Of a DNA stretch of 64,000 nucleotides, positions 1-64,000 are shown piece after piece. The notes beneath the pieces were generated by a model. It was not told where the DNA came from. It saw nothing but the letters and a program-made list of their open reading frames with translations, and made no database searches. Each line of letters opens with the position of its first letter. Position 1 is the stretch's first letter. This stretch comes from Escherichia coli (lineage in GTDB: Bacteria > Pseudomonadota > Gammaproteobacteria > Enterobacterales > Enterobacteriaceae), in NCBI RefSeq assembly GCF_024298765.1, contig NZ_CP101210.1; one strand, written 5' to 3'. The translations under genes were made by a program, and so were the position numbers.

Positions 1-2283
1 TTTCATGCTGTGGCGGGTTCCCTGTGCCACAATGTCAGCCCACAGGCCGGAGGACGTGTGTGTCAGATTCAGGTATCCGCCCAGGCTGCCGGCATCATCC
101 CGGACCGTGCCGGCGCGGGAACCGTCATCATCCTTAACATCAACGGAAGAATGGCCTGCGGCACCATACACCCCTGTCGTCAGAGACATACCGGCAACCT
201 CTGTTCTGAGCAGGTCACCCTCCAGACGGACGAAGCCATAGCTGCCGCTGCTTTCCGGCGTGGCTCCACGGGCAATACCGCCGTTGTTATCGTGACCGAG
301 ATGACCGCCCTGAATGCTGAGACGGACGCTGTTATTTTCACCGTTTACACCGGTCTGATGGCTGCGGGAGCCTGCCAGAATCCGGTCATAGTCCATTGCC
401 TGTGTCAACATGGAGGCATACAGGGGGACTTCAGCACGATAAGCATTTTCACTGCGCAGGTACCAGTCTTCATCGCTGTCACGGTTCAGGGTGTAGTTAA
501 AGGCGCCGGCCTGAAGCGGGCGACTCAGGGCAAACGCACCTTCTTCTGTGGTGGCACCATTCTGTGCATCCACAACCCGGATACCCTGTCCGGAGGTTGC
601 CACCCCGAGGTTACTGTTTCCGACATTTGTAAACGCAAGCCAGGTTTTGCCGGTTGCCTGACCACCATTAATCACCAGCTGGTCAGAGGCATTGCTGCCA
701 TCAAGGCGAACACGCATATTGATGGTGCCACCCTGACCGGTGAGGTTACTGGTGGTCAGTTTATGGAACGTTACCGGGGCGTCGCCTTTTGCAACAGCAC
801 GGCTCAGGACGGCATCCTGTGTCGTCTGATTATCAAAGCGAATCTCCCCTGCGTTAACAATATCGCCGGTACTGACCACATCACCATTCAGTACCATGCT
901 GGCGCCTTTACTGAGCTGTGTTCTGCCACTCAGACTTCCCCCGGCAGCCAGCGTCAGTGTTCCACGATGTCCGACAGTGGTGTTGCCAGCCTGTCCCCCG
1001 GCATTAACCGTAAAGCTGCCGCCATTTTCCAGCAGCAGGCCGCTGGCCTGACCGGATATGCCATCAATACTGAACTTACCGCTGGCATTGGTCCCCTCAA
1101 CAGTGGCACCACTGTCTGCAATCAGGGCACCACCGGATGTCATGGTGACACCTGTCGCCTTACCACCGGCAGACACTGCCAGGGTTCCGCCGTCATCCAC
1201 CCGTGTTTTCTGCGCTGAATGGCCTTCCAGTACATCCAGGCGACCGCCGGACTCCAGAACAACGCCGTCAGCCTTACCGTTTTCCACCGTGAAATTGCCC
1301 AGACGGTTGCTGCCAAGAACCGTTGCCGCAGTACTGGTGACCAGTGCTCCACCCTGTTTCAGGGTGACATTCGTGGCTGTACCACCGGCGTTCACCTGCA
1401 GTTTGCCTTTCTGGTTAACGGTGGTGAAATCCGCCAGACCACCTTCCTTGACAATCTGCCAGCCGTCACTGTTTACAACCGTGTCAGAGGCTGTGCCTCC
1501 GTTGTGCACATACTGGTAACCGCCATTCAGTGTGGTATCCAGCGCATGCCCGTGTACCGTCTGGTCGCCGCCGGCATAAACCACAGTGGTATTTGCTGTT
1601 CCTTCAATAGCCACAATCTGACGACCATTTTTATTGATGGTGGTACGTACGGCATTTCCGCGAACAAACTGCCCGGTATCACCATTTTCTGCATCCGGTC
1701 CCCCTTCCGCGCCGGTATTCACAACCGTGTCGGTTGCCACTGCGCCGGATTTGACGGCCTGCCAGCCCTTCTCATTAATGACAGTACCCGTTGCAATCCC
1801 GCCTTCATGTACCCACTGCTCACCGCCGTTCAGAGTGGTGTTCACTGCCTGCCCCTGAAGGCTCTGTCCGCCTCCGGCACTGATAACCGTGTCTGAAACG
1901 CTTCCTCCGGCATTCACTCTCTGAAGACCACCACCGGTGACAGTAGTGTTGTTGGCGGTACCGCCATTTTGTATCCATTGGCCGCCGGTATTGGCCTCGT
2001 TATCCGGCCCATACTCCAGCCCGGTACTGATGGTCATTCCGTTGGCCGTACCGAAGACAATCTGGTTGTCATGATTTGTCAGTGTTCCGTCGTTCACGGT
2101 TTCTCCCGCCTGTACAACCGTGTCAGCAGCCAGTGCCGGGACTGATGTGACAGCAGCAAGAGACAGCGCAACCGCCACACCGGCGCGTTTTCCCCGTGAG
2201 CGGGCCAGTTCGGAAGCCACCACCAGGGTGCCCGTAATGTGATTCCATACCAGCCTGTAGCTGGTGTTCAGATGTCGTTTCAT
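1..2283 (-). CDS. flu: Antigen 43 (Ag43/Flu) self-associating autotransporter adhesin; N-terminal ~760 codons, 3' end runs off the window
   Basis: Reverse translation from ATG at 2281-2283 reads MKRHLNTSYRLVWNHITGTLVVASELARSRGKRAGVAVALSLAAVTSVPALA followed by Gly/Thr/Asn-rich beta-helix passenger repeats; frame stays open to position 1. Not in the ORF track because no stop lies in the window. Confidence 0.9.
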   Translation of the reverse strand, partial: MKRHLNTSYRLVWNHITGTLVVASELARSRGKRAGVAVALSLAAVTSVPALAADTVVQAGETVNDGTLTNHDNQIVFGTANGMTISTGLEYGPDNEANTGGQWIQNGGTANNTTVTGGGLQRVNAGGSVSDTVISAGGGQSLQGQAVNTTLNGGEQWVHEGGIATGTVINEKGWQAVKSGAVATDTVVNTGAEGGPDAENGDTGQFVRGNAVRTTINKNGRQIVAIEGTANTTVVYAGGDQTVHGHALDTTLNGGYQYVHNGGTASDTVVNSDGWQIVKEGGLADFTTVNQKGKLQVNAGGTATNVTLKQGGALVTSTAATVLGSNRLGNFTVENGKADGVVLESGGRLDVLEGHSAQKTRVDDGGTLAVSAGGKATGVTMTSGGALIADSGATVEGTNASGKFSIDGISGQASGLLLENGGSFTVNAGGQAGNTTVGHRGTLTLAAGGSLSGRTQLSKGASMVLNGDVVSTGDIVNAGEIRFDNQTTQDAVLSRAVAKGDAPVTFHKLTTSNLTGQGGTINMRVRLDGSNASDQLVINGGQATGKTWLAFTNVGNSNLGVATSGQGIRVVDAQNGATTEEGAFALSRPLQAGAFNYTLNRDSDEDWYLRSENAYRAEVPLYASMLTQAMDYDRILAGSRSHQTGVNGENNSVRLSIQGGHLGHDNNGGIARGATPESSGSYGFVRLEGDLLRTEVAGMSLTTGVYGAAGHSSVDVKDDDGSRAGTVRDDAGSLGGYLNLTHTSSGLWADIVAQGTRHSMK

Positions 2284-2494
2284 CAGCTTTTCCTTACAGA
2301 GGGTGAATAAAAAAGCCGGTACCCACAAAAGTGGATACCGGCAGGTACAAAACAGCATGGTCAGATAAAGTGGTTTTTCCCGGACATAAATGTTTCCCCT
2401 CTCTCATCCGCCAGAGAAGTATCAGTCCGTTGTGTGCAATTCCGTTCTGCATGATGAAGAGATTCAGCTGCCTTTTCGCAGACCATTAACCACT

Positions 2495-2540
2495 ATAAAC
2501 GATCGATAGTAACGATCGATACCTGTTTTATCGATCGTTT
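2495..2540 (-). promoter_or_regulatory. agn43 phase-variation switch region: three closely spaced GATC (Dam) sites in the flu leader, the expected OxyR-binding region
   Basis: GATC at about 2501-2504, 2514-2517 and 2533-2536 within aaacgatcgatagtaacgatcgatacctgttttatcgatcg, roughly 220-250 bp upstream of the flu ATG; matches the known Dam/OxyR switch architecture of agn43. Confidence 0.7.
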
Positions 2541-2653
2541 TATTCTATTAACAGCAAGGCAGTCACGCAAGAGAAAGAGGTGGATATGAGGGGGGTGTAT
2601 CATGTTTTCAGTTGGTTAACGCAATGTAATCAGGCATTTCCCTGGCAGACTGT

Positions 2654-3526
2654 TCAGAAGAAAATCCAGTTCCATACAGCGCGGGCAACAGAGACCACCG
2701 AGTCACGGACGGCACGCAGAACCGTGCGTGCAACAGAGGCAATACAGACGCTCTCCGCCGTGTCAAATATCCGGTCCACCGCACCGGTAAACTGTTCACG
2801 GGCCTGAGACCGGACAGATTCCGTGCGCAGCTCGTCCTGCAGGCGGGTCATCAGGGGACTGGCGGCATGGTCGGGAAGCGCTGTCATGAGCGCACTGACC
2901 AGCGTATCCAGTTCCCAGCCGGTGCAGGCCGATACGGCCACAACCGGATGTACGGGCCGGAACAGCCGGAATACCGCATCTGTTTTCTCACGAATGTTCT
3001 GTGCCTGTGCGGGAGAAGGCTGAATACCGGCCATATCCCATTCATGGCAGGGCTCCGTTTTGTCGGCCTGCGTCACCACAAACAGCACCCGCTGATGTCC
3101 CCGGTGCAGGATGTGTCGCCAGAAATACTCATCCACAGACAGGGCGCGGTCATCGGCTTTAATCAGCCACAGCACCAGGTCCAGTTCGGGCAGAATGTCA
3201 CGGTACAGGGCTTCATACTCTGCATCCCTGTCCCGGCTCTCGCCCACCCCGGGCAGGTCAGTGATAACCATGCTGTGACCGTGGCCACTCAGACGGAAGC
3301 GCCGCACTTCCCGGGTGCCGGCGTGAACATCACTGACCGGGGTGACCTCCCCCTGAAACAGCGCATTACAGAGTGAGGATTTACCGGCCCCGCTTTTACC
3401 CATAATGCCAATCACGGGTTCGTGACTGGTGAGTTTGCGCAGATGTTCCAGGATGTGACGGGAAAGTGAGTAAGGCAGGGAAGAAAGTGGTTTTTCAATT
3501 GCCTCAATGGCATCAGACGGATTCAT
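2654..3526 (-). CDS. yeeP: YeeP/YkfA/YfjP-family GTPase (CP4-type prophage-island protein)
   Basis: ORF 2654..3565; P-loop GIMGKSGAGKSS and DLPGVGE switch motif; position immediately upstream of flu as in CP4-44. Start at the internal MNPSD Met (3526) is my preference; the ORF-track start is 3565. Confidence 0.75.
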   Translation of the reverse strand: MNPSDAIEAIEKPLSSLPYSLSRHILEHLRKLTSHEPVIGIMGKSGAGKSSLCNALFQGEVTPVSDVHAGTREVRRFRLSGHGHSMVITDLPGVGESRDRDAEYEALYRDILPELDLVLWLIKADDRALSVDEYFWRHILHRGHQRVLFVVTQADKTEPCHEWDMAGIQPSPAQAQNIREKTDAVFRLFRPVHPVVAVSACTGWELDTLVSALMTALPDHAASPLMTRLQDELRTESVRSQAREQFTGAVDRIFDTAESVCIASVARTVLRAVRDSVVSVARAVWNWIFF

Positions 3527-3789
3527 ACATGTATTCCCGGTGAAAAAAGACAAAACCCCGCGCACCGGAAAGGTGGCGGGGGATTCACGGAGATAATATC
3601 TGTCTGAAATTATTTAGAATGCACCTGGTGCACTGCAAAGGAAAGGCAATATTCCGTTCCTCCTCCTTGTCGTGAATACCCCAGGTATCTCACAATGTAC
3701 ACCGACTTACTCCGGGGCTGCCTGAACCACAAGATTGCTGTAGAATTGCCCCCAATGATTCAGGTCCAAACCAGGAAAATGGATTAAAA

Positions 3790-5346
3790 ATGACAAGTAT
3801 TCAACAACGAGCAGAACTGCACCGCCAGATATGGCAAATTGCCAATGATGTCAGAGGTTCTGTTGACGGATGGGATTTTAAGCAATACGTTCTGGGCGCG
3901 CTTTTCTACCGTTTTATCAGCGAAAATTTTTCCAGCTATATTGAAGCCGGTGATGACAGTATCTGTTATGCGAAACTGGATGACAGCGTAATTACTGATG
4001 ACATTAAAGACGATGCCATCAAAACTAAAGGCTACTTCATCTACCCCAGTCAGCTTTTCTGCAACGTAGCTGCGAAAGCAAATACCAATGACAGACTGAA
4101 TGCAGATTTAAACAGTATCTTCGTTGCTATCGAAAGTTCTGCTTACGGTTACCCTTCAGAAGCTGACATCAAAGGTTTGTTTGCTGATTTCGATACCACC
4201 AGTAACCGCCTGGGTAACACCGTTAAGGATAAAAATGCCCGCCTGGCTGCGGTTCTGAAAGGGGTTGAAGGGTTAAAACTTGGTGACTTCAACGAACATC
4301 AGATTGACCTGTTCGGCGATGCCTATGAGTTCCTGATTTCTAACTATGCGGCGAATGCTGGTAAGTCAGGCGGCGAGTTTTTTACACCGCAGCACGTCTC
4401 CAGGCTGATTGCACAACTGGCTATGCACGGGCAGACCAGCGTTAACAAAATCTACGACCCGGCAGCAGGTTCCGGTTCGCTGTTGTTGCAGGCTAAAAAA
4501 CAGTTTGATGACCATATCATCGAAGAAGGTTTTTTTGGTCAGGAAATCAACCATACGACCTATAACCTGGCGCGTATGAACATGTTTTTGCACAACATCA
4601 ACTACGACAAGTTTGATATCAAGTTGGGCAATACGCTGACTGAGCCGCACTTCAGAGATGAAAAACCGTTTGATGCCATCGTTTCTAACCCGCCGTATTC
4701 GGTGAAATGGATTGGCAGCGATGACCCGACGCTGATTAACGATGAACGTTTTGCCCCGGCTGGCGTCCTGGCCCCCAAATCCAAAGCTGACTTTGCGTTT
4801 GTACTACATGCGCTGAACTATCTTTCGGCCAAAGGTCGTGCTGCGATTGTCTGCTTCCCGGGTATTTTTTACCGTGGCGGCGCAGAGCAGAAAATCCGTC
4901 AATATCTGGTCGACAATAACTATGTCGAAACCGTGATTTCACTGGCACCGAACCTGTTCTTTGGCACCACCATTGCCGTAAACATTCTGGTGCTGTCTAA
5001 ACATAAAACGGATACCAACGTTCAGTTTATTGACGCCAGCGAACTGTTCAAAAAAGAGACTAACAACAATATCCTGACCGATGCCCATATCGAACAGATT
5101 ATGCAGGTATTTGCCAGCAAGGAAGATGTTGCTCATCTGGCAAAATCTGTCGCGTTCGAAGCCGTTGTCGCGAATGACTATAACCTGTCGGTGAGCAGCT
5201 ATGTGGAAGCGAAAGATAACCGCGAAATTATCAATATTGCTGAACTGAATGCAGAGCTGAAAACCACGGTCAGCAAAATCGACCAGTTGCGTAAAGATAT
5301 TGATGCAATTGTGGCTGAAATTGAAGGCTGCGAGGTGCAGAAATGA
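3790..5346 (+). CDS. hsdM: Type I restriction-modification N6-adenine DNA methyltransferase subunit HsdM (type IC-like)
   Basis: 518 aa; SAM-binding motif DPAAGSGS and catalytic motif SNPPYS; stop overlaps the hsdS start (ATGA). Confidence 0.9.
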
Positions 5347-6569
5347 GCGAGTTGACTTATCTGGAAAAATTGCTGGATGGGGTTAAGGTTGAGTGGCAAA
5401 CACTAGGGAAAGTGCTTAAACGAACTAAAGGCACAAAAATAACCGCTGGGCAGATGAAAGCTCTTCACAAAGATAATGCGCCGCTTAAAATTTTTGCAGG
5501 AGGGAAAACAGTAGCCTTTGTTGACTTTAAAGATATACCAGAGAAAGATATTAATAGAGAGCCATCGATTATTGTTAAATCCAGAGGTATTATCGAATTC
5601 GAGTATTACGATAAACCATTCTCTCACAAAAATGAGATGTGGTCATATCACTCAAATAATGATGCGATAAGCATAAAGTATATTTATTACTTCCTAAAAA
5701 TAAATGAAGGATATTTCCAGAAAATTGGGGGTAAAATGCAAATGCCACAAATTGCAACTCCTGATACAGATAAGTTTGAAGTTCCAATCCCCTGCCCGGA
5801 TAATCCGGAAAAATCCCTTGCCATCCAGTCTGAAATCGTTCGGATTCTGGATAAGTTTACTGCACTTACCGCTGAGCTTACCGCTGAGCTTAATATGCGT
5901 AAAAAACAATACAACTACTATCGCGACCAGTTACTGAGTTTTGAGGATGGTGAGGTTGAGTGGAAGGCGTTAGGGACTATATGCCAAATTGGCGATGGCA
6001 ATCACTCATCAAAGTATCCTAAGGCGAATGAAATGATTGAGCAGGGGATACCCTTCATTCGTGGTACCAATATGGTGAATGGTACAATATGCAATCAAGA
6101 TATGAAGTACATATCTAAAGAAAAACACAATGAACTAAAAAAGGGGCATTTAAAAGCATTTGATGTTTTGATAGCTAATAGGGGAGAGGTTGGGAAGGTA
6201 GCATATGTTCCAGAGGGATATTCTGGATCTAATTTAAACTCCCAGTTAGCATGGCTTAGAGCCAACCCGGAAATTATCATTAATAGATATTTATTTTTCA
6301 TTCTTTGCTCATCAACCATACAGAATAAACTTTCTGGTGAAGGAGGGGCATTACAACAACTTACTATCAAGAACATAAAAAACATTCAGATACCTGTTCC
6401 ATCAATAACCGTTCAGAGCAATATCGTATCTTTTTTGGACAAGTTCGACTCGTTAACCAACTCAATCAGTGAAGGCTTGCCACGTGAAATCGAGTTGCGC
6501 CAGAAACAATACGAGTACTATCGTGATTTACTGTTCAGTTTCCCAAAACCTGATACTGTCAGTAATTAA
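5343..6569 (+). CDS. hsdS: Type I restriction-modification specificity subunit HsdS, type IC family, two target-recognition domains
   Basis: 408 aa; central conserved region [27 protein letters not shown] and C-terminal repeat [15 protein letters not shown]; the TAEL tandem repeat is the type IC (EcoR124I-family) hallmark. Confidence 0.85.
5868..5891 (+). repeat. 2 x 12-bp in-frame direct repeat (accgctgagctt) encoding TAEL-TAEL in the HsdS central spacer region
   Basis: Read directly in the sequence; in type IC HsdS the TAEL copy number sets the spacer length of the recognition site (EcoR124I vs EcoR124II). Confidence 0.85.
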
Positions 6570-6690
6570 TTGACCATTGCTACCGACCGGGCCACCTTAA
6601 CACCCGGTCTGTATATAGACTATTTTTTACGCGCCGGAAGTCACTCTTAACGCCCTTCCGGCCCTTGCCAGGCGGCACAAAGGATGCGCT

Positions 6691-9600
6691 ATGACTCATC
6701 AAACACACACCATTGCTGAATCCAATAACTTTATCGTCCTTGATAAGTACATCAAAGCTGAGCAAACAGGCGACAGCTATCAGAGCGAATCGGACCTGGA
6801 ACGGGAACTGATTCAGGACCTGCGAAATCAGGGCTATGAATTTATATCCGTAAAATCTCAGTCAGCGATGCTGGCCAACGTTCGGGAACAGCTTCAGAAC
6901 CTCAATGGTGTGGTGTTTAATGACAGCGAGTGGCGGCGTTTCACGGAGCAGTTTCTGGATAATCCGAGCGATGGCATCCTGGATAAAACCCGTAAAATTC
7001 ATATCGACTACATCTGCGACTTTATTTTTGACGACGGGCGTCTTGAGAACATCTATTTGATAGATAAAAAGAATCTCATGCGCAATAAAGTGCAGATTAT
7101 CCAGCAGTTTGAACAGGCAGGCTCTCATGCTAACCGTTATGACGTCACGATCCTGGTTAATGGTTTACCGCTGGTGCAAATCGAACTAAAAAAACGCGGG
7201 GTGGCGATTCGTGAGGCTTTCAACCAGATACATCGTTACAGTAAAGAGAGTTTTAACAGCGAAAATTCCCTGTTTAAGTATCTGCAACTGTTTGTCATTT
7301 CTAACGGCACCGATACCCGTTACTTTGCCAACACCACAAAGCGCGATAAAAACAGTTTTGACTTCACCATGAACTGGGCGAAATCAGACAACACGCTGAT
7401 TAAAGACCTCAAAGACTTTACCGCTACCTTTTTCCAGAAACATACTCTGCTTAATGTTCTGGTGAACTACAGCGTTTTTGACAGCAGTCAGACGCTACTA
7501 GTGATGCGACCGTACCAGATTGCTGCCACCGAGCGCATTCTGTGGAAAATTAAGAGCTCCTTTACAGCGAAGAACTGGTCAAAACCGGAAAGCGGTGGGT
7601 ATATCTGGCACACTACCGGTTCTGGTAAAACCCTCACCAGCTTTAAAGCCGCGCGTCTGGCAACAGAGCTGGACTTTATTGATAAAGTCTTCTTCGTGGT
7701 CGACAGGAAAGACCTCGATTACCAGACCATGAAGGAATATCAGCGTTTTTCGCCAGACAGCGTCAACGGCTCGGAAAATACCGCAGGCCTTAAACGAAAT
7801 CTGGATAAGGACGATAACAAAATTATCGTCACTACTATTCAGAAACTCAATAACCTGATGAAAGCAGAAAGCGACCTGCCTGTATATAATCAGCAAGTGG
7901 TGTTTATATTTGATGAATGCCACCGCAGCCAGTTTGGAGAAGCGCAGAAAAACCTGAAGAAGAAATTCAAACGCTATTATCAGTTTGGTTTTACCGGCAC
8001 CCCTATTTTCCCGGAAAACGCCTTAGGCTCAGAAACAACCGCCAGCGTATTTGGTCGTGAATTGCATTCGTATGTAATTACCGATGCGATTCGTGACGAA
8101 AAAGTGCTCAAATTCAAGGTGGACTACAACGATGTGCGACCACAGTTTAAGTCTTTAGAGACAGAAACTGACGAGAAAAAACTAAGTGCGGCTGAAAATC
8201 AGCAGGCGTTTCTTCATCCCATGCGTATTCAGGAAATCACGCAATATATTCTGAATAATTTCCGCCAGAAAACCCACCGTACTTTCCCTGGCTCCAAAGG
8301 TTTTAATGCCATGCTGGCAGTAAGCAGCGTGGATGCCGCGAAAGCCTATTACGCGACGTTTAAACGGTTACAAGAGGAAGCCGCTAATAAATCTACTACC
8401 TGTAAACCACTGCGTGTTGCGACAATCTTCTCCTTTGCCGCTAATGAAGAACAAAATGCGATTGGTGAAATATCCGATGAAACTTTTGATACCAGCGCAA
8501 TGGACAGCAGTGCTAAAGAGTTTCTTGACGCTGCAATTCGTGAGTATAACAGCTATTTTAAAACTAACTTCAGCACCGACAGTAAGGGTTTTCAGAACTA
8601 CTATCGTGATTTAGCCCAACGGGTTAAAAATCAGGATATCGATCTGTTAATTGTCGTGGGGATGTTTTTAACCGGTTTCGATGCTCCAACATTGAACACG
8701 CTATTCGTCGATAAAAACTTGCGTTTTCACGGCCTGATGCAGGCATTTTCCCGCACCAACCGTATTTATGATGCAACTAAAACCTTCGGTAATATCGTCA
8801 CTTTCCGCGATCTGGAACGCTCAACCATCGATGCCATAACGCTGTTTGGTGACAAAAACACCAAAAATGTAGTGTTAGAAAAGAGTTATGCAGAGTATAT
8901 GGAAGGCTTTACTGATGCTGCTACTGGTGAAGCTAAGCGCGGCTTTATGGCAGTAGTTGCAGAACTGGAACAACGGTTCCCTGACCCTGCCAGTATTGAA
9001 AGTGAAAAAGAGAAGAAAGACTTCGTTAAACTGTTTGGTGAATACCTGCGTGCCGAGAACATCCTGCAAAACTATGATGAATTTGCCACGCTGAAAGCCC
9101 TGCAACAAATCGATCTTAGCGATCCTGTTGCAGTAGAAAAATTCAAAGCAGAACATTATGTGGATGATGAAAAGCTCGCTGAATTGCAAACAATTCGTCT
9201 CCCTGCTGATCGCAAGATTCAGGATTATCGTTCTGCCTATAACGATATTCGCGACTGGCAGCGCCGTGAGAAAGAAGCTGAGAAAAAAGAGAAATCAACC
9301 ACTGACTGGGATGACGTAGTTTTTGAGGTCGATTTGCTGAAATCTCAGGAAATAAACCTGGATTATATCCTTGGTCTGATTTTCGAGCACAACAGACAAA
9401 ACAAAGGTAAGAGCGAAATGATCGAAGAGGTCAAACGCTTAATTCGTTCAAGCCTGGGGAACCGTGCTAAAGAGGGCCTGGTGGTCGATTTTATTCAGCA
9501 AACGAACCTGGATGATTTACCGGACAAAGCCAGCATCATTGACGCATTCTTTACGTTTGCTCAACGCGAACAGCAACGTGAAGCAGAAGCCTTGATCAAA

Positions 9601-9807
9601 GAAGAAAATCTCAATGAAGAGGCGGCGAAACGCTATATTCGCACATCTTTAAAACGCGAATACGCCACCGAAAATGGCACGGAATTAAACGAGACACTGC
9701 CCAGACTCAGTCCTTTAAATCCGCAATATAAAACGAAAAAACAGACTGTTTTTCAAAAAATTAGCGCATTTATTGAAAAATTTAAGGGGGTGGGTGGAAA
9801 GATTTAG
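6691..9807 (+). CDS. hsdR: Type I restriction endonuclease subunit HsdR (SF2 helicase/nuclease)
   Basis: 1038 aa; helicase motifs TGSGKT and DECHRSQ; RBS aaagga before the ATG; gene order M-S-R as in type IC systems. The TAG stop sits directly against the IS5 end. Confidence 0.9.
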
Positions 9808-11003
<1,196 letters not shown>

Positions 11004-11598
11004 CAAGAGAACGCAACAGCGCACTTGCTTTGCCACAGTTGAATTTTGTGCCGTAACGATGTGCAAGCATGTAAGCATAAGGAGTCAAGGTATAGCGTGT
11101 TACTTAGTTACTCGGATTAACAATCCCAACGTACAGAGCGGCGGATTTACAGAGTCAGCGCAGTCCCTGCTCCGGCAGTCAGTGGCAGGCGGCGTACTGA
11201 AGCAAACCATTATCGATACCGGCATCGGCGATACCATCGGCATGCTGATGTCACACGGCAATATTTCTCCCTACATCATGGCGTGGTTGATAACCGTGCT
11301 GATCCGTCTGGCAACGGGTCAGGGCGTGGTCTCAGCCATGACGGCGGCGGGGATTATTAGCGCAGCAATCCTCGACCCGGCAACCGGTCAACTGGTGGGC
11401 GTCGACCCGGCGTTGCTGGTGCTGGCAACAGCGGCTGGCTCCAACACGCTGACCCATATCAACGATGCTTCGTTCTGGCTGTTCAAAGGCTACTTTGATC
11501 TGTCGGTGAAGGATACGCTGAAAACCTGGGGTCTGCTGGAGCTGGTAAACTCCGTGGTTGGCCTGATAATCGTGTTGATCATCAGCATGATTGCATAA
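11004..11598 (+). pseudogene. C-terminal fragment of a GntP-family (gluconate/H+ symporter-like) permease, 5'-truncated at the IS5 boundary
   Basis: Open frame from the IS5 end to the stop at 11598; C-terminal hydrophobic segments ([35 protein letters not shown]...[17 protein letters not shown]) typical of GntP-family transporters; no start codon or N-terminal half. Confidence 0.55.
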
Positions 11599-11605
11599 CG
11601 TTGAT

Positions 11606-11638
11606 ACCGCTCTGGCCCACAGCGCCAGAGCGGTTTTC
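11606..11638. terminator. Hairpin terminator between the convergent GntP-fragment and ykgG (stem accgctctggc / gccagagcggt, then TTTT)
   Basis: 11-bp perfect inverted repeat with a 7-nt loop followed by a T-run on the + strand, in the 49-bp gap between convergent stop codons. Confidence 0.5.
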
Positions 11639-11647
11639 CATCCTGCC

Positions 11648-12343
11648 TCAACAATCCTCAATAATCAGATATACCGCCTTCACCGGACCATGCACCCCAA
11701 CCACCTTGATAAGCTCAATATCCGCCGTCGAGCTGGGTCCACTGATGATATTAATGCACGATGGCATACGCTCACCGGCCTGTGCTTTCTGATGCAGTTT
11801 TTCTGCCAGCTGCGCCACGCGCGGCAGGATGGTGCTTTTACGCAGCACGAAAATAGAGGACTCCGGCAACAGGCTCAGGGAGCGCCCGCGCTCCGGTGCG
11901 GAAAACAGCACCACGCCGCCGGACTCGGTCAGGCCATATTCGGCATACACCACGCCGACTTTCGCCTGCTCGGCCTGGGTAATATTTTCGCTACCACGCG
12001 CCGGATCCCAGACCACGGCGTTGCATTCCTGCTGCAAGCGTTCGGTGATGCCCAGCTCCACCAGCCGGCTGTCGCCGCTCAGCACCACCGGCTGCTGACC
12101 CAATTCTTCGCACAGGCGCAGTGCCGCGTCTGCGGCCTGGTCCTCGCTGGTCAGTTCGCAGCGGGCCAGCATCACTTCGCTGGCAAACTGGATAAACGCA
12201 GAGCAGCGCTGCTCGGGGCTAAGCTCGGTCAGGCGCTCGTTGGCATAGTTGTTAACCGGTGCGGCATCCGCTTGCGGTTCGAAGCGCAGCGGGCGACCCA
12301 GCGCCTGGGCGATGGTGTTTAAAAACGCGGTACGGTTATCCAT
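11648..12343 (-). CDS. ykgG: Lactate utilisation protein C (LutC/YkgG)
   Basis: Start at the internal Met MDNRTAFLNTIAQALGRP (231 aa), overlapping the ykgF stop by 8 bp; the longer ORF-track start at 12490 is rejected. Confidence 0.8.
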   Translation of the reverse strand: MDNRTAFLNTIAQALGRPLRFEPQADAAPVNNYANERLTELSPEQRCSAFIQFASEVMLARCELTSEDQAADAALRLCEELGQQPVVLSGDSRLVELGITERLQQECNAVVWDPARGSENITQAEQAKVGVVYAEYGLTESGGVVLFSAPERGRSLSLLPESSIFVLRKSTILPRVAQLAEKLHQKAQAGERMPSCINIISGPSSTADIELIKVVGVHGPVKAVYLIIEDC

Positions 12344-13763
12344 TCTTTTTCTCCTGCGCCTGATGTTTCTTAAACCAGCTGCGGAAGCTCTCGCCGTCAG
12401 CATCAGGCAGATCGCGCGCCTCCATCCAGTCACCAATCGCGCCAACCTTGAGCGGGGTTTTGCCGCCATTGAGAAACCAGCTCGCCGCATGCGCGCCCGC
12501 CATCATCCCGACTTTCCACAGCCCCGGATGGCTATTGGCATAGGCGAACATCTTGATCGCCCGTCGCTCGGCTTTCGGCGTAATGCCCTCCTCGGCCATC
12601 ACCCGGCGATGACGCAGGATCAGTTTTGACAACGGAATACGCACCGGGCAGACGCTGTCACAAGCCGTGCACAAAGAACAGGCGTACGGCAGGTCTTTAA
12701 AATCTTTATAGCCGCCGAGCAGCGGAGAAATCACCGCGCCGATAGGGCCGGGATAGATAGAGCCATAGCCGTGCCCGCCGATGTGGCGGTACGCCGGACA
12801 GGTGTTCATACAGGCTCCGCAGCGGATGCAGCGCAGCACATCGCGAAACTCTGAGCCCAGCACCTGCGAGCGACCGTTATCGACAATCACCAGATGGAAC
12901 TCTTCCGGTCCGTCAACGTTGTCCGCCTCACGCGGGCCGGTCAGCCAGGTGTTGTAGCCCGTCAGACGTGCGCCCACGGCGCTGCGCGCCAGCATGGTAA
13001 TCAGCACATCCACCTCGGCAAAGGTCGGCGCGATACGCTCCATGCCCATCACCGCAATGTGCGTTTTCGGTAGCGTGGTGCACATGCGCGCGTTGCCTTC
13101 GTTGGTCACCAGACACACCGAGCCGGTTTCCGCCACGGCAAAGTTACAGCCAGTAATACCGATTTCGGCACTGAGGAAATCCTCGCGGATCTTCTGACGA
13201 ATGAACAAGGTCATAGCTTCCGGGGTTTCCGGGCCGTCGTACCCCAGACGTTCGTTCAGCACGCGGCGGATCTGGTAGCGATCTTTATGAATCGCCGGAA
13301 CCACGACGTGCGAAGGCGGATCCTGATCCAACTGCAGGATATATTCCCCGAGATCGGTTTCGATCACCTGGATTCCGGCATCCTGCAACACATGGTTGAC
13401 GCCGATTTCTTCGGTCACCATCGACTTGGACTTCACCACCTTCTGCGCATTTTTACTCTGCGCGACCTGCAAAATGTAGCGAGTGGCATCTTCTTTGGTT
13501 TTGGCGAAATAGACGTGTCCGCCGTTTTCCGTCACTTTCTCGGAGAGTTGGTACAGGTAAGTGTCGAGGTTGCTCAGAACGTGATCGCGGATCTGGCTGG
13601 CACGATCGCGCCATTCTTCCCAGTGGCCTAACTCATCGACCATTTTTTGCCGATTCGCGCCGATACGCTCCTGCGCATTAGCCACGGCTTTGCGCATAAT
13701 CGGATCTTCTATCTGCTGACGAATACGCAGTTTAAATTCTACATCGCTGGTTTTTATCGACAT
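12336..13763 (-). CDS. ykgF: Lactate utilisation iron-sulfur protein B (LutB/YkgF)
   Basis: 475 aa; two 4Fe-4S ferredoxin-type Cys clusters (CIRCGACMNTCP and CSLCTACDSVCP). Confidence 0.85.
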   Translation of the reverse strand: MSIKTSDVEFKLRIRQQIEDPIMRKAVANAQERIGANRQKMVDELGHWEEWRDRASQIRDHVLSNLDTYLYQLSEKVTENGGHVYFAKTKEDATRYILQVAQSKNAQKVVKSKSMVTEEIGVNHVLQDAGIQVIETDLGEYILQLDQDPPSHVVVPAIHKDRYQIRRVLNERLGYDGPETPEAMTLFIRQKIREDFLSAEIGITGCNFAVAETGSVCLVTNEGNARMCTTLPKTHIAVMGMERIAPTFAEVDVLITMLARSAVGARLTGYNTWLTGPREADNVDGPEEFHLVIVDNGRSQVLGSEFRDVLRCIRCGACMNTCPAYRHIGGHGYGSIYPGPIGAVISPLLGGYKDFKDLPYACSLCTACDSVCPVRIPLSKLILRHRRVMAEEGITPKAERRAIKMFAYANSHPGLWKVGMMAGAHAASWFLNGGKTPLKVGAIGDWMEARDLPDADGESFRSWFKKHQAQEKKNG

Positions 13764-13773
13764 CTCTTTCCCC

Positions 13774-14493
13774 TCAGCGGCTCATCAGCACTTCAGCAAT
13801 ATGCATCACTTTGACCGGCTGGCCTTCCCGTTGCAGTCGACCGCCAATGTTCAGCAGGCAGCTAACGTCTGCGCCAATCAAAAATTCCGGCTTTGCGTCC
13901 ATCAGATGTAATACTTTCTCTTTCACCATCTCACCGGATATCTCGGCCATCTTGACCGAGAACGTCCCGCCAAAGCCGCAACAGGTATCCTGATCGGCAA
14001 ACGTCAACAGCTCCAGTCCGCGCACGTTTTTCAGCAGCGTAAGCGGCTCTTCCTTCACTCCCAGTTTGCGGGTCAGGCTACAGGAAGGATGATACACAGC
14101 GCGGCCCTGCAGGCTGGCACCAACGTCCACCACACCCAGTTTGTTGACGATAAAGGAGGTGAGATCCTGCATACGCGCGGAAACTTTCTCAGCACGCAGC
14201 GCCCATTCCGGTTCATCGGCCAGATACGTCGGGTAGCTTTTAACCGCGTAGGTGCAGGAGCCCGCCGGGGAGATAATCGGATCGTCGTTGTCTTCCAGCG
14301 CGGCGATCAGGTTTTTCATCCCGGGGATCGCCTCTTTGATGTAACCGCTGTTGATGGCTGGCTGACCGCAACACCCTTGCTTCTCGGGGAAATTAACGCG
14401 ACAACCCAGTTTTTCCAGCAGCAATACGGAGTCTCGTGCCATCCGTGATTTCAGTGCGTCACCAATACAGGTGACAAAGAAATTTACATTCAC
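13774..14493 (-). CDS. ykgE: Lactate utilisation protein A (LutA/YkgE), Cys-rich CCG-domain oxidoreductase subunit
   Basis: 239 aa MNVNFFVTCIGDAL...; Cys-rich motifs (CCGQP, CCGFGG). Confidence 0.85.
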   Translation of the reverse strand: MNVNFFVTCIGDALKSRMARDSVLLLEKLGCRVNFPEKQGCCGQPAINSGYIKEAIPGMKNLIAALEDNDDPIISPAGSCTYAVKSYPTYLADEPEWALRAEKVSARMQDLTSFIVNKLGVVDVGASLQGRAVYHPSCSLTRKLGVKEEPLTLLKNVRGLELLTFADQDTCCGFGGTFSVKMAEISGEMVKEKVLHLMDAKPEFLIGADVSCLLNIGGRLQREGQPVKVMHIAEVLMSR

Positions 14494-14567
14494 AATAACT
14501 ACTCCATTGCTTCATTTCTGTTTATTGCGCTTGATATCGCGATATCAAACAAATGTTCATTCGTATT

Positions 14568-16265
14568 TCATGCCCAGTTTTTATGTTTGCTGGTTTTACC
14601 AATACCTGGATTCATAGTGTTGGTCGGATCATTTTCCTGATAAAAACGTGCCAAATTTTCCTGCGCTTTATACAGATGGCCGACATTGTGTTCCGCCGGA
14701 TATTGCGCTCCGCGTTGGCGCAGTAATTCCAGCATCTGTTCTTTTAACGCGTGGGCATCTACGCCTTTTTTAACGATATAATCCTGATGGAATACATGGC
14801 ACATAAAATGGCCGTAATAGAGTTTATGCACCAACTGACTGTCAATTTCCGCCGGTAAATGCTCATACCATTCGGTATCATTGCGGCGTAATGCAATATC
14901 CAGCGCGAGAATATCCTCAACCTCGTCAGAATGAACGGCCTGATAACGAATGGCAGCACCCGCGGCGGCAAAACGATGCAGAAACGCCTTACTGCCCTCT
15001 TCCGCGGTACAGGTAAAGAACGCGCCCTCGGCCGATTTAAAATAGTCCGTTAACCATGCCTGGGCTTCGGCCACACCCTCACCGGACATTTTCAACATCA
15101 GATGGTGTTCATAGTTATCGCGCCAGGTCTTCATCCGCGCCGGGAGATGGCTCGGGAACAGATGGCTAAAAGCCTGCATCGCGCGGTCGGTAAAGTGCGG
15201 GCGAAAGATCTTCACCTTCTCAAGTATGGCCTCGGTACGCCCCTTCAGGTTGAAGAAGAACGGCATTTTGTCCGTGCCAAGTTTGTCGATCATCAGGAAG
15301 GTATCTTTGCTGTATTTCTCTGCAATATCATAGATATCGCGGTGCATATACTCCCCAGCAACCGGCAGGTTTGTAAAATTCGCCAGGATGTGGCGGCGAA
15401 TCTCAGTCAGGACATCAGTCTGATTGGTACCGATATAAAAGACCTGCTGGTTCTTCTCGGCTTCAAAGGTATCCAGACGTACGGCAAACACCGCTAACTT
15501 GCCCGCACAGCCAGAGGATTCAAACAGGCGATCCGGGTCAGCGTTGTAACGTGCTGGCGTGTCGGCATTGATGTCCCGCACGCGGCTAACATAGTCGTGA
15601 TCGTGCGCGTGACGCCCGTCATGGTTGACGAGCACGGCTTCAATCGCATTGTTATCCAGCCGGGCAAGGATTTGCTCTGGCGTCTGACCTAGCTCAATGC
15701 CGAGGTGATTGACCAGCTGCAAGCGTCCCTGTTCATCAATACGGGCAAACAGCGACATCTCGGTATAAGCCGGGCCACGCTGGACCAGAGAACCGCCGGA
15801 GTTATTACAGATACCGCCGATAACCGACGCGCCGATGCACGAAGAGCCAATCACCGAATGCGGCTCACGGCCAAACGGCTTCAGCGCCTTTTCCAGCGAA
15901 TACAGCGTGGTGCCCGGATAAGCCAGCACCTGCTTACCCTCATCCAGCACATGCAGACTGTCCAGCCGCAGCGTGCTGATAATGACGATCTCGCGGTCGT
16001 AATCATTACCATTGGGCGTCGAACCCTCAGTCAGGCCAGTGTTCGACGCCTGCATCAGGATTATTTTATCGGCCTCAACGCAGGCGCTAAGGACTTTCCA
16101 GAGTTCAAGCAAAGAGCCGGGGATAACCACCGCCAGAGCATCACCCTGACCCGAGCGAAAACCCTTACGGTAACGCGCAGTTTTTGACGGTTCGGTGAGG
16201 ATATGAGCAGGGCCAACCAATTGGGTAAGAGTTGTCAAAAAGGTCTTATTATCAGTATGTTTCAT
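14568..16265 (-). CDS. dld: FAD-dependent, quinone-linked D-lactate dehydrogenase (Dld family)
   Basis: ORF 14568..16313; preferred start at MKHTDNKTFL (16265) with ggag about 10 nt upstream; FAD-binding signature GSSCIGASVIGGICNNSGGS; ~565 aa, full length for Dld. Confidence 0.7.
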   Translation of the reverse strand: MKHTDNKTFLTTLTQLVGPAHILTEPSKTARYRKGFRSGQGDALAVVIPGSLLELWKVLSACVEADKIILMQASNTGLTEGSTPNGNDYDREIVIISTLRLDSLHVLDEGKQVLAYPGTTLYSLEKALKPFGREPHSVIGSSCIGASVIGGICNNSGGSLVQRGPAYTEMSLFARIDEQGRLQLVNHLGIELGQTPEQILARLDNNAIEAVLVNHDGRHAHDHDYVSRVRDINADTPARYNADPDRLFESSGCAGKLAVFAVRLDTFEAEKNQQVFYIGTNQTDVLTEIRRHILANFTNLPVAGEYMHRDIYDIAEKYSKDTFLMIDKLGTDKMPFFFNLKGRTEAILEKVKIFRPHFTDRAMQAFSHLFPSHLPARMKTWRDNYEHHLMLKMSGEGVAEAQAWLTDYFKSAEGAFFTCTAEEGSKAFLHRFAAAGAAIRYQAVHSDEVEDILALDIALRRNDTEWYEHLPAEIDSQLVHKLYYGHFMCHVFHQDYIVKKGVDAHALKEQMLELLRQRGAQYPAEHNVGHLYKAQENLARFYQENDPTNTMNPGIGKTSKHKNWA

Positions 16266-16700
16266 GGAGGGCGGCTCTCCGCTCCTTATATCAGGGCCAG
16301 TGAAAATGGCCATAAGTTCATTTGTACGACAAAACAGAATATTCCCTCAATCAATATCCACATGCAATACCCCATTTTATTTCTTTCGGCACCGCTCACA
16401 TTTTTTAATGAAATTACCACTACCACATAATTCATACTCCGTTCTTTTACTGGATGCCAAAACGCTTATTTCATTTATTGCAAAGACCATTTCATACCTA
16501 TTAATGATTAACTCTAATGGGTATTATTATATTTAGTGGTTATTCATATTTAATAAAAAAATAACATTATTTATACAATTATTAACCTTTGTAACTTTAT
16601 TTCACTGAAGCGATTCAGTTTGCATTTTTTATTTTATTATTAAGGTAGCCTCCTTCCCCCTAAATATAGTTAAGTCTAAAAAAGTAAATCGGGAATTGTA

Positions 16701-18254
16701 ATGCACGAATATTTAATGTTTGCTCTGGCACTCTCTCCTTTGCTGCTGATGGTATTTTTAATACTGAAATTAAAAATGCCCATCCATTATTCCGTACTGA
16801 TCTCTTTGGTATTCACCGCTGCACTATCGGCAATATTCTGGGAAATGCCCACACAGAATCTGAAAGCCGCGATAGGCTATGGTGCACTGAAGGGACTATG
16901 GCCGATCGTAATTGTTATCCTCGGCGCTATCTTCAGTTATAACGTCATGCAGGCGACCAAAGCGCTGGATATTCTGCGCGATATTCTCGCCAGCATTAGC
17001 GAAGATAAGCGTATTCAGGTGCTGCTGATTTCATGGTGTTTTGGTGGATTTCTTGAAGCCGCTGCGGGCTATGGCACGGCGGTCGCTATTCCGATCGGTA
17101 TTCTCATTGCGCTGGGATTCAACCCGTTGAAGGCGGCGATTGCTTCCCTCGTAGCAAATACCGTTCCGACCGCATTTGGCGCGGTTGGAATCCCGGTTTC
17201 TATTCTGGCAGAGCAGGTTAATCTGCCGGTTTATACCTTAGGCGGAACCATTATTTTGCAGCTCGCGCTGTTTAATATCCTGCTGCCGTTTGTGATTGTC
17301 TGCATTATTGGCGGTGGCCTGAAAGCCATTCGCGGCGTATTTCTGATCACGTTGATTTGCGGCATTTCCACGCTGGTTCCGCAATATTTTGTCGCCATCC
17401 ATCTTGGCGCGGAATTACCCGCCTTTGCCGGTAGCCTGGTCAGCCTGTTTGCCGTGGCGATGGTCAGTCGCCTGCGCAAAGGGAAAACCGATCCCGAGTG
17501 GCGCATTGAGGTCAGCCATACCCGCGAAACCACGCCGCGCTCGGCAAAAGTGTTGTTCCGGGTTGGCTCTATTTATCTGTTTATTTTTGTGTTTATCCTG
17601 CTGTGTTCGCCGCTGTTCCCGACAATAAAAGGCGCGGCATCCCAACTGGCTTCGGTGCTGCATTTCACGTTGGCTGACGGCAAAACGATGGCGCTGAAAG
17701 TTGAATGGGCGACCACACCGGGGATGCTGATCATCTTTGCGACCATTATCGGCGGTTTTATTCAGGGAGCGTCCGCACGTGGGATGCTGGAAGTATTTAT
17801 CAAAACGATTTTCCAGCTTAAAAACTCTATCGTCGCAATTATGGCGATCGTCGCGCTGGCCACGGTGATGGATCTCAGCGGGATTATCTCCACGCTGGCC
17901 CAGTCGATTGTCGATCTGACCGGCAGCTCGTACGTCTTCCTCGCCCCGGTGATTGGCGCGCTGGGCACGTTCGTGACCGGCAGCGATACCAACTCGAACA
18001 TTCTGTTCGGCAAGCTGCAAACCATTGCCGCCAGCAAGTTACATATCGATCCTAACTGGCTGGCGGCGGCCAATACCTCTGGCGCTACGGGGGGGAAAAT
18101 GATTTCGCCGCAAAGCATCGCCATCGCAGTTTCTGCCACCAAAATGGACGGTCAGGCCAACCAGATTATGTCTGGCACCATGAAATACTGCTGCGCCTAC
18201 ATTGTGATCCTCGGCCTGAAAGTCGGTCTGTTTTATTACTGGTTTATGGCGTAA
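16701..18254 (+). CDS. Lactate permease family (LctP) transporter, a paralog distinct from LldP
   Basis: 517 aa multi-pass membrane protein with the LctP signature GSDTNSN; divergently oriented from dld across an AT-rich intergenic region. Confidence 0.8.
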   Translation: MHEYLMFALALSPLLLMVFLILKLKMPIHYSVLISLVFTAALSAIFWEMPTQNLKAAIGYGALKGLWPIVIVILGAIFSYNVMQATKALDILRDILASISEDKRIQVLLISWCFGGFLEAAAGYGTAVAIPIGILIALGFNPLKAAIASLVANTVPTAFGAVGIPVSILAEQVNLPVYTLGGTIILQLALFNILLPFVIVCIIGGGLKAIRGVFLITLICGISTLVPQYFVAIHLGAELPAFAGSLVSLFAVAMVSRLRKGKTDPEWRIEVSHTRETTPRSAKVLFRVGSIYLFIFVFILLCSPLFPTIKGAASQLASVLHFTLADGKTMALKVEWATTPGMLIIFATIIGGFIQGASARGMLEVFIKTIFQLKNSIVAIMAIVALATVMDLSGIISTLAQSIVDLTGSSYVFLAPVIGALGTFVTGSDTNSNILFGKLQTIAASKLHIDPNWLAAANTSGATGGKMISPQSIAIAVSATKMDGQANQIMSGTMKYCCAYIVILGLKVGLFYYWFMA

Positions 18255-18511
18255 ACCATTGTCAACCCCGTCAAATTCGCGGCAATCGAATTTGACGACA
18301 TAGTGACCAAAAAGGTTTACACCGCCCCGGGAACGGAACGAGGCAACAGACTTTACGATTTGTCGGCGCTGACTAAAATAGCGCCGATGTTTCAAATCGA
18401 GGATTGTTGTTATGTTGTTCTGGAAAAAGATGGTGAAGAAGTTCGACGCCTTTTCCGGTGATGCTGCCAACTTACTGATTTAGTGTATGATGGTGTTTTT
18501 GAGGTGCTCCA

Positions 18512-18787
18512 GTGGCTTCTGTTTCTATCAGCTGTCCCTCCTGTTCAGCTACTGACGGGGTGGTGCGTAACGGCAAAAGCACCGCCGGACATCAGCGCTA
18601 TCTCTGCTCTCACTGCCGTAAAACATGGCAACTGCAGTTCACTTACACCGCTTCTCAACCCGGTACGCACCAGAAAATCATTGATATGGCCATGAATGGC
18701 GTTGGATGCCGGGCAACCGCCCGCATTATGGGCGTTGGCCTCAACACGATTTTACGTCACTTAAAAAACTCAGGCCGCAGTCGGTAA
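18512..18787 (+). CDS. insA: IS1 InsA (DNA-binding protein / transposition inhibitor)
   Basis: 91 aa with zinc-finger CPSC...CSHC; classic IS1 InsA. Confidence 0.9.
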
Positions 18788-19209
18788 CCTCGCGCATACA
18801 GCCGGGCAGTGACGTCATCGTCTGCGCGGAAATGGACGAACAGTGGGGCTATGTCGGGGCTAAATCGCGCCAGCGCTGGCTGTTTTACGCGTATGACAGG
18901 CTCCGGAAGACGGTTGTTGCGCACGTATTCGGTGAACGCACTATGGCGACGCTGGGGCGTCTTATGAGCCTGCTGTCACCCTTTGACGTGGTGATATGGA
19001 TGACGGATGGCTGGCCGCTGTATGAATCCCGCCTGAAGGGAAAGCTGCACGTAATCAGCAAGCGATATACGCAGCGAATTGAGCGGCATAACCTGAATCT
19101 GAGGCAGCACCTGGCACGGCTGGGACGGAAGTCGCTGTCGTTCTCAAAATCGGTGGAGCTGCATGACAAAGTCATCGGGCATTATCTGAACATAAAACAC
19201 TATCAATAA
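18706..19209 (+). CDS. insB: IS1 InsB (transposase catalytic part, expressed as InsAB' by -1 frameshift)
   Basis: 167-aa ORF overlapping the insA 3' end in the -1 frame. Confidence 0.85.
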
Positions 19210-19688
19210 GTTGGAGTCATTACCAATGGTGGTAACCGTATAGTCCCAAATAAAGATAAAAATGCTTCATTCTTACTCACCATTCCATTTGCTAAGTCTG
19301 TTATTGATGAAATATTGAGTAAAGAAAATCTGTCATGGTGCTCGAAAAATACTTTGCCAATATTGCATGCTTTTAGTATTAGAGCTTTAACCTCCTAATT
19401 GCTGAAGTAATGATACAAGCTACAGTATTGGTGACGAATCTATAGACAAGGAGATAAAAACCAAATATCAGAATTATTTTTGATAGTGCTGGTAAAGAAG
19501 CGGTGTTTGATATCAGCATGTTTATCGGAAAAAAGCTTACCTGGAGCTTTGAAAAATTGCAAAGCAGGGCCTGACAATGAAGGCCCTAATACTGTACTGA
19601 ATGTTAACTCAGTACCAAATTACAAGGAAAAGTATTTTTTCTGGTAAGATTCTGTATACATAATAAATCACCTTATAGTTACAATAGG

Positions 19689-20170
19689 TCAAAAACCGCT
19701 GTAGCCAAAGTTACGCTGGCCTGATGCTTTAGTGTCGAGCTTCGTCAAATAATCCAGACGTACCAATAAGCGCTGGTACTGCTCTGGGAAATCAGGCTCG
19801 TTAATATCCAGGATGTAACGTCCATTAGCAGGGAAATGAACTAATCCCTGGTGATCTTCCAGTTCCAACCCTAAGGCACTGTACCAGGCTCCGGTAATTA
19901 ACCCTCTCAGTGTGTCAGAGCGCTCATAGTTTCCCAGGTGGTAATAGGCGTCTTTGTTAAAAAAAGGCAGACGTGATAATGACATTTAAAGGACTGCGTA
20001 TATTCTTTCGCCCAGATAATACAAACCGCCGTTGCGTAGGTGCGTTTGCCTTGTTGTTTTTTACTGTGTTGATCTGCATTAATTTTCGCATTCAGCGAGT
20101 TACGGAAACGAGATATCTCTCCGGGGATCAGGTTAGGGAAACAGGTAATGATATCCCCGTTGTCAATCAC
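19689..20170 (-). pseudogene. Hypothetical gene, apparently frameshifted (two overlapping minus-strand ORFs 20170->19907 and 19985->19689)
   Basis: Two same-strand ORFs overlap in different frames between IS1 copy 1 and IS2; no family recognised. Could be unrelated spurious ORFs. Confidence 0.25.
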
Positions 20171-20260
20171 AGGAGGGTAATGGAGATCCCCCCGTATTGC
20201 TGTTATTCTGGAAGTGTTTTTAATATTCGTATTGATAGTTCTCAGAGATTGGATTTGCCC

Positions 20261-21166
20261 CTATATTTCCAGACACCTGTTATCACTTAACCCATTACTG
20301 GCCCGCTGCCGTAGATATTCCCGTGGCGAGCGATAACCCAGTGCACTATGCGGGTGCCATTCGTTATAATGCTCGAACGCCTCTGCAAGGTTCTTTGCTG
20401 CCGTTAACCCGTCTGGTTTAGGCATGATACTGATGTAGTCACGCTTTATCGTTTTCACGAAGCTCTCTGCTATGCCGTTACTCTCCGGACTCTGCACCGC
20501 CGTGTTCTTCGGTTCAAGCCCTAATATCCGGGCAAACTGCCGTGTTTCATTAGCCCGGTAGCATGAACCATTATCCGTCAGCCACTCTACTGGAGACGCC
20601 GGAAGCTCGTTGCCGAAGCGGCGTTCCACCGCTCCTGGCATGACGTCCTGTACTGTTTCACTGTCGAAGCCGCCCGTAGTGACTGCCCAGTGCAGTGCCT
20701 CACGGTCACAGCAGTCCAGCGCGAACGTGACTCGCAGTTTTTCTCCGTTATCACAGCGGAACTCGAACCCGTCAGAGCACCATCGTTGATTGCTTTCTTT
20801 CACGGCCACTTTGCCAGTATGTGCCCGTTTCGATGGCGGTACAGCGGTTTTTCGCTCAAGCAACAGCGCATTCTGGCGCATGATCCGGTAAACACGTTTG
20901 GCATTGATCGCAGGCATACCATCAAGTTCGGCCTGTCTGCGAAGCAGCGCCCATACCCGACGATAACCATACGTGGGCAGCTCTCCGATAACATGGTGTA
21001 TACGGAGAAGCACATCCGTATCATCTGAGTGACGGCTGCGGCGACCATCTTTCCAGTCATCGGTTCGTCTGAGAATTACGTGCAACTGCGCACGCGACAC
21101 CCGGAGACAACGGCTGACTAAGCTTACTCCCCATCCCCGGGCAATAAGGGCGCGTGCGCTATCCAC
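20261..21166 (-). CDS. insD: IS2 transposase OrfB (InsD)
   Basis: 301 aa with DDE-transposase C-terminus ...[18 protein letters not shown]. Confidence 0.9.
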
Positions 21167-21489
21167 TTTTTTGCACGCCCGTATTCAACGGCTTCTTTAA
21201 GGAGTTCATTTTCCATCGTTTTTTTGCCGAGCAGGCGCTGGAGTTCTTTAATCTGCTTTATGGCAGCAGCAAGTTCAGAGGCAGGAACGATCTGTTCTCC
21301 TGCGGCCACAGCAGTAAGACTTCCCTCCTGGTATTGCTTGCGCCAGAGAAATAACTGGCTGGCTGCCACACCGTGTTGCCGGGCAACAAGGGAGACCGTC
21401 ATTCCCGGTTCAAAGCTCTGCTGAACAATAGCGATCTTTTCCTGTGTAGTACGCCGTCTGCGTTTCTCCGGTCCTAAGACATCAATCAT
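21124..21489 (-). CDS. insC: IS2 OrfA (InsC), HTH protein
   Basis: Start at [26 protein letters not shown] within ORF 21124..21534. Confidence 0.85.
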
Positions 21490-21533
21490 CTGCTCTCCAA
21501 TGACTAGTCTAAAAACTAGTATTAAGACTATCA

Positions 21534-23450
<1,917 letters not shown>

Positions 23451-23463
23451 TACCGCAGGAGGC

Positions 23464-24918
23464 ATGATGGAGAGCATTAATAATCAAGTGCAGTCGGTAC
23501 GCCAGTTGCTGGCCATTCCCCAACTGGCCATCCCAAGCTATCAGCGACCTTACCGCTGGGGCTCCAAGAATATCTCGGATCTCTTTACCGATTTGGCAAC
23601 CCATCAGGACAAGAGCGCCTACCGGCTGGGCTCGGTGGTGTTTCATCAGCACACCGATAGTGAGCAGGGCGAAATGCTTGATATCGTCGATGGTCAGCAA
23701 CGCACCCTGACCCTGATGTTGACCGTCAAGGCGCTGATCGAGGTGCTGGATAACGAAAATCGCAGTGGCAAAGAGAAGAGTATCCGGTTTCAACGTCAGG
23801 ATCTGCGTGAGCAATTGCAGGTCTTGCGTGGACCTATCGATGCGTTTATGCAGCGCCAGCGCTTCCCCAGCCGGGATTCGGAGTTCAACCTCAGACGTAA
23901 CTATCTGGAGTTGCGTCGGCTGGTGGCCCGCCCTGAGTTTGACGAGCAGCAAATTGACTTTCTGCTCAACCGCTGTCAGGTGGTCTGCTTTGTACTGCAG
24001 GATATCTCGGAGGCGTTCCAGTTCTTCGATTCGCAAAATGCCCGGGGGCGCGATCTGGCTCCTCACGATCTGCTCAAGGCATTTCACCTGCGCGAGTTTG
24101 CCGGTCATGAGGCCAATCTCAAGGCCGAGGCGGTCGCCCATTGGGAGCGCCTGCCAAGCGACGAGCTGGCCAATCTGTTCGCCCTCTATCTCTATCGGGT
24201 ACGCCAGTGGGCCGAGGGCAAGTCGGCCCGCTACTTTGGCAAGGGGGAGGTGGATCTCTTCAAGGGGGTCAACCTAGATCGGGTAGGGCATTATCCTTAC
24301 GTGGAGTCGCTGCGCATCGCCCACCACTTTGTCGATGAGTACAACAGCCAGTACCAGCGCAAGATTGACGGCCAGTACATGACGTTTCCCTTTCATCTCG
24401 ACCAGATGATCATCAATGGTCGGCGCTTTTTCGAGATGGCCGAGTACTACCAGACGCGGGTGGCCGCCATCGTGGCCGAGGAGTCTGATTCCGGCAAGGC
24501 GCAATCTGCCACCCTGCTCGGCGAAACGCTGACACCGATGGCCAGCAAGGTGCTATCGACCCTGGGCAGCTACGAGCGTCGCCACCGCACCGGGGATCGT
24601 TATGTGCGGGCCATGTTCGACTGCGCCCTGATCTTCTATATCGACAAGTTCGGCAGCCAAGGGCTGTCACTGGCCATCGAGAAGTGCTTTATCTGGGCCT
24701 ATCGCTGCCGCATCCGCCAGCAGGTAGTGCAGTTGGCAACCATGGATAACTATGTGCTGGAGCACAATCTGATCCGTGCCATTCGTGATGCTCGTCTGCC
24801 GGGAGATCTGCACGGCTTCCCTTTGCCTAGCATGAGCAGTCGAGAGAACAAGAACAATCGCAATGGTGCCGAAGATGAGCTGGTCGGGCTGTTTCGGGAG
24901 ATGAAATATTATGAATGA
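23464..24918 (+). CDS. DUF262 (ParB/Srx-like NTPase fold) protein; candidate defence component, GmrS-like
   Basis: 484 aa; DUF262 signature [10 protein letters not shown] ... [13 protein letters not shown] and [18 protein letters not shown]; RBS aggagg before the ATG; 3' end overlaps the next gene by 8 bp. Confidence 0.75.
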
Positions 24919-26953
24919 TGCAGGCGTTCGCCCCTTTTCCATTCGTGCACTGCTTGAAGATCGCGCCCGCTATCTGGTGCCCATGTACCAGCGCAACTAT
25001 GCCTGGGGTGAGGGAGAGATCACCCAGCTGCTGCAGGATGTGCTGGATTATCAGCAAAAATTGGTCAGTGGTAAGGGGCCGCAAACCTACTATATCGGCA
25101 CCCTGGTGGTGTTTGCCCGGGACGATGGCAGTTTCGAGGTAATCGATGGCCAGCAGCGCTTTACTACCCTCTCTCTGCTGGCCAATTGGCTCAAACATCA
25201 CGCGATAGATTCGGTGGATATGAGCTGGTATCAGACCATCAACCTCGCTTTTGAGAGTCGCCCGATATCGAGCCATACCTTCGAGCGCTTATGGCAGGGG
25301 GTTGCCCCCGACGATTTGCGGGGGAGTACCTTCAATGAAGGTTTGGTGAACGGTTTTGAGCTGATTGGCAAGGCAATGGCGGAGCTTGGTTTGGTAGGGG
25401 CTAAACTGACGGCCTTTTGCGACTACCTCTTCAAGCATGTGCAGATCTCTCGTATCGAAGTACCCAAGGATACCGATCTCAATCACTTCTTCGAGGCGAT
25501 GAACAATCGCGGCGAGCAGTTGGAAAAGCATGAAGTGATCAAGGCGCGGCTGATGGAGACGCTGAACCAGATACCCGAGGAAGAGCATCGTCGCCAAAGT
25601 ATTCATATCCTGACCCGGGTATGGGATGCCTGCGCCAATATGGAGCGCTATATCCAGTACGGCTTTACCCCGCAAGAGCGCCACCGTCTGTTTGGTGAGA
25701 GCGACTGGGGTCAGTTTGTGCCCCGTGATTTTGCCCATCTGCTTGATCTGCTAGGATCCCCAAACACGGCCGACGCTGCCGATAAAAGCCGTGCAGCTGC
25801 CGGTAGCCAAGGGCGCACCTTGTTGGCCATTTTGCAGGATGACAAGCTTGATGGTGAGCAGACGGTGGAGGAGGAGAGCGCAGGCTCCGAGCGCTTTAAC
25901 AGCGTCATCAACTTCTCCAACTTCTTGCTCCATGTGCTGCGACTCGTGAGCCGCGACCCGGGTAATACGGAGGGGGTGCCGCTTGATGATAAACAACTGG
26001 TCGATCAGTTTGAGCTGCGAGTGATAAGGCAACCGGATCCAGTAGCGGCAGTTCAGCGTTTTATCTATGGCCTGTTAAAGAGCAAGTATCTGTTTGATCA
26101 GTTCATCATCAAGCGCGAGTTTGCCGATGGCAAGGATAGTTGGAGTCTGAAGCGGCTGCACTGGTATTCGGAAAAGAGCGTCAGTTACATCAATACCTTT
26201 GACAAGGATGAAAATGAGAATGGTTTCTCTGGTGTTAACCGGCGGGTCCTGATGTTGCTGTCGGCGTTTCATGTGTCGACCCCGACCCTGGTTTACAAAC
26301 ATTGGCTGAATGGTGCACTGAGATATCTGTTCGACAATTGTCACCCTGATCAACCGGTGGATGCCGGGGCTTATCTGTCCTATCTGGAGAGTCAGGCTCG
26401 CCGCTTTGTCTTCCAGCGCTTTTTAGCGCCTGGTGAAGGGGCTTCCTATTACCAGATGCTCTACCTTGATAACGCCCTGTTGCCCGCCATCAATGTGGAT
26501 GAGAGTTGGCACAAGGTGATTACATCCAAACTTCGCTTCGGTCATATCGAGAACAACTTTGTCTTCAACTTCCTCGACTATCTGCTGTGGGTACGAGATC
26601 GGAATAGCGACAAAGTTGCTGGCTCCTTTGAGTTCACTTTCCGCAGCTCGGTGGAGCACTTCTCACCCCAGCATCCGATGGATGGCTATAAACCGGTTGA
26701 GCAGAGTGCACTCCATTCGTTTGGCAACCTTTGCCTTATCAGCCACAGCAAGAACTCGCGCTTGAGTAACTTCCAGCCGCAACAGAAGCAGGAGCACTTT
26801 GAAGCAAGCCTTGCCAATAACCAGACTGATAGTCTTAAATTGCTTGCTATGATTCGGCTGATGAAAGATAAAGGTCGTTGGCTGGAAGATGAGATAGCTG
26901 TGCATCAACAAGATATGTTGCAGGTCTTACTATCCAATCAAATTCAGCAATAA
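24911..26953 (+). CDS. DUF262-DUF1524 two-domain protein (GmrSD-like type IV restriction-enzyme architecture: N-terminal NTPase, C-terminal His-Me finger nuclease)
   Basis: 680 aa; N-terminal YQRNYAW ... [11 protein letters not shown] and [17 protein letters not shown] (DUF262); C-terminal [14 protein letters not shown] ... [17 protein letters not shown] (DUF1524-like). Confidence 0.75.
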
Positions 26954-27023
26954 CGGATTGAATCTGTTGGTGATGCTGCCAACTTACTGATTTAGTGTAT
27001 GATGGTGTTTTTGAGGTGCTCCA

Positions 27024-27299
27024 GTGGCTTCTGTTTCTATCAGCTGTCCCTCCTGTTCAGCTACTGACGGGGTGGTGCGTAACGGCAAAAGCACTGCCGG
27101 ACATCAGCGCTATCTCTGCTCTCATTGCCGTAAAACATGGCAACTACAGTTCACTTACACCGCCTCTCAGCCCGGTACGCACCAGAAAATCATTGATATG
27201 GCCATGAATGGCGTTGGATGCCGGGCAACCGCCCGCATTATGGGCGTTGGCCTCAACACGATTTTCCGCCATTTAAAAAACTCAGGCCGCAGTCGGTAA
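27024..27299 (+). CDS. insA: IS1 InsA
   Basis: 91-aa ORF, one substitution (L to F) relative to copy 1. Confidence 0.9.
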
Positions 27300-27721
27300 C
27301 CTCGCGCATACAGCCGGGCAGTGACGTCATCGTCTGCGCTGAAATGGACGAACAGTGGGGCTACGTAGGTGCTAAATCACGTCAGCGCTGGCTGTTTTAC
27401 GCGTATGACAGGATACGGAGGACGGTTGTGGCGCACGTCTTCGGTGAACGCACTCTGGCCACACTGGAGCGTCTTCTGAGCCTGCTGTCGGCCTTTGAGG
27501 TCGTGGTATGGATGACGGATGGCTGGCCGCTTTATGAATCACGCCTGAAGGGAGAACTGCACGTTATCAGCAAGCGATTTACGCAGCGCATTGAGCAGCA
27601 TAACCTGAATCTGAGGCAGCATCTGGCAAGGCTGGGCAGGAAGTCACTGTCGTTCTCAAAATCGGTGGAGCTGCATGACAAAGTCATCGGGCATTATCTG
27701 AACATAAAACACTATCAGTAA
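27218..27721 (+). CDS. insB: IS1 InsB
   Basis: 167-aa ORF overlapping insA. Confidence 0.85.
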
Positions 27722-27736
27722 GTTGGAGTCATTACC

Positions 27737-27964
27737 CAGCTCATCGCGCAGTGAGCCAAAATCCGCATCTGAAGCACGGTCAAAAAGGTAATCCAGTTTG
27801 CGATTTACGTCGCTCAGCTGGTTGGTAACTATTTTCAACCCGGACTCCAGATCACCTGGGCCAGCTTCAAGGCAGCGCCGCAGATACTCTGACCGATTAC
27901 CACCTGAAACCAGGTCTATATAGGCCAAAAGTTCATCTGATACTTTTGCGGTTATTGTTGGCAT
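27737..27964 (-). pseudogene. Ribbon-helix-helix (CopG/Arc/TrwA-like) DNA-binding protein gene, 3' end interrupted by IS1
   Basis: MPTITAKVSDELLAYIDLVSGGNRSEYLRRCLEAGPGDLESGLK...: beta-strand then two helices as in RHH proteins; after ~76 codons the frame runs into the IS1 end (ORF 27656..27964). Confidence 0.5.
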
Positions 27965-28302
27965 CCAGTCCTCACTTTGTGCATTTTTTAAACGAAAAAA
28001 GGGTGTCTAATACGGTGAAATCATAGTATTACCAAAGTAATAAATAAAAATTGTTTTAAATCAGTAGGTTAGATTAGATTTGTAATGCCTGGGTAATACC
28101 GCAGCATGGCTAAATTTGGTTTTTTTTCTTTTAAATCAGTTGGATAGCGTGATTTATCACGCTGCGTTAGGTGTATAGCAGGTTAAGGGATAAAAAATCA
28201 TCTTTTTTTGGTAGGGCGATCTCCGTAGGTTAAGGGTCATTTGGCTAAAAAGCGTCCTATTCTTTGATGGTCATGCTTGCATGACCATCTGAGCAACCAA
28301 AA

Positions 28303-28448
28303 ACTACAGATAAACTACAGATAAACTACAAAAAACGTTTTGCCTTAGTATTGGAAGACTACAAATAGACTACAATAAAACTACAAAGAAACTACAAAAA
28401 ACATGACAGACTACAAATAGACTACAAGAATACTACAGATAAACTACA
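28303..28448 (+). repeat. Iteron array: 11 copies of ACTACA(A/G) in 11-bp register, three clusters (3+4+4); candidate centromere-like or operator site
   Basis: ACTACA at ~28303, 28314, 28325, 28358, 28369, 28380, 28391, 28410, 28421, 28432, 28443; preceded by a perfect palindrome gatggtcatgcttgcatgaccatc (28266-28289); just upstream of the StbA-like gene. Confidence 0.8.
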
Positions 28449-28509
28449 AAACTCGATTGACCCCTTCTTACGAGTGTTGTAGAGTCATTTTCATACAACG
28501 GAGGGGGTT

Positions 28510-28896
28510 ATGAATAAACCAGCAGATCTGAAACCCCGCAACTTATCGGCTGCTGTCAGATTGCGCCTAAATGAAATCGAGAACTGGCTGGACAGAGGGC
28601 TAACGCGGCATGAAATTGCTGAAATCCTCGACAGCGAATACAGCTTTTCGGTAACAGCCAAAGGGCTTGAGATGGCACTGTATAGAACGCGGCAAAACCG
28701 AAAAAATGTATTGCACAATACACATGATAAGAGTAGCGCGAAGGGTGCAGCGGAAAGTGTATTGCACAATACACAACCGTCTGAGCCTGAAGCGCAGGAA
28801 AGTGAAAAAGCAGAGAGTCCCGGCATTATTGATAAAGAATTCTTCAATAAAATCGGTGAGAATTTCGACCCTAAGAAGTTCAACAAAAAATTCTGA
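28510..28896 (+). CDS. Small putative DNA-binding protein, candidate iteron-binding partition adaptor (StbA/ParR-like); function inferred from context
   Basis: 128 aa; RBS ggaggg 6 nt before the ATG; directly downstream of the iteron array and upstream of a ParA-like gene fragment. Confidence 0.4.
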   Translation: MNKPADLKPRNLSAAVRLRLNEIENWLDRGLTRHEIAEILDSEYSFSVTAKGLEMALYRTRQNRKNVLHNTHDKSSAKGAAESVLHNTQPSEPEAQESEKAESPGIIDKEFFNKIGENFDPKKFNKKF

Positions 28897-28904
28897 GGTG
28901 ATTT

Positions 28905-29091
28905 ATGAAAGTAGCGGTAATTAATTACAGTGGCAGTGTTCGTAAAACCTTAATTTCATCTTACCTGTTAGCTCCGCGCCTGACTGGTGCAAAGTTCTAT
29001 GCGGTAGAGACTATCAACCAGTCTGCTTCCGATCTGGGTATTGAAAATGTGACCAGTTTTAAAGGTGACGACTTCTCACGTTTGATTGAGG
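28905..29091 (+). pseudogene. N-terminal fragment of a ParA/StbB-like ATPase gene, truncated by a solo IS1 end
   Basis: MKVAVINYSGSVRKTLISSYLLAPRL... resembles a deviant Walker-A start; ORF ends at 29096 where the IS1 terminal sequence begins. Confidence 0.4.
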
Positions 29092-29123
29092 GGTAATGAC
29101 TCCAACTTACTGGTAGTGTTTTA
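29092..29123. mobile_element. Solo IS1 terminal-repeat remnant (~32 bp)
   Basis: ggtaatgactccaacttactggtagtgtttta matches the IS1 end (ggtaatgactccaacttattgatagtgtttta) with 2 mismatches, then diverges. Confidence 0.7.
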
Positions 29124-29173
29124 GCGAAGTTAAGTGACACAATAGTTTAATCTGGAGGAATTAATGAAGAGTT

Positions 29174-32113
29174 ATGAGTAATTTTAATTTTCTAACAGAC
29201 ATCAGCCCTGAACTCGCTCAATTTGGTAAAAGTGCCGAGCTGTATTACCATGATGATAAGCAGGTAGCACTAGTGAAACTTAGGTGTTTTACTGAAGTAG
29301 TCGTTGGGGAAATTTATTCACGTTTATCGCTAACCCCACCTGTTCGTGATGATTTATATAATCGACTGCGCAGCTACGAATTCAAGGACGTTGTCAGTGA
29401 TAAGGGAATCTGGGCCAAATTAGATGTATTGCGACATAAAGGTAACAAAGCCGCCCACTCTAGCAATGGTTCAGACGAGATTTCCCTCAATGAAACACTC
29501 TGGTTAATCAAAGAAGCTTATTTAGTCGCCCGTTGGTATGCTCAAGCTATTCTCAATAAGCCTATCACTCCGCCAGAGTTTGTTGATCCGGTAAAACCTA
29601 TCGATCATACATCTCGCTTAGAAGCAGAGTTAGAACGGCAACGTCAAGAACTCAATAAACGAGAGGCTGAATTAAAGACCCAGCTTGCTGATAATAGTGA
29701 TAAATATCAACAACAGACGAGTGAGCTAATAGCTCAACTAGACGAAAAAAACGACACACTTTCCAATGTAAAAAAAGAGCAAGCACTATTACAGATTGAA
29801 CTTGAACAAAAACAAAAAGATCTAGTCGCTTCACAACAAGCCTTCTTTGATTACAGGACGCGTGAAGAGTTTAAACAAGCTAGTATTTCATCAGCTTCAA
29901 GCTTTGATCTTGATATGGAAGTGACGCGCCGAAATATTGATATATTTGATTGCTTTGAAGGAGTAAGTTTAACTAAAGGTCAAAACCAAATAGTTAAGCA
30001 AATAAATGAGTTTCTAACCGATACCAAACAAAACGTATTTTTACTTAATGGTTATGCAGGTACAGGTAAAACATTTATAACTAAAGGAATTACTCAGTAC
30101 CTAGAAAGAATTGGTCGTGAATTCGCTATTATGGCCCCGACGGGGAAAGCCGCGAAAGTGATATCAGACAAAACAATGCAACCTGCCAGCACTATTCACC
30201 GCGTGATATACAATTACGACAACGTGAAAGAGTACAAAGTTGACGGTGTGGAAGGGTCTGAAACTTATCGTTGCTATGCTGACCTTAAAGTCAATGTAGA
30301 TACTGCCGAAGCTGTTTATATAATTGATGAAGCGTCAATGGTTTCTGACAGATATTCCGATGGTGAGTTTTTTCGTTTTGGGAGCGGATATTTATTAAAA
30401 GACTTGCTCAAGTACATAAATATTGACCACAACGATCATAATAAGAAAGTTATTTTTATTGGTGATAATGCACAGTTGCCACCTGTTGGAATGAATACGT
30501 CACCAGCGCTAGATGCCAGTTACCTTAAAGAAAATTATCAAGTCGCTGTGGCTTCAGGGCACTTGACTGAAGTTGTTCGTCAAAAAGGTGATAGTGGTGT
30601 TTTGAACAATGCTGCCATGTTGCGTGACGGTTTAGAGCAAAATCTTTTCAATAAACTGAAATTTGAAGTTAATGATCATGATGTATTTAATTTGTCCTCG
30701 GAAAATCTACTTAGCACTTATCTAGACTCATGTGATAGAAAAGTTAGCCGTACAGGAGAAAGTATTATTATTGCTTCTTCAAACCGACAAGTAGCTGAGT
30801 ATAACCGTTTGGTTAGAGAGTACTTCTTTACTGGTCAACAGCAAATGGTCGCGGGAGATAAAGTCATTTCGGTAGCAAATCACTATCGAGCAGACGCTTG
30901 TATTACCAATGGTGAATTTGGAATGATCAAGGAAGTACTATCTCCTCATTCTGAGTTGATTAGTGTTGACATTAGCGTCAAAGGTGACACTGGTGACATG
31001 GTTAAGCGAAAAGTAAATCTGAGTTTTAGGGATGTGATTCTAGGCTTTCGCAACGACTACGGTGAACCATTCTTCTTTGAAGCCAAAATTGTAGAAAACC
31101 TACTTTACAATGATCAGCCGACCTTATCGTCAGATGAGCACAAAGCACTCTATGTTCACTTTTTAAATCGACACCCAGAACTGAGACGTAAAGGTAATGA
31201 ACAAAAGCTTAGAATTGCATTATTGCAAGATCCTTATTTCAATGCTTTTAAACTTAAGTTTGGTTATTCCATTACTGGACACAAAGCACAGGGTAGCGAA
31301 TGGAAAACTGTTTTCTTACAGTGTCAAACACACCAAAAAGCCTTAACTAAAGATTACTTCCGCTGGTTATACACCGCTATAACGAGAACTTCTGGCATCC
31401 TGTATGTAATGAATCCACCTCAGTTGCGCTTAGGAGATGGAATGAAAATAGCAGGAGCGTACCAACCCAAAGCAGTAAACCTAGACAATTCTGCTCCTGA
31501 AGGCGTTGAGGTTGTGCGACCAAGTACCGAAGCAACGAACTCAGTAGCCACAGCGAAGTTTGATTTTCAGACTGACATCCCGCAACTTAAAAAGCTATAC
31601 CAACTTGTTGATGCATGTATTGAAGGTACAGGGATTACTGTAGTGGATGTCCTTCATTATAACTATCAAGATCGTTACATCTTGCAGCGCGGGAATGAGC
31701 AGGCTTCGATAAGTTTCAATTACAAGGGTAACTGGAAAGTGTCTGGCGTAAAGAGCATTACTCAAGATGGGTTCGATGTTGAACTCATGGCTTTGCTTGG
31801 TCAATTAGAAGGTACTTTGCTCGATGTACCTGAGCCTTCAAAGGATACTCAGTTCCATTTTTCAGAGCCATTCTTAGAAGAGTTTTATCTAAATGTAATG
31901 GATCAAATCAACAGTGTTGGAGCTGATATAAGCAAAATTGAATCTCGTTCATTTTGTGAAAGATATGCATTTGTTAAAGGCAATGAGTTGGCGGTAATTG
32001 AGTTTTGGTACAACAAGTCTAGCCAGTTTACTAAAGTTCAACCTATGCCTCAGCTTAGTAATTCCACAAGGCTCATTGACGAAATAATATGTCAAATAGG
32101 TGTGCTTCTATGA
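29174..32113 (+). CDS. Large SF1B (RecD/Pif1/Dda-like) helicase with an uncharacterised N-terminal helical domain and a coiled-coil linker; candidate defence effector/sensor
   Basis: 979 aa. Helicase motifs: Walker A NGYAGTGKTF, IMAPTGKAAKV, Walker B IIDEASMV, motif III VIFIGDNAQLPPV, motif V/VI SITGHKAQGSEWKTVFL. N-terminal ~130 aa contains LDVLRHKGNKAAHS (possible DUF4145/HEPN-like R-x7-H); residues ~140-230 are a heptad-rich E/Q/K/L segment. No relaxase motifs. Confidence 0.75.
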   Translation: MSNFNFLTDISPELAQFGKSAELYYHDDKQVALVKLRCFTEVVVGEIYSRLSLTPPVRDDLYNRLRSYEFKDVVSDKGIWAKLDVLRHKGNKAAHSSNGSDEISLNETLWLIKEAYLVARWYAQAILNKPITPPEFVDPVKPIDHTSRLEAELERQRQELNKREAELKTQLADNSDKYQQQTSELIAQLDEKNDTLSNVKKEQALLQIELEQKQKDLVASQQAFFDYRTREEFKQASISSASSFDLDMEVTRRNIDIFDCFEGVSLTKGQNQIVKQINEFLTDTKQNVFLLNGYAGTGKTFITKGITQYLERIGREFAIMAPTGKAAKVISDKTMQPASTIHRVIYNYDNVKEYKVDGVEGSETYRCYADLKVNVDTAEAVYIIDEASMVSDRYSDGEFFRFGSGYLLKDLLKYINIDHNDHNKKVIFIGDNAQLPPVGMNTSPALDASYLKENYQVAVASGHLTEVVRQKGDSGVLNNAAMLRDGLEQNLFNKLKFEVNDHDVFNLSSENLLSTYLDSCDRKVSRTGESIIIASSNRQVAEYNRLVREYFFTGQQQMVAGDKVISVANHYRADACITNGEFGMIKEVLSPHSELISVDISVKGDTGDMVKRKVNLSFRDVILGFRNDYGEPFFFEAKIVENLLYNDQPTLSSDEHKALYVHFLNRHPELRRKGNEQKLRIALLQDPYFNAFKLKFGYSITGHKAQGSEWKTVFLQCQTHQKALTKDYFRWLYTAITRTSGILYVMNPPQLRLGDGMKIAGAYQPKAVNLDNSAPEGVEVVRPSTEATNSVATAKFDFQTDIPQLKKLYQLVDACIEGTGITVVDVLHYNYQDRYILQRGNEQASISFNYKGNWKVSGVKSITQDGFDVELMALLGQLEGTLLDVPEPSKDTQFHFSEPFLEEFYLNVMDQINSVGADISKIESRSFCERYAFVKGNELAVIEFWYNKSSQFTKVQPMPQLSNSTRLIDEIICQIGVLL

Positions 32114-33534
32114 ATGAGCCAGCTAATCGTACAGTAAATAATTTGAGAAAGAGCGGAGACCTGCAAGGGGCTTGGGAGTTTGGTTTTCAAGCGTTGCAGG
32201 CAGCTCCCCAAGATACTTACTTGAAAGGTGCTTTATTTTGGGTGTGTTATGAGTTTCTTAAGCACCAGCTTGAAAATCTAAATAAGCGAGCGAGTTCTTC
32301 AAACAACTATCGTCCTACTGATTTTGAATTTGAGCAAATAGAGAACTTGCTGCAAACCATAGTAAATTTAGATATTGCTACTGGCGGCCTAGAGTACAAA
32401 ATGCTGCTGGTTCAGTTTAAGAAGAGTTTGGAATGGTTTCCAACCTTGATTCACCTTGTGCTTCGACATCAAACTGTACTATTTGATGATGAGGCTAAAA
32501 CACCTTTTCAAGCTGAAAAAGGTGAAGTGCCAAGTTTGATGCTCTCAACAGCACGCCAAGTGGCGAGTGCATGGCTTAGAGCACGAGAGTATTGGCATCT
32601 AGATCTTAACCAAGTGATGGCATTTATTAACCAAACACGCGAGCAAGCCTCTGACACTAAACATATGATGTGGCTTGATTACGACCAAGCGAAGTGCCTT
32701 GTTGTTGCGGGCCAATACGATCAGGCTCGCGAACTCATTCTACCCATTTTAAGAAAGAAGCAAAAAGAGTCTTGGGCTTGGGGAGCGTTGGCTGCTACTT
32801 ATTCAAAACAAGATCAGCGTTTAGCAATGAAGTTTTTTGCTAGGGGAATAGTATCCGCACATGACGTTACTTTTAGTTTACGTTTATTACAGGGAATTAT
32901 TCCTTTATTACTTGCAAATCAACAGCAAGCTGAAGCCTCAATGTGCCTAAAAACGGCTATTGCGGCTTATCAAGCCCATGGGTGGAAGCTAAAGCAAGAG
33001 CTAGAACAGCTATCTATGCAGGCTTGGTATGATTCTGGTGTCGATGAGAAGCAACTGAGTCCTTTTTTAAACTCTATTTCTCACGACGCTTTAAATTACT
33101 TGCATGGGCCGATGGAGAAGGTTGTTGCTATCGTAGAGAATATCCATAAATCCGGTAAAGGCTTTCAAGTATTCGTAAATAAGTCGACATCACTATCAGT
33201 TCGCATGGGGGTTCATAAAGGTAAGCAGAAACCTCAGGCTGGTGACTATGTCGAGCTATCCGTAGCGAGTGTTGATGGAAACAAAGAAGTAGTAGCTTCC
33301 TCATCGTCCAAGCAAGTAGATATGGCTGATGTTTCGTATGTAGAGGGTACGCTTCGAATAGCACCCAAAGGCTTCGGATTTGTCGAGGATACTTTTGTTC
33401 CTCCCTTTGTTATAGGTAATTTAAAAAATGAAACAAAAGTCAGAGCACTCCGTATCATGAGTTGGGACAAATCTAAAGCTCGCCACAACTGGAAAGCGAT
33501 TAAGTTAACGGAACTAAATTTTAATGAAGACTAA
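32110..33534 (+). CDS. Uncharacterised protein with N-terminal TPR-like helical repeats and C-terminal cold-shock/OB-fold-like region, translationally coupled to the helicase
   Basis: Start at MNEPANRT (ATG 32110, overlapping the helicase stop; ORF-track start 32089 rejected); C-terminal ...GTLRIAPKGFGFVEDTFVPPFVI resembles the GFGF cold-shock/S1 motif. Confidence 0.65.
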   Translation: MNEPANRTVNNLRKSGDLQGAWEFGFQALQAAPQDTYLKGALFWVCYEFLKHQLENLNKRASSSNNYRPTDFEFEQIENLLQTIVNLDIATGGLEYKMLLVQFKKSLEWFPTLIHLVLRHQTVLFDDEAKTPFQAEKGEVPSLMLSTARQVASAWLRAREYWHLDLNQVMAFINQTREQASDTKHMMWLDYDQAKCLVVAGQYDQARELILPILRKKQKESWAWGALAATYSKQDQRLAMKFFARGIVSAHDVTFSLRLLQGIIPLLLANQQQAEASMCLKTAIAAYQAHGWKLKQELEQLSMQAWYDSGVDEKQLSPFLNSISHDALNYLHGPMEKVVAIVENIHKSGKGFQVFVNKSTSLSVRMGVHKGKQKPQAGDYVELSVASVDGNKEVVASSSSKQVDMADVSYVEGTLRIAPKGFGFVEDTFVPPFVIGNLKNETKVRALRIMSWDKSKARHNWKAIKLTELNFNED

Positions 33535-33591
33535 GTCACTTTCCGGCGAAATCGAGTTAGGACAGGCTCAAGAATTAGCCGAGGTCGAATA

Positions 33592-33688
33592 ATGGCAACC
33601 CGAGTAGAAATGATTATCGAAACGCTCAAGGCGAACCCCGACAAGAAGTTTACTGCTCGGGACTTAGCCAAAGAATTTGTGCTTCGAT
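33592..33688 (+). pseudogene. First 32 codons of a third gene (winged-helix / HARE-HTH or Mrr-N-like N-terminus), truncated by the IS903-like element
   Basis: RBS gagg 7 nt before ATG 33592; MATRVEMIIETLKANPDKKFTARDLAKEFVLR then the frame enters the IS terminal repeat at 33689. Confidence 0.45.
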
Positions 33689-34745
33689 GGCTTTGTTGAA
33701 TAAATCGAACTTTTGCTGAGTTGAAGGATCAGATCACGCATCTTCCCGACAACGCAGACCGTTCCGTGGCAAAGCAAAAGTTCAAAATCACCAACTGGCC
33801 CACCTACAATAAAGCCCTCATCAACCGTGGCTCCATAACTTTCTGGCTGGATGATGAAGCTATTCAGGCCTGGTATGAGTCAGCAACACCTTCTTCACGA
33901 GGCAGACCTCAGCGCTATTCTGACCTTGCCATCACGACTGTGCTGGTCATTAAACGCGTATTCAGGCTGACCCTGCGCGCTGCGCAGGGCTTTATTGATT
34001 CCATTTTTTCTCTGATGAACGTTCCGCTACGCTGCCCGGATTACAGCTGTGTCAGCAGGCGGGCAAAGTCGGTTAATGTCAGTTTCAAAACGCCCACCCG
34101 GGGTGAAATCGCACATCTGGTGATTGATTCCACCGGGCTGAAGGTCTTCGGTGAAGGCGAGTGGAAAGTCAAAAAGCATGGCCAGGAACGCCGCCGTATC
34201 TGGCGTAAGCTGCATCTCGCCGTTGACAGTAAAACACATGAAATCATCTGTGCAGACCTGTCGCTGAACAACGTTACGGACTCAGAGGCCTTCCCCGGGT
34301 TAATCCGGCAAACCCACCGGAAAATCAGGTCAGCCGCCGCCGATGGCGCTTACGATACCCGGCTATGTCACGATGAACTGCGGCGTAAGAAAATCAGCGC
34401 GCTTATCCCTCCCCGAAAAGGTGCGGGTTACTGGCCCGGTGAATATGCAGACCGTAACCGTGCAGTGGCTAATCAGCGAATGACCGGGAGTAATGCGCGG
34501 TGGAAATGGACAACAGATTACAACCGTCGCTCGATAGCGGAAACGGCGATGTACCGGGTAAAACAGCTGTTCGGGGGGGCACTGACGCTGCGTGACTACG
34601 ATGGTCAGGTTGCGGAGGCTATGGCCCTGGTACGAGCGCTGAACAAAATGACGAAAGCAGGTATACCTGAAAGCGTGCGTATTGCCTGAAAACACAACCC
34701 GCTACGGGGGAGACTTACCCGAAATCTGATTTATTCAACAAAGCC
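33689..34745 (+). mobile_element. IS903/IS102-like element (IS5 family), ~1057 bp
   Basis: Inverted ends ggctttgttgaataaatcg (33689-) and the reverse complement ...gatttattcaacaaagcc (-34745); single transposase ORF; flanking 9-mers tgcttcgat / gttgccaaa do not match. Confidence 0.85.
33766..34689 (+). CDS. IS903-family transposase
   Basis: ORF 33721..34689 (322 aa from the track start); 307 aa if started at GTG 33766, the size I recall for IS903 transposase. Confidence 0.8.
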   Translation: MAKQKFKITNWPTYNKALINRGSITFWLDDEAIQAWYESATPSSRGRPQRYSDLAITTVLVIKRVFRLTLRAAQGFIDSIFSLMNVPLRCPDYSCVSRRAKSVNVSFKTPTRGEIAHLVIDSTGLKVFGEGEWKVKKHGQERRRIWRKLHLAVDSKTHEIICADLSLNNVTDSEAFPGLIRQTHRKIRSAAADGAYDTRLCHDELRRKKISALIPPRKGAGYWPGEYADRNRAVANQRMTGSNARWKWTTDYNRRSIAETAMYRVKQLFGGALTLRDYDGQVAEAMALVRALNKMTKAGIPESVRIA

Positions 34746-35282
34746 GTTGCCAAACCTGAAATAACACTTAGCTGTGATGATTCGCTATTACCTACCGATG
34801 GCTTCGGAAAACATAAATTAAAAATGCCCAGAGGAGTACTATTATCGTTAGCATTACCCGAACGCCGTATTAACGGTTATTTATTGGTAAGAGCTACGTT
34901 CCATGGCAAGAGTTCATCAACAGGTTGGAAGGCCATTCCGGCAAAACTCTCAGTATATGGCGCAGATACCATTCAGACAGCAGGTCCCGCTCAGCCCGTA
35001 CAGTAGAGCGCCGTTCACTACCGTAATCGCTACCGAAGAACACATTGATTGCCCCTCAATAATCCTGCTGTTAACATCAAAATTGTTGGTCGGGCTCGAT
35101 TTATTTAATTGTGTAAACAGGGTCTCTCAGAGAAAGGCCCTTATGCATCACCTGACGTTAAAAGTCACTACACCCAAGATGACGTTCAAAGTGTCATAGT
35201 CCCCTGCGCTGAGGACAAAGCCACACGTTAACGACAAATCCACGCGATAACTTACGATAGTTCGGACATAAGCCCCCATAAT

Positions 35283-35846
35283 TCAGTTATGTCGTGGTCG
35301 GCCGCGGTTACTTTTTTCGGGAAGCCTGCTACGGCCCAGAATAATACCGTGTTCTTTCTGATCTTGTTTAGCCAGATAGCTAAGGGCGTAACGTAAGTCG
35401 TCTACCGCAGACTTATCACTATAGTGAATCACGTGATCGATACGCACCGGGTATTTATCTTTAGCCCGGCACAGGTGAAAATAACCCTCCCCTTCCGTGA
35501 TCCGCCTCCAGATATCCCCCAGTTGCCTGGATATCTGATAAGAGTTCTTGTGACGTTGCCCATCCAGATAGCCGATAAAATGAATATGAAGCCCTTTGTC
35601 TGGTGTATATTCCATAACCCAGTAATATCCTGCCAACATCGTCTGGGTTTCGCTAAGTAAACGGTATATTTCCATACACATACTGTGCTTACAGGAATGC
35701 CCGAAACTGGGCGTGTCTTTCCTGTAGGCAAAATCAATTCTGAAAGGTAACAGTTTAGAAAAACGTTGAAACAATCCCTCCATGTGTTCATTCACATCTT
35801 TCAGAATCGCGAAATTCATTTCGTAATTGGGATTGGCATTATACAT
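35283..35846 (-). CDS. YagK/YfjJ-family protein (CP4-type island conserved gene)
   Basis: 187-aa ORF; family assignment from memory of CP4-57/CP4-6 gene content and its position next to the yfjI-like and alpA-like genes. Confidence 0.45.
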   Translation of the reverse strand: MYNANPNYEMNFAILKDVNEHMEGLFQRFSKLLPFRIDFAYRKDTPSFGHSCKHSMCMEIYRLLSETQTMLAGYYWVMEYTPDKGLHIHFIGYLDGQRHKNSYQISRQLGDIWRRITEGEGYFHLCRAKDKYPVRIDHVIHYSDKSAVDDLRYALSYLAKQDQKEHGIILGRSRLPEKSNRGRPRHN

Positions 35847-36735
35847 TTTATAGTCCTTACTTTATAAAATTCACAGGAAGAGGGAATTACGTAAATACTG
35901 AGAGTACATAAACGCCGTACCACGGCATTAATAAACGAGGTAACCAGCAGTACAGACAACCTGATAAAACTGTTTTGTATTACCGCATCGCTGTAACAAG
36001 GTAATACTTCAGAATTCAGTGAGGCTCTCTTAAACAGAGGACCAGTAATAATTACAATGGCAAAAACACACCTCAATATAATTGAATTTAAGAAAGCACC
36101 ATTCAATCACTTACAGGAAGTAATCTGATCTTCACAAAAGTCAGCTATCGAATAGCCACAGGCAACACCGCTATTGATACCCCACACACCATAAGAAGAT
36201 TATTCCATACAGAAAAAATTATATTTACCCATACTTATAAACTGTAACGGAGCTATGACGTACGAACTAAAGACACTACACTCTAATAGAGTTCTGGTAC
36301 CTAACCAGTGTTAAATACGAACCAGACATACATTCTATGGATTAATTTTCTCAATATTACGCTATGAGTGTAGTAACATAATTTACACCACATACACCAC
36401 CACACTGTAGTTAGTATATGGGGAGACATTACGATAAAAAGAGATAAGTTATACCACAGATACCACCACACAATACCATAACTCCCATTAATAATACTAA
36501 TTAACCTAAATTATTTATTGAATACGAAAACAATGAAGGTCCCACCTCACCTCAGACTAAAGCCGACAATATCCTGAGCAACACTCTATCCAATAGTAAA
36601 TAGTGGTTACACCAGTTATATTTACTGACTGACCTGTACCAGAGTTTTCTAATACAACAACGCTGACATGGTAAAGGCATTAGTCTCCTCCGCAAGTAGC
36701 AGAGGAGACTATATGTTACTCAACGATTAAGTCGT

Positions 36736-38187
36736 TCAGAGGTCAAAGTTAGGTGCGACACACAACGTTTTTCCCTCAATAACCGGTACAACTCTGTTTT
36801 GTTCATACAGTAAATCCAGTAACCAGTTGATTTTATCCTTTTTCCGGAAACGGTTCGGACCACGCTGTAAAATATCATTTTTTTTCATACAGGGGATCCC
36901 CTTCTCAATGCAATAGCTTTTTATCCAGTTGAAAAGTTCAAGCTCCTCTGGAATGAGTCGCACAGGTACGGTCAGGGCAGGGTTGTCAAAAGTTAACGGA
37001 TTAGACAACCGCACATACTCATTACCGTACCATATTGCTAATTCTCTCGCCATTTCTGCAGTGTAAGGGGAAATGTCCCCCTCTTCACCGCTCGAATGGT
37101 GAATAAGTCCTGCCAGTCTTGCCATATACTCTGCATTTTTAGCAGCATATTCCCGGCAATGTCTTAAAGGCCCCAATCCCCCCAGCTTCGATTCCACATC
37201 GTTGTAATAATCCGTCCAGATTCTGGCAGCCTGAGGAGAAAAGTGAAGGCAACGTCGTTCACCACTCATCGCCAGATTTTCATCAATAAGCTCATTGATC
37301 CTCTGTTCAAACAAATCCTGATACTGTGATGAATAATTATCTCCGGTTATTATCCTTGTCCCCTGCGTTGATGTTGGTTGACACATCAAAAACCTTGCAT
37401 GATGTCCTGACGTTTTCACAAGTTCTTTTTTTCGCGTACAAAAACCTTTCTGGTAAACATCAGGCTGAATCATCACCGATACCGTCAGTCTTGGATCCTT
37501 CAAAATAATTCCGGGAGATGATTTCCTGTCGATGAAAAGAGAACCACCATCCCACAAAGAGTTAAGTATTCCAAGTTTACTCATTGCCCGGCCATCAAAA
37601 ATTATTCCTCCTTCACTGGATACAAGAGCAAAAGAGCGATTGCTGTCGGAATAATATTTTAACATTCCCTCTATCGTTGTCTCATTGAAAATTGTCCGGC
37701 GTATCTGCGGCGGAACAGGACATTTATTCAGATGTCTTTTAAGCTCTGACTCTGTTGCCTTACAATCTTTACCGGCGCGAATTTCTTTATGCAATTTTGA
37801 CTCCAGTGCTTTTTGCTTTTGCTCCCATATTTCCTTTTCTGTACTGTAATTCTCAACCAGTTTCGCGTATTCTTCCGCCAGGGCTTCATCCCTGAGATAA
37901 AATGCTTTCATAAACACTTTATCCACGGTCGTTTTCCTTTCACCGGAATCAGCCAGAATCAGAGAGTAAAGATTAACAGGCCCACGTAAATTTCCAGGTC
38001 TGCACACGTCAATCTGATTCTGACAGGCACTTGAGAACGCTGTTAATGCGGATGTCGCCACCATAGCCAAAGGTGCCTGTGTATTTTTTTGAGTTTCAAT
38101 TATTGCATTTCTCACCAGCGGTGGTAGTGCATATACCGGATAAGGATTTTCTGGTGCAAGTAAGCACATAAAAGCCTCTCTTTTCAT
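36736..38187 (-). CDS. YfjI-like protein (DUF3987 family), CP4/P4-type island conserved gene
   Basis: 483-aa ORF (alternative start at MCLLAPENPYP, 38169); synteny alpA-yfjI-yfjJ on the same strand as the tRNA, as in CP4-57. Confidence 0.5.
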   Translation of the reverse strand: MKREAFMCLLAPENPYPVYALPPLVRNAIIETQKNTQAPLAMVATSALTAFSSACQNQIDVCRPGNLRGPVNLYSLILADSGERKTTVDKVFMKAFYLRDEALAEEYAKLVENYSTEKEIWEQKQKALESKLHKEIRAGKDCKATESELKRHLNKCPVPPQIRRTIFNETTIEGMLKYYSDSNRSFALVSSEGGIIFDGRAMSKLGILNSLWDGGSLFIDRKSSPGIILKDPRLTVSVMIQPDVYQKGFCTRKKELVKTSGHHARFLMCQPTSTQGTRIITGDNYSSQYQDLFEQRINELIDENLAMSGERRCLHFSPQAARIWTDYYNDVESKLGGLGPLRHCREYAAKNAEYMARLAGLIHHSSGEEGDISPYTAEMARELAIWYGNEYVRLSNPLTFDNPALTVPVRLIPEELELFNWIKSYCIEKGIPCMKKNDILQRGPNRFRKKDKINWLLDLLYEQNRVVPVIEGKTLCVAPNFDL

Positions 38188-38399
38188 TAATGGGTTAGTA
38201 AAGCAGCAGCAACTCCCGCTATAATAGCGAAATAGCTGCTGTTCAGACCTAATGTTCTGAGAAATACAGAATATCTGTAGATCTGATGTTTAATAAACCG
38301 ATAAGGTTAATTCAGTTCATACTGTGTTATTTACCACGAAATATCATTCATGTTTCTCATTCTTAACACCTCCTAAAATTATTTCACTAACACCTTCCC

Positions 38400-38645
38400 C
38401 CCGGTCTTTTTCCTTTCTCAGGAATCAGCCAGAACCATAGTGTAAATATTAACAGGCCCACGTAAATTTCCAGGTCTGCACACGTCAATCTGATTCTGAC
38501 AGGCAATTGACATCGCTGTTAATAATGATGTGGTAGTCATAGCCAGAGATGCTTTTTCATTGTGTTGAGTTTCAATTATTGCATTTCCAGTCATTGATGG
38601 TTGCGCATATACTGGATACGGAGTATCCGGTTTGATGTAAGACAT
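38400..38645 (-). pseudogene. Diverged partial duplicate of the 5' end of the yfjI-like gene
   Basis: 38400-38645 is ~85-90% identical to 37935-38187, including a 57-bp identical core; 75-aa ORF MSYIKPDTPYPVYAQPSMTGNAIIETQ... parallels the yfjI-like N-terminus then diverges. Confidence 0.6.
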
Positions 38646-38750
38646 AAATATTTCCTTTTTTCGTAATAACTTTCGGTTATAGCAGCTATTTCCGCTACAA
38701 TAGCAACAATAGCTGCTATACAGACTGGATATACTGAAAATACAGACAGT

Positions 38751-38999
38751 TCATCTGGTCTGTATCCAGCAAAGAAGGTCACTTAACAACCATCCGCAAG
38801 ATTTCTTTCCGATAGACTTACGTGGTGGAAATTTTCCCTCCCGTTCAAGTTTCCACGCTTGTGTACGAGAAATTGACGTGATCTCATATCGTTCCTTTTC
38901 ACGTACCAGTCTGTCGCATTCAATCCCATAAGCTTTCAAAATGACCAGACGCTGTTCATCTGTTAATGGAAGCCACATACTACCCTCCTGATATATCAA
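38751..38999 (-). CDS. alpA: AlpA-family phage/island transcriptional regulator (MerR-like HTH)
   Basis: 82-aa ORF; C-terminal ...ITSISRTQAWKLEREGKFPPRKSIGKKSCGWLLSDLLCWI matches the AlpA pattern. Confidence 0.6.
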   Translation of the reverse strand: MIYQEGSMWLPLTDEQRLVILKAYGIECDRLVREKERYEITSISRTQAWKLEREGKFPPRKSIGKKSCGWLLSDLLCWIQTR

Positions 39000-39669
39000 T
39001 ACTTTTTATTTCCGGCATGAGCATGAAATGACTAAGTTTCCCGGATAAACAATGAGTGAAAGTCACTATCATTCATCCAGTCAACGCCTTGCAAATAAAA
39101 TGTAATACTATGATTTTTATAGGTCAAAATACTAAATTACAATGTTAAAATGGCTTTTAACAGAAAAAATAAAGACATATGGAACCAAATAAAAACAAGC
39201 CACGACCAATAAAAACAAAAGATTAATATTAAAAATCCATTATGACGATTTTTGTTGACTAAAATTAGGTTGGGATATATAAATAAATCCATGTAAAATT
39301 CAAACAAGGCATAGAGGAGCCGCAGGAAGGTGAAATATTTCCATCTAATTTGTGATAATCATCACAAAAATAAGCTACAACAAGCGGAGGAAAAGACAAT
39401 CTGTTGCTGAACAGACAGAAGCAGGCTACGAATGATCGGAAAATGAAGCAAATACGCTTATACAGAAGACGCAGAGGTAACTGACGGAGACAATCACAAT
39501 CAGGAGAAAATTATCGTAAATAATGTATAAAATCTCAGGATATAAACAAATGTACACAAGCTATCCACGTAATCAGCGGCTGGCTCAGGATTGACGTTTC
39601 ATTTCAGTGGACAACATCGATTCTGTCTGACAGCGGACCAATATGTAGCAAGCAGAAACTTCTGACATC

Positions 39670-41307
39670 ATGGTAACTCGGACAATGCAACAAAAGTATC
39701 AGTATGATCGTGTTTTATCCGGCGAACTCCACCCATTCCCTGGCATATACGAGGCGGTTTCCGAACAAATCCTTTTGCTCATTTTTAAAGCACGTCAACT
39801 ATATCAGGATCCAGAATATCGCCCCTGGTTTGAAGAACAGCACAGAGTACTCTCTGCATTACGTGCCAATACAGAGCTCCTGAGAATCTTTAGAGAACAA
39901 AGAAGCGCTGAAGAACCAAAGCTTACTATTGAAGAGTCTACCTCCCCCCAACCCACTCCTTCTGCTCTTACAGATGCGCTTAATGTGATGTGCCATTTAT
40001 ACAATGGTTTTGATGAAGGAAATATCAGTCTGAAAACCTGGGGGGCGATGCAAGAGGTACAGACAACATCAACCTTTATCAGCCCAGGACCGAGAACCTG
40101 GAAAACACCTGAACTGGCAAAGTTTGTAGGAGATGATTTATTTAATATTCTGACTGAATGTAAGGCCTGGAGTTCACCAATTCCAGCAGAAACCCGACAG
40201 GGGTATTGCCATCAGGATCTGTCTGTTGCACACTCCTGCACCTCAGAGTTACTGGCACACCTGAATCAATATCATGAAATTGATGAATCAGCAATACTTG
40301 CCAGAGTTATTGGTATAACAGTTAACGGATTCTACAAGAAAAATAATACAGACCTTCCAGAATGGCTATCCCCCTTTAAAGAGGAACATAAAATATTCAA
40401 AGATTGTCCGGAGCAAAATACCGGGGATGTAATCAGACGGAAAGAACAACTGTTGAAAACAGGACGTACAGAATTCGTGAATAATTTGTGTCGGGTCGCC
40501 AACTGGTATGAAATTGAGTCAATATACGATGAATACGTCCGTCTTTATGCCAATGAAATCATTGACTGGTTCAACAAAACCATGAAGTATTTTAAACCAA
40601 CAGATTTTATCCGATATACATGGAAATTCGCAACAGTTACTCCGGATAAAGATACAGAAACCGGGCATACAACTGCATGGGAAAAGGATTATTGCCAGAT
40701 AACCATACAACGTGATGAACTTCTGAGGTTGATTCACACTAATACCCTTCAGGATGCTGTAATTTATCTTTGTCATTGTCTGCAGGAGAAATACAAGAAA
40801 TCATCCCAGAATGAGACAGAGTTTCCAGGAATAAAACCTCCGGCATCAGAGAGTGAAATTAATATAACAGATAATTTTGAATTTCATTCTCTTCTGGAGC
40901 TAAGTAAAGATAATGAGAAGCGGCTGGAAACATTTCAAAAATGGTATGAAAAAAATAAAGTTTTGTTAGAAAGTCATAAACAAAAACGAACAGAGAAGAT
41001 TGACGTTGCCGTACGACTTGTAGGGCTGAAAGCCTATGATCTGCATGAAGGGATTCCGGATAGTCCAAAACGAAAAGTTAAAGATGGCATAAATGAAGAC
41101 ATCAAAGCCGATACCAGTTTACGCCTGTCAAAGACAAATATAAGTGATACGTCGCTAAACCGTTATCGCCGCACTGTTAAGGAGATTATCAATAACGAAA
41201 TCGACGCATTCCTGTTGGAACAGAAGAAAAAAAATAAAAGATTTCCCTACAGTGAAGATAGAGATGTGATTCGCCCTTTATGGGGAAAATGCCTGACCGG
41301 GCAGTAG
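39670..41307 (+). CDS. Hypothetical protein, 545 aa, no recognisable domain; AT-rich island cargo
   Basis: Long ORF after a ~670-bp AT-rich, purine-skewed upstream region; no motifs recognised. Confidence 0.5.
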   Translation: MVTRTMQQKYQYDRVLSGELHPFPGIYEAVSEQILLLIFKARQLYQDPEYRPWFEEQHRVLSALRANTELLRIFREQRSAEEPKLTIEESTSPQPTPSALTDALNVMCHLYNGFDEGNISLKTWGAMQEVQTTSTFISPGPRTWKTPELAKFVGDDLFNILTECKAWSSPIPAETRQGYCHQDLSVAHSCTSELLAHLNQYHEIDESAILARVIGITVNGFYKKNNTDLPEWLSPFKEEHKIFKDCPEQNTGDVIRRKEQLLKTGRTEFVNNLCRVANWYEIESIYDEYVRLYANEIIDWFNKTMKYFKPTDFIRYTWKFATVTPDKDTETGHTTAWEKDYCQITIQRDELLRLIHTNTLQDAVIYLCHCLQEKYKKSSQNETEFPGIKPPASESEINITDNFEFHSLLELSKDNEKRLETFQKWYEKNKVLLESHKQKRTEKIDVAVRLVGLKAYDLHEGIPDSPKRKVKDGINEDIKADTSLRLSKTNISDTSLNRYRRTVKEIINNEIDAFLLEQKKKNKRFPYSEDRDVIRPLWGKCLTGQ

Positions 41308-41393
41308 ATCACAGATGGGATAACATCCCGGTTATCCCCTGTTTGTTCTGCTTCAGGTTGCCGGAGCTCCAGGAACACGAGGCAATCGGCAAA

Positions 41394-41990
41394 TTATGCG
41401 GCTTTTCCATTAACAGATTCGGCCACAAGAACAACACCGTGTTTGTTTCGATCAGGATGTTCACTCCAGATTTCTGATTCAGGAATACTTTCCCCATCAT
41501 AGCAGATCCGATCACCATCAAACGAATAATACCGTGCGGAATCTGTATCTAAGATAAACACCTTAAAATTCGTTGAACGACGCGCTATATGCTGCCAGAG
41601 GGCTTTACCTCCTTCATATTGCTCGTTATCACTTAATAGTATAACGCCTGCTTTTGTGGCTATTGTTTCATAAACAAACGTAGCAAGGCTAACATCACGT
41701 ACAGCGCCATCGACAACAATCCCTTCAATCTGAGCAACGTCCTGTTCTTCCCAGAATTTCCGGACAAACACCCCTTCAAGCTGTGAACGACGCTGAAGCT
41801 CCAGAGTGGCAACAACCTTATGGCGAATATCACCATCAATAACAGAAGGTGCAGCTTCGATTACCGCAGCGAACGGAGTCTTTGGATCCCAGATGATCTG
41901 GTAAAGCACACCCTGAATAGTTACTCCATCCAGTATCGAAAAACGACGAGCTACAGTAGCAGGGGAGTAAGACATTGGAATGACAGCCAT
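41394..41990 (-). CDS. Hypothetical protein, 198 aa, no recognisable domain; occupies the tRNA-proximal slot where an integrase is expected
   Basis: ORF ~310 bp from the thrW 3' end; no tyrosine-recombinase motifs. Confidence 0.45.
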   Translation of the reverse strand: MAVIPMSYSPATVARRFSILDGVTIQGVLYQIIWDPKTPFAAVIEAAPSVIDGDIRHKVVATLELQRRSQLEGVFVRKFWEEQDVAQIEGIVVDGAVRDVSLATFVYETIATKAGVILLSDNEQYEGGKALWQHIARRSTNFKVFILDTDSARYYSFDGDRICYDGESIPESEIWSEHPDRNKHGVVLVAESVNGKAA

Positions 41991-42300
41991 TTTATGGCCT
42001 AAAATTTGAAAACATCAGTATCAATACTGACCTCATCAGTCTGAGCATATATTGATAAAGTTTTTATGTTTACACTCAATAAATACCTTGCCAAACAACT
42101 AATAGCGATGTCTACATTGCCATTCGACATGCTTACAATTTTTGTCAACAAGAAAGTGAATTTATATCAACGGTAAGAAGTAAACACGAGGACACCAAAA
42201 CCAAATGTACACACTTTTGTGCTTTGTGTCCCCTGTGTGTACCCAAATGACAAACTGCAAGAAAATCTAGGCACACACTTATCTAACTTATTGATTTAAA

Positions 42301-42376
42301 TGGTGCCGATAATAGGAGTCGAACCTACGACCTTCGCATTACGAATGCGCTGCTCTACCAACTGAGCTATATCGGC
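42301..42376 (-). tRNA. thrW: tRNA-Thr (anticodon CGU)
   Basis: Reverse complement gccgatatagctcagttggtagagcagcgcattcgtaatgcgaaggtcgtaggttcgactcctattatcggcacca: cloverleaf with anticodon loop attCGTaat, T-loop ggttcgactcc, encoded CCA. Confidence 0.95.
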
Positions 42377-42490
42377 CCTGAAAGGACATGTTCACGAACG
42401 TGAATCACGGTGGACAAGGTTAAAACTAACCGGGCGATGCGTCAATGGCCTTGTGAATCAAATGGCTACTTTTGCATCACCCGGTTTTAT

Positions 42491-43744
42491 TTACGCACGA
42501 ATGGTGTAATCACCAATGCCGATCCACTTATAAGTGGTCAGTGCTTCCAGCCCCATTGGGCCGCGCGCGTGGAGTTTTTGTGTGCTTACCGCAACTTCCG
42601 CCCCCAGTCCAAACTGGCCGCCGTCGGTAAAACGCGTAGAGGCGTTAACGTAAACAGCGGAGGAATCCACTTCGTTAACAAAACGCTGGGCGTTGCGCAT
42701 ATCGCGGGTCAGGATCGCATCGGAGTGTTGCGTGCCGTGTTCACGAATATGGGCGATGGCATCGTCAAGATCGCTAACGATTTTGACGTTCAAATCTAAT
42801 GACAGAAACTCATCGTCATACTCTTCGGCTTTAACCGCCACCACCTTCGCGGGGCCTGTCTGCAACTGCGCCAGTGCACCTGCATCAGCGTGTAACGTCA
42901 CGCCACTTTCCGCCATTTGTTTGCTTAATGCGGGCAGGAAACTATCGGCGATGTTTTTATTCACCAGCAACGTTTCAACCGTATTACATGTGCTCGGTCG
43001 CTGAGTTTTCGCGTTGACGATCACTTTCAGGGCTTCAGCGATCTCTGCACTTTCATCAACGTAAATATGGCATACGCCTATACCACCTGTGATCACCGGG
43101 ATCGTCGACTGTTCGCGGCACAGTTTATGCAGGCCAGCGCCACCGCGCGGGATCAGCATGTCGATGTATTTATCCATACGCAGCATTTCACTGACCAGCG
43201 CGCGGTCAGGATTATCAATCGCCTGCACGGCACCCGCCGGTAAGCTGCAGGATTTCAGGGCGTCCTGAATCACCGCTACCGTTGCAGCGTTAGTGCGACA
43301 GGTTTCTTTGCCGCCGCGCAGGATCACCGCGTTACCGGTTTTCAGGCACAGGGAAGCAACATCAACCGTCACGTTCGGGCGCGCTTCATAAATCACGCCA
43401 ATCACCCCCAGCGGCACGCGACGGCGCTCCAGACGCAGGCCGCTGTCCAGTACGCCGCCATCGATTACCTGCCCCACCGGATCGGCGAGATTGCACACCT
43501 GGCGCACATCGTCGGCAATGCCTTTCAGCCGTGCGGGCGTCAGTGCCAGACGGTCAAGCATCGCTTCGCTAAGGCCATTGGCACGCGCGTCTGCAACATC
43601 CTGCGCGTTAGCGTTGAGGATACTTTCGCTTTGTGCTTCCAGTTCATCGGCGATTTTTTCCAGCACACGATTTTTTTCGCGGCTGGAGAGTTGCGCTAAT
43701 TTATACGAGGCTTGCTTCGCGGCAATGCCCATTTGTTCCAGCAT
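42491..43744 (-). CDS. proA: Gamma-glutamyl phosphate reductase
   Basis: 417-aa ORF, aldehyde-dehydrogenase-fold protein downstream of proB. Confidence 0.95.
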
Positions 43745-43755
43745 CGGCCAGCTCC

Positions 43756-44859
43756 TTAACGGGTAATCATGTCATCACGGTGAACGGCAACCGGGCCGTA
43801 TTCATATCCCAGTATTGCATCAATTTCTTGCGAGTGGTGTCCGGCAATACGGCGTAATGCATCGCTGTTGTAACGACTGACGCCGTGGGCGATATCGCGA
43901 CCTTCGAGGTTGCAAATACGGATGACTTCACCACGCGAGAAATTGCCAGTCACGCTTTTAATGCCTTTCGGCAACAGGGAGCTGCCGCGTTCCAGAATGG
44001 CGGCAGTTGCCCCTTCATCTACCGTGATTTCACCCGCAGGCGGCGCACCGAAAATCCAGCGTTTACGGTTTTCAAGCGGAGTCGCCTGGGCATGGAACAG
44101 CGTACCGACGGAAATGCCTTCCATCACATCACCAATAACGCCCGGCTTGCTGCCCGCGGCAATAATGGTGTCGATACCCGCACGGCAAGCCACGTCAGCG
44201 GCCTGCAATTTGGTGCTCATACCGCCAGTTCCGAGGCCTGAAACGCTATCACCGGCAATCGCGCGCAGTGCGTCATCAATGCCGTACACATCTTTAATCA
44301 GTTCTGCCTGCGGATTGCTGCGCGGGTCAGCGGTATACAAACCTTTTTGATCGGTCAGCAGCAACAGTTTATCGGCACCCGCCAGAATCGCCGCCAGCGC
44401 AGAAAGGTTATCGTTATCACCGACCTTAATCTCTGCAGTAGCGACAGCATCGTTCTCATTAATTACCGGAACGATATTGTTATCGAGCAACGCACGCAGG
44501 GTATCGCGGGCGTTCAGGAAGCGTTCACGATCTTCCATATCAGCACGGGTCAGCAACATCTGCCCGACATGAATGCCGTAAATTGAAAACAGCTGTTCCC
44601 ACAGTTGAATCAGTCGACTCTGCCCTACCGCCGCCAGCAGCTGTTTTGAAGCGATAGTCGCCGGCAATTCCGGGTACCCCAGGTGCTCACGTCCGGCGGC
44701 AATCGCACCCGACGTCACAATAACAATCCGATGCCCGGCGGCATGTAACTGCGCGCACTGGCGAACAAGTTCAACGATATGGGCACGGTTCAGGCGGCGC
44801 GATCCGCCTGTTAGCACACTGGTGCCGAGTTTTACCACCAGCGTCTGGCTGTCACTCAT
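43756..44859 (-). CDS. proB: Glutamate 5-kinase
   Basis: Start at [19 protein letters not shown] within ORF 43756..44898; amino-acid kinase domain plus C-terminal PUA. Confidence 0.95.
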
Positions 44860-45147
44860 GATTCTCTGCCATTCAATTTTAGGAAAAAATGATATCAAAC
44901 GAACGTTTTAGCAGGACTGTCGTCGGTTGCCAACCATCTGCGAGCAAAGCATGGCGTTTTGTTGCGCGGGATCAGCAAGCGTAGCGGCAGTTGTTTACGC
45001 TTTTATTACAGATTTAATAAATTACCACATTTTAAGAATATTATTAATCTGTAATATATCTTTAACAATCTCAGGTTAAAAACTTTCCTGTTTTCAACGG
45101 GACTCTCCCGCTGAATATTCGCGCGTTAATTAAAATCAGGAATGAAA

Positions 45148-46203
45148 ATGAAAAAGAGCACTCTGGCATTAGTGGTGATGGGCATTGTGGCATCTGTATC
45201 CGTACAGGCCGCAGAAATATATAACAAAGACGGTAATAAACTGGATGTCTATGGCAAAGTTAAAGCCATGCATTATATGAGTGATAATGACAGTAAAGAT
45301 GGCGACCAGAGTTATATCCGTTTTGGTTTTAAAGGCGAAACACAAATTAACGATCAACTGACTGGTTATGGTCGTTGGGAAGCTGAGTTTGCCGGTAATA
45401 AAGCGGAGAGTGATACTGCACAGCAAAAAACGCGTCTCGCTTTTGCCGGGTTGAAATATAAAGATTTGGGTTCTTTCGATTATGGTCGTAACCTGGGCGC
45501 GTTGTATGACGTGGAAGCCTGGACCGATATGTTCCCGGAATTTGGTGGCGACTCCTCGGCGCAGACCGACAACTTTATGACCAAACGCGCCAGCGGTCTG
45601 GCGACGTATCGGAACACCGACTTCTTCGGCGTTATCGATGGCCTGAACTTAACCCTGCAATATCAAGGGAAAAACGAAAACCGCGACGTTAAAAAGCAAA
45701 ACGGCGATGGCTTCGGCACGTCATTGACATATGACTTTGGTGGCAGCGATTTCGCCATCAGTGGAGCCTATACCAACTCTGATCGTACCAACGAGCAGAA
45801 CCTGCAAAGCCGTGGCACAGGCAAGCGTGCAGAAGCATGGGCAACAGGTCTGAAATACGATGCCAATAATATTTATCTGGCAACTTTCTATTCTGAAACA
45901 CGTAAAATGACGCCAATCTCTGGCGGCTTTGCCAATAAGACGCAGAACTTTGAAGCGGTCGCTCAATACCAGTTTGACTTTGGTCTGCGTCCATCGCTGG
46001 GTTATGTCTTATCGAAAGGGAAAGATATTGAGGGCATCGGTGATGAAGATCTGGTCAATTATGTCGATGTTGGTGCTACGTATTATTTCAACAAAAATAT
46101 GTCAGCGTTTGTTGATTATAAAATCAACCAACTGGATAGCGATAACAAATTGAATATTAATAATGATGATATTGTCGCGGTTGGCATGACCTATCAGTTT
46201 TAA
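45148..46203 (+). CDS. phoE: Outer membrane phosphoporin PhoE
   Basis: Signal peptide [21 protein letters not shown], 16-strand porin pattern ending VGMTYQF; second in-frame ATG chosen. Confidence 0.95.
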
Positions 46204-46211
46204 TGGATATT

Positions 46212-46232
46212 GCCGGATGTGATGCATCCGGC
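46212..46232. terminator. Hairpin (gccggatg / catccggc) between convergent phoE and crl
   Basis: 8-bp perfect stem with 5-nt loop in the 38-bp gap between the two stop codons. Confidence 0.4.
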
Positions 46233-46241
46233 ACATTTCAT

Positions 46242-46700
<459 letters not shown>

Positions 46701-47945
46701 TTAACACAACCGTTTTTCGATCCAGTCTGTGATTTCCTGAAGGCCTTTGTCAAAATTCCGATACACCGGGTTAAATGGGATCTCTAATAATTTACCGTCA
46801 GCAGATGACGACGTGATTAAGCGTGAGTCCTCTTCCGGGCTGAACGGATCGTTCTTCCAGTAGCCTGATAACATTGGCGTTGGGCAGCGACGTCCCAGCA
46901 ATCCTTGCACTTTTAATGAATAGCGATTCAACTCCACTCGCAACGCTTCATCGGAAGCATCATGCATCCCTAAACGACTGGCCAGAACGTCAAGATACAT
47001 TTCCGGCACCTGTTGCTGGCACTTAAAATCACTCAACAGGGTATGAACTACCGGACCAAGACAGGCAACCACTTTCAGACGCGGCGATTCAAGGTATGCC
47101 AGACGCACGGCAACGTTAGCGCCGAAACGGAAACCAAAGGCCGCGACGCGAGTGTGATCCACCCACGGTACGTTAGGCAGCGCCTTTAAAACGTGCTGAT
47201 GCAACAGGCTGGAGTCCTGGGTGAGCTTCCATTTTGAAGAAAAGCCCACCGACGGCATATCAATAGTCAGCATAGCAATGCCGCGCGGCGCAAAATAACG
47301 TTCATACAGGCTGTAATAGTCCGTCTGCATCGCATCCAGACCACCACACATTAATACTGTCGGGAACGGGCCATCGCCTTTCGGCATATGCAAAAAGCCG
47401 GTGATGGGCGCACCGCCGGGTACGGTAAACTCCATCTGCCGCATCGTGCCCGGCAGACGCTGAGCGGCCTCTTCATAGGCGCGGTTTGACAAAGCCTGCG
47501 CTTGCTCGGCCAGGTCATCTCCTTTCAGATGAGGATAGGCAGCAATGTTGTACAACGTAGCCGCATGCAGCCAGTGTCGACCGCTGAGTTGCGGATCTTC
47601 TTCCGCACAGGCTTTTTGTTGCCACACCATCGCCTGGGTAGCCCACTCATAAATCCAGTTGCCGCCGCGGTAGCCAATCACCGTATCGTATAAATCATCG
47701 TCGGTACGTTCGGCATCGCTCATCACAATACGCGCCTGGACGTCGAGGATTTCACGGGGGTCAATGCCGCGCCAGATCCACATCAGACGGTTAATCATGC
47801 GATACCAGTGAGGGATGGTTTTACCATCAAGGGCCGACTGCACAGGCGGTTGTGCGCCGTGACTAAAGCGGCGGACTAGCGTCGAGGTTTCAGGATGTTT
47901 AAAGCGGGGTTTGAACAGGGTTTCGCTCAGGTTTGCCTGTGTCAT
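46701..47945 (-). CDS. frsA: Esterase FrsA (alpha/beta hydrolase)
   Basis: 414 aa with alpha/beta-hydrolase core. Confidence 0.95.
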
Positions 47946-48036
47946 GGATGCAGCCTCCAGAATACTTACTGGAAACTATTGTAACCCGCCTGAAGTTAAA
48001 AAGAACAACGCCCGGCAGTGCCAGGCGTTGAAAAGA

Positions 48037-48495
48037 TTAGCGACCGGAGATTGGCGGGACGAATACGACGCCCATATCCCACGGCTGTTCGATCCAGGTA
48101 TTTTGCGGGATATCAACAACATAATCATCAACCAGCGGACGACCAGCCGGTTTTGCGAAGATGGTGACAAAGTGCGCTTTTGGATACATTTCACGAATCG
48201 CAACCGCAGTACCACCGGTATCTACCAGGTCATCAATAACGATGAAGCCTTCGCCATCGCCTTCTGCGCGTTTCAGCACTTTAAGCTCGCGCTGGTTGTC
48301 GTGATCGTAGCTGGAAATACAAACGGTATCGACATGACGAATACCCAGTTCACGCGCCAGTAACGCACCCGGTACCAGACCGCCACGGCTTACGGCAATA
48401 ATGCCTTTCCATTGTTCAGAAGGCATCAGTCGGCTTGCGAGTTTACGTGCATGGATCTGCAACATGTCCCAGGTGACGATGTATTTTTCGCTCAT
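48037..48495 (-). CDS. gpt: Xanthine-guanine phosphoribosyltransferase
   Basis: 152 aa; PRPP-binding motif [11 protein letters not shown]. Confidence 0.95.
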
Positions 48496-48755
48496 GTGAA
48501 GTGTCCCAGCCTGTTTATCTACGGCTTAAAAAGTGTTCGAGGGGAAAATAGGTTGCGCGAGATTATAGAGATCTGGCGCACTAAAAACCAGTATTTCACA
48601 TGAGTCCGCGTCTTTTTACGCACTGCCTCTCCCTGACGCGGGATAAAGTGGTATTCTCAAACATATCTCGCAAGCCTGTCTTGTGTTGACAACATTTTCT
48701 GCTAACCCTGTGACCTGCAATACTGTTTTGCGGGTGATCGACAAGGAGACTTAAC

Positions 48756-50213
48756 GTGTCTGAACTGTCTCAATTATCTCCACAGCCGCTGTGGGATATT
48801 TTTGCCAAAATCTGTTCTATTCCTCACCCGTCCTATCATGAAGAGCAACTCGCTGAATACATTGTTGGTTGGGCAAAAGAGAAAGGTTTCCATGTCGAAC
48901 GCGATCAGGTAGGTAATATCCTGATTCGTAAACCTGCTACCGCAGGTATGGAAAATCGTAAACCGGTCGTCTTGCAGGCCCACCTCGATATGGTGCCGCA
49001 AAAAAACAACGACACCGTGCATGACTTCACTAAAGATCCTATCCAGCCTTATATTGATGGCGAATGGGTTAAAGCACGCGGCACCACGCTGGGTGCGGAT
49101 AACGGCATTGGTATGGCCTCTGCACTGGCGGTTCTGGCTGACGAAAACGTGGTTCACGGCCCGCTGGAAGTGCTGCTGACCATGACCGAAGAAGCCGGTA
49201 TGGACGGTGCTTTTGGCTTACAGAGCAACTGGTTGCAGGCTGATATTCTGATTAACACCGACTCCGAAGAAGAAGGTGAAATCTACATGGGTTGTGCGGG
49301 AGGTATCGACTTCACCTCCAACCTGCATTTAGATCGTGAAGCGGTTCCAGCTGGTTTTGAAACCTTCAAGTTAACCTTAAAAGGTCTGAAAGGCGGTCAC
49401 TCCGGCGGTGAAATCCACGTTGGCCTGGGTAATGCCAACAAACTGCTGGTGCGCTTCCTGGCGGGTCATGCAGAAGAACTGGACCTGCGCCTTATTGATT
49501 TCAACGGCGGCACACTGCGTAACGCCATCCCGCGTGAAGCCTTTGCGACCATTGCTGTCGCAGCTGATAAAGTCGACGCCCTGAAATCTCTGGTGGATAC
49601 CTATCAGGAGATCCTGAAAAACGAACTGGCAGAAAAAGAGAAGAATCTGGCATTGCTGCTGGACTCCGTAGCGAACGACAAAGCTGCATTAACGGCGACA
49701 TCTCGCGATACCTTTATTCGTCTGCTGAACGCAACCCCGAACGGTGTGATCCGCAACTCCGACGTGGCAAAAGGTGTGGTCGAAACCTCCCTGAACGTCG
49801 GTGTGGTGACCATGACCGACAATAACGTAGAAATTCACTGCCTGATCCGTTCTCTGATCGACAGCGGTAAAGACTACGTAGTGAGCATGCTGGATTCACT
49901 GGGTAAACTGGCAGGTGCGAAAACAGAAGCAAAAGGCGCATATCCTGGCTGGCAGCCGGACGCTAACTCTCCGGTAATGCATCTGGTACGTGAAACCTAT
50001 CAGCGTCTGTTCAACAAGACGCCGAACATCCAGATTATCCACGCGGGCCTGGAATGTGGTCTGTTCAAAAAACCGTATCCGGAAATGGACATGGTGTCTA
50101 TCGGGCCAACCATCACCGGTCCACACTCTCCGGATGAGCAAGTTCATATCGAAAGCGTTGGCCATTACTGGACACTGCTGACTGAACTGCTGAAAGAAAT
50201 TCCGGCGAAGTAA
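48756..50213 (+). CDS. pepD: Cytosol non-specific dipeptidase (aminoacyl-histidine dipeptidase) PepD
   Basis: 485 aa M20-family metallopeptidase; GTG start preceded by aggag. Confidence 0.95.
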   Translation: MSELSQLSPQPLWDIFAKICSIPHPSYHEEQLAEYIVGWAKEKGFHVERDQVGNILIRKPATAGMENRKPVVLQAHLDMVPQKNNDTVHDFTKDPIQPYIDGEWVKARGTTLGADNGIGMASALAVLADENVVHGPLEVLLTMTEEAGMDGAFGLQSNWLQADILINTDSEEEGEIYMGCAGGIDFTSNLHLDREAVPAGFETFKLTLKGLKGGHSGGEIHVGLGNANKLLVRFLAGHAEELDLRLIDFNGGTLRNAIPREAFATIAVAADKVDALKSLVDTYQEILKNELAEKEKNLALLLDSVANDKAALTATSRDTFIRLLNATPNGVIRNSDVAKGVVETSLNVGVVTMTDNNVEIHCLIRSLIDSGKDYVVSMLDSLGKLAGAKTEAKGAYPGWQPDANSPVMHLVRETYQRLFNKTPNIQIIHAGLECGLFKKPYPEMDMVSIGPTITGPHSPDEQVHIESVGHYWTLLTELLKEIPAK

Positions 50214-50269
50214 TTATTTGATTTGCTGCCGGATGGCGTTTAATCGCCTTCCGGCAGTTTCATCCTTCA

Positions 50270-50884
50270 TTACCCTTCGATAAAGGCCATCCCTGTAAAC
50301 GTTCGTCGCGGGTTGCCACGTTCAATCTGGTGATGGAACATTCGCCGCTGCGATTTCAGCGCCGCGCTATTTTCCTGTTGCTGTTGTTCCAGCTTCCAGG
50401 CAATCAGTAATCGCGCCAGCCGTTTGTTAGCATGCTGACTGCGCTCTGACTGAACCTTCACGCTAATACCGGATGCCAGATGCGTGGCGCGTACCGCCGA
50501 GTCGGTTTTATTGACATGTTGACCGCCCGGCCCCGACGAACGCAGCGTCTCATAACGGATTGCATCCGATTGTTCCTGCTCATCAGCGGTAAAACGCCCA
50601 ATGCCCAGAAACCAGTTTTTGCGCCCATGATGAGGCCGATACGGACTCGGACAAATCCACTGAATAGTGCCGCACCAGCTTTCGCTTAGAGCCCATGCGT
50701 TATCGCCATCCAGAGAAATCAGCGCCGAACGCAGTGTGTCAGAGTAGCGACCCGTTTCTGTTTCCAGCACCGTTACCGCGACGTCCTGTCGGGTAGCTTC
50801 TTTAATCAGCCTGTCCAGTGCTTTTCTCACTGCGAGACAACATTCTTCCGGCCCCTGAGCAGAGGAGAGTTGTAGCAAGATCAT
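50270..50884 (-). CDS. prfH: Peptide chain release factor homolog PrfH (GGQ motif present), apparently full length
   Basis: Start at [14 protein letters not shown] overlapping the upstream rtcB-like stop (ATGA); contains [15 protein letters not shown]. Confidence 0.85.
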
Positions 50885-52020
50885 CCTTTTTTCCCTCCAC
50901 TGTTTTTGAGCGTCAGCACCGGGCGCAGTCGCGCGACAGGAATAATTAACCCAGCCAGCACCAGACATTGCACCACGCTTTCAGCCGATTTATAGGCTTG
51001 TGGCGCTTCTTCAAAGATGAGTTGTTTATCGCGACAAATTACCCGACTGCCAAGTTCAGTCCGCGAGAGTTGCGTCGCCGTGTATTTCGCTGCCAGACGC
51101 CCTTTACACTCGGTGCGCCCCCATTTACGCCCCGCCCCATGCGCCAGCGAGTGGAGCGTTTTTTCGTTCGCAACAGGTTTAACCAGCCAGGAGTAATCGC
51201 CGCGTGAACCGGGAATAATCACCAGACCGTTGTCATCCGGCGTGGCGCCTTTACGATGCAACCAGCCCTGTTGATCGCCGATTTGGCACGCGCTAACAAA
51301 GTTATGCGCCACATCCAGAACCGGACTTCCGGTGGCCTTAACTTGTTGCATTATGCGCAAAGCGATCAGCTGGCGATTAATACGCGCAAACGCCAGCGCA
51401 TCGTCATGTTCCGCAATATACCGTAGCGCGTCGTCACTGCCTTCAGGCAAACCATGATGCGAAAACGAGGCAATATGCCGCTGTAAAATAGACTGCCCCA
51501 ATCCCCTCGAGCCGCTATGAACCAGCAGTTGCAGATGCTGCGCATCCAGACCAGCCAGTGCAAACAGTTCCGCGTCGATAATTTGATCAATCTGTTGCAG
51601 TTCTACGAAGTGGTTACCGCCACCGATGGAGCCAAGCGAGTTGCGCCACGGATGCTGTGCAAATGCTGACGGCAGGTTTTCCTCCAGCCAGCTTTCTTCA
51701 GCAACGTCATCCAGATCTGATAATCGCTTTTCAAACTTATCGGCGTTGTATTTGCGAGCGAGAATATCTGTTTGCCATAGCGCCATGCCGCAGCCGATAT
51801 CATTGCCGACCAGTGCCGGGTAAAAACGACCAACAGAGAAGAACGCTGCGCCAATCGGGTAGCCGCGTCCGGGATGTAAATCTGGCATCCCCACAACGCG
51901 CTGCATGTTGGGTAAATTTGCCGTGGTGTGTAATTGTTGGATCGCTAAACTCTCGATCCACAGGTCATCAGATGCGATGGTAAATACCGCATCGGATAAG
52001 GGACGAATATATTTGCCCAT
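50881..52020 (-). CDS. rtcB: RtcB-family RNA ligase paralog coupled to prfH
   Basis: Start at [13 protein letters not shown] within ORF 50881..52032; RtcB-like His/Cys-rich motifs ([17 protein letters not shown]). Confidence 0.8.
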
Positions 52021-52209
52021 GTACCATTCCATTTATGAATAAAAATCAGGAAATGGCAGACGAATCCAGGGCAAGAAAAAAGAATTAATCCTGGAAAGGT
52101 CTGCAAAGAGTCATTGATAAAGGATTTGTCATGATTTACCTCCTTGCAGTTTGTGGAATAAGAAAACGCGCACATACTAGACGGGCGTTATTTTCATTGC
52201 AAGCTGGAT

Positions 52210-52662
52210 TTAATGTTGCGGTTTATATCGCATATAAAAATTAGTAAACCACGTTCCCCGGCATTCAACGCGCTGCTGCTTAACTGTCTGAAAACCATAA
52301 CGTTCAAAAAAGGGTTTTGCGGTTATGCTGGCGTCCACCGTAAGTTCGGATTCAGACTTAATCAATGGTTTTAACAAAGCGCTGGCAACTCCGCGTCGGG
52401 TGTATTCCGGTTCAACAAATAACATATCGATATAATGTCCAATGCGGGTAATAAAACCAACCGGTTGTGCATTAATAACTGCAACCCGCACTTGTGATTT
52501 CGCGAGTTTCTCCTTCCAGCGAGATTCGTCAATCTGCGCCCAGGCGGCAATTTGCTGTGGAGAATAGTGCTGACTCGCCGTCATCGTAACAGCTCGAAGG
52601 AAAATAGCGCATAGTTGCTGAAAATCACCAGGCTGATAGTTTCTTATTTGTATGTTATTCAT
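52210..52662 (-). CDS. yafP: GNAT-family N-acetyltransferase YafP
   Basis: 150-aa ORF; start overlaps the dinB stop. Confidence 0.9.
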
Positions 52663-53714
52663 AATCCCAGCACCAGTTGTCTTTCCATTTGAGGGTCAAG
52701 CAACGTCACATGCAGCCCCACCAGTCGCACACCGCGCCCGCCGCGACGTTCATCCCAGGTTTTACGCGCGGTGGCGATTAGATCAGCTTTATTCAGCCGC
52801 GGCCAGACGTGCTCCTGAGTAGTTTGCTGAAAATCGTCGAACTTTAATTTCACCCCCTGGCGAGCAATCAGTAAATCAGGTTTTACCTTTGCCAGACGGC
52901 GTTCAAGTTCAGGATACAGCCGCTCAATAATCGCTTCACATTCAGACCAGTGATGAATATCTTCCGCCATCGTGCGTTCCACGCCGACGGATTTTCGCAA
53001 CCGTTCACTGTTAACGTCGCGCTCGTCAATCCCCTGACTACGCTCCCACAAAATGCGGCCAAATTTGCCAAAGCGTTTAAGCAGAATCACCAGATCACAC
53101 TTTTGCACATCACCGCAGGTCCGCAGCCCCATCGCTTCCAGTTTTGCCGCCGAGACTTTGCCGACGCCGGGAATTTTTGCCAGCGGTAAGGTTTGCAGAA
53201 ATGCCGGAACTTCTGCCGGCGTAATCACAAACTGACCGTTGGGTTTATTCATGTCGGAAGCAATTTTGGCGAGAAACTTGACCGGCGCAACGCCCGCAGA
53301 CGCCGTCAGTTGCAGCTCGTTGAAGATCGTCTGGCGGATTTCCTGGGCGATGAGGGTCGCAGAACCGTGGCAATGGACGCTATCGGTGACATCGAGATAG
53401 GCTTCATCCAGTGATAACGGTTCAATGCGCGAGGTATAGCGCGAGAAAATTTCGCGGATATGATTTGAGGCTTCTTTGTAGGCGTCAAAGCGCCCTGGAA
53501 GCAAGGTGAGATGCGGGCATAATTTGAGCGCCATCCCTGTCGGCATAGCGCTACGTACGCCAAATTTACGCGCGGGATAATTGGCGGTGCTGATCACCCC
53601 CCGTCGTTCGCGGCTGCCGCCAATAGCAATAGGGATATCGCGCAGGGCGGGATTATCGCGCATCTCCACCGCTGCGAAAAAGCAGTCCATATCCACATGA
53701 ATGATTTTACGCAT
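52659..53714 (-). CDS. dinB: DNA polymerase IV (Y-family translesion polymerase)
   Basis: 351 aa [33 protein letters not shown]...; UmuC-type catalytic motifs. Confidence 0.95.
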
Positions 53715-53784
53715 TGCTCACCTCTCAACACTGGTAAAGTATACAGTAATTTCAGGGGTTGAGAAATGCGTAAAGATTCAGCAT

Positions 53785-54500
53785 TTAACGCGCTCGCTGC
53801 GAAAGCACCTGCTGCTTATCCAGCTTTTGCACCAGCGGCTGCACCACTTTATCCCCATGCTGACCAAAGTATTGATACAGCGTATCGGACGCACTTTTGG
53901 TCAGCACCATAATCTCAATGCGCCGGTTGCCCGCGCTTTGCGGATTTTTGGCATCCAGCAACATCTGGTCCGCCATTGCGCTTACCTGCATCACTTTATC
54001 TTCCGGCATTCCGGCCTCTTCCAGCACCCGACGAGCCGAAAGCGCGCGATCGCCCGAAAGGTTCCAGTTGTTGTAGATATTGTTTTTGTAGGCCATCGCA
54101 TCGGTATGCCCGGTAATAATAATTTTGTTATCGAGAGAGTCGAACACCGGCGCAAGCTCCACCAGCAGCGTTTTAAAGAACGGCATAATCTTCGCGCTGC
54201 CGCGTTCAAACATATTGCGGTTCTGGTCGTCTTTAATCAGCACGCGTAATCCCTGGGGAACAATCTCCATCTCCAGATTCGCTTCCATATGCGCATCACG
54301 GGCGATGGTATTGATACTGGTTGCCAGCTCGCCAAGCTCGGTGGCGGATTTCTTCTTCAGCAGCGCCGTTTTCTCGTTGACGTCGCGCGCTTTTTTCTCC
54401 GTCTCTTCCGGCACCGCCACGGTGGCAGGTTTTGGCGGATGAGACGGGCTGATTTTATTTAACGGCGACAGCCCGCCACCATTGAAAATCGACTGCCCGT
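53785..54500 (-). pseudogene. lafU: Remnant of lateral-flagellar (Flag-2) motor protein gene lafU (MotB-like C-terminal OmpA domain)
   Basis: C-terminal OmpA/MotB-like region (...IIITGHTDAMAYKNNIYNNWNLSGDRALSARRVLEEAGMPED...); N-terminal part of ORF 53785..54675 is antisense to the lfhA fragment and not MotB-like. Confidence 0.7.
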
Positions 54501-54544
54501 GCAGCGCGGCGATAATGCTTTCACGCTCGGATTTACTGACGCTG

Positions 54545-56254
54545 TTGACAATCAACTTTATCGTCGTCACCAAGGGGGCCGAGCGTATTTCCGAGGTTTC
54601 TGCCCGCTTTACCCTGGACGCGATGCCCGGCAAACAGATGGCGATTGACGCCGATCTTAACGCCGGGTTGATCAACCAGACGCAGGCGCAAACCCGGCGT
54701 AAAGATGTCGCCAGCGAGGCCGATTTCTACGGCGCAATGGACGGGGCATCAAAATTTGTGCGCGGGGACGCCATCGCCGGGATGATGATTCTGGCAATCA
54801 ACCTGATCGGCGGCGTCTGTATCGGCATCTTCAAATACAACCTGAGCGCCGACGCCGCCTTCCAGCAATATGTGCTGATGACTATCGGCGATGGGCTGGT
54901 GGCGCAAATCCCTTCCCTGCTGCTCTCCACCGCGGCGGCGATTATCGTCACCCGCGTCAGCGATAACGGTGATATCGCCCATGACGTGCGTAATCAGTTG
55001 CTGGCAAGCCCGTCGGTTCTCTACACCGCCACTGGAATTATGTTCGTGCTGGCGGTGGTGCCGGGAATGCCGCATTTCCCGTTCCTGATGTTCAGCGCCC
55101 TGCTTGGTTTTACCGGCTGGCGGATGAGCAAGCGCCCGCAAGCGGCGGAGGCGGAAGAGAAAAGCCTCGAAACGCTAACCCGTACGATGACAGAAACCAG
55201 CGAGCAACAGGTCAGTTGGGAAACTATTCCGCTGATCGAACCTATCAGTTTAAGCCTCGGCTACAAACTGGTGGCGCTGGTGGATAAAGCGCAGGGCAAC
55301 CCGCTCACCCAGCGTATTCGCGGCGTACGTCAGGTGATTTCCGACGGCAACGGCGTGCTGCTGCCGGAGATCCGTATTCGGGAAAACTTCCGCCTCAAGC
55401 CCAGCCAGTACGCCATTTTCATCAACGGCATTAAGGCTGATGAAGCGGATATTCCGGCAGATAAACTGATGGCCCTGCCCTCCAGCGAAACCTACGGCGA
55501 GATAGACGGCGTGCTGGGGAACGACCCGGCGTACGGGATGCCGGTCACCTGGATTCAGCCCGCGCAGAAAGCGAAGGCGCTGAATATGGGGTATCAGGTG
55601 ATCGACAGCGCCAGCGTAATTGCCACCCATGTGAATAAGATTGTGCGCAGCTATATTCCTGATTTGTTTAACTATGACGATATTACTCAGCTGCATAACC
55701 GTTTGTCGTCGATGGCACCGCGACTGGCGGAAGATTTGAGCGCGGCGCTCAATTACAGCCAGTTGCTGAAAGTGTACCGGGCGCTACTGACTGAAGGCGT
55801 TTCCCTGCGCGATATCGTCACCATCGCCACCGTGTTGGTCGCCAGTAGTGCGGTGACTAAAGATCATATTCTGCTGGCGGCCGATGTGCGCCTGGCGCTG
55901 CGGCGCAGCATTACCCATCCGTTCGTTCGCAAGCAGGAGCTGACGGTGTATACGCTGAATAATGAGCTGGAAAATCTGCTGACCAACGTGGTGAATCAGG
56001 CGCAACAGGCCGGCAAAGTGATGCTTGATAGCGTGCCAGTGGATCCGAATATGCTCAACCAGTTCCAGAGCACGATGCCTCAGGTGAAGGAGCAGATGAA
56101 AGCGGCGGGGAAAGATCCGGTGCTGCTGGTGCCGCCGCAGCTGCGCCCCTTGCTGGCGCGCTACGCAAGGTTGTTTGCGCCGGGGCTGCATGTGCTGTCG
56201 TATAACGAAGTGCCGGATGAGCTGGAGTTGAAGATAATGGGGGCGCTGATATAG
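54545..56254 (+). pseudogene. lfhA: 5'-truncated lateral-flagellar FlhA homolog (lfhA), remnant of the Flag-2 cluster
   Basis: FlhA-like from ...INFIVVTKGAERISEVSARFTLDAMPGKQMAIDADLNAG (about FlhA residue 140) to the C-terminus; the first ~20 codons of ORF 54482..56254 are not FlhA-like. Confidence 0.75.
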
Positions 56255-56257
56255 GCA

Positions 56258-56535
56258 TGATAAGACGCGTCTGCGTCGCATCTGGCACCGGTACACAACC
56301 GCCGGATGCGGCGTGAACGCCTTATCCGGCCTACGGGTGAGCACGGTTTTGTCGGCATGATAAGACGCGTGGCGTCGCATCTGGCATCGGCGCACAACCG
56401 CCGGATGCGGCGTGAACGCCTTATCCGGCCTACTGGTGAGTGCGGTTTTGTCGGCATGATAAGACGCGTAGTGTCGCATCAGACACCGGCGCACAACCGC
56501 CAGATGCGGCGTGAACGCCTTATCCGGCCTACAAA
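56258..56535. repeat. REP/BIME cluster: three tandem ~98-bp units of repetitive extragenic palindromes
   Basis: Repeated gcatgataagacgcg...gtcgcatc...gccggatgcggcgtgaacgccttatccggcctac units at ~56258, 56356, 56454. Confidence 0.85.
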
Positions 56536-57287
56536 ATCGTCTCTTCCGTCAAAATCCGTCGCGCGCCTAAAAAATGGTCCTGCCAGAAAGGTTCGGCTAA
56601 CCGACTTACCCGAATGGTTTCCCCGGTGCGCGGTGACTCGATAAACTGACCGTCTCCAAGATATACGCCCATATGGTCGGCTATCTCACGACTGTGGATA
56701 TGGAAAAACAGCAAATCTCCCCGGCGCAGGTCGTTATTCGCCACAATCGTTGCCCGACGGTAGTGGTACATCTCATTGGCCGTGCGCGGGAGCTTAGCCT
56801 CAAGGATCTTGTTGTAGGCATAAAAAACCAACCCGCTACAGTCGAAGCCTTTATCAGGCCGCGTGCCCCCCCAGATATAAGGCTTACCTAGCTGCTGCTC
56901 CAGGCGGTGAATCGCCACTTCGGTGATGTTATGTAGATGGTCGCTGCTTAAGAAATGATTATTCTCCACCAACGCCTGCCAGCGTCTGTCACTCGCCTTG
57001 AGCGGCGCAGGAAACCATTCTGGATGCTGTTTTATCTGCTCCCGATTATGCTGGCGCAGCGCCCTTCTGCTTTTGGCATTGCCTTCCACAATATAGCTGG
57101 CCTGCTTTTTCAGATGGGTTTGGTACTGTTTTAATAAACGCGCACGGTTTTGCATCCGCTGGCGGGCGGCGTAGCTAAAAGAGATATGTGATGTGGTGGC
57201 GCTGGCGAGTAAAGGGAGCAAAACGCATAACGAAAACACGCCTGGATGCAGAAATCTGCCGTGCAAGAACGAAGACATGAAGGACAT
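56529..57287 (-). CDS. yafL: NlpC/P60-family peptidoglycan endopeptidase lipoprotein YafL
   Basis: 252-aa ORF with signal/lipobox-like N-terminus and NlpC/P60 catalytic region (...FDCSGLVFYAY...HMGVYLGDGQFIESP). Confidence 0.85.
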   Translation of the reverse strand: MSFMSSFLHGRFLHPGVFSLCVLLPLLASATTSHISFSYAARQRMQNRARLLKQYQTHLKKQASYIVEGNAKSRRALRQHNREQIKQHPEWFPAPLKASDRRWQALVENNHFLSSDHLHNITEVAIHRLEQQLGKPYIWGGTRPDKGFDCSGLVFYAYNKILEAKLPRTANEMYHYRRATIVANNDLRRGDLLFFHIHSREIADHMGVYLGDGQFIESPRTGETIRVSRLAEPFWQDHFLGARRILTEETIL

Positions 57288-57589
57288 AAACCAGCTGAAT
57301 GAAGGTGAGAATTTTAAAAGACCGGAGGAGTAAACGGGATTATTAATTGCTTATTTGCATATTACTATTGCGGTTTCATAATCTTAGGAAATAAGAAATA
57401 AATCTACAATCCATGCGCTTTTCGGACTCTTGAAAACTGCCCCTGTGCTAAATTTGTAAACCCTGCGCCGACAGGCTTGCGTAAAACTCTTTTGGTGATA
57501 ATGTGAGCCTTCCAAATCCAGACTATTCCGATTTGGGATTCATTTTGCCGTCCTGGCGTGTGTAACCGTTTTATCAAGGAATAAGCAGT

Positions 57590-58330
57590 ATGCGTAAAAT
57601 CGCATTAATTCTTGCGATGTTGTTGATCCCGTGCGTTTCGTTTGCCGGTTTGCTGGGCAGCAGTAGCTCGACCACGCCAGTGAGCAAAGAGTATAAGCAG
57701 CAGTTGATGGGATCCCCTGTCTACATCCAGATCTTCAAGGAAGAACGTACGCTCGATCTCTACGTCAAAATGGGCGAGCAATATCAACTGCTCGACAGCT
57801 ATAAAATCTGTAAATATTCCGGCGGATTAGGGCCAAAACAGCGTCAGGGCGATTTCAAAAGCCCGGAAGGGTTTTATAGCGTCCAGCGTAATCAGTTAAA
57901 ACCAGACAGCCGTTACTACAAAGCGATTAATATTGGATTCCCAAACGCCTATGACCGTGCGCATGGTTATGAAGGGAAATACCTGATGATTCACGGCGAT
58001 TGTGTTTCCATCGGCTGCTACGCGATGACCAATCAGGGTATTGATGAGATCTTCCAGTTCGTTACTGGTGCGCTGGTGTTTGGTCAGCCGAGCGTGCAAG
58101 TGAGTATTTACCCGTTCCGTATGACCGACGCCAATATGAAGCGCCATAAATATTCCAACTTTAAGGACTTCTGGGAGCAACTGAAGCCGGGCTACGACTA
58201 CTTTGAGCAAACCCGTAAGCCACCGACCGTTTCTGTGGTCAATGGCCGTTACGTGGTCAGCAAGCCGTTAAGCCACGAAGTTGTGCAGCCACAACTGGCA
58301 TCAAACTACACGCTCCCCGAGGAAAAATAA
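57590..58330 (+). CDS. yafK: YafK (DpaA), L,D-transpeptidase-fold periplasmic protein
   Basis: 246 aa with signal peptide [19 protein letters not shown] and YkuD-type motif [12 protein letters not shown]. Confidence 0.9.
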
Positions 58331-59068
58331 GCGCCATTCACCTGGCATAATCTTTTGCCAGGTTTCATTGCCCGTCAGCGGCTGTGTCGCAATCACCGTG
58401 ACCACATCATTCGGTGTGGTCTGCGAGCTGAAGTCGATTTCCACATCCTGATCCAGCAACGTTGCCACGCCAAACGGCGCGCGGCGGGTGATCCAGTGTA
58501 AATTAGTCGAGCAATACGCCATTACATAGCGCCCGTCAGAAAGCAGCATGTTGAAAACGCCCTTCTGCCGCAGTTCATCCGCCAGTGAGGCGATATATTT
58601 AAACACTGCCGCCATGTTGCCCGGTGTGCGCGGGTAACGCTGCGTTAATTTATGCAGGAGCCAGCAAAAGGCTTTTTCGCTATCGGTTTCACCGACCGGG
58701 CGGAAGTTGCCGGTTTCCAGTGATTTGTAGCCCGTCAGTTGTCCATTATGGGCATAAGTCCAGTTACGCCCCCATAACTCGCGGGTAAACGGGTGAGTAT
58801 TTTCCAGCGCCACCTCGCCCCGATTAGCCTGGCGAATATGAGCCACCACCGAACAGGATTTTATCGGGTAGTCCTGGACAAGTTTGGCGATGGGGGAATT
58901 AAAGCTGGGTTGCGGATCTTTAAATGTGCGACAGCCTTTACCTTCGTAAAAGGTAATGCCCCAGCCATCTTTATGTGGCCCGGTTCCACCACCACGCTGT
59001 ACAAGTCCGGTGAAACTAAAGCAGATATCGGTAGGGACGTTGGCGCTCATCCCGAGCAATTCGCACAT
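58301..59068 (-). CDS. yafJ: Class II glutamine amidotransferase-like protein YafJ
   Basis: Start at [11 protein letters not shown] (N-terminal nucleophile Cys at position 2) within ORF 58301..59083. Confidence 0.9.
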
Positions 59069-59134
59069 GGGTAACCTCCACAACAGCGGGAGCGCATGGC
59101 CCCCGGCGAAGATTGATTTAAGAATTTTCAGGTC

Positions 59135-59265
59135 GGATGTGGCGTGAACGCATTATTCGGCCTACGGTTCGGGTGCAGATTGTAGGCATGATAAGACGCG
59201 TCAGCGTCGCATCAGGCATCAGAGCACAAATGCCGGATGCGGCGTAAACGCCTTATCTGGCCTAC
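59135..59265. repeat. REP elements between yafJ and gmhA
   Basis: ggcatgataagacgcgtcagcgtcgcatcaggc...gccggatgcggcgtaaacgccttatctggcctac. Confidence 0.8.
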
Positions 59266-59272
59266 GCCAGAC

Positions 59273-59851
59273 TTACTTAACCATCTCTTTTTCAATTAAC
59301 TGGATCAGGATATGGATCACTTTAATGTGGATCTCCTGAATGCGGTCGGCATAACCAAAGTGCGGAACGCGAATTTCAATATCCGCCGTGCCAGCCATTT
59401 TGCCGCCGTCTTTACCCGTCAGGGTGATCACTTTCATCCCCTTCTCACGCGCCGCTGCGATCGCTTTGATCACGTTTGCAGAGTTACCGGAGGTGGAGAT
59501 CCCCAGCAGTACATCGCCTTCGCGACCTACCGCTTCAACGTAACGCGAGAAAATATCATTGAAACCAAAATCGTTACCGACGCAGGAAATATGACTAACG
59601 TCAGAAATGGCAATCGCCGGGTAGCCCGGACGGTTTTCACGGTAGCGACCGGTCAACTCTTCGGCAAAGTGCATGGCGTCGCAATGGGAGCCGCCGTTGC
59701 CACAGGAAAGCACTTTACCACCGGCTTTAAAGCTGTCTGCTAACAGGACCGCCGCGCGCTGAATGGCGTGAATATTGGCGTCATCTTTTAAAAAGTTAGC
59801 CAGCGTTTCCGCCGCTTCGTTCAGTTCATTACGAATAAGATCCTGGTACAT
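59273..59851 (-). CDS. gmhA: Phosphoheptose isomerase GmhA (LpcA)
   Basis: Start at [20 protein letters not shown] within ORF 59273..60013; SIS domain ([10 protein letters not shown]). Confidence 0.95.
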
Positions 59852-60090
59852 GAGGATATCCTTCAGCATAAATGTAATAGACAAAATGCAGTGTACCGGA
59901 TACCGCCAAAAGCGAGAAGTACGGGCAGGTGCTATGACCAGGACTTTTTGACCTGAAGTGCGGATAAAAACAGCAACAATGTGAGCTTTGTTGTAATTAT
60001 ATTGTAAACACATTGCTAAATGTTTTTACATCCACTACAACCATATCATCACAAGTGGTCAGACCTCCTACAAGTAAGGGGCTTTTCGTT

Positions 60091-62535
60091 ATGATGATTT
60101 TGAGTATTCTCGCTACGGTTGTCCTGCTCGGCGCATTGTTCTATCACCGCGTGAGCTTATTTATCAGCAGTCTGATTTTGCTCGCCTGGACAGCCGTCCT
60201 CGGCGTTGCTGGTCTGTGGTCGGCGTGGGTACTAGTGCCTCTGGCCATTATCCTCATACCGTTTAACTTTGCCCCTATGCGTAAATCGATGATTTCTGCG
60301 CCAGTGTTTCGTGGATTCCGCAAAGTGATGCCGCCGATGTCGCGCACCGAGAAAGAAGCGATCGACGCGGGCACCACCTGGTGGGAGGGCGACTTGTTCC
60401 AGGGCAAGCCGGACTGGAAAAAGCTGCATAACTATCCGCAGCCGCGCCTGACCACTGAAGAGCAAGCGTTTCTCGACGGTCCGGTAGAAGAAGCCTGCCG
60501 GATGGCGAATGATTTCCAGATTACTCATGAGCTGGCGGACCTGCCGCCGGAGTTGTGGGCGTACCTTAAAGAGCATAGTTTCTTCGCGATGATCATCAAA
60601 AAAGAGTACGGCGGGCTGGAGTTCTCGGCTTATGCCCAGTCTCGCGTGCTGCAAAAACTCTCCGGCGTGAGCGGGATCCTGGCGATTACCGTCGGCGTGC
60701 CGAACTCATTAGGCCCGGGCGAGCTGCTGCAACATTACGGCACTGACGAGCAGAAAAATCACTATCTGCCGCGTCTGGCGCGTGGTCAGGAGATCCCTTG
60801 CTTTGCACTGACCAGCCCCGAAGCGGGTTCCGATGCGGGCGCGATTCCGGATACCGGGATTGTCTGCATGGGCGAATGGCAGGGCCAGCAGGTGCTGGGG
60901 ATGCGTCTGACCTGGAACAAACGCTACATTACGCTGGCACCGATTGCGACCGTGCTTGGTCTGGCGTTTAAACTCTCCGACCCGGAGAAATTACTCGGTG
61001 GTGCAGAAGATTTAGGTATTACCTGTGCGCTGATCCCGACCACCACGCCGGGTGTGGAAATTGGTCGTCGCCACTTCCCGCTGAACGTACCGTTCCAGAA
61101 CGGACCGACGCGCGGTAAAGATGTGTTCGTGCCGATCGATTACATCATCGGCGGGCCGAAAATGGCCGGGCAAGGCTGGCGGATGCTGGTGGAGTGCCTC
61201 TCGGTAGGCCGCGGCATCACCCTGCCTTCCAACTCAACCGGCGGCGTGAAATCGGTAGCGCTGGCAACGGGCGCGTATGCGCACATTCGTCGGCAGTTCA
61301 AAATCTCTATCGGTAAGATGGAAGGGATTGAAGAGCCGCTGGCGCGTATTGCCGGAAACGCTTATGTAATGGATGCTGCGGCATCGCTGATTACCTACGG
61401 CATTATGCTCGGTGAAAAACCTGCCGTGCTGTCGGCTATCGTTAAGTATCACTGTACCCACCGCGGGCAGCAGTCGATTATTGATGCGATGGATATCACT
61501 GGTGGTAAAGGCATTATGCTCGGGCAAAGCAACTTCCTGGCCCGTGCTTACCAGGGCGCACCGATTGCCATCACCGTTGAAGGGGCCAACATTCTGACCC
61601 GCAGCATGATGATCTTCGGACAAGGAGCGATTCGTTGCCATCCGTACGTGCTGGAAGAGATGGAAGCGGCGAAGAACAATGACGTTAACGCGTTCGATCA
61701 ACTCCTGTTTAAACATATCGGTCACGTCGGTAGCAACAAAGTTCGCAGCTTCTGGCTGGGCCTGACGCGCGGTTTAACCAGCAGCACACCAACCGGCGAT
61801 GCCACTAAACGCTACTATCAGCACCTGAACCGCCTGAGCGCCAACCTCGCCCTGCTTTCTGATGTCTCGATGGTGGTGCTGGGCGGCAGCCTGAAACGTC
61901 GTGAGCGTATCTCGGCACGTCTGGGGGATATTTTAAGTCAGCTTTACCTCGCCTCTGCCGTTCTGAAGCGTTATGACGACGAAGGCCGTAATGAAGCCGA
62001 CCTGCCGCTGGTGCACTGGGGTGTACAGGATGCGCTGTATCAGGCAGAACAGGCGATGGACGATTTACTGCAAAACTTCCCGAACCGCGTGGTTGCCGGG
62101 CTGCTGAATGTGGTGATCTTCCCGACCGGACGTCATTACCTGGCACCGTCTGACAAGCTGGATCATAAAGTGGCGAAGATTTTACAAGTGCCGAATGCCA
62201 CCCGTTCACGTATTGGTCGCGGTCAGTACCTGACACTGAGCAAGCATAACCCGGTTGGTTTACTGGAAGAGGCGCTGGTGGATGTGATTGCCGCCGACCC
62301 GATTCATCAGCGGATCTGTAAAGAGTTGGGTAAAAACCTGCCGTTTACCCGTCTGGATGAACTGGCGCACAACGCACTGGCGAAGGGGCTGATTGATAAA
62401 GATGAAGCCGCTATTCTGGTGAAAGCTGAAGAAAGCCGTCTGCGTAGTATTAACGTTGATGACTTTGATCCAGAAGAGCTGGCGACGAAGCCGGTAAAGC
62501 TGCCGGAGAAAGTGCGGAAAGTTGAAGCCGCGTAA
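60091..62535 (+). CDS. fadE: Acyl-CoA dehydrogenase FadE
   Basis: Start at [20 protein letters not shown] within ORF 60013..62535 (814 aa); membrane-anchored acyl-CoA dehydrogenase. Confidence 0.95.
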
Positions 62536-62577
62536 TTGAATAACGGAGCCGAAAGGCTCCGTTTCTTTATCCGCTAA

Positions 62578-63051
62578 TTATTTAAAATTAAAGCCATCCG
62601 GATGGTTTTCCAGGCTGCCGGTCAACGCCGCGAACAGCACCGTTTTACCATCAATAGAAAGCGCATCGTTCACATTCAACCAGGTGAGTTTCTCTTGCGA
62701 CGTTTTCTCATCAATGGTCGAGAACAGCCCCGTCATCTGATTAGATTTCTCGGACCACATCACAGCGATACGTTGCGAGCCACAGTCATGCGGTTTGCAC
62801 GCGCTCATCACCTGATACGTCTCATCTCCCAACGTTACGGTTTGTGCGGGAGTATACGTACCGCCTTTCATCACCCAGGCAGGCAGCTTATGCCCTTGCA
62901 CCATCTGATTAAAAGCAGCTTTGGTGGTTTCGCCCTTTGCAAGGCTGCTAATGGTTAAATCATCCTGCGCCATTGCACTGGTGGCGATGACCAGAGCGGC
63001 GACTGTCGTTATTGCCTTAAACATCATTCCTCCCGGGCTTATCCTGCCCAT
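62578..63051 (-). CDS. ivy: Inhibitor of vertebrate (C-type) lysozyme Ivy
   Basis: 157 aa with signal peptide and the Ivy loop CKPHDCG. Confidence 0.9.
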   Translation of the reverse strand: MGRISPGGMMFKAITTVAALVIATSAMAQDDLTISSLAKGETTKAAFNQMVQGHKLPAWVMKGGTYTPAQTVTLGDETYQVMSACKPHDCGSQRIAVMWSEKSNQMTGLFSTIDEKTSQEKLTWLNVNDALSIDGKTVLFAALTGSLENHPDGFNFK

Positions 63052-63204
63052 GTTATTAACCTCCTAAAGCTTGGCGATAACACGATAATTTGCAAATCAG
63101 ATATTTCCAATATCAGAATTTGTTATCAATTTATTCTGCGCTAAGGCAACTGCCTGATAAGGTGTTAAAGTTATAAAACCCTTCGCATAAAGGAGTTGTA
63201 CACC

Positions 63205-63975
63205 GTGCCTGGTTTGAAGATTACGCTTTTGCAGCAACCACTGGTGTGGATGGATGGCCCTGCCAATCTGCGCCATTTTGATCGTCAACTGGAAGGTATT
63301 ACCGGGCGCGATGTGATCGTTCTACCGGAAATGTTTACCAGCGGCTTTGCCATGGAAGCGGCAGCTTCGTCGCTAGCACAAGATGACGTAGTGAACTGGA
63401 TGACAGCCAAAGCGCAGCAGTACAATGCGCTGATTGCAGGCAGTGTTGCATTACAAACGGAGTCTGGTTCGGTTAACCGCTTTTTGCTGGTTGAGCCGGG
63501 CGGCACGGTACATTTTTATGATAAGCGTCATCTGTTCCGCATGGCAGATGAGCATCTACATTATAAAGCGGGCAATGCGCGAGTGATTGTGGAATGGCGC
63601 GGCTGGCGTATTTTGCCGCTGGTGTGCTACGACTTACGTTTTCCAGTGTGGTCGCGCAATCTCAACGATTATGACCTCGCCCTGTACGTCGCCAACTGGC
63701 CTGCTCCGCGCTCTCTGCACTGGCAGGCATTGCTGACGGCCCGCGCGATTGAGAATCAGACGTATGTAGCGGGATGCAATCGCGTCGGCAGCGATGGCAA
63801 CGGCTGCCATTATCGCGGTGACAGCCGGGTGATTAATCCACAGGGCGAGATTATCGCTACTGCCGACGCGCATCAGGCAACGCGCATTGATGCGGAGTTG
63901 TCGATGGCTGTATTAAGGGAATATAGAGAAAAGTTTCCGGCATGGCGGGATGCGGATGAGTTTAGGTTGCTGTGA
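63205..63975 (+). CDS. yafV: Omega-amidase YafV (nitrilase-superfamily CN hydrolase)
   Basis: GTG start at 63205 with aaggag 9 nt upstream (ORF-track TTG start 63196 less likely); nitrilase-fold motifs incl. catalytic Cys in LPLVCYDLRFP. Confidence 0.9.
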   Translation: MPGLKITLLQQPLVWMDGPANLRHFDRQLEGITGRDVIVLPEMFTSGFAMEAAASSLAQDDVVNWMTAKAQQYNALIAGSVALQTESGSVNRFLLVEPGGTVHFYDKRHLFRMADEHLHYKAGNARVIVEWRGWRILPLVCYDLRFPVWSRNLNDYDLALYVANWPAPRSLHWQALLTARAIENQTYVAGCNRVGSDGNGCHYRGDSRVINPQGEIIATADAHQATRIDAELSMAVLREYREKFPAWRDADEFRLL

Positions 63976-64000
63976 GTGGGTGTTGCGTTTAGGGCCGGGG

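Follow-up and report, generated by a model that had tools for sequence, protein, structure and literature searches.

The thrW end of an Escherichia coli genomic island, its distal integrase and two little-studied gene families

Genes and features at thrW

The window, by which we mean the whole 64,000-nucleotide stretch of Escherichia coli DNA that was analysed, contains thrW and, next to it, two genes here called hyp198 and hyp545. The layout described in the original prediction, an ORF of 198 aa at thrW and a divergent ORF of 545 aa, followed by genes resembling alpA, yfjI and yfjJ, was recovered at the same positions. The features are:

42301..42376, minus strand: thrW, tRNA-Thr(CGT), the integration target (ARAGORN; Rfam tRNA 71.8 bits)
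42291..42346, minus strand: attL core, 56 bp, reaching from the anticodon loop to a point 10 nt beyond the 3' end of the tRNA
41991..42290, minus strand: attL arm, island-specific, the interval from core to hyp198
41394..41990, minus strand: hyp198, putative divergent GNAT-fold acyltransferase-like protein (phrog_7522), 198 aa
41317..41338, plus strand: stem-loop GGGATAACATCCCGGTTATCCC (terminator-like scan, consensus match only)
39670..41307, plus strand: hyp545, orphan mostly alpha-helical family without known domain, 545 aa
39000..39669, plus strand: AT-rich non-coding spacer or leader, with divergent alpA and hyp545 on either side
38751..38999, minus strand: AlpA-family excisionase/regulator (phrog_2790 E 2e-23; RefSeq AlpA-family or HTH regulator)
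38418..38645, minus strand: N-terminal fragment of a second yfjI (DUF3987) (RefSeq pseudogene; translation parallels the YfjI N-terminus)
36736..38187, minus strand: YfjI (DUF3987), helicase/primase-like island core gene (phrog_2373 E 2e-63; RefSeq YfjI family)
35283..35846, minus strand: YfjJ/YagK (inovirus Gp2-type), island core gene (RefSeq annotation)

According to RefSeq annotation of the identical sequence and PHROG, the island backbone set is present with alpA, yfjI (DUF3987), yfjJ/yagK, GTPase, RadC/JAB and CbtA/CbeA genes. The yfjI fragment at 38418..38645 is a recombination scar. The stem-loop at 41317..41338 lies between the convergent hyp198 and hyp545 and is a possible shared terminator. 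Both are real genes rather than chance ORFs, being subject to purifying selection (dN/dS 0.03-0.44) and intact in every examined copy, and the pair occurs in 695 of 5426 complete E. coli genomes (~13%). That they would be degraded fragments of an integrase gene was ruled out, since both are intact, under selection and of unrelated folds. Codon 6 of hyp198 may be its true start.

The 670-bp leader was correctly described as AT-rich and purine-skewed, with a GC content of 0.35 and a purine fraction of 0.59 over 39000-39669; the GC content of the flanking core genes is 0.52-0.58. It does not hide a gene, as none of its ORFs is conserved across island variants, and no structured RNA or sRNA was found in either leader or attL arm, the tRNA being all that Rfam matches. 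The spacer does contain a perfect CRP-consensus palindrome, TGTGATAATCATCACA, at 39351-39366, which is the window's only exact match (expected 0.06) and is conserved 5' of hyp545 homologues.

Island ends and the distal integrase

The claim that the island at thrW lacks an integrase holds for the window itself, since RefSeq lists only IS transposases and fragments for positions 1-64000 of the identical sequence and a tyrosine recombinase is absent, but fails for the island, whose integrase lies outside the window edge. The matching genome carries the island as an insertion of 48 kb, the two ends of which are marked by a direct repeat, perfect over 56 bp, of the 3' half of thrW. The 25-mer of the thrW 3' end given with the prediction occurs once in the window; the search for a repeat beyond it recovered the complete core, exact 25-mer included, at L008 3634-3689 (longest common substring and fuzzy search). 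Looking for an integrase at the distal island end was equally successful: an intact P4-type integrase of 439 aa (PRK09692 E 2e-22, phrog_1 E 1e-52), without pseudogene flag, lies 4.2-5.5 kb past the window's left edge, its start codon 166 bp from the attR core and its transcription pointing away from that core. Hence the suggestion that the integrase was lost and the island immobilised has to be dropped by the prediction's own criterion. The premise of an integrase beside the tRNA fails as well for thrW islands, because intF of K-12 CP4-6 is also distal. Since thrW islands carry the integrase at the far repeat, calling it absent hinges on where the window ends, and the lack of an integrase beside the tRNA does not mean that an island is immobilised.

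Both island ends have the same structure in 2020CK-00188, MB50 and 13P460A despite differing cargo, the attR core of MB50 and 13P460A not being recovered at full length. In NCTC10444 the site is empty: proA-thrW is directly followed by the LysR/SDR genes that here are located past the distal repeat. The 310-bp stretch 41991-42300, which takes in the arm and the core's final 10 nt, occurs at 95% identity or more in only 278 E. coli genomes, each time in the same configuration; the integrase, WP_000144688, occurs in 195 genomes. In the plasmid collection, matches extend into this stretch only in a handful of near-identical records from E. coli, including one of 1.2 Mb. The stretch is no relic of a known thrW element, given that relatives outside this configuration are lacking in the 5426 E. 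coli genomes as well as in the phage collection. Within the attL arm are an inverted repeat, GTACACAC/GTGTGTAC, and TTTGGGTACACA at 42236-42244; the 9-mer GGGTACACA is confined to the two att arms in the three strains (~290 kb searched), with two copies in the integrase-proximal arm.

Elsewhere on the chromosome, sister islands have the integrase, hyp198, hyp545 and alpA as a contiguous block in which the integrase is immediately 5' of hyp198, and homology with these integrase-bearing islands ends at the start of the hyp198 gene. The region is probably the attL-proximal end of a ~48-kb CP4-6/CP4-57-type thrW island with a distal integrase and with hyp198 and hyp545 as accessory genes. The integration module, integrase plus attP, would be turned round compared with the sister islands, because of which integration would part the integrase from hyp198. 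As the sister islands have the integrase directly upstream of hyp198, excision would recreate that neighbourhood by bringing the two together again across attP. The 300 bp from the thrW core to hyp198 would be the cognate attL arm with GGGTACACA as putative arm-type integrase site. By analogy with CP4-57, AlpA may activate both expression of the integrase and excision; such activation by AlpA, reportedly described by Kirby, Trempy and Gottesman in 1994, is the established model for the CP4-57 family. The accessory genes hyp198 and hyp545 would stand outside the recombination machinery.

The architecture might also result from a tandem array with later deletions. A CP4-57-like element with a tRNA-proximal integrase would have inserted into thrW beside an older thrW island, after which deletions removed the newcomer's integrase along with the internal thrW repeat and nearly all of the older island, of which only the integrase at the distal repeat stayed. 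What is seen today would on this view be a composite island with a body that lacks a cognate integrase. Such a history would fit a body that is convergent with the distal integrase and inverted with respect to K-12 CP4-6, the toxin-antitoxin/DUF4942 end adjoining the integrase here. It would also fit the exact break of homology at hyp198, right before which the sister-island integrase sits. Moreover, tandem integrases are known at the locus, as 13P460A has a second one past the distal repeat. We nevertheless regard it as unlikely: two deletions would have had to be precise and to become fixed in the same form in three strains that differ in cargo, and no internal thrW fragment was found within the island, even when up to 3-4 mismatches were allowed. 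Furthermore, the attL arm has no relative beside any other integrase in the 5426 genomes, and the 12-mer TTTGGGTACACA is common to the attL arm and the integrase-proximal arm and occurs nowhere else.

The island with a distal integrase thus favoured is itself of an ordinary kind. It does not have the traits of PICI or P4-like satellites, since it measures 48 kb rather than ~10-20 kb and no terminase, capsid, sid/psu/delta or rpp is annotated.

Two families in search of a role

That neither ORF has a recognisable motif was borne out by Pfam and NCBIfam, which give no match to hyp198 or hyp545. Still, fold and motif suggest that hyp198 is a divergent GNAT, a putative acyl-CoA-dependent acyltransferase. 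It has the GNAT fold and, judged over 80 family members, motif A (Q/R-x-x-G-x-G/A, the acyl-CoA pyrophosphate-binding loop): position 98 is R, K or Q in 64/80, position 101 is G in 63/80 and position 103 is A or G in 70/80. The family thereby resembles the GNAT superfamily in retaining [R/K/Q]xxGx[A/G] following strand beta-4, and differs from it by an unusually beta-rich N-terminal half and a signature of its own, SDxxQYxGGKxLW. The allele in the window reads RDVSLA (G101S), other island copies RDVGLA. The curated GNAT model gave no significant match, with Acetyltransf_1 reaching E-values of 1e-3 to 0.1 in just six of the 80 members, and the best PDB profile match (E 0.27) is without significance. 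A protein of 1175 aa with a hyp198-like domain was screened for fusion partners and contains zero Pfam domains. Members of phrog_7522 are spread over P1-like phage-plasmids, a T4-like phage contig and integrase-adjacent slots. Some homologues are found at seemingly ordinary chromosomal loci. The GNAT toxin of a toxin-antitoxin pair was set aside as a candidate because P1-like phage-plasmids carry the gene by itself, without an antitoxin-like partner.

The hyp545 model is mostly helical. None of 36 family members matched Pfam, and AFDB50 returns family members alone. UniProt names two homologues tRNA-dihydrouridine synthase; this was rejected since the Dus TIM-barrel FMN domain is missing. Homology with YfjH, which occupies the same slot in CP4-57, was likewise discarded (hhalign probability 0.2%). 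Homologues are found in P2-like prophages (gpV-gpS interval), an ICE tra region, a Vibrio int-alpA slot and lone islets, so that the family recurs in variable sites of four mobile-element kinds, among which hyp545 would travel as a self-contained unit that includes ~340 bp of upstream DNA with the CRP-type palindrome. In other genera, Klebsiella and Serratia among them, it has exchangeable small partners, either a very acidic protein of 137-145 aa or a glycine-zipper membrane protein; by tblastn the leader contains no remnant of such partner genes.

Both families recur in other mobile elements, and the cargo alternative of the original prediction is still the best reading. On fold and genomic context, hyp198 and hyp545 are most likely cargo of mobile elements and may serve in conflicts with phages, be it exclusion, defence or counter-defence; acylation of some target by hyp198 would be a conceivable mechanism. 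More specifically, and tentatively, hyp545 might be the first representative of an MGE/phage conflict module that consists of a single gene and has so far gone undescribed, with the phrog_7522 GNAT as a second, independent factor of this kind. Neither protein was matched in PADLOC-DB v2 at E<=0.1, the same search finding PDC-M16A/B elsewhere in the island, and no link was found from either to the Tai tail-assembly-inhibition systems as described in the literature.

Alternatively, the two could provide backbone functions of the island family in excision, replication or transfer regulation, for example hyp545 as a DNA-binding regulator acting on the alpA-hyp545 spacer and hyp198 as a modifier of the integrase or of a host factor. 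In E. coli the pair invariably lies between integrase (or attL) and alpA and has diverged together with the island family, hyp545 down to 59% amino-acid identity; this tight binding to one island family resembles a backbone module more than freely swapped cargo. A remote hyp198 homologue (30% identical) directly 3' of a P4-type integrase and the Vibrio hyp545 homologue, which is also located from int to alpA, point the same way. Against this, hyp545 homologues exist outside islands, among P2-like prophage tail genes, ICE tra genes and in lone islets, hyp198 occurs alone in P1-like phage-plasmids and the T4-like phage contig, CP4-57 fills the equivalent slot with the unrelated yfjH, and HTH families are not significant in any hyp545 family member. 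On balance a backbone role seems improbable. The locus highlights two widespread and unstudied families, a GNAT carried by phages and islands and an orphan protein of 540 aa, which are reasonable candidates for phage defence or counter-defence screens.

Comparison with known systems

The gpS-gpV interval in which P2-like Klebsiella prophages carry hyp545 homologues together with a small divergent partner is akin to the accessory (moron) sites of P2-like phages. In P2 itself this interval holds the non-essential orf30. Defence systems have been shown at another P2 hotspot, the gpA-gpQ (old/tin) locus (PMC9122126), and not at the site of the hyp545 homologues; two papers on P2 hotspots gave no mention of the S-V site as a defence hotspot.

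CP4-57 (ssrA-intA-yfjH-alpA-yfjI-yfjJ) has the same alpA-yfjI-yfjJ order, and its slot from integrase to alpA also holds a divergently oriented uncharacterised gene. It differs in that its integrase adjoins the tmRNA gene rather than being at the far end, and that its slot is without a GNAT gene.

The integrase here is only 25% identical to IntF of K-12 CP4-6, body orientation relative to the integrase is reversed, the arms are unrelated, and CP4-6 has neither hyp198, hyp545 nor an alpA-yfjI block beside thrW. In other respects CP4-6 is very similar: it shares thrW as target, with a 56-bp core that is the same save for one mismatch, an attR-end tyrosine integrase (intF by ptwF) whose transcription leads away from the partial copy of the tRNA, the chromosomal junction on the right (LysR/yagP, pao genes) and the GTPase, RadC/JAB, DUF987 and CbtA/CbeA-type toxin-antitoxin backbone genes.

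The tmRNA islands I23, I44 and I55 of Pseudomonas belong to another genus, use another target gene with a 14-bp core and have a tRNA-proximal integrase. By their published description they can nonetheless be likened to the thrW island: once integrated they have the tyrosine integrase at one end and AlpA at the other, their core genes include RadC and inovirus Gp2-like ones, and their cargo is variable and rich in defence genes (PMC12595487).

Boundaries and content of the thrW island

The original prediction placed two unrecognisable AT-rich ORFs in the integrase slot at the thrW end of the island. Both lie where described, and hyp198 (the ORF adjoining thrW) and hyp545 (the divergent ORF beside alpA) have zero matches in Pfam or NCBIfam. 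The features at this end are:

42301-42376, minus strand: thrW, tRNA-Thr(CGT)
41394-41990, minus strand: hyp198, 198 aa
39670-41307, plus strand: hyp545, 545 aa
38751-38999, minus strand: AlpA-like gene
38418-38645, minus strand: DUF3987 (YfjI) fragment
36736-38187, minus strand: YfjI
35283-35846, minus strand: inovirus-Gp2/YfjJ-type gene

Right of thrW the chromosome continues with proA, proB, phoE, crl, frsA, gpt and pepD. The thrW-side tip is richer in AT than the core genes, and the 670-bp spacer between alpA and hyp545 has a GC content of 0.35 and 59% purine. As predicted, no tyrosine recombinase is annotated anywhere in the window according to the RefSeq annotation of the identical sequence.

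That sequence is the chromosome of strain 2020CK-00188, in which the island proceeds leftward through type I restriction-modification genes, GTPase, Ag43, JAB/RadC, DUF987, CbeA/CbtA, DUF5983, DUF957 and DUF4942 to a tyrosine integrase of 439 aa (WP_000144688.1), located 4.2-5.5 kb outside the window, past position 1. Both phrog_1 and the P4-type integrase model PRK09692 match this protein, and 166 bp separate its start codon from an exact duplicate of the 3' half of thrW. The perfect direct repeat of 56 bp reaches from the anticodon loop to a point 10 nt beyond the end of the tRNA, with its copies 48.0 kb apart:

window 42346-42291: 56-bp repeat, thrW copy
L008 (locus past the left edge of the window) 3634-3689: 56-bp repeat, distal copy

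In NCTC10444 the thrW site is empty: the LysR and SDR genes, here found past the distal repeat, come immediately after proA-thrW. The proposed search beyond the window for a thrW 3'-end repeat and a distal integrase has thus found both, and the reading that the integrase was lost and the island immobilised is refuted. The island is an integrative element of ordinary kind at thrW, probably complete, whose integrase lies beside the far repeat.

Several further observations concern the island and its surroundings. Directly past the distal end in 13P460A lies a second, different tyrosine integrase (WP_001130502.1; L025 1-682), therefore tandem thrW occupation occurs in some strains. The fragment at 38418-38645 consists of 75 codons duplicating the YfjI N-terminus just upstream of intact yfjI; it is also present in sister islands L002 and L011, related islands at other chromosomal sites, and looks like a recombination scar between two island variants. 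Between IS903B and the stbA/IS1 region, two genes inside the island (29174-33534, plus strand) encode a 979-aa helicase/ATPase and a 481-aa TPR protein, which match A and B of the PADLOC candidate defence system PDC-M16 (E = 0 and 2e-251). Since the island also holds a pair of DUF262 proteins (23464-26953, plus strand), which resemble GmrSD-type modification-dependent nucleases, together with all of a type I restriction-modification operon (hsdM, hsdS, hsdR; 3790-9807, plus strand), it is rich in defence genes. A lactate-utilisation block (~11600-18254; lutABC/ykgEFG-like, dld, L-lactate permease) lies between ISKpn26 and IS1 copies; in MB50 and K-12, ykgEFG is not part of the island but lies farther along the chromosome, a difference that suggests rearrangement or capture mediated by IS elements.

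Single or composite element

It is conceivable that a tandem array followed by deletions produced a composite island, since the island body and the distal integrase converge and the body is in opposite orientation to that of CP4-6, the K-12 cryptic prophage at thrW. Against this, both ends are common to three strains with differing cargo (2020CK-00188, MB50 and 13P460A), one consisting of thrW, a 300-bp arm, hyp198, hyp545 and alpA, the other of DUF4942 and the convergent integrase. In each of the three the thrW-side arm has one copy of the 9-mer GGGTACACA and the integrase-side arm has two, with no others in the ~290 kb examined; the 12-mer TTTGGGTACACA is common to both arms in the same orientation. 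These shared motifs have the pattern expected of arm-type integrase sites on one attP. Also against a composite, the island contains no internal thrW fragment, and the 310 bp beside thrW (41991-42300) are always in the present configuration, never next to another integrase, in the 278 genomes with a match. In the excised circle of a single element, integrase and hyp198 would adjoin across attP.

At other chromosomal sites the pair is part of a conserved gene block in the order integrase, hyp198, hyp545, alpA, yfjI, Gp2. Homology between the window and these sister islands is lost no more than a few bases from the hyp198 start codon, a break that fits an exchange of integration modules, and their integrase is only 23% identical to that of the thrW island.

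The hyp198 and hyp545 families

The pair is found in 695 of 5426 complete E. coli genomes, and both genes are intact in all copies, with dN/dS of 0.03-0.38 (hyp198) and 0.26-0.44 (hyp545). Between the same islands hyp545 is diverging much faster, at 59-70% amino-acid identity versus 92-97% for hyp198. When the window block 39670-41990 is compared with locus L003, dS is 0.42 for hyp545 and 0.15 for hyp198; such inequality of adjacent genes suggests recombination inside the block.

Hyp198 matches phrog_7522, a family without assigned function. Lone homologues, 87% identical, lie between repL/IS605 and bplB in the P1-like phage-plasmids SJ46 and RCS47; remote ones occur in a T4-like phage contig, immediately downstream of an integrase of P4 type, and at chromosomal positions that look ordinary. 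None of the curated GNAT sequence models gives hyp198 a significant match. The family retains GNAT motif A, [R/K/Q]xxGx[A/G], after strand beta-4, and SDxxQYxGGKxLW is an invariant signature of its own. In motif A, the allele of the window has the substitution G101S (RDVGLA to RDVSLA); Gly101 is present in five other copies (four from islands and that of RCS47), and Ser in 7/80 family members.

Homologues of hyp545 form only 37 clusters, all unnamed, from Enterobacterales, Vibrio and Aeromonas. Distant ones lie between the gpV and gpS tail genes of P2-like Klebsiella prophages, within the tra genes of a Proteus ICE, in a Vibrio island with int and alpA on either side, and as lone insertions in Serratia and one further contig. 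The UniProt name "tRNA-dihydrouridine synthase" of two homologues, AFDB entries A0ABC7ZZ27 and A0A085GKA2, is without sequence or predicted-fold support. About 340-350 bp of upstream DNA accompanies the gene in all these distant contexts, and the small divergent partner gene differs by context. The partner is a strongly acidic protein of 137-145 aa (pI ~4; 65% identity between one from a Vibrio island and one from a P2-like Klebsiella prophage), a glycine/alanine-rich, glycine-zipper-like membrane protein of 104-107 aa or, in some contexts, another small protein. Neither of the first two types matches PHROGs or NCBIfam, and E. coli copies of hyp545 have neither partner gene nor remnant. The genes of those two types, all divergently transcribed, are:

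L013 7225-7662
L012 7245-7658
L019 6330-6653
L016 2274-2588

Upstream of many family members is a perfect or near-perfect TGTGA-N6-TCACA palindrome, the CRP consensus, ~300 bp from the hyp545 ATG in E. coli and ~20-30 bp in Serratia and L016; 0.06 are expected by chance within the window. Perfect copies are:

window 39351-39366
also in L002, L003, L011, L016, L019 and L020

Neither hyp198 nor hyp545 is a recombination gene. Their occurrence in unrelated mobile elements and the rapid divergence of hyp545 point to putative accessory genes for mobile-element/phage conflicts. Of the predicted cargo such as effectors or defence/anti-defence genes, accessory status is the favoured reading; a role in such conflicts we only infer, PADLOC recognising neither protein. 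Since the pair keeps to a single island family in E. coli, a role as backbone regulatory genes is possible.

Relation to known islands

The island is an additional example of an already known island type, with two widespread uncharacterised accessory gene families. CP4-6 of K-12 has the same geometry (thrW, island, intF, ptwF), and the same 56-bp thrW core, differing by one mismatch, flanks it (L009 902-957 and 35210-35265), but IntF shares only 25% identity with the present integrase and the body is inverted; therefore two distantly related integrases use the same core, both at the attR end. Pseudomonas tmRNA islands (PMC12595487) provide a published precedent for an integrated element with int at one end and alpA at the other.

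Follow-up and report, generated by a model that had tools for sequence, protein, structure and literature searches.

An intact rtcB2-prfH ribosome rescue-and-repair operon in Escherichia coli and the conserved leader upstream of it

The closest known counterpart of the locus studied here is the RtcB2-PrfH system of E. coli ATCC 25922. In 2022 its operon was found to bring about peptide release on ribosomes cut at 16S A1493/G1494, to re-ligate their rRNA and to shield cells from colicin E3. Tian et al. (2022; PMC9304027) reported peptide release on damaged 70S ribosomes only, a 2.55 Å cryo-EM structure, 30S repair and reversal in vivo. In the same work E. coli PrfH gave no release from intact ribosomes and was not seen bound to them by cryo-EM, and EcRtcB2 ligated 16S rRNA cut in the manner of colicin E3 and not tRNA. 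Knocking out the natively expressed genes renders ATCC 25922 colicin E3-sensitive (Maviza et al. 2022; PMC9223846), and the kinetics of the system have also been reported (PMC13166195). In the mechanism demonstrated by these studies, 16S rRNA is severed between A1493 and G1494 by a ribotoxin such as colicin E3 or CdiA-CT(ECL), which causes the ribosome to stall. [quoted passage not shown] RtcB2 then joins the 2',3'-cyclic-phosphate/3'-phosphate and 5'-OH ends of the 16S rRNA, best on the 30S subunit.

Other relatives are found within and outside E. coli. E. coli RtcB (RtcB1) belongs to the same Pfam family (PF01139), and RtcB2 keeps the motif residues of the solved RtcB structures. The two proteins share about 28% identity and have mutually exclusive substrates, tRNA for RtcB1 and 16S rRNA in the 30S subunit for RtcB2 (PMC9304027). 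Their operons also differ, as RtcB1 is encoded in rtcBA under sigma-54/RtcR control with rtcA as its partner, while the partner of RtcB2 is prfH. A homologous two-gene operon in Pseudomonas aeruginosa consists of the RtcB-like armZ (PA5471) and the prfH gene PA5470. PA5471 has been assigned to the PRK09588 cluster (PMC3516279), which RtcB2 of the present locus matches as NF007153. The transcript also carries, upstream, a 13-codon leader ORF, PA5471.1, and the operon is induced when ribosomes stall there (PMC3516279, PMC12057347, PMC13041342). ArmZ alone has an extra role as an anti-repressor of MexZ.

We analysed a stretch of E. coli DNA of 64,000 nucleotides (the window) and assign positions 50270-52020 of its minus strand, with high confidence, to a functional RtcB2-PrfH ribosome rescue-and-repair operon. 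The site is chromosomal, with the gene order dinB-yafP-rtcB2-prfH-pepD. The rtcB2 gene (50881-52020, 379 aa) is defined by its open reading frame and by matches to NF007153, TIGR03073 and PF01139, and prfH (50270-50884, 204 aa, ATG at 50884 and stop at 50270) by a match to TIGR03072. Both lie on the minus strand and overlap by ATGA at 50881-50884, where the ATG of prfH (50884-50882) and the TGA of rtcB2 (50883-50881) can be read directly. This overlap suggests translational coupling of the two genes. Overlaps of the ATGA type are typical of the RtcB2-PrfH family (PMC1586002), and rtcB2 is found directly 5' of prfH in every related locus inspected. A preliminary description of this DNA, made from its letters, had seen an RtcB-family gene overlapping a full-length, GGQ-bearing prfH by ATGA, and the family models agree with it. 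It placed the module at 50270-52032; the two minus-strand ORFs are indeed there, but rtcB2 starts at 52020. It also named internal frameshifts and lost catalytic residues as the features that would speak against an intact module. The alignments show intact frames with all catalytic and recognition residues kept; neither gene contains a frameshift or an internal stop, both models are matched end to end, and no evidence against the function of rtcB2 or prfH was found. Downstream of the operon, a GC-rich inverted repeat (50226-50257, detected as a self-inverted blast match) is located between the convergent pepD and prfH. It is predicted to form a hairpin of -25.1 kcal/mol and is absent from the output of the consensus terminator scan; it is probably a bidirectional terminator.

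The RtcB-family ORF would run from 52032 to 50881 and encode 383 aa if it were read from an upstream ATG (MEWYMGK...). This start was rejected in favour of the ATG at 52020 (MGKYIRP...), which is almost certainly the true one, because the NF007153 alignment begins at residue 5 of the 383-aa ORF, because other E. coli lineages lack the upstream ATG but keep MGK/MGN, and because the published H294N mutation fits His294 in the 379-aa numbering only. RtcB2 scores 641 bits against NCBIfam NF007153 (cut-off 407; model positions 1-378 of 379), 618 bits against TIGR03073 (cut-off 272; model positions 1-356 of 356) and E=4e-74 against Pfam RtcB (PF01139). Alignment to the RtcB structures of Pyrococcus horikoshii and Thermus thermophilus shows that the D..C, NH, HSGSRG, AHN and HGAGR motifs are kept. 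In this alignment D74, C77, N136-H137, H168, H239 and H294 of RtcB2 correspond to D95, C98, N202-H203, H234, H329 and H404 of P. horikoshii. Asp74, Cys77, Asn136-His137, His168 and His239 thus sit at the metal- and GTP-binding positions of the P. horikoshii enzyme. His294, in the place of the GMP-accepting histidine, is the residue that was mutated (H294N) as the essential catalytic histidine of RtcB2 (PMC9304027).

PrfH scores 328 bits against TIGR03072 (cut-off 167), its residues 2-201 covering all 200 positions of the model, and E=1e-24 against Pfam RF-1. It is identical in 204 of 204 residues to chain 8 of PDB entry 7SA4. Its GGQ motif is formed by residues 120-122 (window positions 50527-50519), and Gln122 mutants are inactive (PMC9304027). 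The residues R83, H85, H86, R88, K89, N90, R52, S53, R181, H184 and R189, which contact the cleaved 16S 3' end (A1493-3'P) and h18/S12/H69 (PMC9304027), are all present, including R83, H86, R88 and R189 of the pocket for the A1493 3'-phosphate. PrfH lacks domain 1 of RF1/RF2: its alignments to RF2 chains begin at about RF2 residue 116-134, so only domains 2-4 are found, and the same architecture has been described (PMC9304027). CgPrfH of Capnocytophaga gingivalis, a PrfH-CT, belongs to the same family (IPR017509/TIGR03072) and has the same activity on damaged ribosomes (PMC12829566). PrfH-CT proteins have 225-250 aa with a basic C-terminal tail and also rescue intact non-stop ribosomes (PMC12829566), whereas PrfH of the window, with 204 aa and no such tail, is of the short class.

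Over 1,940 bp, the operon and its upstream region are 100% identical to those of E. coli ATCC 25922, CFT073 and Nissle 1917. Compared with ATCC 25922 there is no difference in the module, which has the same gene order, ATGA overlap and chromosomal site. The operon is therefore already known, as it is identical in sequence to that of the strain in which the mechanism was solved. The preliminary description was right that the strain retains a functional two-gene module, given intact genes nucleotide-identical to the ATCC 25922 operon. It was right as well about a role in ribosome rescue or rRNA repair, only that "proposed" is too weak a word for what has been demonstrated biochemically, structurally and in vivo for the identical operon. 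The colicin E3 experiment which it suggested has been done and published for ATCC 25922, with protection as the outcome (PMC9223846). At the rtcB2-prfH locus the strain has a B2-type background like ATCC 25922, CFT073 and Nissle. It is expected to resist 16S-cleaving ribotoxins better than K-12, and the value of this assignment lies in annotation: the two genes add nothing new and are a textbook example of the RtcB2-PrfH system.

K-12 MG1655 annotates ykfJ (b0235) and prfH (b0236) as pseudogenes, as the preliminary description had stated. The alignment with K-12 that it called for shows that the K-12 genes are truncated by one 1,027-bp deletion, while the window is intact. By blastn against the K-12 locus, the segment missing in K-12-type strains corresponds to 50787-51822 (minus strand), and its ends are imperfect 9-bp direct repeats, TACCCGGCA (51822-51814) and TACCCGACA (50795-50787). 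The deletion takes the 3' part of rtcB2 from about codon 67 together with the first ~30 codons of prfH. The locus and its flanks are otherwise the same in K-12, where the retained parts are 97% identical and the leader uORF is identical; K-12 differs in an ERIC-like insertion of ~129 bp directly before the rtcB2 start. The 1,027-bp deletion was reported in 2006 (PMC1586002), and since then E. coli has been known to be polymorphic for the intact and deleted forms. At least 80% of the locus is carried by 2,709 of 5,426 complete E. coli genomes, and most of the others have the deletion. An intact rtcB2-prfH is thus not rare, being found in about 50% of complete E. coli genomes.

The region upstream of rtcB2, with its 15-codon uORF, is conserved and may be new, having possibly escaped description. 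The yafP-rtcB2 spacer of 190 bp contains a promoter-like site, the uORF, a strong Shine-Dalgarno sequence and several complementary segments. The putative sigma-70 promoter (52174-52202, minus strand, as are all following elements) is composed of a -35 element TTGCAA (52202-52197), a 17-nt spacer and a -10 element TAGTAT (52179-52174). It has 8 of 12 consensus matches, which is under the scan threshold, and leaders of Klebsiella, Salmonella and Pseudomonas show the layout TTGCAN-N17-TAnnAT in the corresponding position. No match to sigma-54-like spacing (TGG-N9-10-TGC) was obtained by regex in the spacer, and no RtcR/sigma-54 signal like that of rtcBA is seen upstream of rtcB2, where the sigma-70-like site and the leader uORF are found instead.

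The uORF MTNPLSMTLCRPFQD (52085-52132) has 15 codons and a stop and is preceded by the Shine-Dalgarno sequence AAGGAGG, which is complementary to the uORF's own codons 8-11. Four segments can be recognised. Segment 1 (CUGCAAGGAGG, 52139-52149) is the Shine-Dalgarno region of the uORF and is complementary to segment 2a. Segment 2 (52089-52110), located within the uORF and formed by 2a (CUCUUUGCAGAC, 52110-52099) and 2b (UCCAGGA, 52095-52089), has two alternative pairing partners, segments 1 and 3. Segment 3 (52049-52074) includes UUGCCC (52074-52069), 3b (CCUGGA, 52070-52065), 3a (GUCUGC, 52061-52056) and 3c (CCAUUUCC, 52056-52049); blocks 3a and 3b pair with segment 2, and UUGCCC and 3c pair with the ribosome-binding region of rtcB2. 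This last region is segment 4 (52013-52030), the rtcB2 initiation region, with the Shine-Dalgarno-like GGAAUGG (52030-52024) and AUGGGCAA (52020-52013), complementary to 3c and UUGCCC. The rtcB2 gene has a weak Shine-Dalgarno, and base-pairing is predicted for its initiation region. Behind segment 3 comes a U-rich tract (52048-52037), which is not directly beside a strong stem. The consensus scan of 52021-52209 on the minus strand gave no terminator. In Rfam the leader has no matching family: the top hit, STnc350, lies on the opposite strand, scores 20 bits where the gathering score is 60 (E=0.37) and was taken as chance.

Between the window and E. whittamii the leader has 0 substitutions over 120 nt, while rtcB2 differs at 9.9% of its sites; by this comparison the leader is under strong purifying selection. 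The uORF is invariant across E. coli lineages and E. whittamii. Related uORFs with ...LCR(P/S)... are found 5' of rtcB2 in Salmonella, Klebsiella, Pseudomonas, Ralstonia and metagenome contigs, and the leader family as a whole occurs in Enterobacteriaceae, Pseudomonas, Ralstonia, one plasmid-borne copy and many metagenome contigs. One Pseudomonas sp. genome has a 13-codon member, MQALITLCRSRLA. Of 66 metagenome loci, 30 have a member of the uORF family upstream of rtcB2, compared with 10-12 in controls. Examples from alpha-, beta- and gamma-proteobacteria retain the start codon and Shine-Dalgarno of the uORF and a length of 13-16 codons. A back-translated uORF pattern matched only three Escherichia genomes among 100,044 species genomes; by this search, the peptide as such is not conserved beyond Escherichia, and the family is recognisable only by its RNA blocks and ...LCR.... 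A sequence-only covariance model recovered about 16 distinct leaders among 139 loci and missed divergent ones that are seen by eye (L042/L064/L069, L124 and the alpha-proteobacterial ones). An ERIC insertion between segments 3 and 4 is tolerated in some lineages.

The predicted helices are supported to different degrees. Helix 1:2 reaches 81-87% pairing in sets of 11-16 leaders, where slid controls give 53% at most, and covaries little. Helix 2a:3a, scored on an alignment from the sequence-only and thus structure-blind model, pairs fully (100%) in each of the 16 leaders and shows compensatory changes at 2 of its 6 positions; its covariation score is 0.358 versus 0.173±0.025 in shuffles, and 0 of 500 shuffles reach 0.358. 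UUGCCC:GGGCAA has 77% pairing and 3 compensatory positions. For helix 3c:4 the pairing is 74-77%, again with slid controls at no more than 53%, and there is hardly any covariation. The stability of the whole-leader fold does not differ significantly from shuffles (z = -1.5). In all 12 leaders examined, placing a ribosome on the uORF start gives the lowest predicted cost of opening the ribosome-binding site; in E. coli the effect is small, a fall of 1.4 kcal/mol from 11.7 to 10.3 kcal/mol by ensemble prediction. Helices 2:3 and 3c:4 share only 1-3 nt, and the minimum-energy folds retain the inner 3c:4 Shine-Dalgarno hairpin even with 2:3 formed. A simple switch, in which 2:3 would wholly free the Shine-Dalgarno, was therefore set aside, and only a partial, ensemble-level effect is predicted.

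Based on these predictions we tentatively suggest that the leader of ~150 nt could be a sensor of damaged ribosomes not described for E. coli, a reading that we consider possible and by no means established. In this model rtcB2-prfH would have its own promoter and conserved leader. A ribosome that initiates on the uORF but is unable to elongate would sit on segment 1; segment 2, now free, would pair with segment 3, and the fold that masks the rtcB2 ribosome-binding site would be loosened. Ribosomes stalled at the beginning of the uORF would thus raise rtcB2 translation (or transcriptional read-through), and the repair operon would be induced by the very lesion that it repairs, by analogy with the PA5471.1 leader of armZ-prfH. 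Start codons are where colicin-E3-cleaved ribosomes accumulate (PMC13166195). In favour of the model are the conservation of the leader, the spread of the uORF family, the covariation of helix 2:3, the predicted opening costs, the leader-peptide control of the P. aeruginosa homologue (PMC13041342) and, as indirect support, the reported inducibility of K-12 ykfJ by 4-azaleucine (PMC3516279). A more substantial body of evidence speaks against it than against the two genes: the near lack of covariation in helices 1:2 and 3:4, the slight overlap of 2:3 and 3c:4, the small effect predicted in E. coli, a fold no stabler than shuffles, the terminator scan without a hit and the tolerated ERIC insertion. 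The E. coli leader likewise has a uORF (52132-52085) with its own Shine-Dalgarno, on the same strand and upstream of an RtcB-like gene. The P. aeruginosa leader differs in its position ~250 bp upstream, and the published account of it is one of transcription attenuation with terminator hairpins (PMC13041342). Its peptide has Gln3-Phe4, unlike the E. coli uORF (PMC13041342; the two leaders are compared by description only), and no M-x-Q-F uORF was found among the related loci examined. The ermC/cat translational attenuators are alike in having a short leader ORF with a Shine-Dalgarno and four complementary segments, and in the predicted logic by which a ribosome stalled on the leader frees 2 to pair with 3 and loosens the downstream initiation region. 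They have no sequence relationship with this leader, in which segment 1 is the uORF's own Shine-Dalgarno and not leader codons, 2:3 and 3:4 barely overlap so that their mutual exclusivity is uncertain, and no drug-dependent arrest peptide is known. The E. coli RtcB2-PrfH papers examined mention neither a leader nor ArmZ, and the RtcB2-PrfH papers examined do not deal with regulation of the operon in E. coli. If the sensor model is true, the leader ties the E. coli RtcB2-PrfH system to the PA5471.1/ArmZ attenuator of P. aeruginosa, with a possible link to the control of MexXY-mediated aminoglycoside resistance in that species, and it gives a concrete and cheaply testable model for the regulation of rtcB2-prfH in E. 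coli.

The region may instead be no stall sensor at all but a promoter/operator for a protein regulator, a small RNA or small protein, or another attenuator (Rho-dependent or, as has been proposed for PA5471.1, terminator-based), which we regard as a real though doubtful alternative. The scarce covariation of helices 1:2 and 3:4 and a Shine-Dalgarno not fully freed in the minimum-energy folds are in its favour, as are the U-rich tract found behind segment 3 in most leaders and the transcriptional nature of the PA5471.1 model (PMC13041342). The conserved ...LCR(P/S)... of the uORF could also matter as a peptide. However, the LC codons (CUU UGC) are the exact complement of the Shine-Dalgarno flank GCAAAG, and RNA pairing would therefore explain the peptide motif. 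Furthermore, the covariation of helix 2:3 on a structure-blind alignment, the start, Shine-Dalgarno and length of the uORF kept across three proteobacterial classes, and the lack of an intrinsic terminator by scan or of an Rfam family match all argue against this alternative. It may also be that rtcB2-prfH is co-transcribed with the SOS-controlled dinB-yafP operon, as a LexA box is present upstream of dinB (53731-53750) and the scan gave no terminator in the yafP-rtcB2 spacer; a separate rtcB2 transcript is favoured by the promoter-like site and the leader, both of them conserved.

It is improbable that the operon serves mainly to counter translation stress in general (from antibiotics, amino-acid analogues or non-toxin stalling), with defence against colicin or CDI ribotoxins being secondary. 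Ribosome-targeting drugs induce PA5471-PA5470 of P. aeruginosa, and relief of macrolide-induced stalling has been reported for PA5470 (PMC12057347, PMC3516279). K-12 ykfJ has been reported to be inducible by 4-azaleucine (PMC3516279), and the conserved leader suggests a stall sensor that is unspecific to any toxin. Against these observations, E. coli PrfH acts solely on ribosomes cleaved at A1493/G1494 and RtcB2 repaired 16S rRNA, not tRNA (PMC9304027), and this PrfH lacks the tail that gives CgPrfH its activity on intact stalled ribosomes (PMC12829566). Very unlikely indeed is an intact yet cryptic operon, an effectively silent remnant heading for loss as in K-12 and contributing nothing in this strain: the locus is dispensable, with about half of complete E. 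coli genomes carrying a deletion, and rtcB2 has its weak Shine-Dalgarno in a region predicted to be paired, but chromosomal deletion of the identical operon in ATCC 25922 leads to colicin E3 sensitivity (PMC9223846, PMC13166195), the coding sequences have no disabling changes and the leader is under strong purifying selection.

Matches of the locus to E. coli plasmids were rejected as evidence of mobility, since they are mostly F' plasmids with K-12 chromosomal DNA or chromosome-sized records. In the comparison of the whole window with Nissle 1917, only 42296-64000 matches (99.87%), and the part upstream of thrW is a different island; upstream of thrW the window also departs from CFT073.

Two overlapping genes are found on the minus strand of the window. 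The ORF list and the raw sequence give an ORF of 383 aa at 52032..50881 and a release-factor-like ORF with its stop at 50270. The Pfam hits are RtcB for the first protein (E=4e-74) and the RF-1 domain for the second (E=1e-24). In NCBIfam, the ligase covers the whole of both NF007153 (641 bits, cut-off 407) and TIGR03073 'release_rtcB' (618 bits, cut-off 272), and the second protein covers the whole of TIGR03072 'release_prfH' (328 bits, cut-off 167). The sequence ATGA at 50884-50881 contains the rtcB2 stop and the prfH start. Translation from ATG 50884 yields a PrfH of 204 aa (50884..50270, minus strand) with GGQ at residues 120-122. These matches confirm the preliminary description of an RtcB-family gene overlapping a full-length GGQ prfH by ATGA. 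Its interval of 50270-52032 holds for the two-gene unit except at the rtcB2 start, which is moved to 52020. The NF007153 alignment starts at residue 5 of the 383-aa ORF, the upstream ATG at 52032 is not kept in other lineages, and the published catalytic mutant H294N (PMC9304027) matches His294 only if numbering starts at MGKY; rtcB2 is therefore assigned to 52020..50881 (minus strand, 379 aa).

Both coding sequences are intact. Residues D74, C77, N136-H137, H168, H239, and H294 are conserved when RtcB2 is aligned with HMMER to the RtcB structures of P. horikoshii and T. thermophilus; in P. horikoshii RtcB, the counterparts of D74 to H239 bind metal and GTP. The internal frameshifts or absent catalytic residues that might have overturned the earlier claim were looked for in the model alignments, the structure alignments and a residue check of both genes, and none was found. 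PrfH keeps Q122 and all residues given in the cryo-EM paper (PMC9304027) as touching the A1493-3'-phosphate, h18, S12, C1054, and C1914. It is identical to chain 8 of PDB entry 7SA4 at 204 of 204 positions.

The function of this module has been established by experiment for a nucleotide-identical operon. Tian et al. 2022 (PMC9304027) worked with EcRtcB2 and with a PrfH given as that of ATCC 25922. They reported that PrfH releases peptide only on 70S ribosomes carrying a 16S rRNA break between A1493 and G1494, with a 2.55 Å structure revealing a pocket that accommodates the new 3'-phosphorylated A1493. RtcB2 rejoins the cut rRNA of the damaged 30S subunit and leaves tRNA unrepaired, RtcB1 has the reverse specificity, and in vivo RtcB2 and PrfH together reverse the toxicity of colicin-E3-like ribotoxins, for which Q122 and H294 are needed (PMC9304027). 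The longer PrfH-CT subfamily, which also rescues intact ribosomes, was set apart in a 2026 paper (PMC12829566); the PrfH of the window, with 204 aa, differs from it and belongs to the short class. Since the ATCC 25922 operon is nucleotide-identical to that of the window, the published results transfer directly. A role in ribosome rescue or repair is thus more than the proposal it was first taken for, and the suggested colicin E3 check already has a published answer, as chromosomal knockouts in ATCC 25922 lose resistance (Maviza et al. 2022, PMC9223846). Judged by sequence, the module in the window is a correct finding, already known and identical to the experimentally solved one.

E. coli Nissle 1917 matches the 1,763-bp interval at 100% identity, as do ATCC 25922 (two assemblies), CFT073, ABU 83972, and many more strains over 1,940 bp that take in the upstream spacer. 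Among 5,426 complete E. coli genomes, 2,709 contain 80% or more of the 1,940-bp query; in most of the remainder the match is limited to about 42%. The gene order is dinB-yafP-rtcB2-prfH, then convergent pepD, followed by gpt and frsA. Alignment with K-12 bears out that ykfJ and prfH are truncated pseudogenes there, as already described by Baranov et al. 2006 (PMC1586002). A single 1,027-bp deletion between imperfect 9-bp repeats, TACCCGGCA (51822-51814) and TACCCGACA (50795-50787), takes out rtcB2 from around codon 67 onward, together with the opening ~30 codons of prfH, and the MG1655 remnants are annotated as pseudogenes ykfJ (b0235) and prfH (b0236). A GC-rich hairpin (50226-50257, predicted −25 kcal/mol) between the convergent pepD and prfH is likely their shared bidirectional terminator; the consensus terminator scan did not report it.

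The upstream leader is the sole part that might add something new, and it is cheaply testable. The spacer between yafP (stop 52210) and rtcB2 is 189 bp. The leader (52215-52013, minus strand) comprises, within 52202-52013, a promoter-like sequence TTGCAA-17-TAGTAT, a short uORF and four complementary segments. The uORF, MTNPLSMTLCRPFQD (52132-52085, minus strand), has 15 codons behind a strong Shine-Dalgarno sequence, AAGGAGG, and is absent from the annotations of Nissle, a K-12 derivative and MG1655. The leader is invariant among E. coli lineages whose rtcB2-prfH differ by 4-5%. Over 120 nt aligned with E. whittamii (52169-52050) the leader shows 0 substitutions, versus 113 of 1,137 in rtcB2, and the chance of zero at the rtcB2 rate is about 4e-6. 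No Rfam family resembles it, and the E. coli RtcB2-PrfH papers examined mention neither a leader nor ArmZ or Pseudomonas. The point exactly between segment 3 and the ribosome-binding site of rtcB2, which corresponds to window ~52036-52039, carries an ERIC/IRU-like insertion polymorphism in related loci L002:6725-7041, L005:2663-2967, L006, L008, L011, L012, and L112. The insert is ~129 bp in K-12 and some cryptic-clade Escherichia, a ~56-bp short form occurs in other lineages with an intact operon, and the window is without it.

Four conserved blocks are seen in the aligned leaders. Segment 1 (CUGCAAAGGAGG) is the uORF Shine-Dalgarno sequence, segment 2 (CUUUGCAGRYC...CCAGG) spans uORF codons ~8-14, segment 3 is UUGCCC-CCUGG...GRYCUGC-CCAAUCC, and segment 4 (GGAUUGG-N3-AUGGGCAA) contains the rtcB2 Shine-Dalgarno sequence and start. 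Segment 2 is complementary to segment 1 or segment 3, and the flanks of segment 3 are complementary to segment 4. Pairs were counted on an alignment from a sequence-only covariance model, which is therefore not fitted to structure. The 2:3 helix has a six-pair core that is paired in 16/16 leaders, with GC/AU/GU at one position and CG/UA/UG/AU at another. The whole counted 2:3 structure has a covariation score of 0.358 versus 0.173±0.025 in shuffles (0/500 reach 0.358); slid controls pair at most 43% of cells, and MAFFT alignment A3 gives similar results. In leaders that diverge too far for the covariance model, the 2:3 complementarity is seen by eye in different sequences, as GCAAUCAC/GUGAUUGC in L124 and GCAGCCC/GGGCUGC in L042. 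Helices 1:2 and 3c:4 are paired in 74-87% of cells versus at most 53% in slid controls, with covariation nearly absent. UUGCCC:GGGCAA is paired in 77% of cells with three compensatory positions. Fold prediction does not find the whole leader unusually stable, and the consensus scan detected no terminator in it. Its conservation and the 2:3 covariation lead us to regard the leader as a genuine, conserved cis-element.

In layout it is similar to an ermC-type attenuator, and we infer a stall-sensing function. With no ribosome, or with one over segment 2, segment 3 would hold the rtcB2 initiation region. A ribosome parked at the uORF start would cover segment 1, so that segment 2 would pair with segment 3. 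Modelled folding supports this switch only in part. In constrained folding 2:3 forms as predicted, and the inner Shine-Dalgarno hairpin persists in minimum-energy structures. The predicted ensemble cost of opening the rtcB2 ribosome-binding site is lowest with the uORF start occupied in 12/12 leaders, the means being 8.6 kcal/mol in this state, 11.8 in free RNA, 11.7 with the ribosome mid-uORF, and 12.3 at the uORF stop. For the E. coli leader itself the cost falls by only 1.4 kcal/mol. A known analogue is the homologous P. aeruginosa operon armZ(PA5471)-prfH(PA5470), which is controlled through stalling-dependent attenuation by the 13-codon leader PA5471.1 (PMC3516279, PMC12057347, PMC13041342). 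K-12 ykfJ was reported to be inducible by 4-azaleucine (PMC3516279).

The same leader is found in Salmonella Infantis (MTIHSLNALCRHFQD), Klebsiella (MNTDFQNILCRPSQE), and Pseudomonas sp. PDM18 (MQALITLCRSRLA), all three with a promoter-like TTGCAN-N17-TAnnAT at the matching relative position. Upstream of rtcB2, short uORFs that follow a strong Shine-Dalgarno sequence also occur on a Ralstonia megaplasmid (MRYTVPPLCGPRLG), in a divergent copy on an IncC plasmid (MQNTSTSFAGLVR), and in Shinella and Tritonibacter. Many uORF peptides share ...(I/L)(T/S)LCR(P/S).... A metagenome contig scan with a pattern on two RtcB2 motifs returned 120 loci, of which 66 offer the complete gene plus 300 nt of upstream sequence. 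Such a uORF is present in 30 of these 66, versus 12 for the reverse complement and 10 for shuffled sequence. Between qnrA6 and sul1, in a resistance region of conjugative IncC plasmids, the K. pneumoniae plasmid NC_021667.1 (2686-4549) carries a divergent rtcB-prfH pair (44% PrfH identity) that has a leader uORF of its own. A second Klebsiella plasmid and an E. coli plasmid share this PrfH match (43.6% identity). As the IncC pair is complete with its own uORF, module and leader have been mobilised together. On a plasmid of Shinella sp. HZN7 (1-2505), the gene directly upstream of rtcB2-prfH is another, different member of the RtcB family, and a VapBC toxin-antitoxin pair lies downstream.

The window as a whole is not Nissle 1917; only 42296-64000 aligns (99.87%). 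Beyond tRNA-Thr(CGU) (42301-42376), the 1-42376 side is a different island, where Nissle 1917 has the vat island. The portion searched, 30001-42300, resembles islands of other strains with helicase, TPR protein, IS903B, YfjI-family, and inovirus Gp2-like genes, and 30001-55000 is at least 80% covered in only 4 of 5,426 genomes. Upstream of the operon, dinB and yafP overlap directly (52210-53714), with the yafP start (52662) inside the dinB 3' end (stop 52659). The yafN-yafO toxin-antitoxin pair of the K-12 order dinB-yafN-yafO-yafP is missing here, and both layouts coexist with intact rtcB2-prfH (L009 with yafNO, L006-L008 without). A LexA-box-like palindrome, TACTGTATACTTTACCAGTG (53731-53750), upstream of dinB adjoins a promoter-like site (53765-53738). 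The consensus scan detected no terminator in the stretch from yafP to rtcB2, and SOS-driven read-through into the repair operon is therefore conceivable. A Flag-2 lateral flagellar cluster remnant occupies 53785-56254, where lafU (MotB-like) overlaps an N-terminally truncated FlhA-like gene that is a RefSeq pseudogene in Nissle and K-12. Direct repeats of ~100 bp with ~90-92% identity at 56254-56532 appear as off-diagonal self-matches in the comparison of the window with Nissle.

Follow-up and report, generated by a model that had tools for sequence, protein, structure and literature searches.

The window analysed here is a stretch of 64,000 nucleotides on one strand of an Escherichia coli genome (GCF_024298765.1 NZ_CP101210.1), in which a compact dinB neighbourhood lies between positions 52,210 and 58,330. 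Gene calls were taken from the RefSeq annotation of the identical sequence of E. coli CFT073 and converted to window coordinates. The minus strand carries yafP (52210-52662), which encodes a GNAT N-acetyltransferase and is the last gene of a two-gene dinB operon, dinB itself (52659-53714), which encodes DNA polymerase IV, and lafU (53785-54570); these are followed on the plus strand by an N-terminally truncated flhA/lfhA′ fragment (54536-56254). Three tandem BIME units, each comprising a Y REP and an inverted Z2 REP (56254-56532, minus strand; from the repeat search, patterns and Rfam), then lead to yafL (56529-57278, minus strand), the gene of an NlpC/P60 (C40) peptidase with a signal peptide of a type called here CFT-type, and, across a spacer of 311 bp (57279-57589), to dpaA (yafK; 57590-58330, plus strand). 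The annotated order in K-12 is dpaA-yafQ-dinJ-yafL-rayT-lfhA′-lafU′-dinB-yafN-yafO-yafP, as the original prediction had rightly given it. The proteins common to both are similar, with amino acid identities to K-12 of 99.7% for DinB, 94.7% for YafP and 99.6% for DpaA. In the window, as in K-12, lafU and lfhA′ between dinB and yafL are the scar of a deletion of the Flag-2 lateral-flagella cluster; at this site the Flag-2 genes are still intact in ST131 and NC101, which are B2 relatives.

A 10-kb region of the window is 100% identical to the corresponding sequence of E. coli CFT073, Nissle 1917, ATCC 25922 and others, the uropathogenic CFT073 and the probiotic Nissle 1917 being phylogroup B2 strains of ST73. 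The band of at least 99% identity holds 193-197 records (10-kb and 6.1-kb queries), a number that is an estimate for the full haplotype with all three absences; coverage by these queries does not separate the haplotypes, as REP hits use up the limit of 40 pieces in most records and neighbouring pieces are merged. It is very likely that the region is an ordinary, published B2/ST73 haplotype of the CFT073 type, dpaA-yafL-[Flag-2 scar]-dinB-yafP, in which three modules of K-12 are missing for separate reasons.

At the dinB-yafP junction, the stop codon of dinB overlaps the start codon of yafP by 4 nt, as had been noticed at the outset (ATGA, 52659-52662, minus strand; CTGGGATTATGAATAAC). The overlap is part of a single copy of the 7-bp sequence ATTATGA (52659-52665, minus strand), located from the sequence and from the overlapping ends of BLAST segments. 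In K-12, two direct copies of ATTATGA bracket a segment of 752 bp (251954-252705) that has no counterpart in the window by BLAST and contains the operator region of yafN together with the genes of the YafNO type II toxin-antitoxin (TA) pair, yafN (antitoxin) and yafO (toxin); yafP comes after yafO there, whereas it is overlapped with dinB in the window. Recombination between the two copies would give exactly the junction of the window, GGATTATGAATAAC. The dinB promoter, the LexA box and the position of the operon are shared with K-12, and dinB and yafP have about 95% nucleotide identity. The LexA (SOS) box upstream of dinB, CTGTATACTTTACCAG (53731-53746, minus strand), identified as that of dinB by what is known of the promoter in K-12, is intact, and its core is as in K-12 by pattern scan and side-by-side sequence. 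Because the stop and start codons overlap under the dinB promoter, yafP would be the second cistron of the operon, tightly coupled to the first.

The window thus has same-strand adjacency of dinB and yafP with ATGA, the LexA box and no yafN or yafO, which makes it a two-gene operon of the CFT073 type; it does not differ in structure from the operon described in CFT073 itself (Gutierrez, Elez, Clermont, Denamur and Matic, Nucleic Acids Res 2011; PMC3105422), and its sequence is 100% identical. The direct repeat is, however, 7 bp (ATTATGA) rather than the 4 bp of that study. The missing modules had been expected to matter for regulation of the dinB operon. This is not borne out: of the three modules, yafNO alone is part of the operon, the LexA box is intact, and YafP-YFP in CFT073 is still SOS-inducible, the regulation having been concluded to appear similar to that in K-12 (PMC3105422).

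The gap between yafL and lfhA′, 274 bp in length, is filled entirely by the three-unit REP/BIME array that had been predicted at the site of rayT. Its units are of about 99 bp each (3 copies of 99 nt in the repeat search). Pattern scans placed Y-type REPs at 56301-56334, 56400-56433 and 56499-56532 and Z2-type REPs at 56354-56385 and 56453-56484, with 0 hits expected by chance in either case, and a third Z2 REP was read from the sequence at about 56254-56286, within a match to the Rfam family naRNA4. There are three such matches (RF02564; 64.8, 62.7 and 56.7 bits, the gathering threshold being 59.5 and the third match just below it), which point to BIME-type sequence and structure and are no proof that an RNA is made here. 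In K-12 the corresponding site harbors the REPtron, in which rayT/tnpA_REP has BIMEs on its flanks and lies between yafL and lfhA/fhiA (Nunvar 2010; Ton-Hoang et al., Nucleic Acids Res 2012, PMC3333891). The window shares with it the locus and the flanking Y/Z2 BIME units, but K-12 247542-248134, the rayT gene for the defining Y1 HUH transposase, has no counterpart between yafL and lfhA, leaving an empty REPtron. In rayT-positive strains the gene has a Z2 REP on either side, the two in direct repeat, as alignments to K-12 and ST131 show, and each of the four outgroup Escherichia lineages carries it. In our reading, rayT was excised between these Z2 REPs, either by REP-REP recombination or slippage or through catalysis by RayT itself, which would have left one hybrid Z2 REP and a BIME array uninterrupted for three units. 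The gene was already reported as 'precisely excised (e.g. CFT073)', a B2 example in which the BIMEs are retained (Ton-Hoang 2012; PMC3333891). In the B1 solution, by contrast, hicAB replaces rayT together with the BIMEs, which the window keeps. Park et al. (2021) say nothing on which E. coli are without rayT.

Between yafL and dpaA, the gap that had been put at about 300 bp is 311 bp long, as against 906 bp in K-12. The flanking genes and 140 bp upstream of dpaA are common to the two, and the window lacks adjacent dinJ and yafQ between dpaA and yafL and, with them, the DinJ-YafQ type II TA system. The difference is no simple indel: an allele-specific segment of 243 bp (57207-57449, with breakpoints from BLAST and MAFFT), made up of 72 nt at the 5′ end of yafL and part of the spacer, takes the place of 838 bp in K-12 (245946-246783). 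Of YafL residues 1-24, only 5 are shared with K-12 YafL, whereas all 25 of residues 25-49 are identical, so that the signal peptide is changed and mature YafL is unchanged at the breakpoint. A small TA pair hidden in the 311-bp spacer was also considered and rejected, as tblastn gave no homology, the room is too small for two ORFs, and indels between species break the frames.

Outside this haplotype, ST131 has a TA-free spacer of the same length, and absence of dinJ-yafQ together with the CFT-type yafL 5′ end is found in ST131, E. albertii, Escherichia sp. E1V33 and a cryptic Escherichia lineage (L004). The spacer is colinear with those of E. albertii and two cryptic Escherichia lineages, at a mean column identity of 91%. 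Citrobacter species that have yafL carry no dinJ-yafQ, and their yafL-dpaA spacers are 262-421 bp. The state taken as ancestral, without the TA module, occurs in three of the four outgroups and in Citrobacter. The exception is Escherichia sp. MOD1-EC7003 (L006), which has dinJ-yafQ and the K-12-type yafL 5′ end; since it carries the K-12 allele, the dinJ-yafQ polymorphism crosses species lines. In Gonzalez-Alba 2019, yafQ-dinJ is scored as acquired both by the E/B1/A lineage and by phylogroup F. It is probable that dinJ-yafQ was never at this site in the lineage of the window and that the TA-free spacer with its yafL 5′ end is the genus-ancestral allele; the K-12 allele would then be the alternative 838-bp segment, which brought in dinJ-yafQ and, at the same time, a yafL promoter and signal peptide of divergent sequence.

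A tblastn search of all 64 kb (E ≤ 10) with YafN, YafO, DinJ, YafQ and RayT of K-12 gave chance-level matches only, the best at E = 0.29. Hence no TA genes are hidden in the window as small ORFs, and this search and the K-12 comparison bear out that the window is without yafNO, dinJ-yafQ and rayT, as the original prediction had it. In 5,426 complete E. coli genomes, those carrying yafNO (2847) and those with the direct dinB-yafP junction (2566) together make up 5413, and those carrying dinJ-yafQ (3340) and those with the alternative 243-bp segment of the window (2084) make up 5424. As carriers and genomes with the empty allele are almost exact complements, yafNO and dinJ-yafQ appear to be essentially single-locus modules, and absence of the TA modules from the whole genome is supported indirectly by these counts. 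Papers on CFT073 itself are in line with this (PMC3105422; PMC3333891; Norton and Mulvey); the text of Norton and Mulvey names neither dinJ-yafQ nor yafNO.

In the same 5,426 genomes, the direct dinB-yafP junction occurs in 47%, which matches the 40-50% given in PMC3105422; the TA-free yafL-dpaA allele occurs in 38%, with dinJ-yafQ in 62%, and rayT is missing from 34%. The phylogroup distribution of yafQ and yafO has been described (Gonzalez-Alba 2019; Singh 2023), as has that of dinJ-yafQ, with none in B2 (PMC6896753; PMC10790755; PMC4128348). The three absences are common alleles that are already published, and the arrangement is natural variation of a common kind rather than something new. 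The absences had been ascribed to this strain background: they stand within the window, but they are not a peculiarity of one background, each being a very common allele. What the analysis adds is a likely cause at each of the three sites. The anatomy, breakpoints, population frequencies and outgroup states can be read directly from the sequences, and from them we infer the direction of events and the molecular mechanisms, which probably amount to three different histories: two losses and one module, dinJ-yafQ, that was never gained.

For yafNO, the most likely cause would be a microhomology deletion between the ATTATGA copies of a four-gene ancestor, which would have fused dinB and yafP by the ATGA overlap and left the LexA-controlled dinB promoter unchanged. 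Both copies of ATTATGA are present in all four-gene forms examined in Escherichia, namely K-12, the cryptic lineage L004 and B2 strain NC101. The comparison with NC101 shows 453 of 453 nt of yafP and 189 of 189 nt of the downstream spacer to be identical to the window, with about 5% difference in the 3′ half of dinB (alignment columns 453-1014). The dinB 3′ half of NC101 is therefore a different allele, so that a recombination tract ends at or near the module, and the comparison fits either direction of change. The same conclusion of loss was reached by Gutierrez 2011, with four genes in E. fergusonii (PMC3105422), a species outside the 80 loci listed here whose state is taken from that paper. 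E. albertii (L005) is left out of the dinB-yafP comparison because its contig, upstream of lafU, runs into genes for phage tails and stops; the L003 and L006 loci are interrupted by a contig end or by Flag-2.

As the two-gene state is ancestral at the level of the family, the E. coli two-gene form could instead be a retained empty site: the junction would be the ancestral state, a yafN-yafO cassette would have been inserted elsewhere and created the 7-bp duplication, and nothing would have been lost here. In Klebsiella, Raoultella, Kluyvera, Pseudocitrobacter faecalis and several Citrobacter, dinB and yafP are indeed adjacent without yafNO; yafNO is patchy, being at the junction in Pseudocitrobacter vendiensis and missing in its sister species; the 7-bp direct repeat around yafNO in E. 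coli looks like a target-site duplication; and between NC101 and K-12 yafNO differs at 14 of 755 positions and is more conserved than the flanking yafP (24 of 453). However, the adjacent genes in other genera are joined by TAA or TAG, 2-5 nt and ATG, not by an ATGA overlap, whereas the TGA stop of the E. coli two-gene form is common to every four-gene form, and thus the E. coli two-gene junction looks derived. Moreover, no duplication flanks yafNO in P. vendiensis, and transposition with target-site duplication is not known for type II TA pairs. Four genes are also found in the cryptic lineage L004 and in E. fergusonii (PMC3105422). On balance we consider a retained empty site unlikely and prefer deletion. 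Less probable still is the reading of yafN-yafO as a cassette that has repeatedly entered and left the dinB-yafP junction across Enterobacteriaceae, with dinJ-yafQ read similarly because its allele crosses species lines along with the swapped YafL signal peptide; if it were true, the window would present an unoccupied attachment-like site in place of the scar of a deletion, and an SOS-controlled toxin would have been captured next to dinB recurrently, possibly under selection.

At the yafL-dpaA site, the module could also have been ancestral and lost in B2, the 243-bp segment being what remained after deletion and divergence. The L006 lineage, which is not E. coli, with its module and K-12-type yafL 5′ end, the presence of dinJ-yafQ in the majority of E. 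coli genomes, and the Citrobacter YafL signal peptide, which weakly resembles both the K-12 and the CFT ones, would fit such a loss. It is nonetheless unlikely, as the segment contains no remnant of dinJ or yafQ by tblastn and can be aligned colinearly from end to end with E. albertii and two further outgroup lineages, the module is missing from the Citrobacter spacers as well, and the published reconstruction has it as a gain (Gonzalez-Alba 2019). Finally, the compact arrangement might be an assembly artefact, such as a collapse of REP repeats or a mis-join, given that the BIME array at the rayT site is repetitive, a type of sequence that assemblers can collapse. This is extremely improbable: at least 30 independent complete genomes from various laboratories and platforms share the 10-kb region at 100% identity, 193 records match at 99% or more, the structure of the dinB-yafP junction was verified by PCR and sequencing (PMC3105422), and the rayT site has been described (PMC3333891).

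The locus carries little weight as a discovery, since its structure, frequency and main interpretation are published, partly for CFT073. It does indicate that K-12 is not the reference state here: about half of E. coli genomes have the two-gene dinB operon, and dinJ-yafQ or rayT is missing in more than a third. Because these states are common, results obtained in K-12 with YafNO, DinJ-YafQ and RayT are not transferable to B2 pathogens such as CFT073 or to the probiotic Nissle 1917; this concerns persistence and SOS-linked toxicity for YafNO and DinJ-YafQ and RayT-driven REP dynamics for RayT. The small additions of this analysis sharpen the picture of how the locus arose and leave its biology unchanged: the yafL-dpaA spacer without TA genes is probably the ancestral one in the genus; the YafL signal peptide is swapped in the K-12 allele; in extension of PMC3105422, other genera of Enterobacteriaceae also have a two-gene operon, whose junction differs and has no overlap; and yafNO is present at the dinB-yafP site in a second genus, in P. 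vendiensis. In both Escherichia and P. vendiensis, yafNO lies directly after the dinB stop codon.

Over a 10-kb slice around the site, the sequence is 100% identical to CFT073, Nissle 1917, ATCC 25922 and a large number of further complete genomes of B2/ST73-like type. The annotation that RefSeq gives for this part of CFT073 was converted to window numbering: pepD (48756-50213, + strand), prfH (50270-50884, - strand), rtcB (50881-52020, -), yafP (52210-52662, -), dinB (52659-53714, -), lafU (53785-54570, -), an N-terminally truncated flhA/lfhA fragment (54536-56254, +), yafL (56529-57278, -), dpaA, also called yafK (57590-58330, +), and yafJ (58301-59068, -). The K-12 order assumed in the original prediction is right: the MG1655 record reads dpaA-yafQ-dinJ-yafL-rayT-lfhA'-lafU'-dinB-yafN-yafO-yafP. 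When the 64-kb window was searched with the K-12 YafN, YafO, DinJ, YafQ and RayT proteins (tblastn, E<=10), no convincing match was found (best E = 0.29). The predicted absence of all five is thus borne out for the window, and no small toxin-antitoxin (TA) ORFs lie below the track threshold. Each of the three absences is in published work, and therefore the finding is already known in all three parts. What is added here is the direction of change at the dinB-yafP, rayT and dinJ-yafQ sites from outgroup comparison, in which species-representative genomes were scanned with DpaA, K-12 and CFT073 proteins were mapped onto 80 loci and the junctions were then read.

The dinB stop overlaps the yafP start by four bases, ATGA (52659-52662), as predicted. 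Alignment to K-12 leaves 752 bp of K-12 (251954-252705), containing yafNO, without counterpart in the window. In K-12 this segment is flanked by a 7-bp direct repeat, GGATTATGA followed by TGTATAC at the dinB stop and ATATTATGA followed by ATAAC at the yafP start; one copy stands at the window junction (GGATTATGAATAAC), which is the exact product predicted for recombination between the two ATTATGA copies. This match favours a secondary loss of yafNO within Escherichia, the module having presumably been inserted earlier into an ancestral two-gene operon. CFT073 was in fact picked precisely for its two-gene dinB-yafP operon by Gutierrez et al. (2011, PMC3105422), who described the ATGA overlap, found the two-gene operon in 40-50% of strains and four genes in E. 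fergusonii, and proposed that the module was deleted between two ATGA sequences, at least three times independently. YafO prevalence is low in ST73 and ST131 (Singh et al., 2023).

Alternatively, yafNO could be a cassette captured recurrently at the dinB-yafP junction, with an empty site in the window. Adjacent dinB-yafP without yafNO is found in Klebsiella, Raoultella, Kluyvera, Pseudocitrobacter faecalis and some Citrobacter, and Pseudocitrobacter vendiensis has the four-gene form at the same site (YafN 80% and YafO 85% amino acid identity to K-12), its sister species being without it; either yafNO moved between genera into this one junction, or it is old and was lost many times. The junction in those yafNO-free genera reads TAA or TAG, then 2-5 nt, then ATG; among the junctions examined, the dinB stop is TGA in all four-gene forms, and also in the E. 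coli two-gene form. One cryptic Escherichia lineage (L004, ~94% nucleotide identity to E. coli) has four genes, and no flanking duplication is seen in the junction sequence at the P. vendiensis site. Comparison of the window with the four-gene B2 strain NC101 (yafP 453/453 identical, downstream spacer 189/189, dinB 3' half ~5% different) fits either direction. We consider recurrent capture unlikely, and secondary loss through the ATTATGA repeat is preferred.

The yafN-yafO genes of P. vendiensis (locus L059, 1418-2109) lie between dinB and yafP directly after the TGA stop, with the TGTATAC... palindrome also seen in E. coli; its sister species (L056, L057) read dinB-TAA-NN-ATG-yafP. Mobile DNA between lafU and the dinB position in NC101 (L083 1926-7335; recombinase genes, a phage baseplate fragment) and phage tail-like ORFs there in E. 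albertii (L005 31-2763) suggest a hotspot for integration immediately upstream of dinB. Both rtcB and prfH are intact in the window (50270-52020). A deletion of 1,018 bp in K-12 (window 50796-51813) has left ykfJ and prfH there as pseudogenes, so that K-12 holds the degraded version of these two genes. K-12 also has 129 bp extra in the yafP-ykfJ interval (253334-253462), missing at window 52036-52039.

The yafL-dpaA gap, rightly described as short, is 311 bp in the window versus 906 bp in K-12. At dinJ-yafQ the two differ by more than an indel: the place of K-12 245946-246783 (838 bp) is taken in the window by 243 bp (57207-57449). The K-12 segment starts 15 bp past the yafQ stop, takes in yafQ, dinJ and their divergent promoter region, and extends over the first 72 nt of yafL. 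Because the replaced segment reaches into the yafL 5' end, the two YafL proteins share 5/24 of the first residues and then 25/25. The breakpoint falls at an Ala-Ser-Ala motif, a probable signal-peptidase site; if so, mature YafL would be unchanged. E. albertii, Escherichia sp. E1V33, the cryptic lineage L004 and ST131 have no dinJ-yafQ and a CFT-type yafL 5' end, with spacers colinear with that of the window (91% mean column identity in the alignment). Citrobacter species with yafL have no dinJ-yafQ, and among the lineages sampled the K-12 allele occurs outside E. coli only in Escherichia sp. MOD1-EC7003. With this sole exception in the outgroups, the genus most likely started out in the TA-free state, the K-12 allele being a derived or imported segment found in more than one species. 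In published surveys, yafQ-dinJ is restricted to the E/B1/A lineage and to phylogroup F, where it is scored as acquired (Gonzalez-Alba et al., 2019), YafQ is found chiefly in phylogroups A, B1 and F (Singh et al., 2023), and yafQ-dinJ expression was seen only in A/B1 isolates (Bielecki et al., 2014).

Two strongly divergent YafL signal-peptide alleles (window 57207-57278, K-12 246712-246783) are strictly linked with dinJ-yafQ absence and presence, non-coli Escherichia included. A ~70-bp spacer block (window ~57335-57404), invariant from CFT073 to E. albertii in the alignment, is missing from the K-12 allele; a sigma-70-like match lies inside it (57354-57382, + strand), facing dpaA.

At the rayT position, the three-unit REP/BIME array was read correctly: the 274 bp from the lfhA' stop to the yafL stop are wholly filled by three tandem ~99-bp BIME units, each a Y REP plus an inverted Z2 REP. 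A pattern scan located Y-type REPs at 56301-56334, 56400-56433 and 56499-56532 (0 expected by chance) and Z2-type REPs at 56354-56385 and 56453-56484; a third Z2 REP, read from the sequence at ~56254-56286, has a loop one base longer. The Rfam naRNA4 model, built on a BIME, gives the units 64.8, 62.7 and 56.7 bits, the third below the gathering score of 59.5. For rayT, 593 bp of K-12 (247542-248134) are missing from the window. Alignment with K-12 and with the B2 strain ST131 shows rayT flanked there by a pair of Z2 REPs in direct repeat; at that point the window has one Z2, the array running on. By protein mapping to loci, rayT is present in 4/4 non-coli Escherichia lineages sampled and not in Citrobacter, and the pattern fits an early acquisition followed by excision in the window lineage. 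Ton-Hoang et al. (2012, PMC3333891) found tnpA_REP (rayT) between yafL and fhiA in 74/110 genomes, gave CFT073 as an example of precise excision with BIMEs kept and reported hicAB at this site instead in B1 strains. Another Y/Z2-type BIME lies between yafJ and lpcA (gmhA) at window 59134-59265, with 87-90% identity to the K-12 rayT-site BIMEs.

The original prediction thus stands in every element of its observation, including what is absent, but it overstated the consequence for dinB-operon regulation. Upstream of dinB, the LexA box (CTGTATACTTTACCAG, 53731-53746) shares its core with that of K-12, and YafP-YFP stays SOS-inducible in CFT073 (Gutierrez et al., 2011, PMC3105422), so that a materially changed regulation has no support. 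Clear exceptions are the loss of the yafN operator and promoter and the overlap that yafP now has with dinB. As for dinJ-yafQ and rayT, they are transcribed separately and lie beyond the scar of the Flag-2 (lateral-flagella) cluster.

Among 5,426 complete E. coli genomes, yafNO is present in 2,847 and the direct dinB-yafP junction in 2,566 (sum 5,413), dinJ-yafQ in 3,340 and the window's 243-bp segment in 2,084 (5,424), and rayT in 3,575, with 1,851 lacking it (5,426). As a proxy for a genome-wide check, this near-perfect complementarity and the median of one place per genome indicate that a module missing from its usual site is not carried at another site in the same strain. The whole 6.1-kb haplotype occurs at >=99% identity in ~197 records; the triple absence is therefore limited to one sub-lineage of B2, each single absence being very common. 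Norton and Mulvey (2012) report that only 7/16 MG1655 type II TA loci exist in CFT073. Other B2 strains differ from the window: ST131, itself without dinJ-yafQ, has rayT and an intact Flag-2 cluster, and NC101 has yafNO and Flag-2. The window carries the lafU/lfhA' scar of Flag-2 (53785-56254), as does K-12, and the genes are intact (flhA, flhB, fliR..., motA, full-length lafU) in ST131 (L084 7218-13447) and NC101 (L083 1-1774), so that B2 strains vary in the Flag-2 deletion as well.

Follow-up and report, generated by a model that had tools for sequence, protein, structure and literature searches.

Does the junction left by the loss of the Flag-2 lateral flagellar cluster descend from one deletion, or has the same deletion been made many times? 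The question is raised by a locus in the window, that is, the whole 64,000-nucleotide stretch of Escherichia coli DNA analyzed here (contig NZ_CP101210.1), in which remnants of lafU and lfhA lie back to back, flanked by dinB and yafL. The view of the Flag-2 deletion as a single event reportedly originated with Ren, Beatson, Parkhill and Pallen in 2005 (J Bacteriol 187:1430). Our tentatively preferred reading, to which we assign a probability of roughly 0.45, is that Flag-2 was lost repeatedly in many Enterobacterales by the same base-precise deletion between lafU codon 53 and lfhA codon 131, which would imply an unrecognized site-directed mechanism. The only alternative left by the data is a presence/absence polymorphism older than the bacterial families, with flanks continually homogenized by recombination, and this too would be remarkable.

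The scar is bounded by two stop codons: 53785 is the first base of that of lafU, on the minus strand, and 56254 the last base of that of lfhA, on the plus strand. The 2,601 bases around the scar were 100% identical to those of E. coli Nissle 1917 (NZ_CP022686.1). The reference was E. coli 042 (NC_017626.1), whose Flag-2 locus is intact (Table 1). By blastn, dinB and the lafU side (window 52659-54556) matched 042 with 96.7% identity, and the lfhA side (window 54542-56532) with 91.7%, the two matched segments being 36 kb apart in 042. In that strain the cluster (lfhAB-lfiRQPNM-lafK-lfiEFGHIJ ... lafWZABCDEFSTU) is bounded by lfhA at one end and lafU at the other, both facing outwards, and the window is collinear with the terminal 1.7 kb of the former and 0.77 kb of the latter. 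The genes on either side of the cluster recur in the window, but the 36,008 bp (042 coordinates) of remaining Flag-2 genes that separate the two fragments in 042 are all absent from the window, where the fragments abut at a single junction and diverge from it, with no other Flag-2 gene between them. The initial annotation had recognized the signature of a lateral flagellar cluster deletion and had proposed alignment to the 042 locus as the check; this alignment bore it out, since both fragments are the 3' ends of terminal Flag-2 genes, collinear with the cluster termini, and the contrary outcome, fragments that were not the ends of such a cluster, did not occur. The segment is almost certainly a canonical Flag-2 deletion scar, an illegitimate lafU-lfhA join at ATC with about 36 kb lost and two probably inert remnants left behind. 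The presence of a Flag-2 scar at this locus is already known and belongs to established E. coli genomics.

Table 1. Coordinates of the Flag-2 remnants, the junction and neighboring features in the window.
Feature	Position	Strand	Remarks
dinB	52659..53714	-	conserved flank, lafU side
lafU remnant	53785..54550	-	codons 53-307 plus stop; open frame of 255 codons
Chimeric ORF annotated 'LafU', 261 aa	53785..54570	-	presented as intact by RefSeq/PGAP
Mechanical ORF of the lfhA remnant	54482..56254	+	TTG start
15-bp patch CTGnTGAnnATCnAC	54542..54556		042 breakpoint regions agree at 11/15 positions
Junction ATC	54551..54553		present at both 042 breakpoints (3-bp microhomology); from three-way alignment
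lfhA remnant	54554..56254	+	codons 132-697 plus stop; open frame of 566 codons
BIME/REP array, 2.8 copies of a 99-bp unit	56254..56532		between the lfhA remnant and yafL

Mapping of the junction at base resolution, which had been considered feasible from the sequence, was achieved by a three-way alignment in which the window was set against the two sides of the 042 locus: positions up to 54550 are unambiguously lafU-derived and those from 54554 onwards are lfhA-derived, the sequence reading GACGCTGTTGACAATC before the junction and AACTTTATCGTC after it. That the two fragments meet had been correctly anticipated, although the proposed place of contact, near 54500-54545, was 6-50 bp too far to the left. 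The ATC corresponds to lfhA codon Ile131 and to part of lafU codon Ile53. The two blastn alignments overlap across the 15-bp patch because of the partial agreement between the 042 breakpoint regions. This patch is unexceptional, as 443 pairs of 15-mers between lfhA and lafU of 042 reach at least 11/15; the same two genes share 68 exact direct repeats of at least 8 bp, three of them of 11 bp. The microhomology is apparently 2 bp (AT) in Atlantibacter and L048, as against the 3 bp of E. coli, and a small palindrome lies at each breakpoint, an inverted repeat of 8 bp on the lafU side and GATGATCATC on the lfhA side. In this reading an illegitimate join within the ATC brought together the last 255 codons of lafU and the last 566-567 of lfhA, and with the approximately 36 kb every other Flag-2 gene and both operon promoters were lost.

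Codons 1-52 of lafU, a gene of 307 codons in 042, were deleted, and the N-terminal cytoplasmic segment, the transmembrane (TM) helix and the plug are gone from the remnant (LafU'). The MotB-like C-terminal fragment described in the initial annotation was recovered as a minus-strand ORF, lying in the dinB-lafU segment matched to 042, in which the only Pfam domain was OmpA (PF00691); intact LafU carries both PF13677 (MotB_plug) and PF00691, and LafU' lacks the N-terminal TM helix with its conserved Asp and the MotB_plug domain that mark a functional MotB/LafU stator. The CDS that RefSeq names 'LafU' appears from its sequence to be a chimeric ORF, whose GTG start and opening six codons (MTTIKL) come from lfhA DNA read in antisense, the protein beginning with MTTIKL and continuing as IVNSVSK; the name, given to a truncated and chimeric ORF, calls for caution in annotation. 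The N-terminally truncated FlhA homolog was likewise found, as a plus-strand ORF covering positions 99-656 of the 657 in the FHIPEP profile. Positions 1-98 were unmatched in this remnant (LfhA'), which therefore falls short of the complete domain of a functional FlhA/LfhA export gate; codons 1-130 of the 697 in 042 lfhA, encoding N-terminal TM segments, were deleted, and PGAP labels the remnant 'incomplete; missing N-terminus'. The mechanical ORF starts 23 codons before Ile131, within antisense lafU DNA, and a search for a promoter or start for the lfhA remnant yielded no convincing candidate, with one weak promoter-like match at 54489-54516.

To estimate the frequency of the junction, a 111-bp probe centered on it was aligned end to end to complete E. 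coli genomes, 4,085 of 5,426 (75%) of which carried it, including K-12, the type strain ATCC 11775, O55:H7 and E24377A. In most of the remaining genomes the probe alignment split at the junction, as an intact locus gives. The K-12 strains matched the probe end to end with 98.2% identity, and their lfhA' and lafU' are the same fragments, in the same divergent orientation and dinB-yafL/rayT position as in the window. These K-12/B remnants have been named fhiA and mbhA (Archer et al. 2011, PMC3032704, citing Ren et al. 2005). According to the accessible text of De Maayer et al. 2020 (PMC6993521), 76 of 100 E. coli had lfhA and lafU in truncated form, and lfhA-lafU deletions occurred in 531 of 4,028 Enterobacterales strains, including Citrobacter; with reference to Ren et al. 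2005, the authors ascribed the deletion to recombination between direct repeats situated at its ends. As far as that text describes them, these en bloc deletions are the phenomenon seen here in Citrobacter, Kluyvera, Atlantibacter and other lineages. The same accessible text describes the deletion at gene level and states neither a nucleotide-identical junction across genera or families nor a phylogenetic interleaving of the two states, and literature searches on fhiA/mbhA and lafU returned nothing on cross-genus identity of the junction or on a function of the remnants.

A scan for LafU remnants, with one genome per species, revealed scars besides those of E. coli in E. albertii, Citrobacter sp. 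MGH106 and Kluyvera ascorbata, all reading ...GACGCTGTTNACAATC up to the junction and AACTTYATYGT... beyond it. In protein-database searches the N-terminus of truncated LafU was the antisense-lfhA peptide ...SAPLVTT[I/M/T]KL joined to I[V/L/I]xSV, and such forms were found in several Citrobacter species, three Kluyvera clusters, four to five Atlantibacter clusters (P0127 being nearly identical to P0128), a Dryocola-like strain, three clusters of an Ewingella-like Yersiniaceae lineage and two further lineages of 52-58% identity. In every lineage for which contigs were fetched, the DNA showed lfhA from Ile131-Asn-Phe abutting lafU at Ile53. The identical junction is present in at least 10 diverged lineages of two families (Enterobacteriaceae and Yersiniaceae). 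The genomic contexts of the scars vary by lineage (thiM/thiD, DHDPS/cob, DJ-1), and their flanks are genus-typical up to an ultra-conserved core of 7-20 bp; across the lineages, divergence begins 7-10 bp from the junction. Cross-lineage homologous recombination is implausible because the flanks diverge so near the junction, the contexts differ, and at least 10 lineages of two families are involved. Within a genus, the truncated LafU forms stand at 77-94% from one another and equally far from the intact forms, which nest among them, the truncated forms being monophyletic in no genus. In K. ascorbata a single residue separates the truncated LafU from the intact one. The identity of the junction across lineages, combined with this interleaving of truncated and intact forms, has no obvious explanation, and we did not find it stated in the accessible literature.

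These observations fit recurrent deletion, namely the same base-precise event arising from local intact loci and directed by some unrecognized property of the sequence conserved in lfhA and lafU: the junction stays constant even where LafU' identity to the E. coli form drops to 52-58%, and each remnant resembles those of its own genus. Under this reading the scars would usually be young and similar to the local intact allele, because the deletion recurs, and the remnants are indeed mostly undecayed, lfhA' being a single open HSP in all the lineages except E. albertii. The other possible history, which we consider less probable although still a serious contender, is that of a single or very old origin, in which one or a few deletions were spread within and between lineages by homologous recombination in the flanking lfhA, lafU and dinB sequences, and later exchange with intact alleles rewrote the flanks up to the junction, whose identity would reflect descent. 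Such a history needs no new mechanism, and the K. ascorbata flanks, about 99% identical in both states, are in keeping with it. It is weakened by the lack of monophyly of the truncated forms in every genus. The single-origin reading works for E. coli; across the lineages, identity by descent would require a polymorphism that predates both Enterobacteriaceae and Yersiniaceae.

Within E. coli the scar alleles form no clade. The alleles are strongly mosaic, a pattern that a single origin followed by recombination would explain, but polymorphisms common to scar and intact alleles were found as close as 8 bp to the junction, which speaks against it. Synthetic scars were constructed from intact strains by joining 700 bp of the strain's own lafU side, the ATC and 700 bp of its own lfhA side. 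The constructs from O111:H- 11128 and from 042 each had a 99.9% match to real scars, so that there are scar alleles whose two sides both agree almost perfectly with an intact haplotype, of the O111 type or of the 042 type, again contrary to what a single origin would lead one to expect. Over 17.4 kb of flanks, 11 real mismatches separated the scar strain Z1323CEC0019 from the intact O111 11128, with no clustering at the junction, and Z1323CEC0019 carries O111-private alleles 47 and 75 bp from the junction. The scar strain C4 was 042-like from -953 to +4686, with five mismatches, and diverged beyond these limits. Both near-clonal pairs of scar and intact strains favor recurrent deletion. The opposite picture was given by two B1 strains, E24377A (scar) and O111 11128 (intact), where 10 differences were clustered at 54241-54619 with few elsewhere; judged from the sequences, this cluster around the junction looks like the signature of an imported tract, as a single origin would predict. 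Recurrent deletion is also not helped by the FAH-type and Nissle-type haplotypes, for which the other state offers no perfect match: the FAH construct reached 99.1% at best against real scars, and the intact allele nearest to Nissle lfhA', from strain A3, was 98.8% identical.

Two models in which a mobile element carries one of the states were rejected. The first, a cassette model with the Flag-2 interior moving between genera into a resident scar, does not fit the synonymous-codon identity between genera, which was equal for the interior (lafT and lafU codons 1-52) and for the remnant parts; this lack of a mobile interior cassette counts in favor of recurrent deletion. The second, a plasmid-borne mobile scar, was discarded since the plasmid matches were only E. 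coli/Shigella F' episomes or mislabeled chromosomes.

Against recurrent deletion, no mechanism is apparent. Exceptional microhomology was rejected as the cause, since the 2-3 bp shared at the breakpoints compete with many longer direct repeats between lfhA and lafU. The hairpin at the lafU breakpoint (GACGCTGT-N9-ACAGCGTC), whose arms are 8 bp, was rejected as the determinant because it is not conserved in the scar-bearing Kluyvera. A XerCD/dif-like site was also discarded, the best matches of the breakpoints to the 28-bp dif core being 14/28 and 15/28, within the range of shuffled sequences, and no recombinase was found among the annotated Flag-2 genes. Among the closest known systems are RecA-independent microhomology deletions and precise transposon excision, which likewise involve a short direct repeat (here the ATC, within the 11/15 patch) and small palindromes at the breakpoints. 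Recurrence at one site is not expected of microhomology-mediated deletions, and the present case differs from them in its 36-kb span and in the use of a 2-3 bp repeat with many better ones at hand.

A Flag-2 scar by itself is a strain marker and matters little otherwise. A 36-kb deletion with one junction, set in lineage-own flanks where LafU identity to E. coli drops as low as 52-58%, is not predicted by random illegitimate recombination. A recurring deletion would indicate a site-directed mechanism of genome reduction, open to direct assay; failing recurrence, the locus holds an exceptionally long-lived presence/absence polymorphism and shows recombination with intact alleles keeping pseudogene fragments seemingly alive.

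A third explanation, that the truncated fragments are a functional pair kept by purifying selection, with the conservation of the junction reflecting constraint and not history, was considered in view of the state of the remnants. In the window and six scar strains from phylogroups A, B1, B2 and E, both remnants were gap-free, of equal length and devoid of internal stops, and dN/dS between scar alleles was 0.02-0.07 (Nei-Gojobori), with values up to 0.1 across scar-allele comparisons; Nissle and K-12 lfhA', for example, differed by 86.5 synonymous and 12.5 nonsynonymous changes, and in the Ewingella-like lineage the lfhA' of two scar genomes differed by 26 synonymous changes and one nonsynonymous. 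The dN/dS of scar alleles matches that of intact-versus-intact pairs and is near the dinB value. Taken alone, this low dN/dS and the open frames, which persist in most lineages, would suggest constraint on the remnants, and RefSeq treats LafU' as a protein. Strain A3 and Nissle lfhA' differed by 25 synonymous and two nonsynonymous codons, which were clustered, and only about four changes were private to Nissle, roughly two nonsynonymous and two synonymous, a ratio of about 1:1 that does not favor function; such few lineage-private changes look neutral. Purifying selection was rejected as the cause of the low dN/dS on these grounds, as the differences are mostly shared mosaic polymorphisms, and in our reading the low values would mainly reflect old polymorphism common to intact alleles and shuffled by recombination, not selection on the fragments.

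Other features make a functional pair very improbable. LafU' has neither TM helix, plug nor signal peptide, so its peptidoglycan-binding domain would stay cytoplasmic, and LfhA' lacks its N-terminal TM segments and all of its partner proteins. The start codon is not conserved, callers picking GTG, ATG or TTG at varying places, and the promoter search described above points the same way. Inactivating mutations occur, namely a nonsense mutation in lafU' of Z1323CEC0019 and a frameshift in lfhA' of E. albertii, and the truncated forms nest among the intact forms of their own genus. Both remnants are probably inert pseudogenes, given the loss of the TM helix and plug from one and of the first TM segments from the other, with no partner proteins for either.

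The Nissle (B2) allele was 95.3% identical to that of K-12 over 2.6 kb and, unlike K-12, Nissle has no rayT beside lfhA' and no yafNO beside dinB. In the window, rayT is likewise missing between the lfhA remnant and yafL, the position that it occupies in both K-12 and 042.

The junction that joins lfhA Ile131 to lafU Ile53 in E. coli was found, identical to the base, in Citrobacter, Kluyvera and Atlantibacter, as well as in a Dryocola-like strain, an Ewingella-like Yersiniaceae and two further lineages (fetched loci L022, L030, L035-L039, L047 and L048), and in each of these loci it lies at the start of lafU', the remaining 3' part of lafU. The flanks are specific to each lineage and the genomic contexts are unlike one another. 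A yafL-like NlpC/P60 peptidase gene adjoins the scar in all the lineages examined, on a side that varies by lineage.

In intact loci, GACGCTGT...ACAGCGTC form a perfect 8-bp inverted repeat whose 9-nt loop contains the lafU breakpoint, and a perfect 10-bp palindrome (GATGATCATC) immediately precedes the lfhA breakpoint.

Coordinates of the scar, the breakpoint elements and neighbouring features
Feature	Sequence	Position	Strand
RtcB-family RNA ligase gene, then prfH	window	50881-52032 and upstream	-
dinB-yafP overlap (4 bp)	window	52659-52662	
Truncated lafU (WP_000207550.1)	window	53785-54570	-
Fused product GTTGA-CAA-TCAAC	window	54539-54553	
lfhA(Ile131)-lafU(Ile53) junction	window	54551-54553	
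Breakpoint elements, E. coli 042	L003 (intact locus)	39385-39409 and 3381-3390	
BIME/REP array, 2.8 copies of a 99-bp unit	window	56254-56532	
NlpC/P60 peptidase gene, lfhA' side	window	56529-57278	
NlpC/P60 peptidase gene, lfhA' side	L037, L039, L040		
NlpC/P60 peptidase gene, lafU' side	L035, L047		

The truncated lafU of the window is labelled by RefSeq/PGAP as an intact protein of 261 aa, WP_000207550.1. This call is an annotation artefact, because antisense lfhA sequence supplies the GTG start and the first six codons, and the artefact is common to thousands of genomes. Decay of the remnants is seen, for example, in the B1 strain Z1323CEC0019, where GAG has become a TAG stop codon in lafU' (L033, position 8423), and in E. 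albertii, whose lfhA' is frameshifted near codon 447 (L018, about 2552-2570). The dinB-lafU'-lfhA' segment is carried on K-12 F' episomes (plasmid records H88-H94), and such strains therefore hold two copies of the scar.

Two proteins of some E. coli, P0015 and P0016, join the C-terminal part of LafU (from ...LSPLNK onwards) to an N-terminal sequence rich in Gln and Pro, which we take to be putatively FliK/LafE-like. These fusions are the product of another Flag-2 deletion, and non-canonical junctions therefore exist, though they are rare. LafT and LafU of Pseudocitrobacter (L016, L017 and L028) showed 96-99% protein identity to those of E. coli, those of Citrobacter and Kluyvera being far less close; the Pseudocitrobacter identity suggests that Flag-2 may have been recently transferred between genera.

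On the lfhA' side, the BIME/REP array contains two Rfam naRNA4 (RF02564) matches on the minus strand. The REP-associated tyrosine transposase gene rayT is missing at the array; K-12, 042 and FAH have it here, and in B1 strains its spot is occupied by hicAB.

On the dinB side, yafP directly follows dinB, the yafN-yafO toxin-antitoxin pair being absent from the window, as it is from E24377A and O111; in K-12, 042, CB9615 and FAH the pair lies between dinB and yafP. The RtcB-family RNA ligase and prfH (release factor H) genes are both intact in Nissle according to PGAP, and both are annotated as pseudogene fragments in strain C4.
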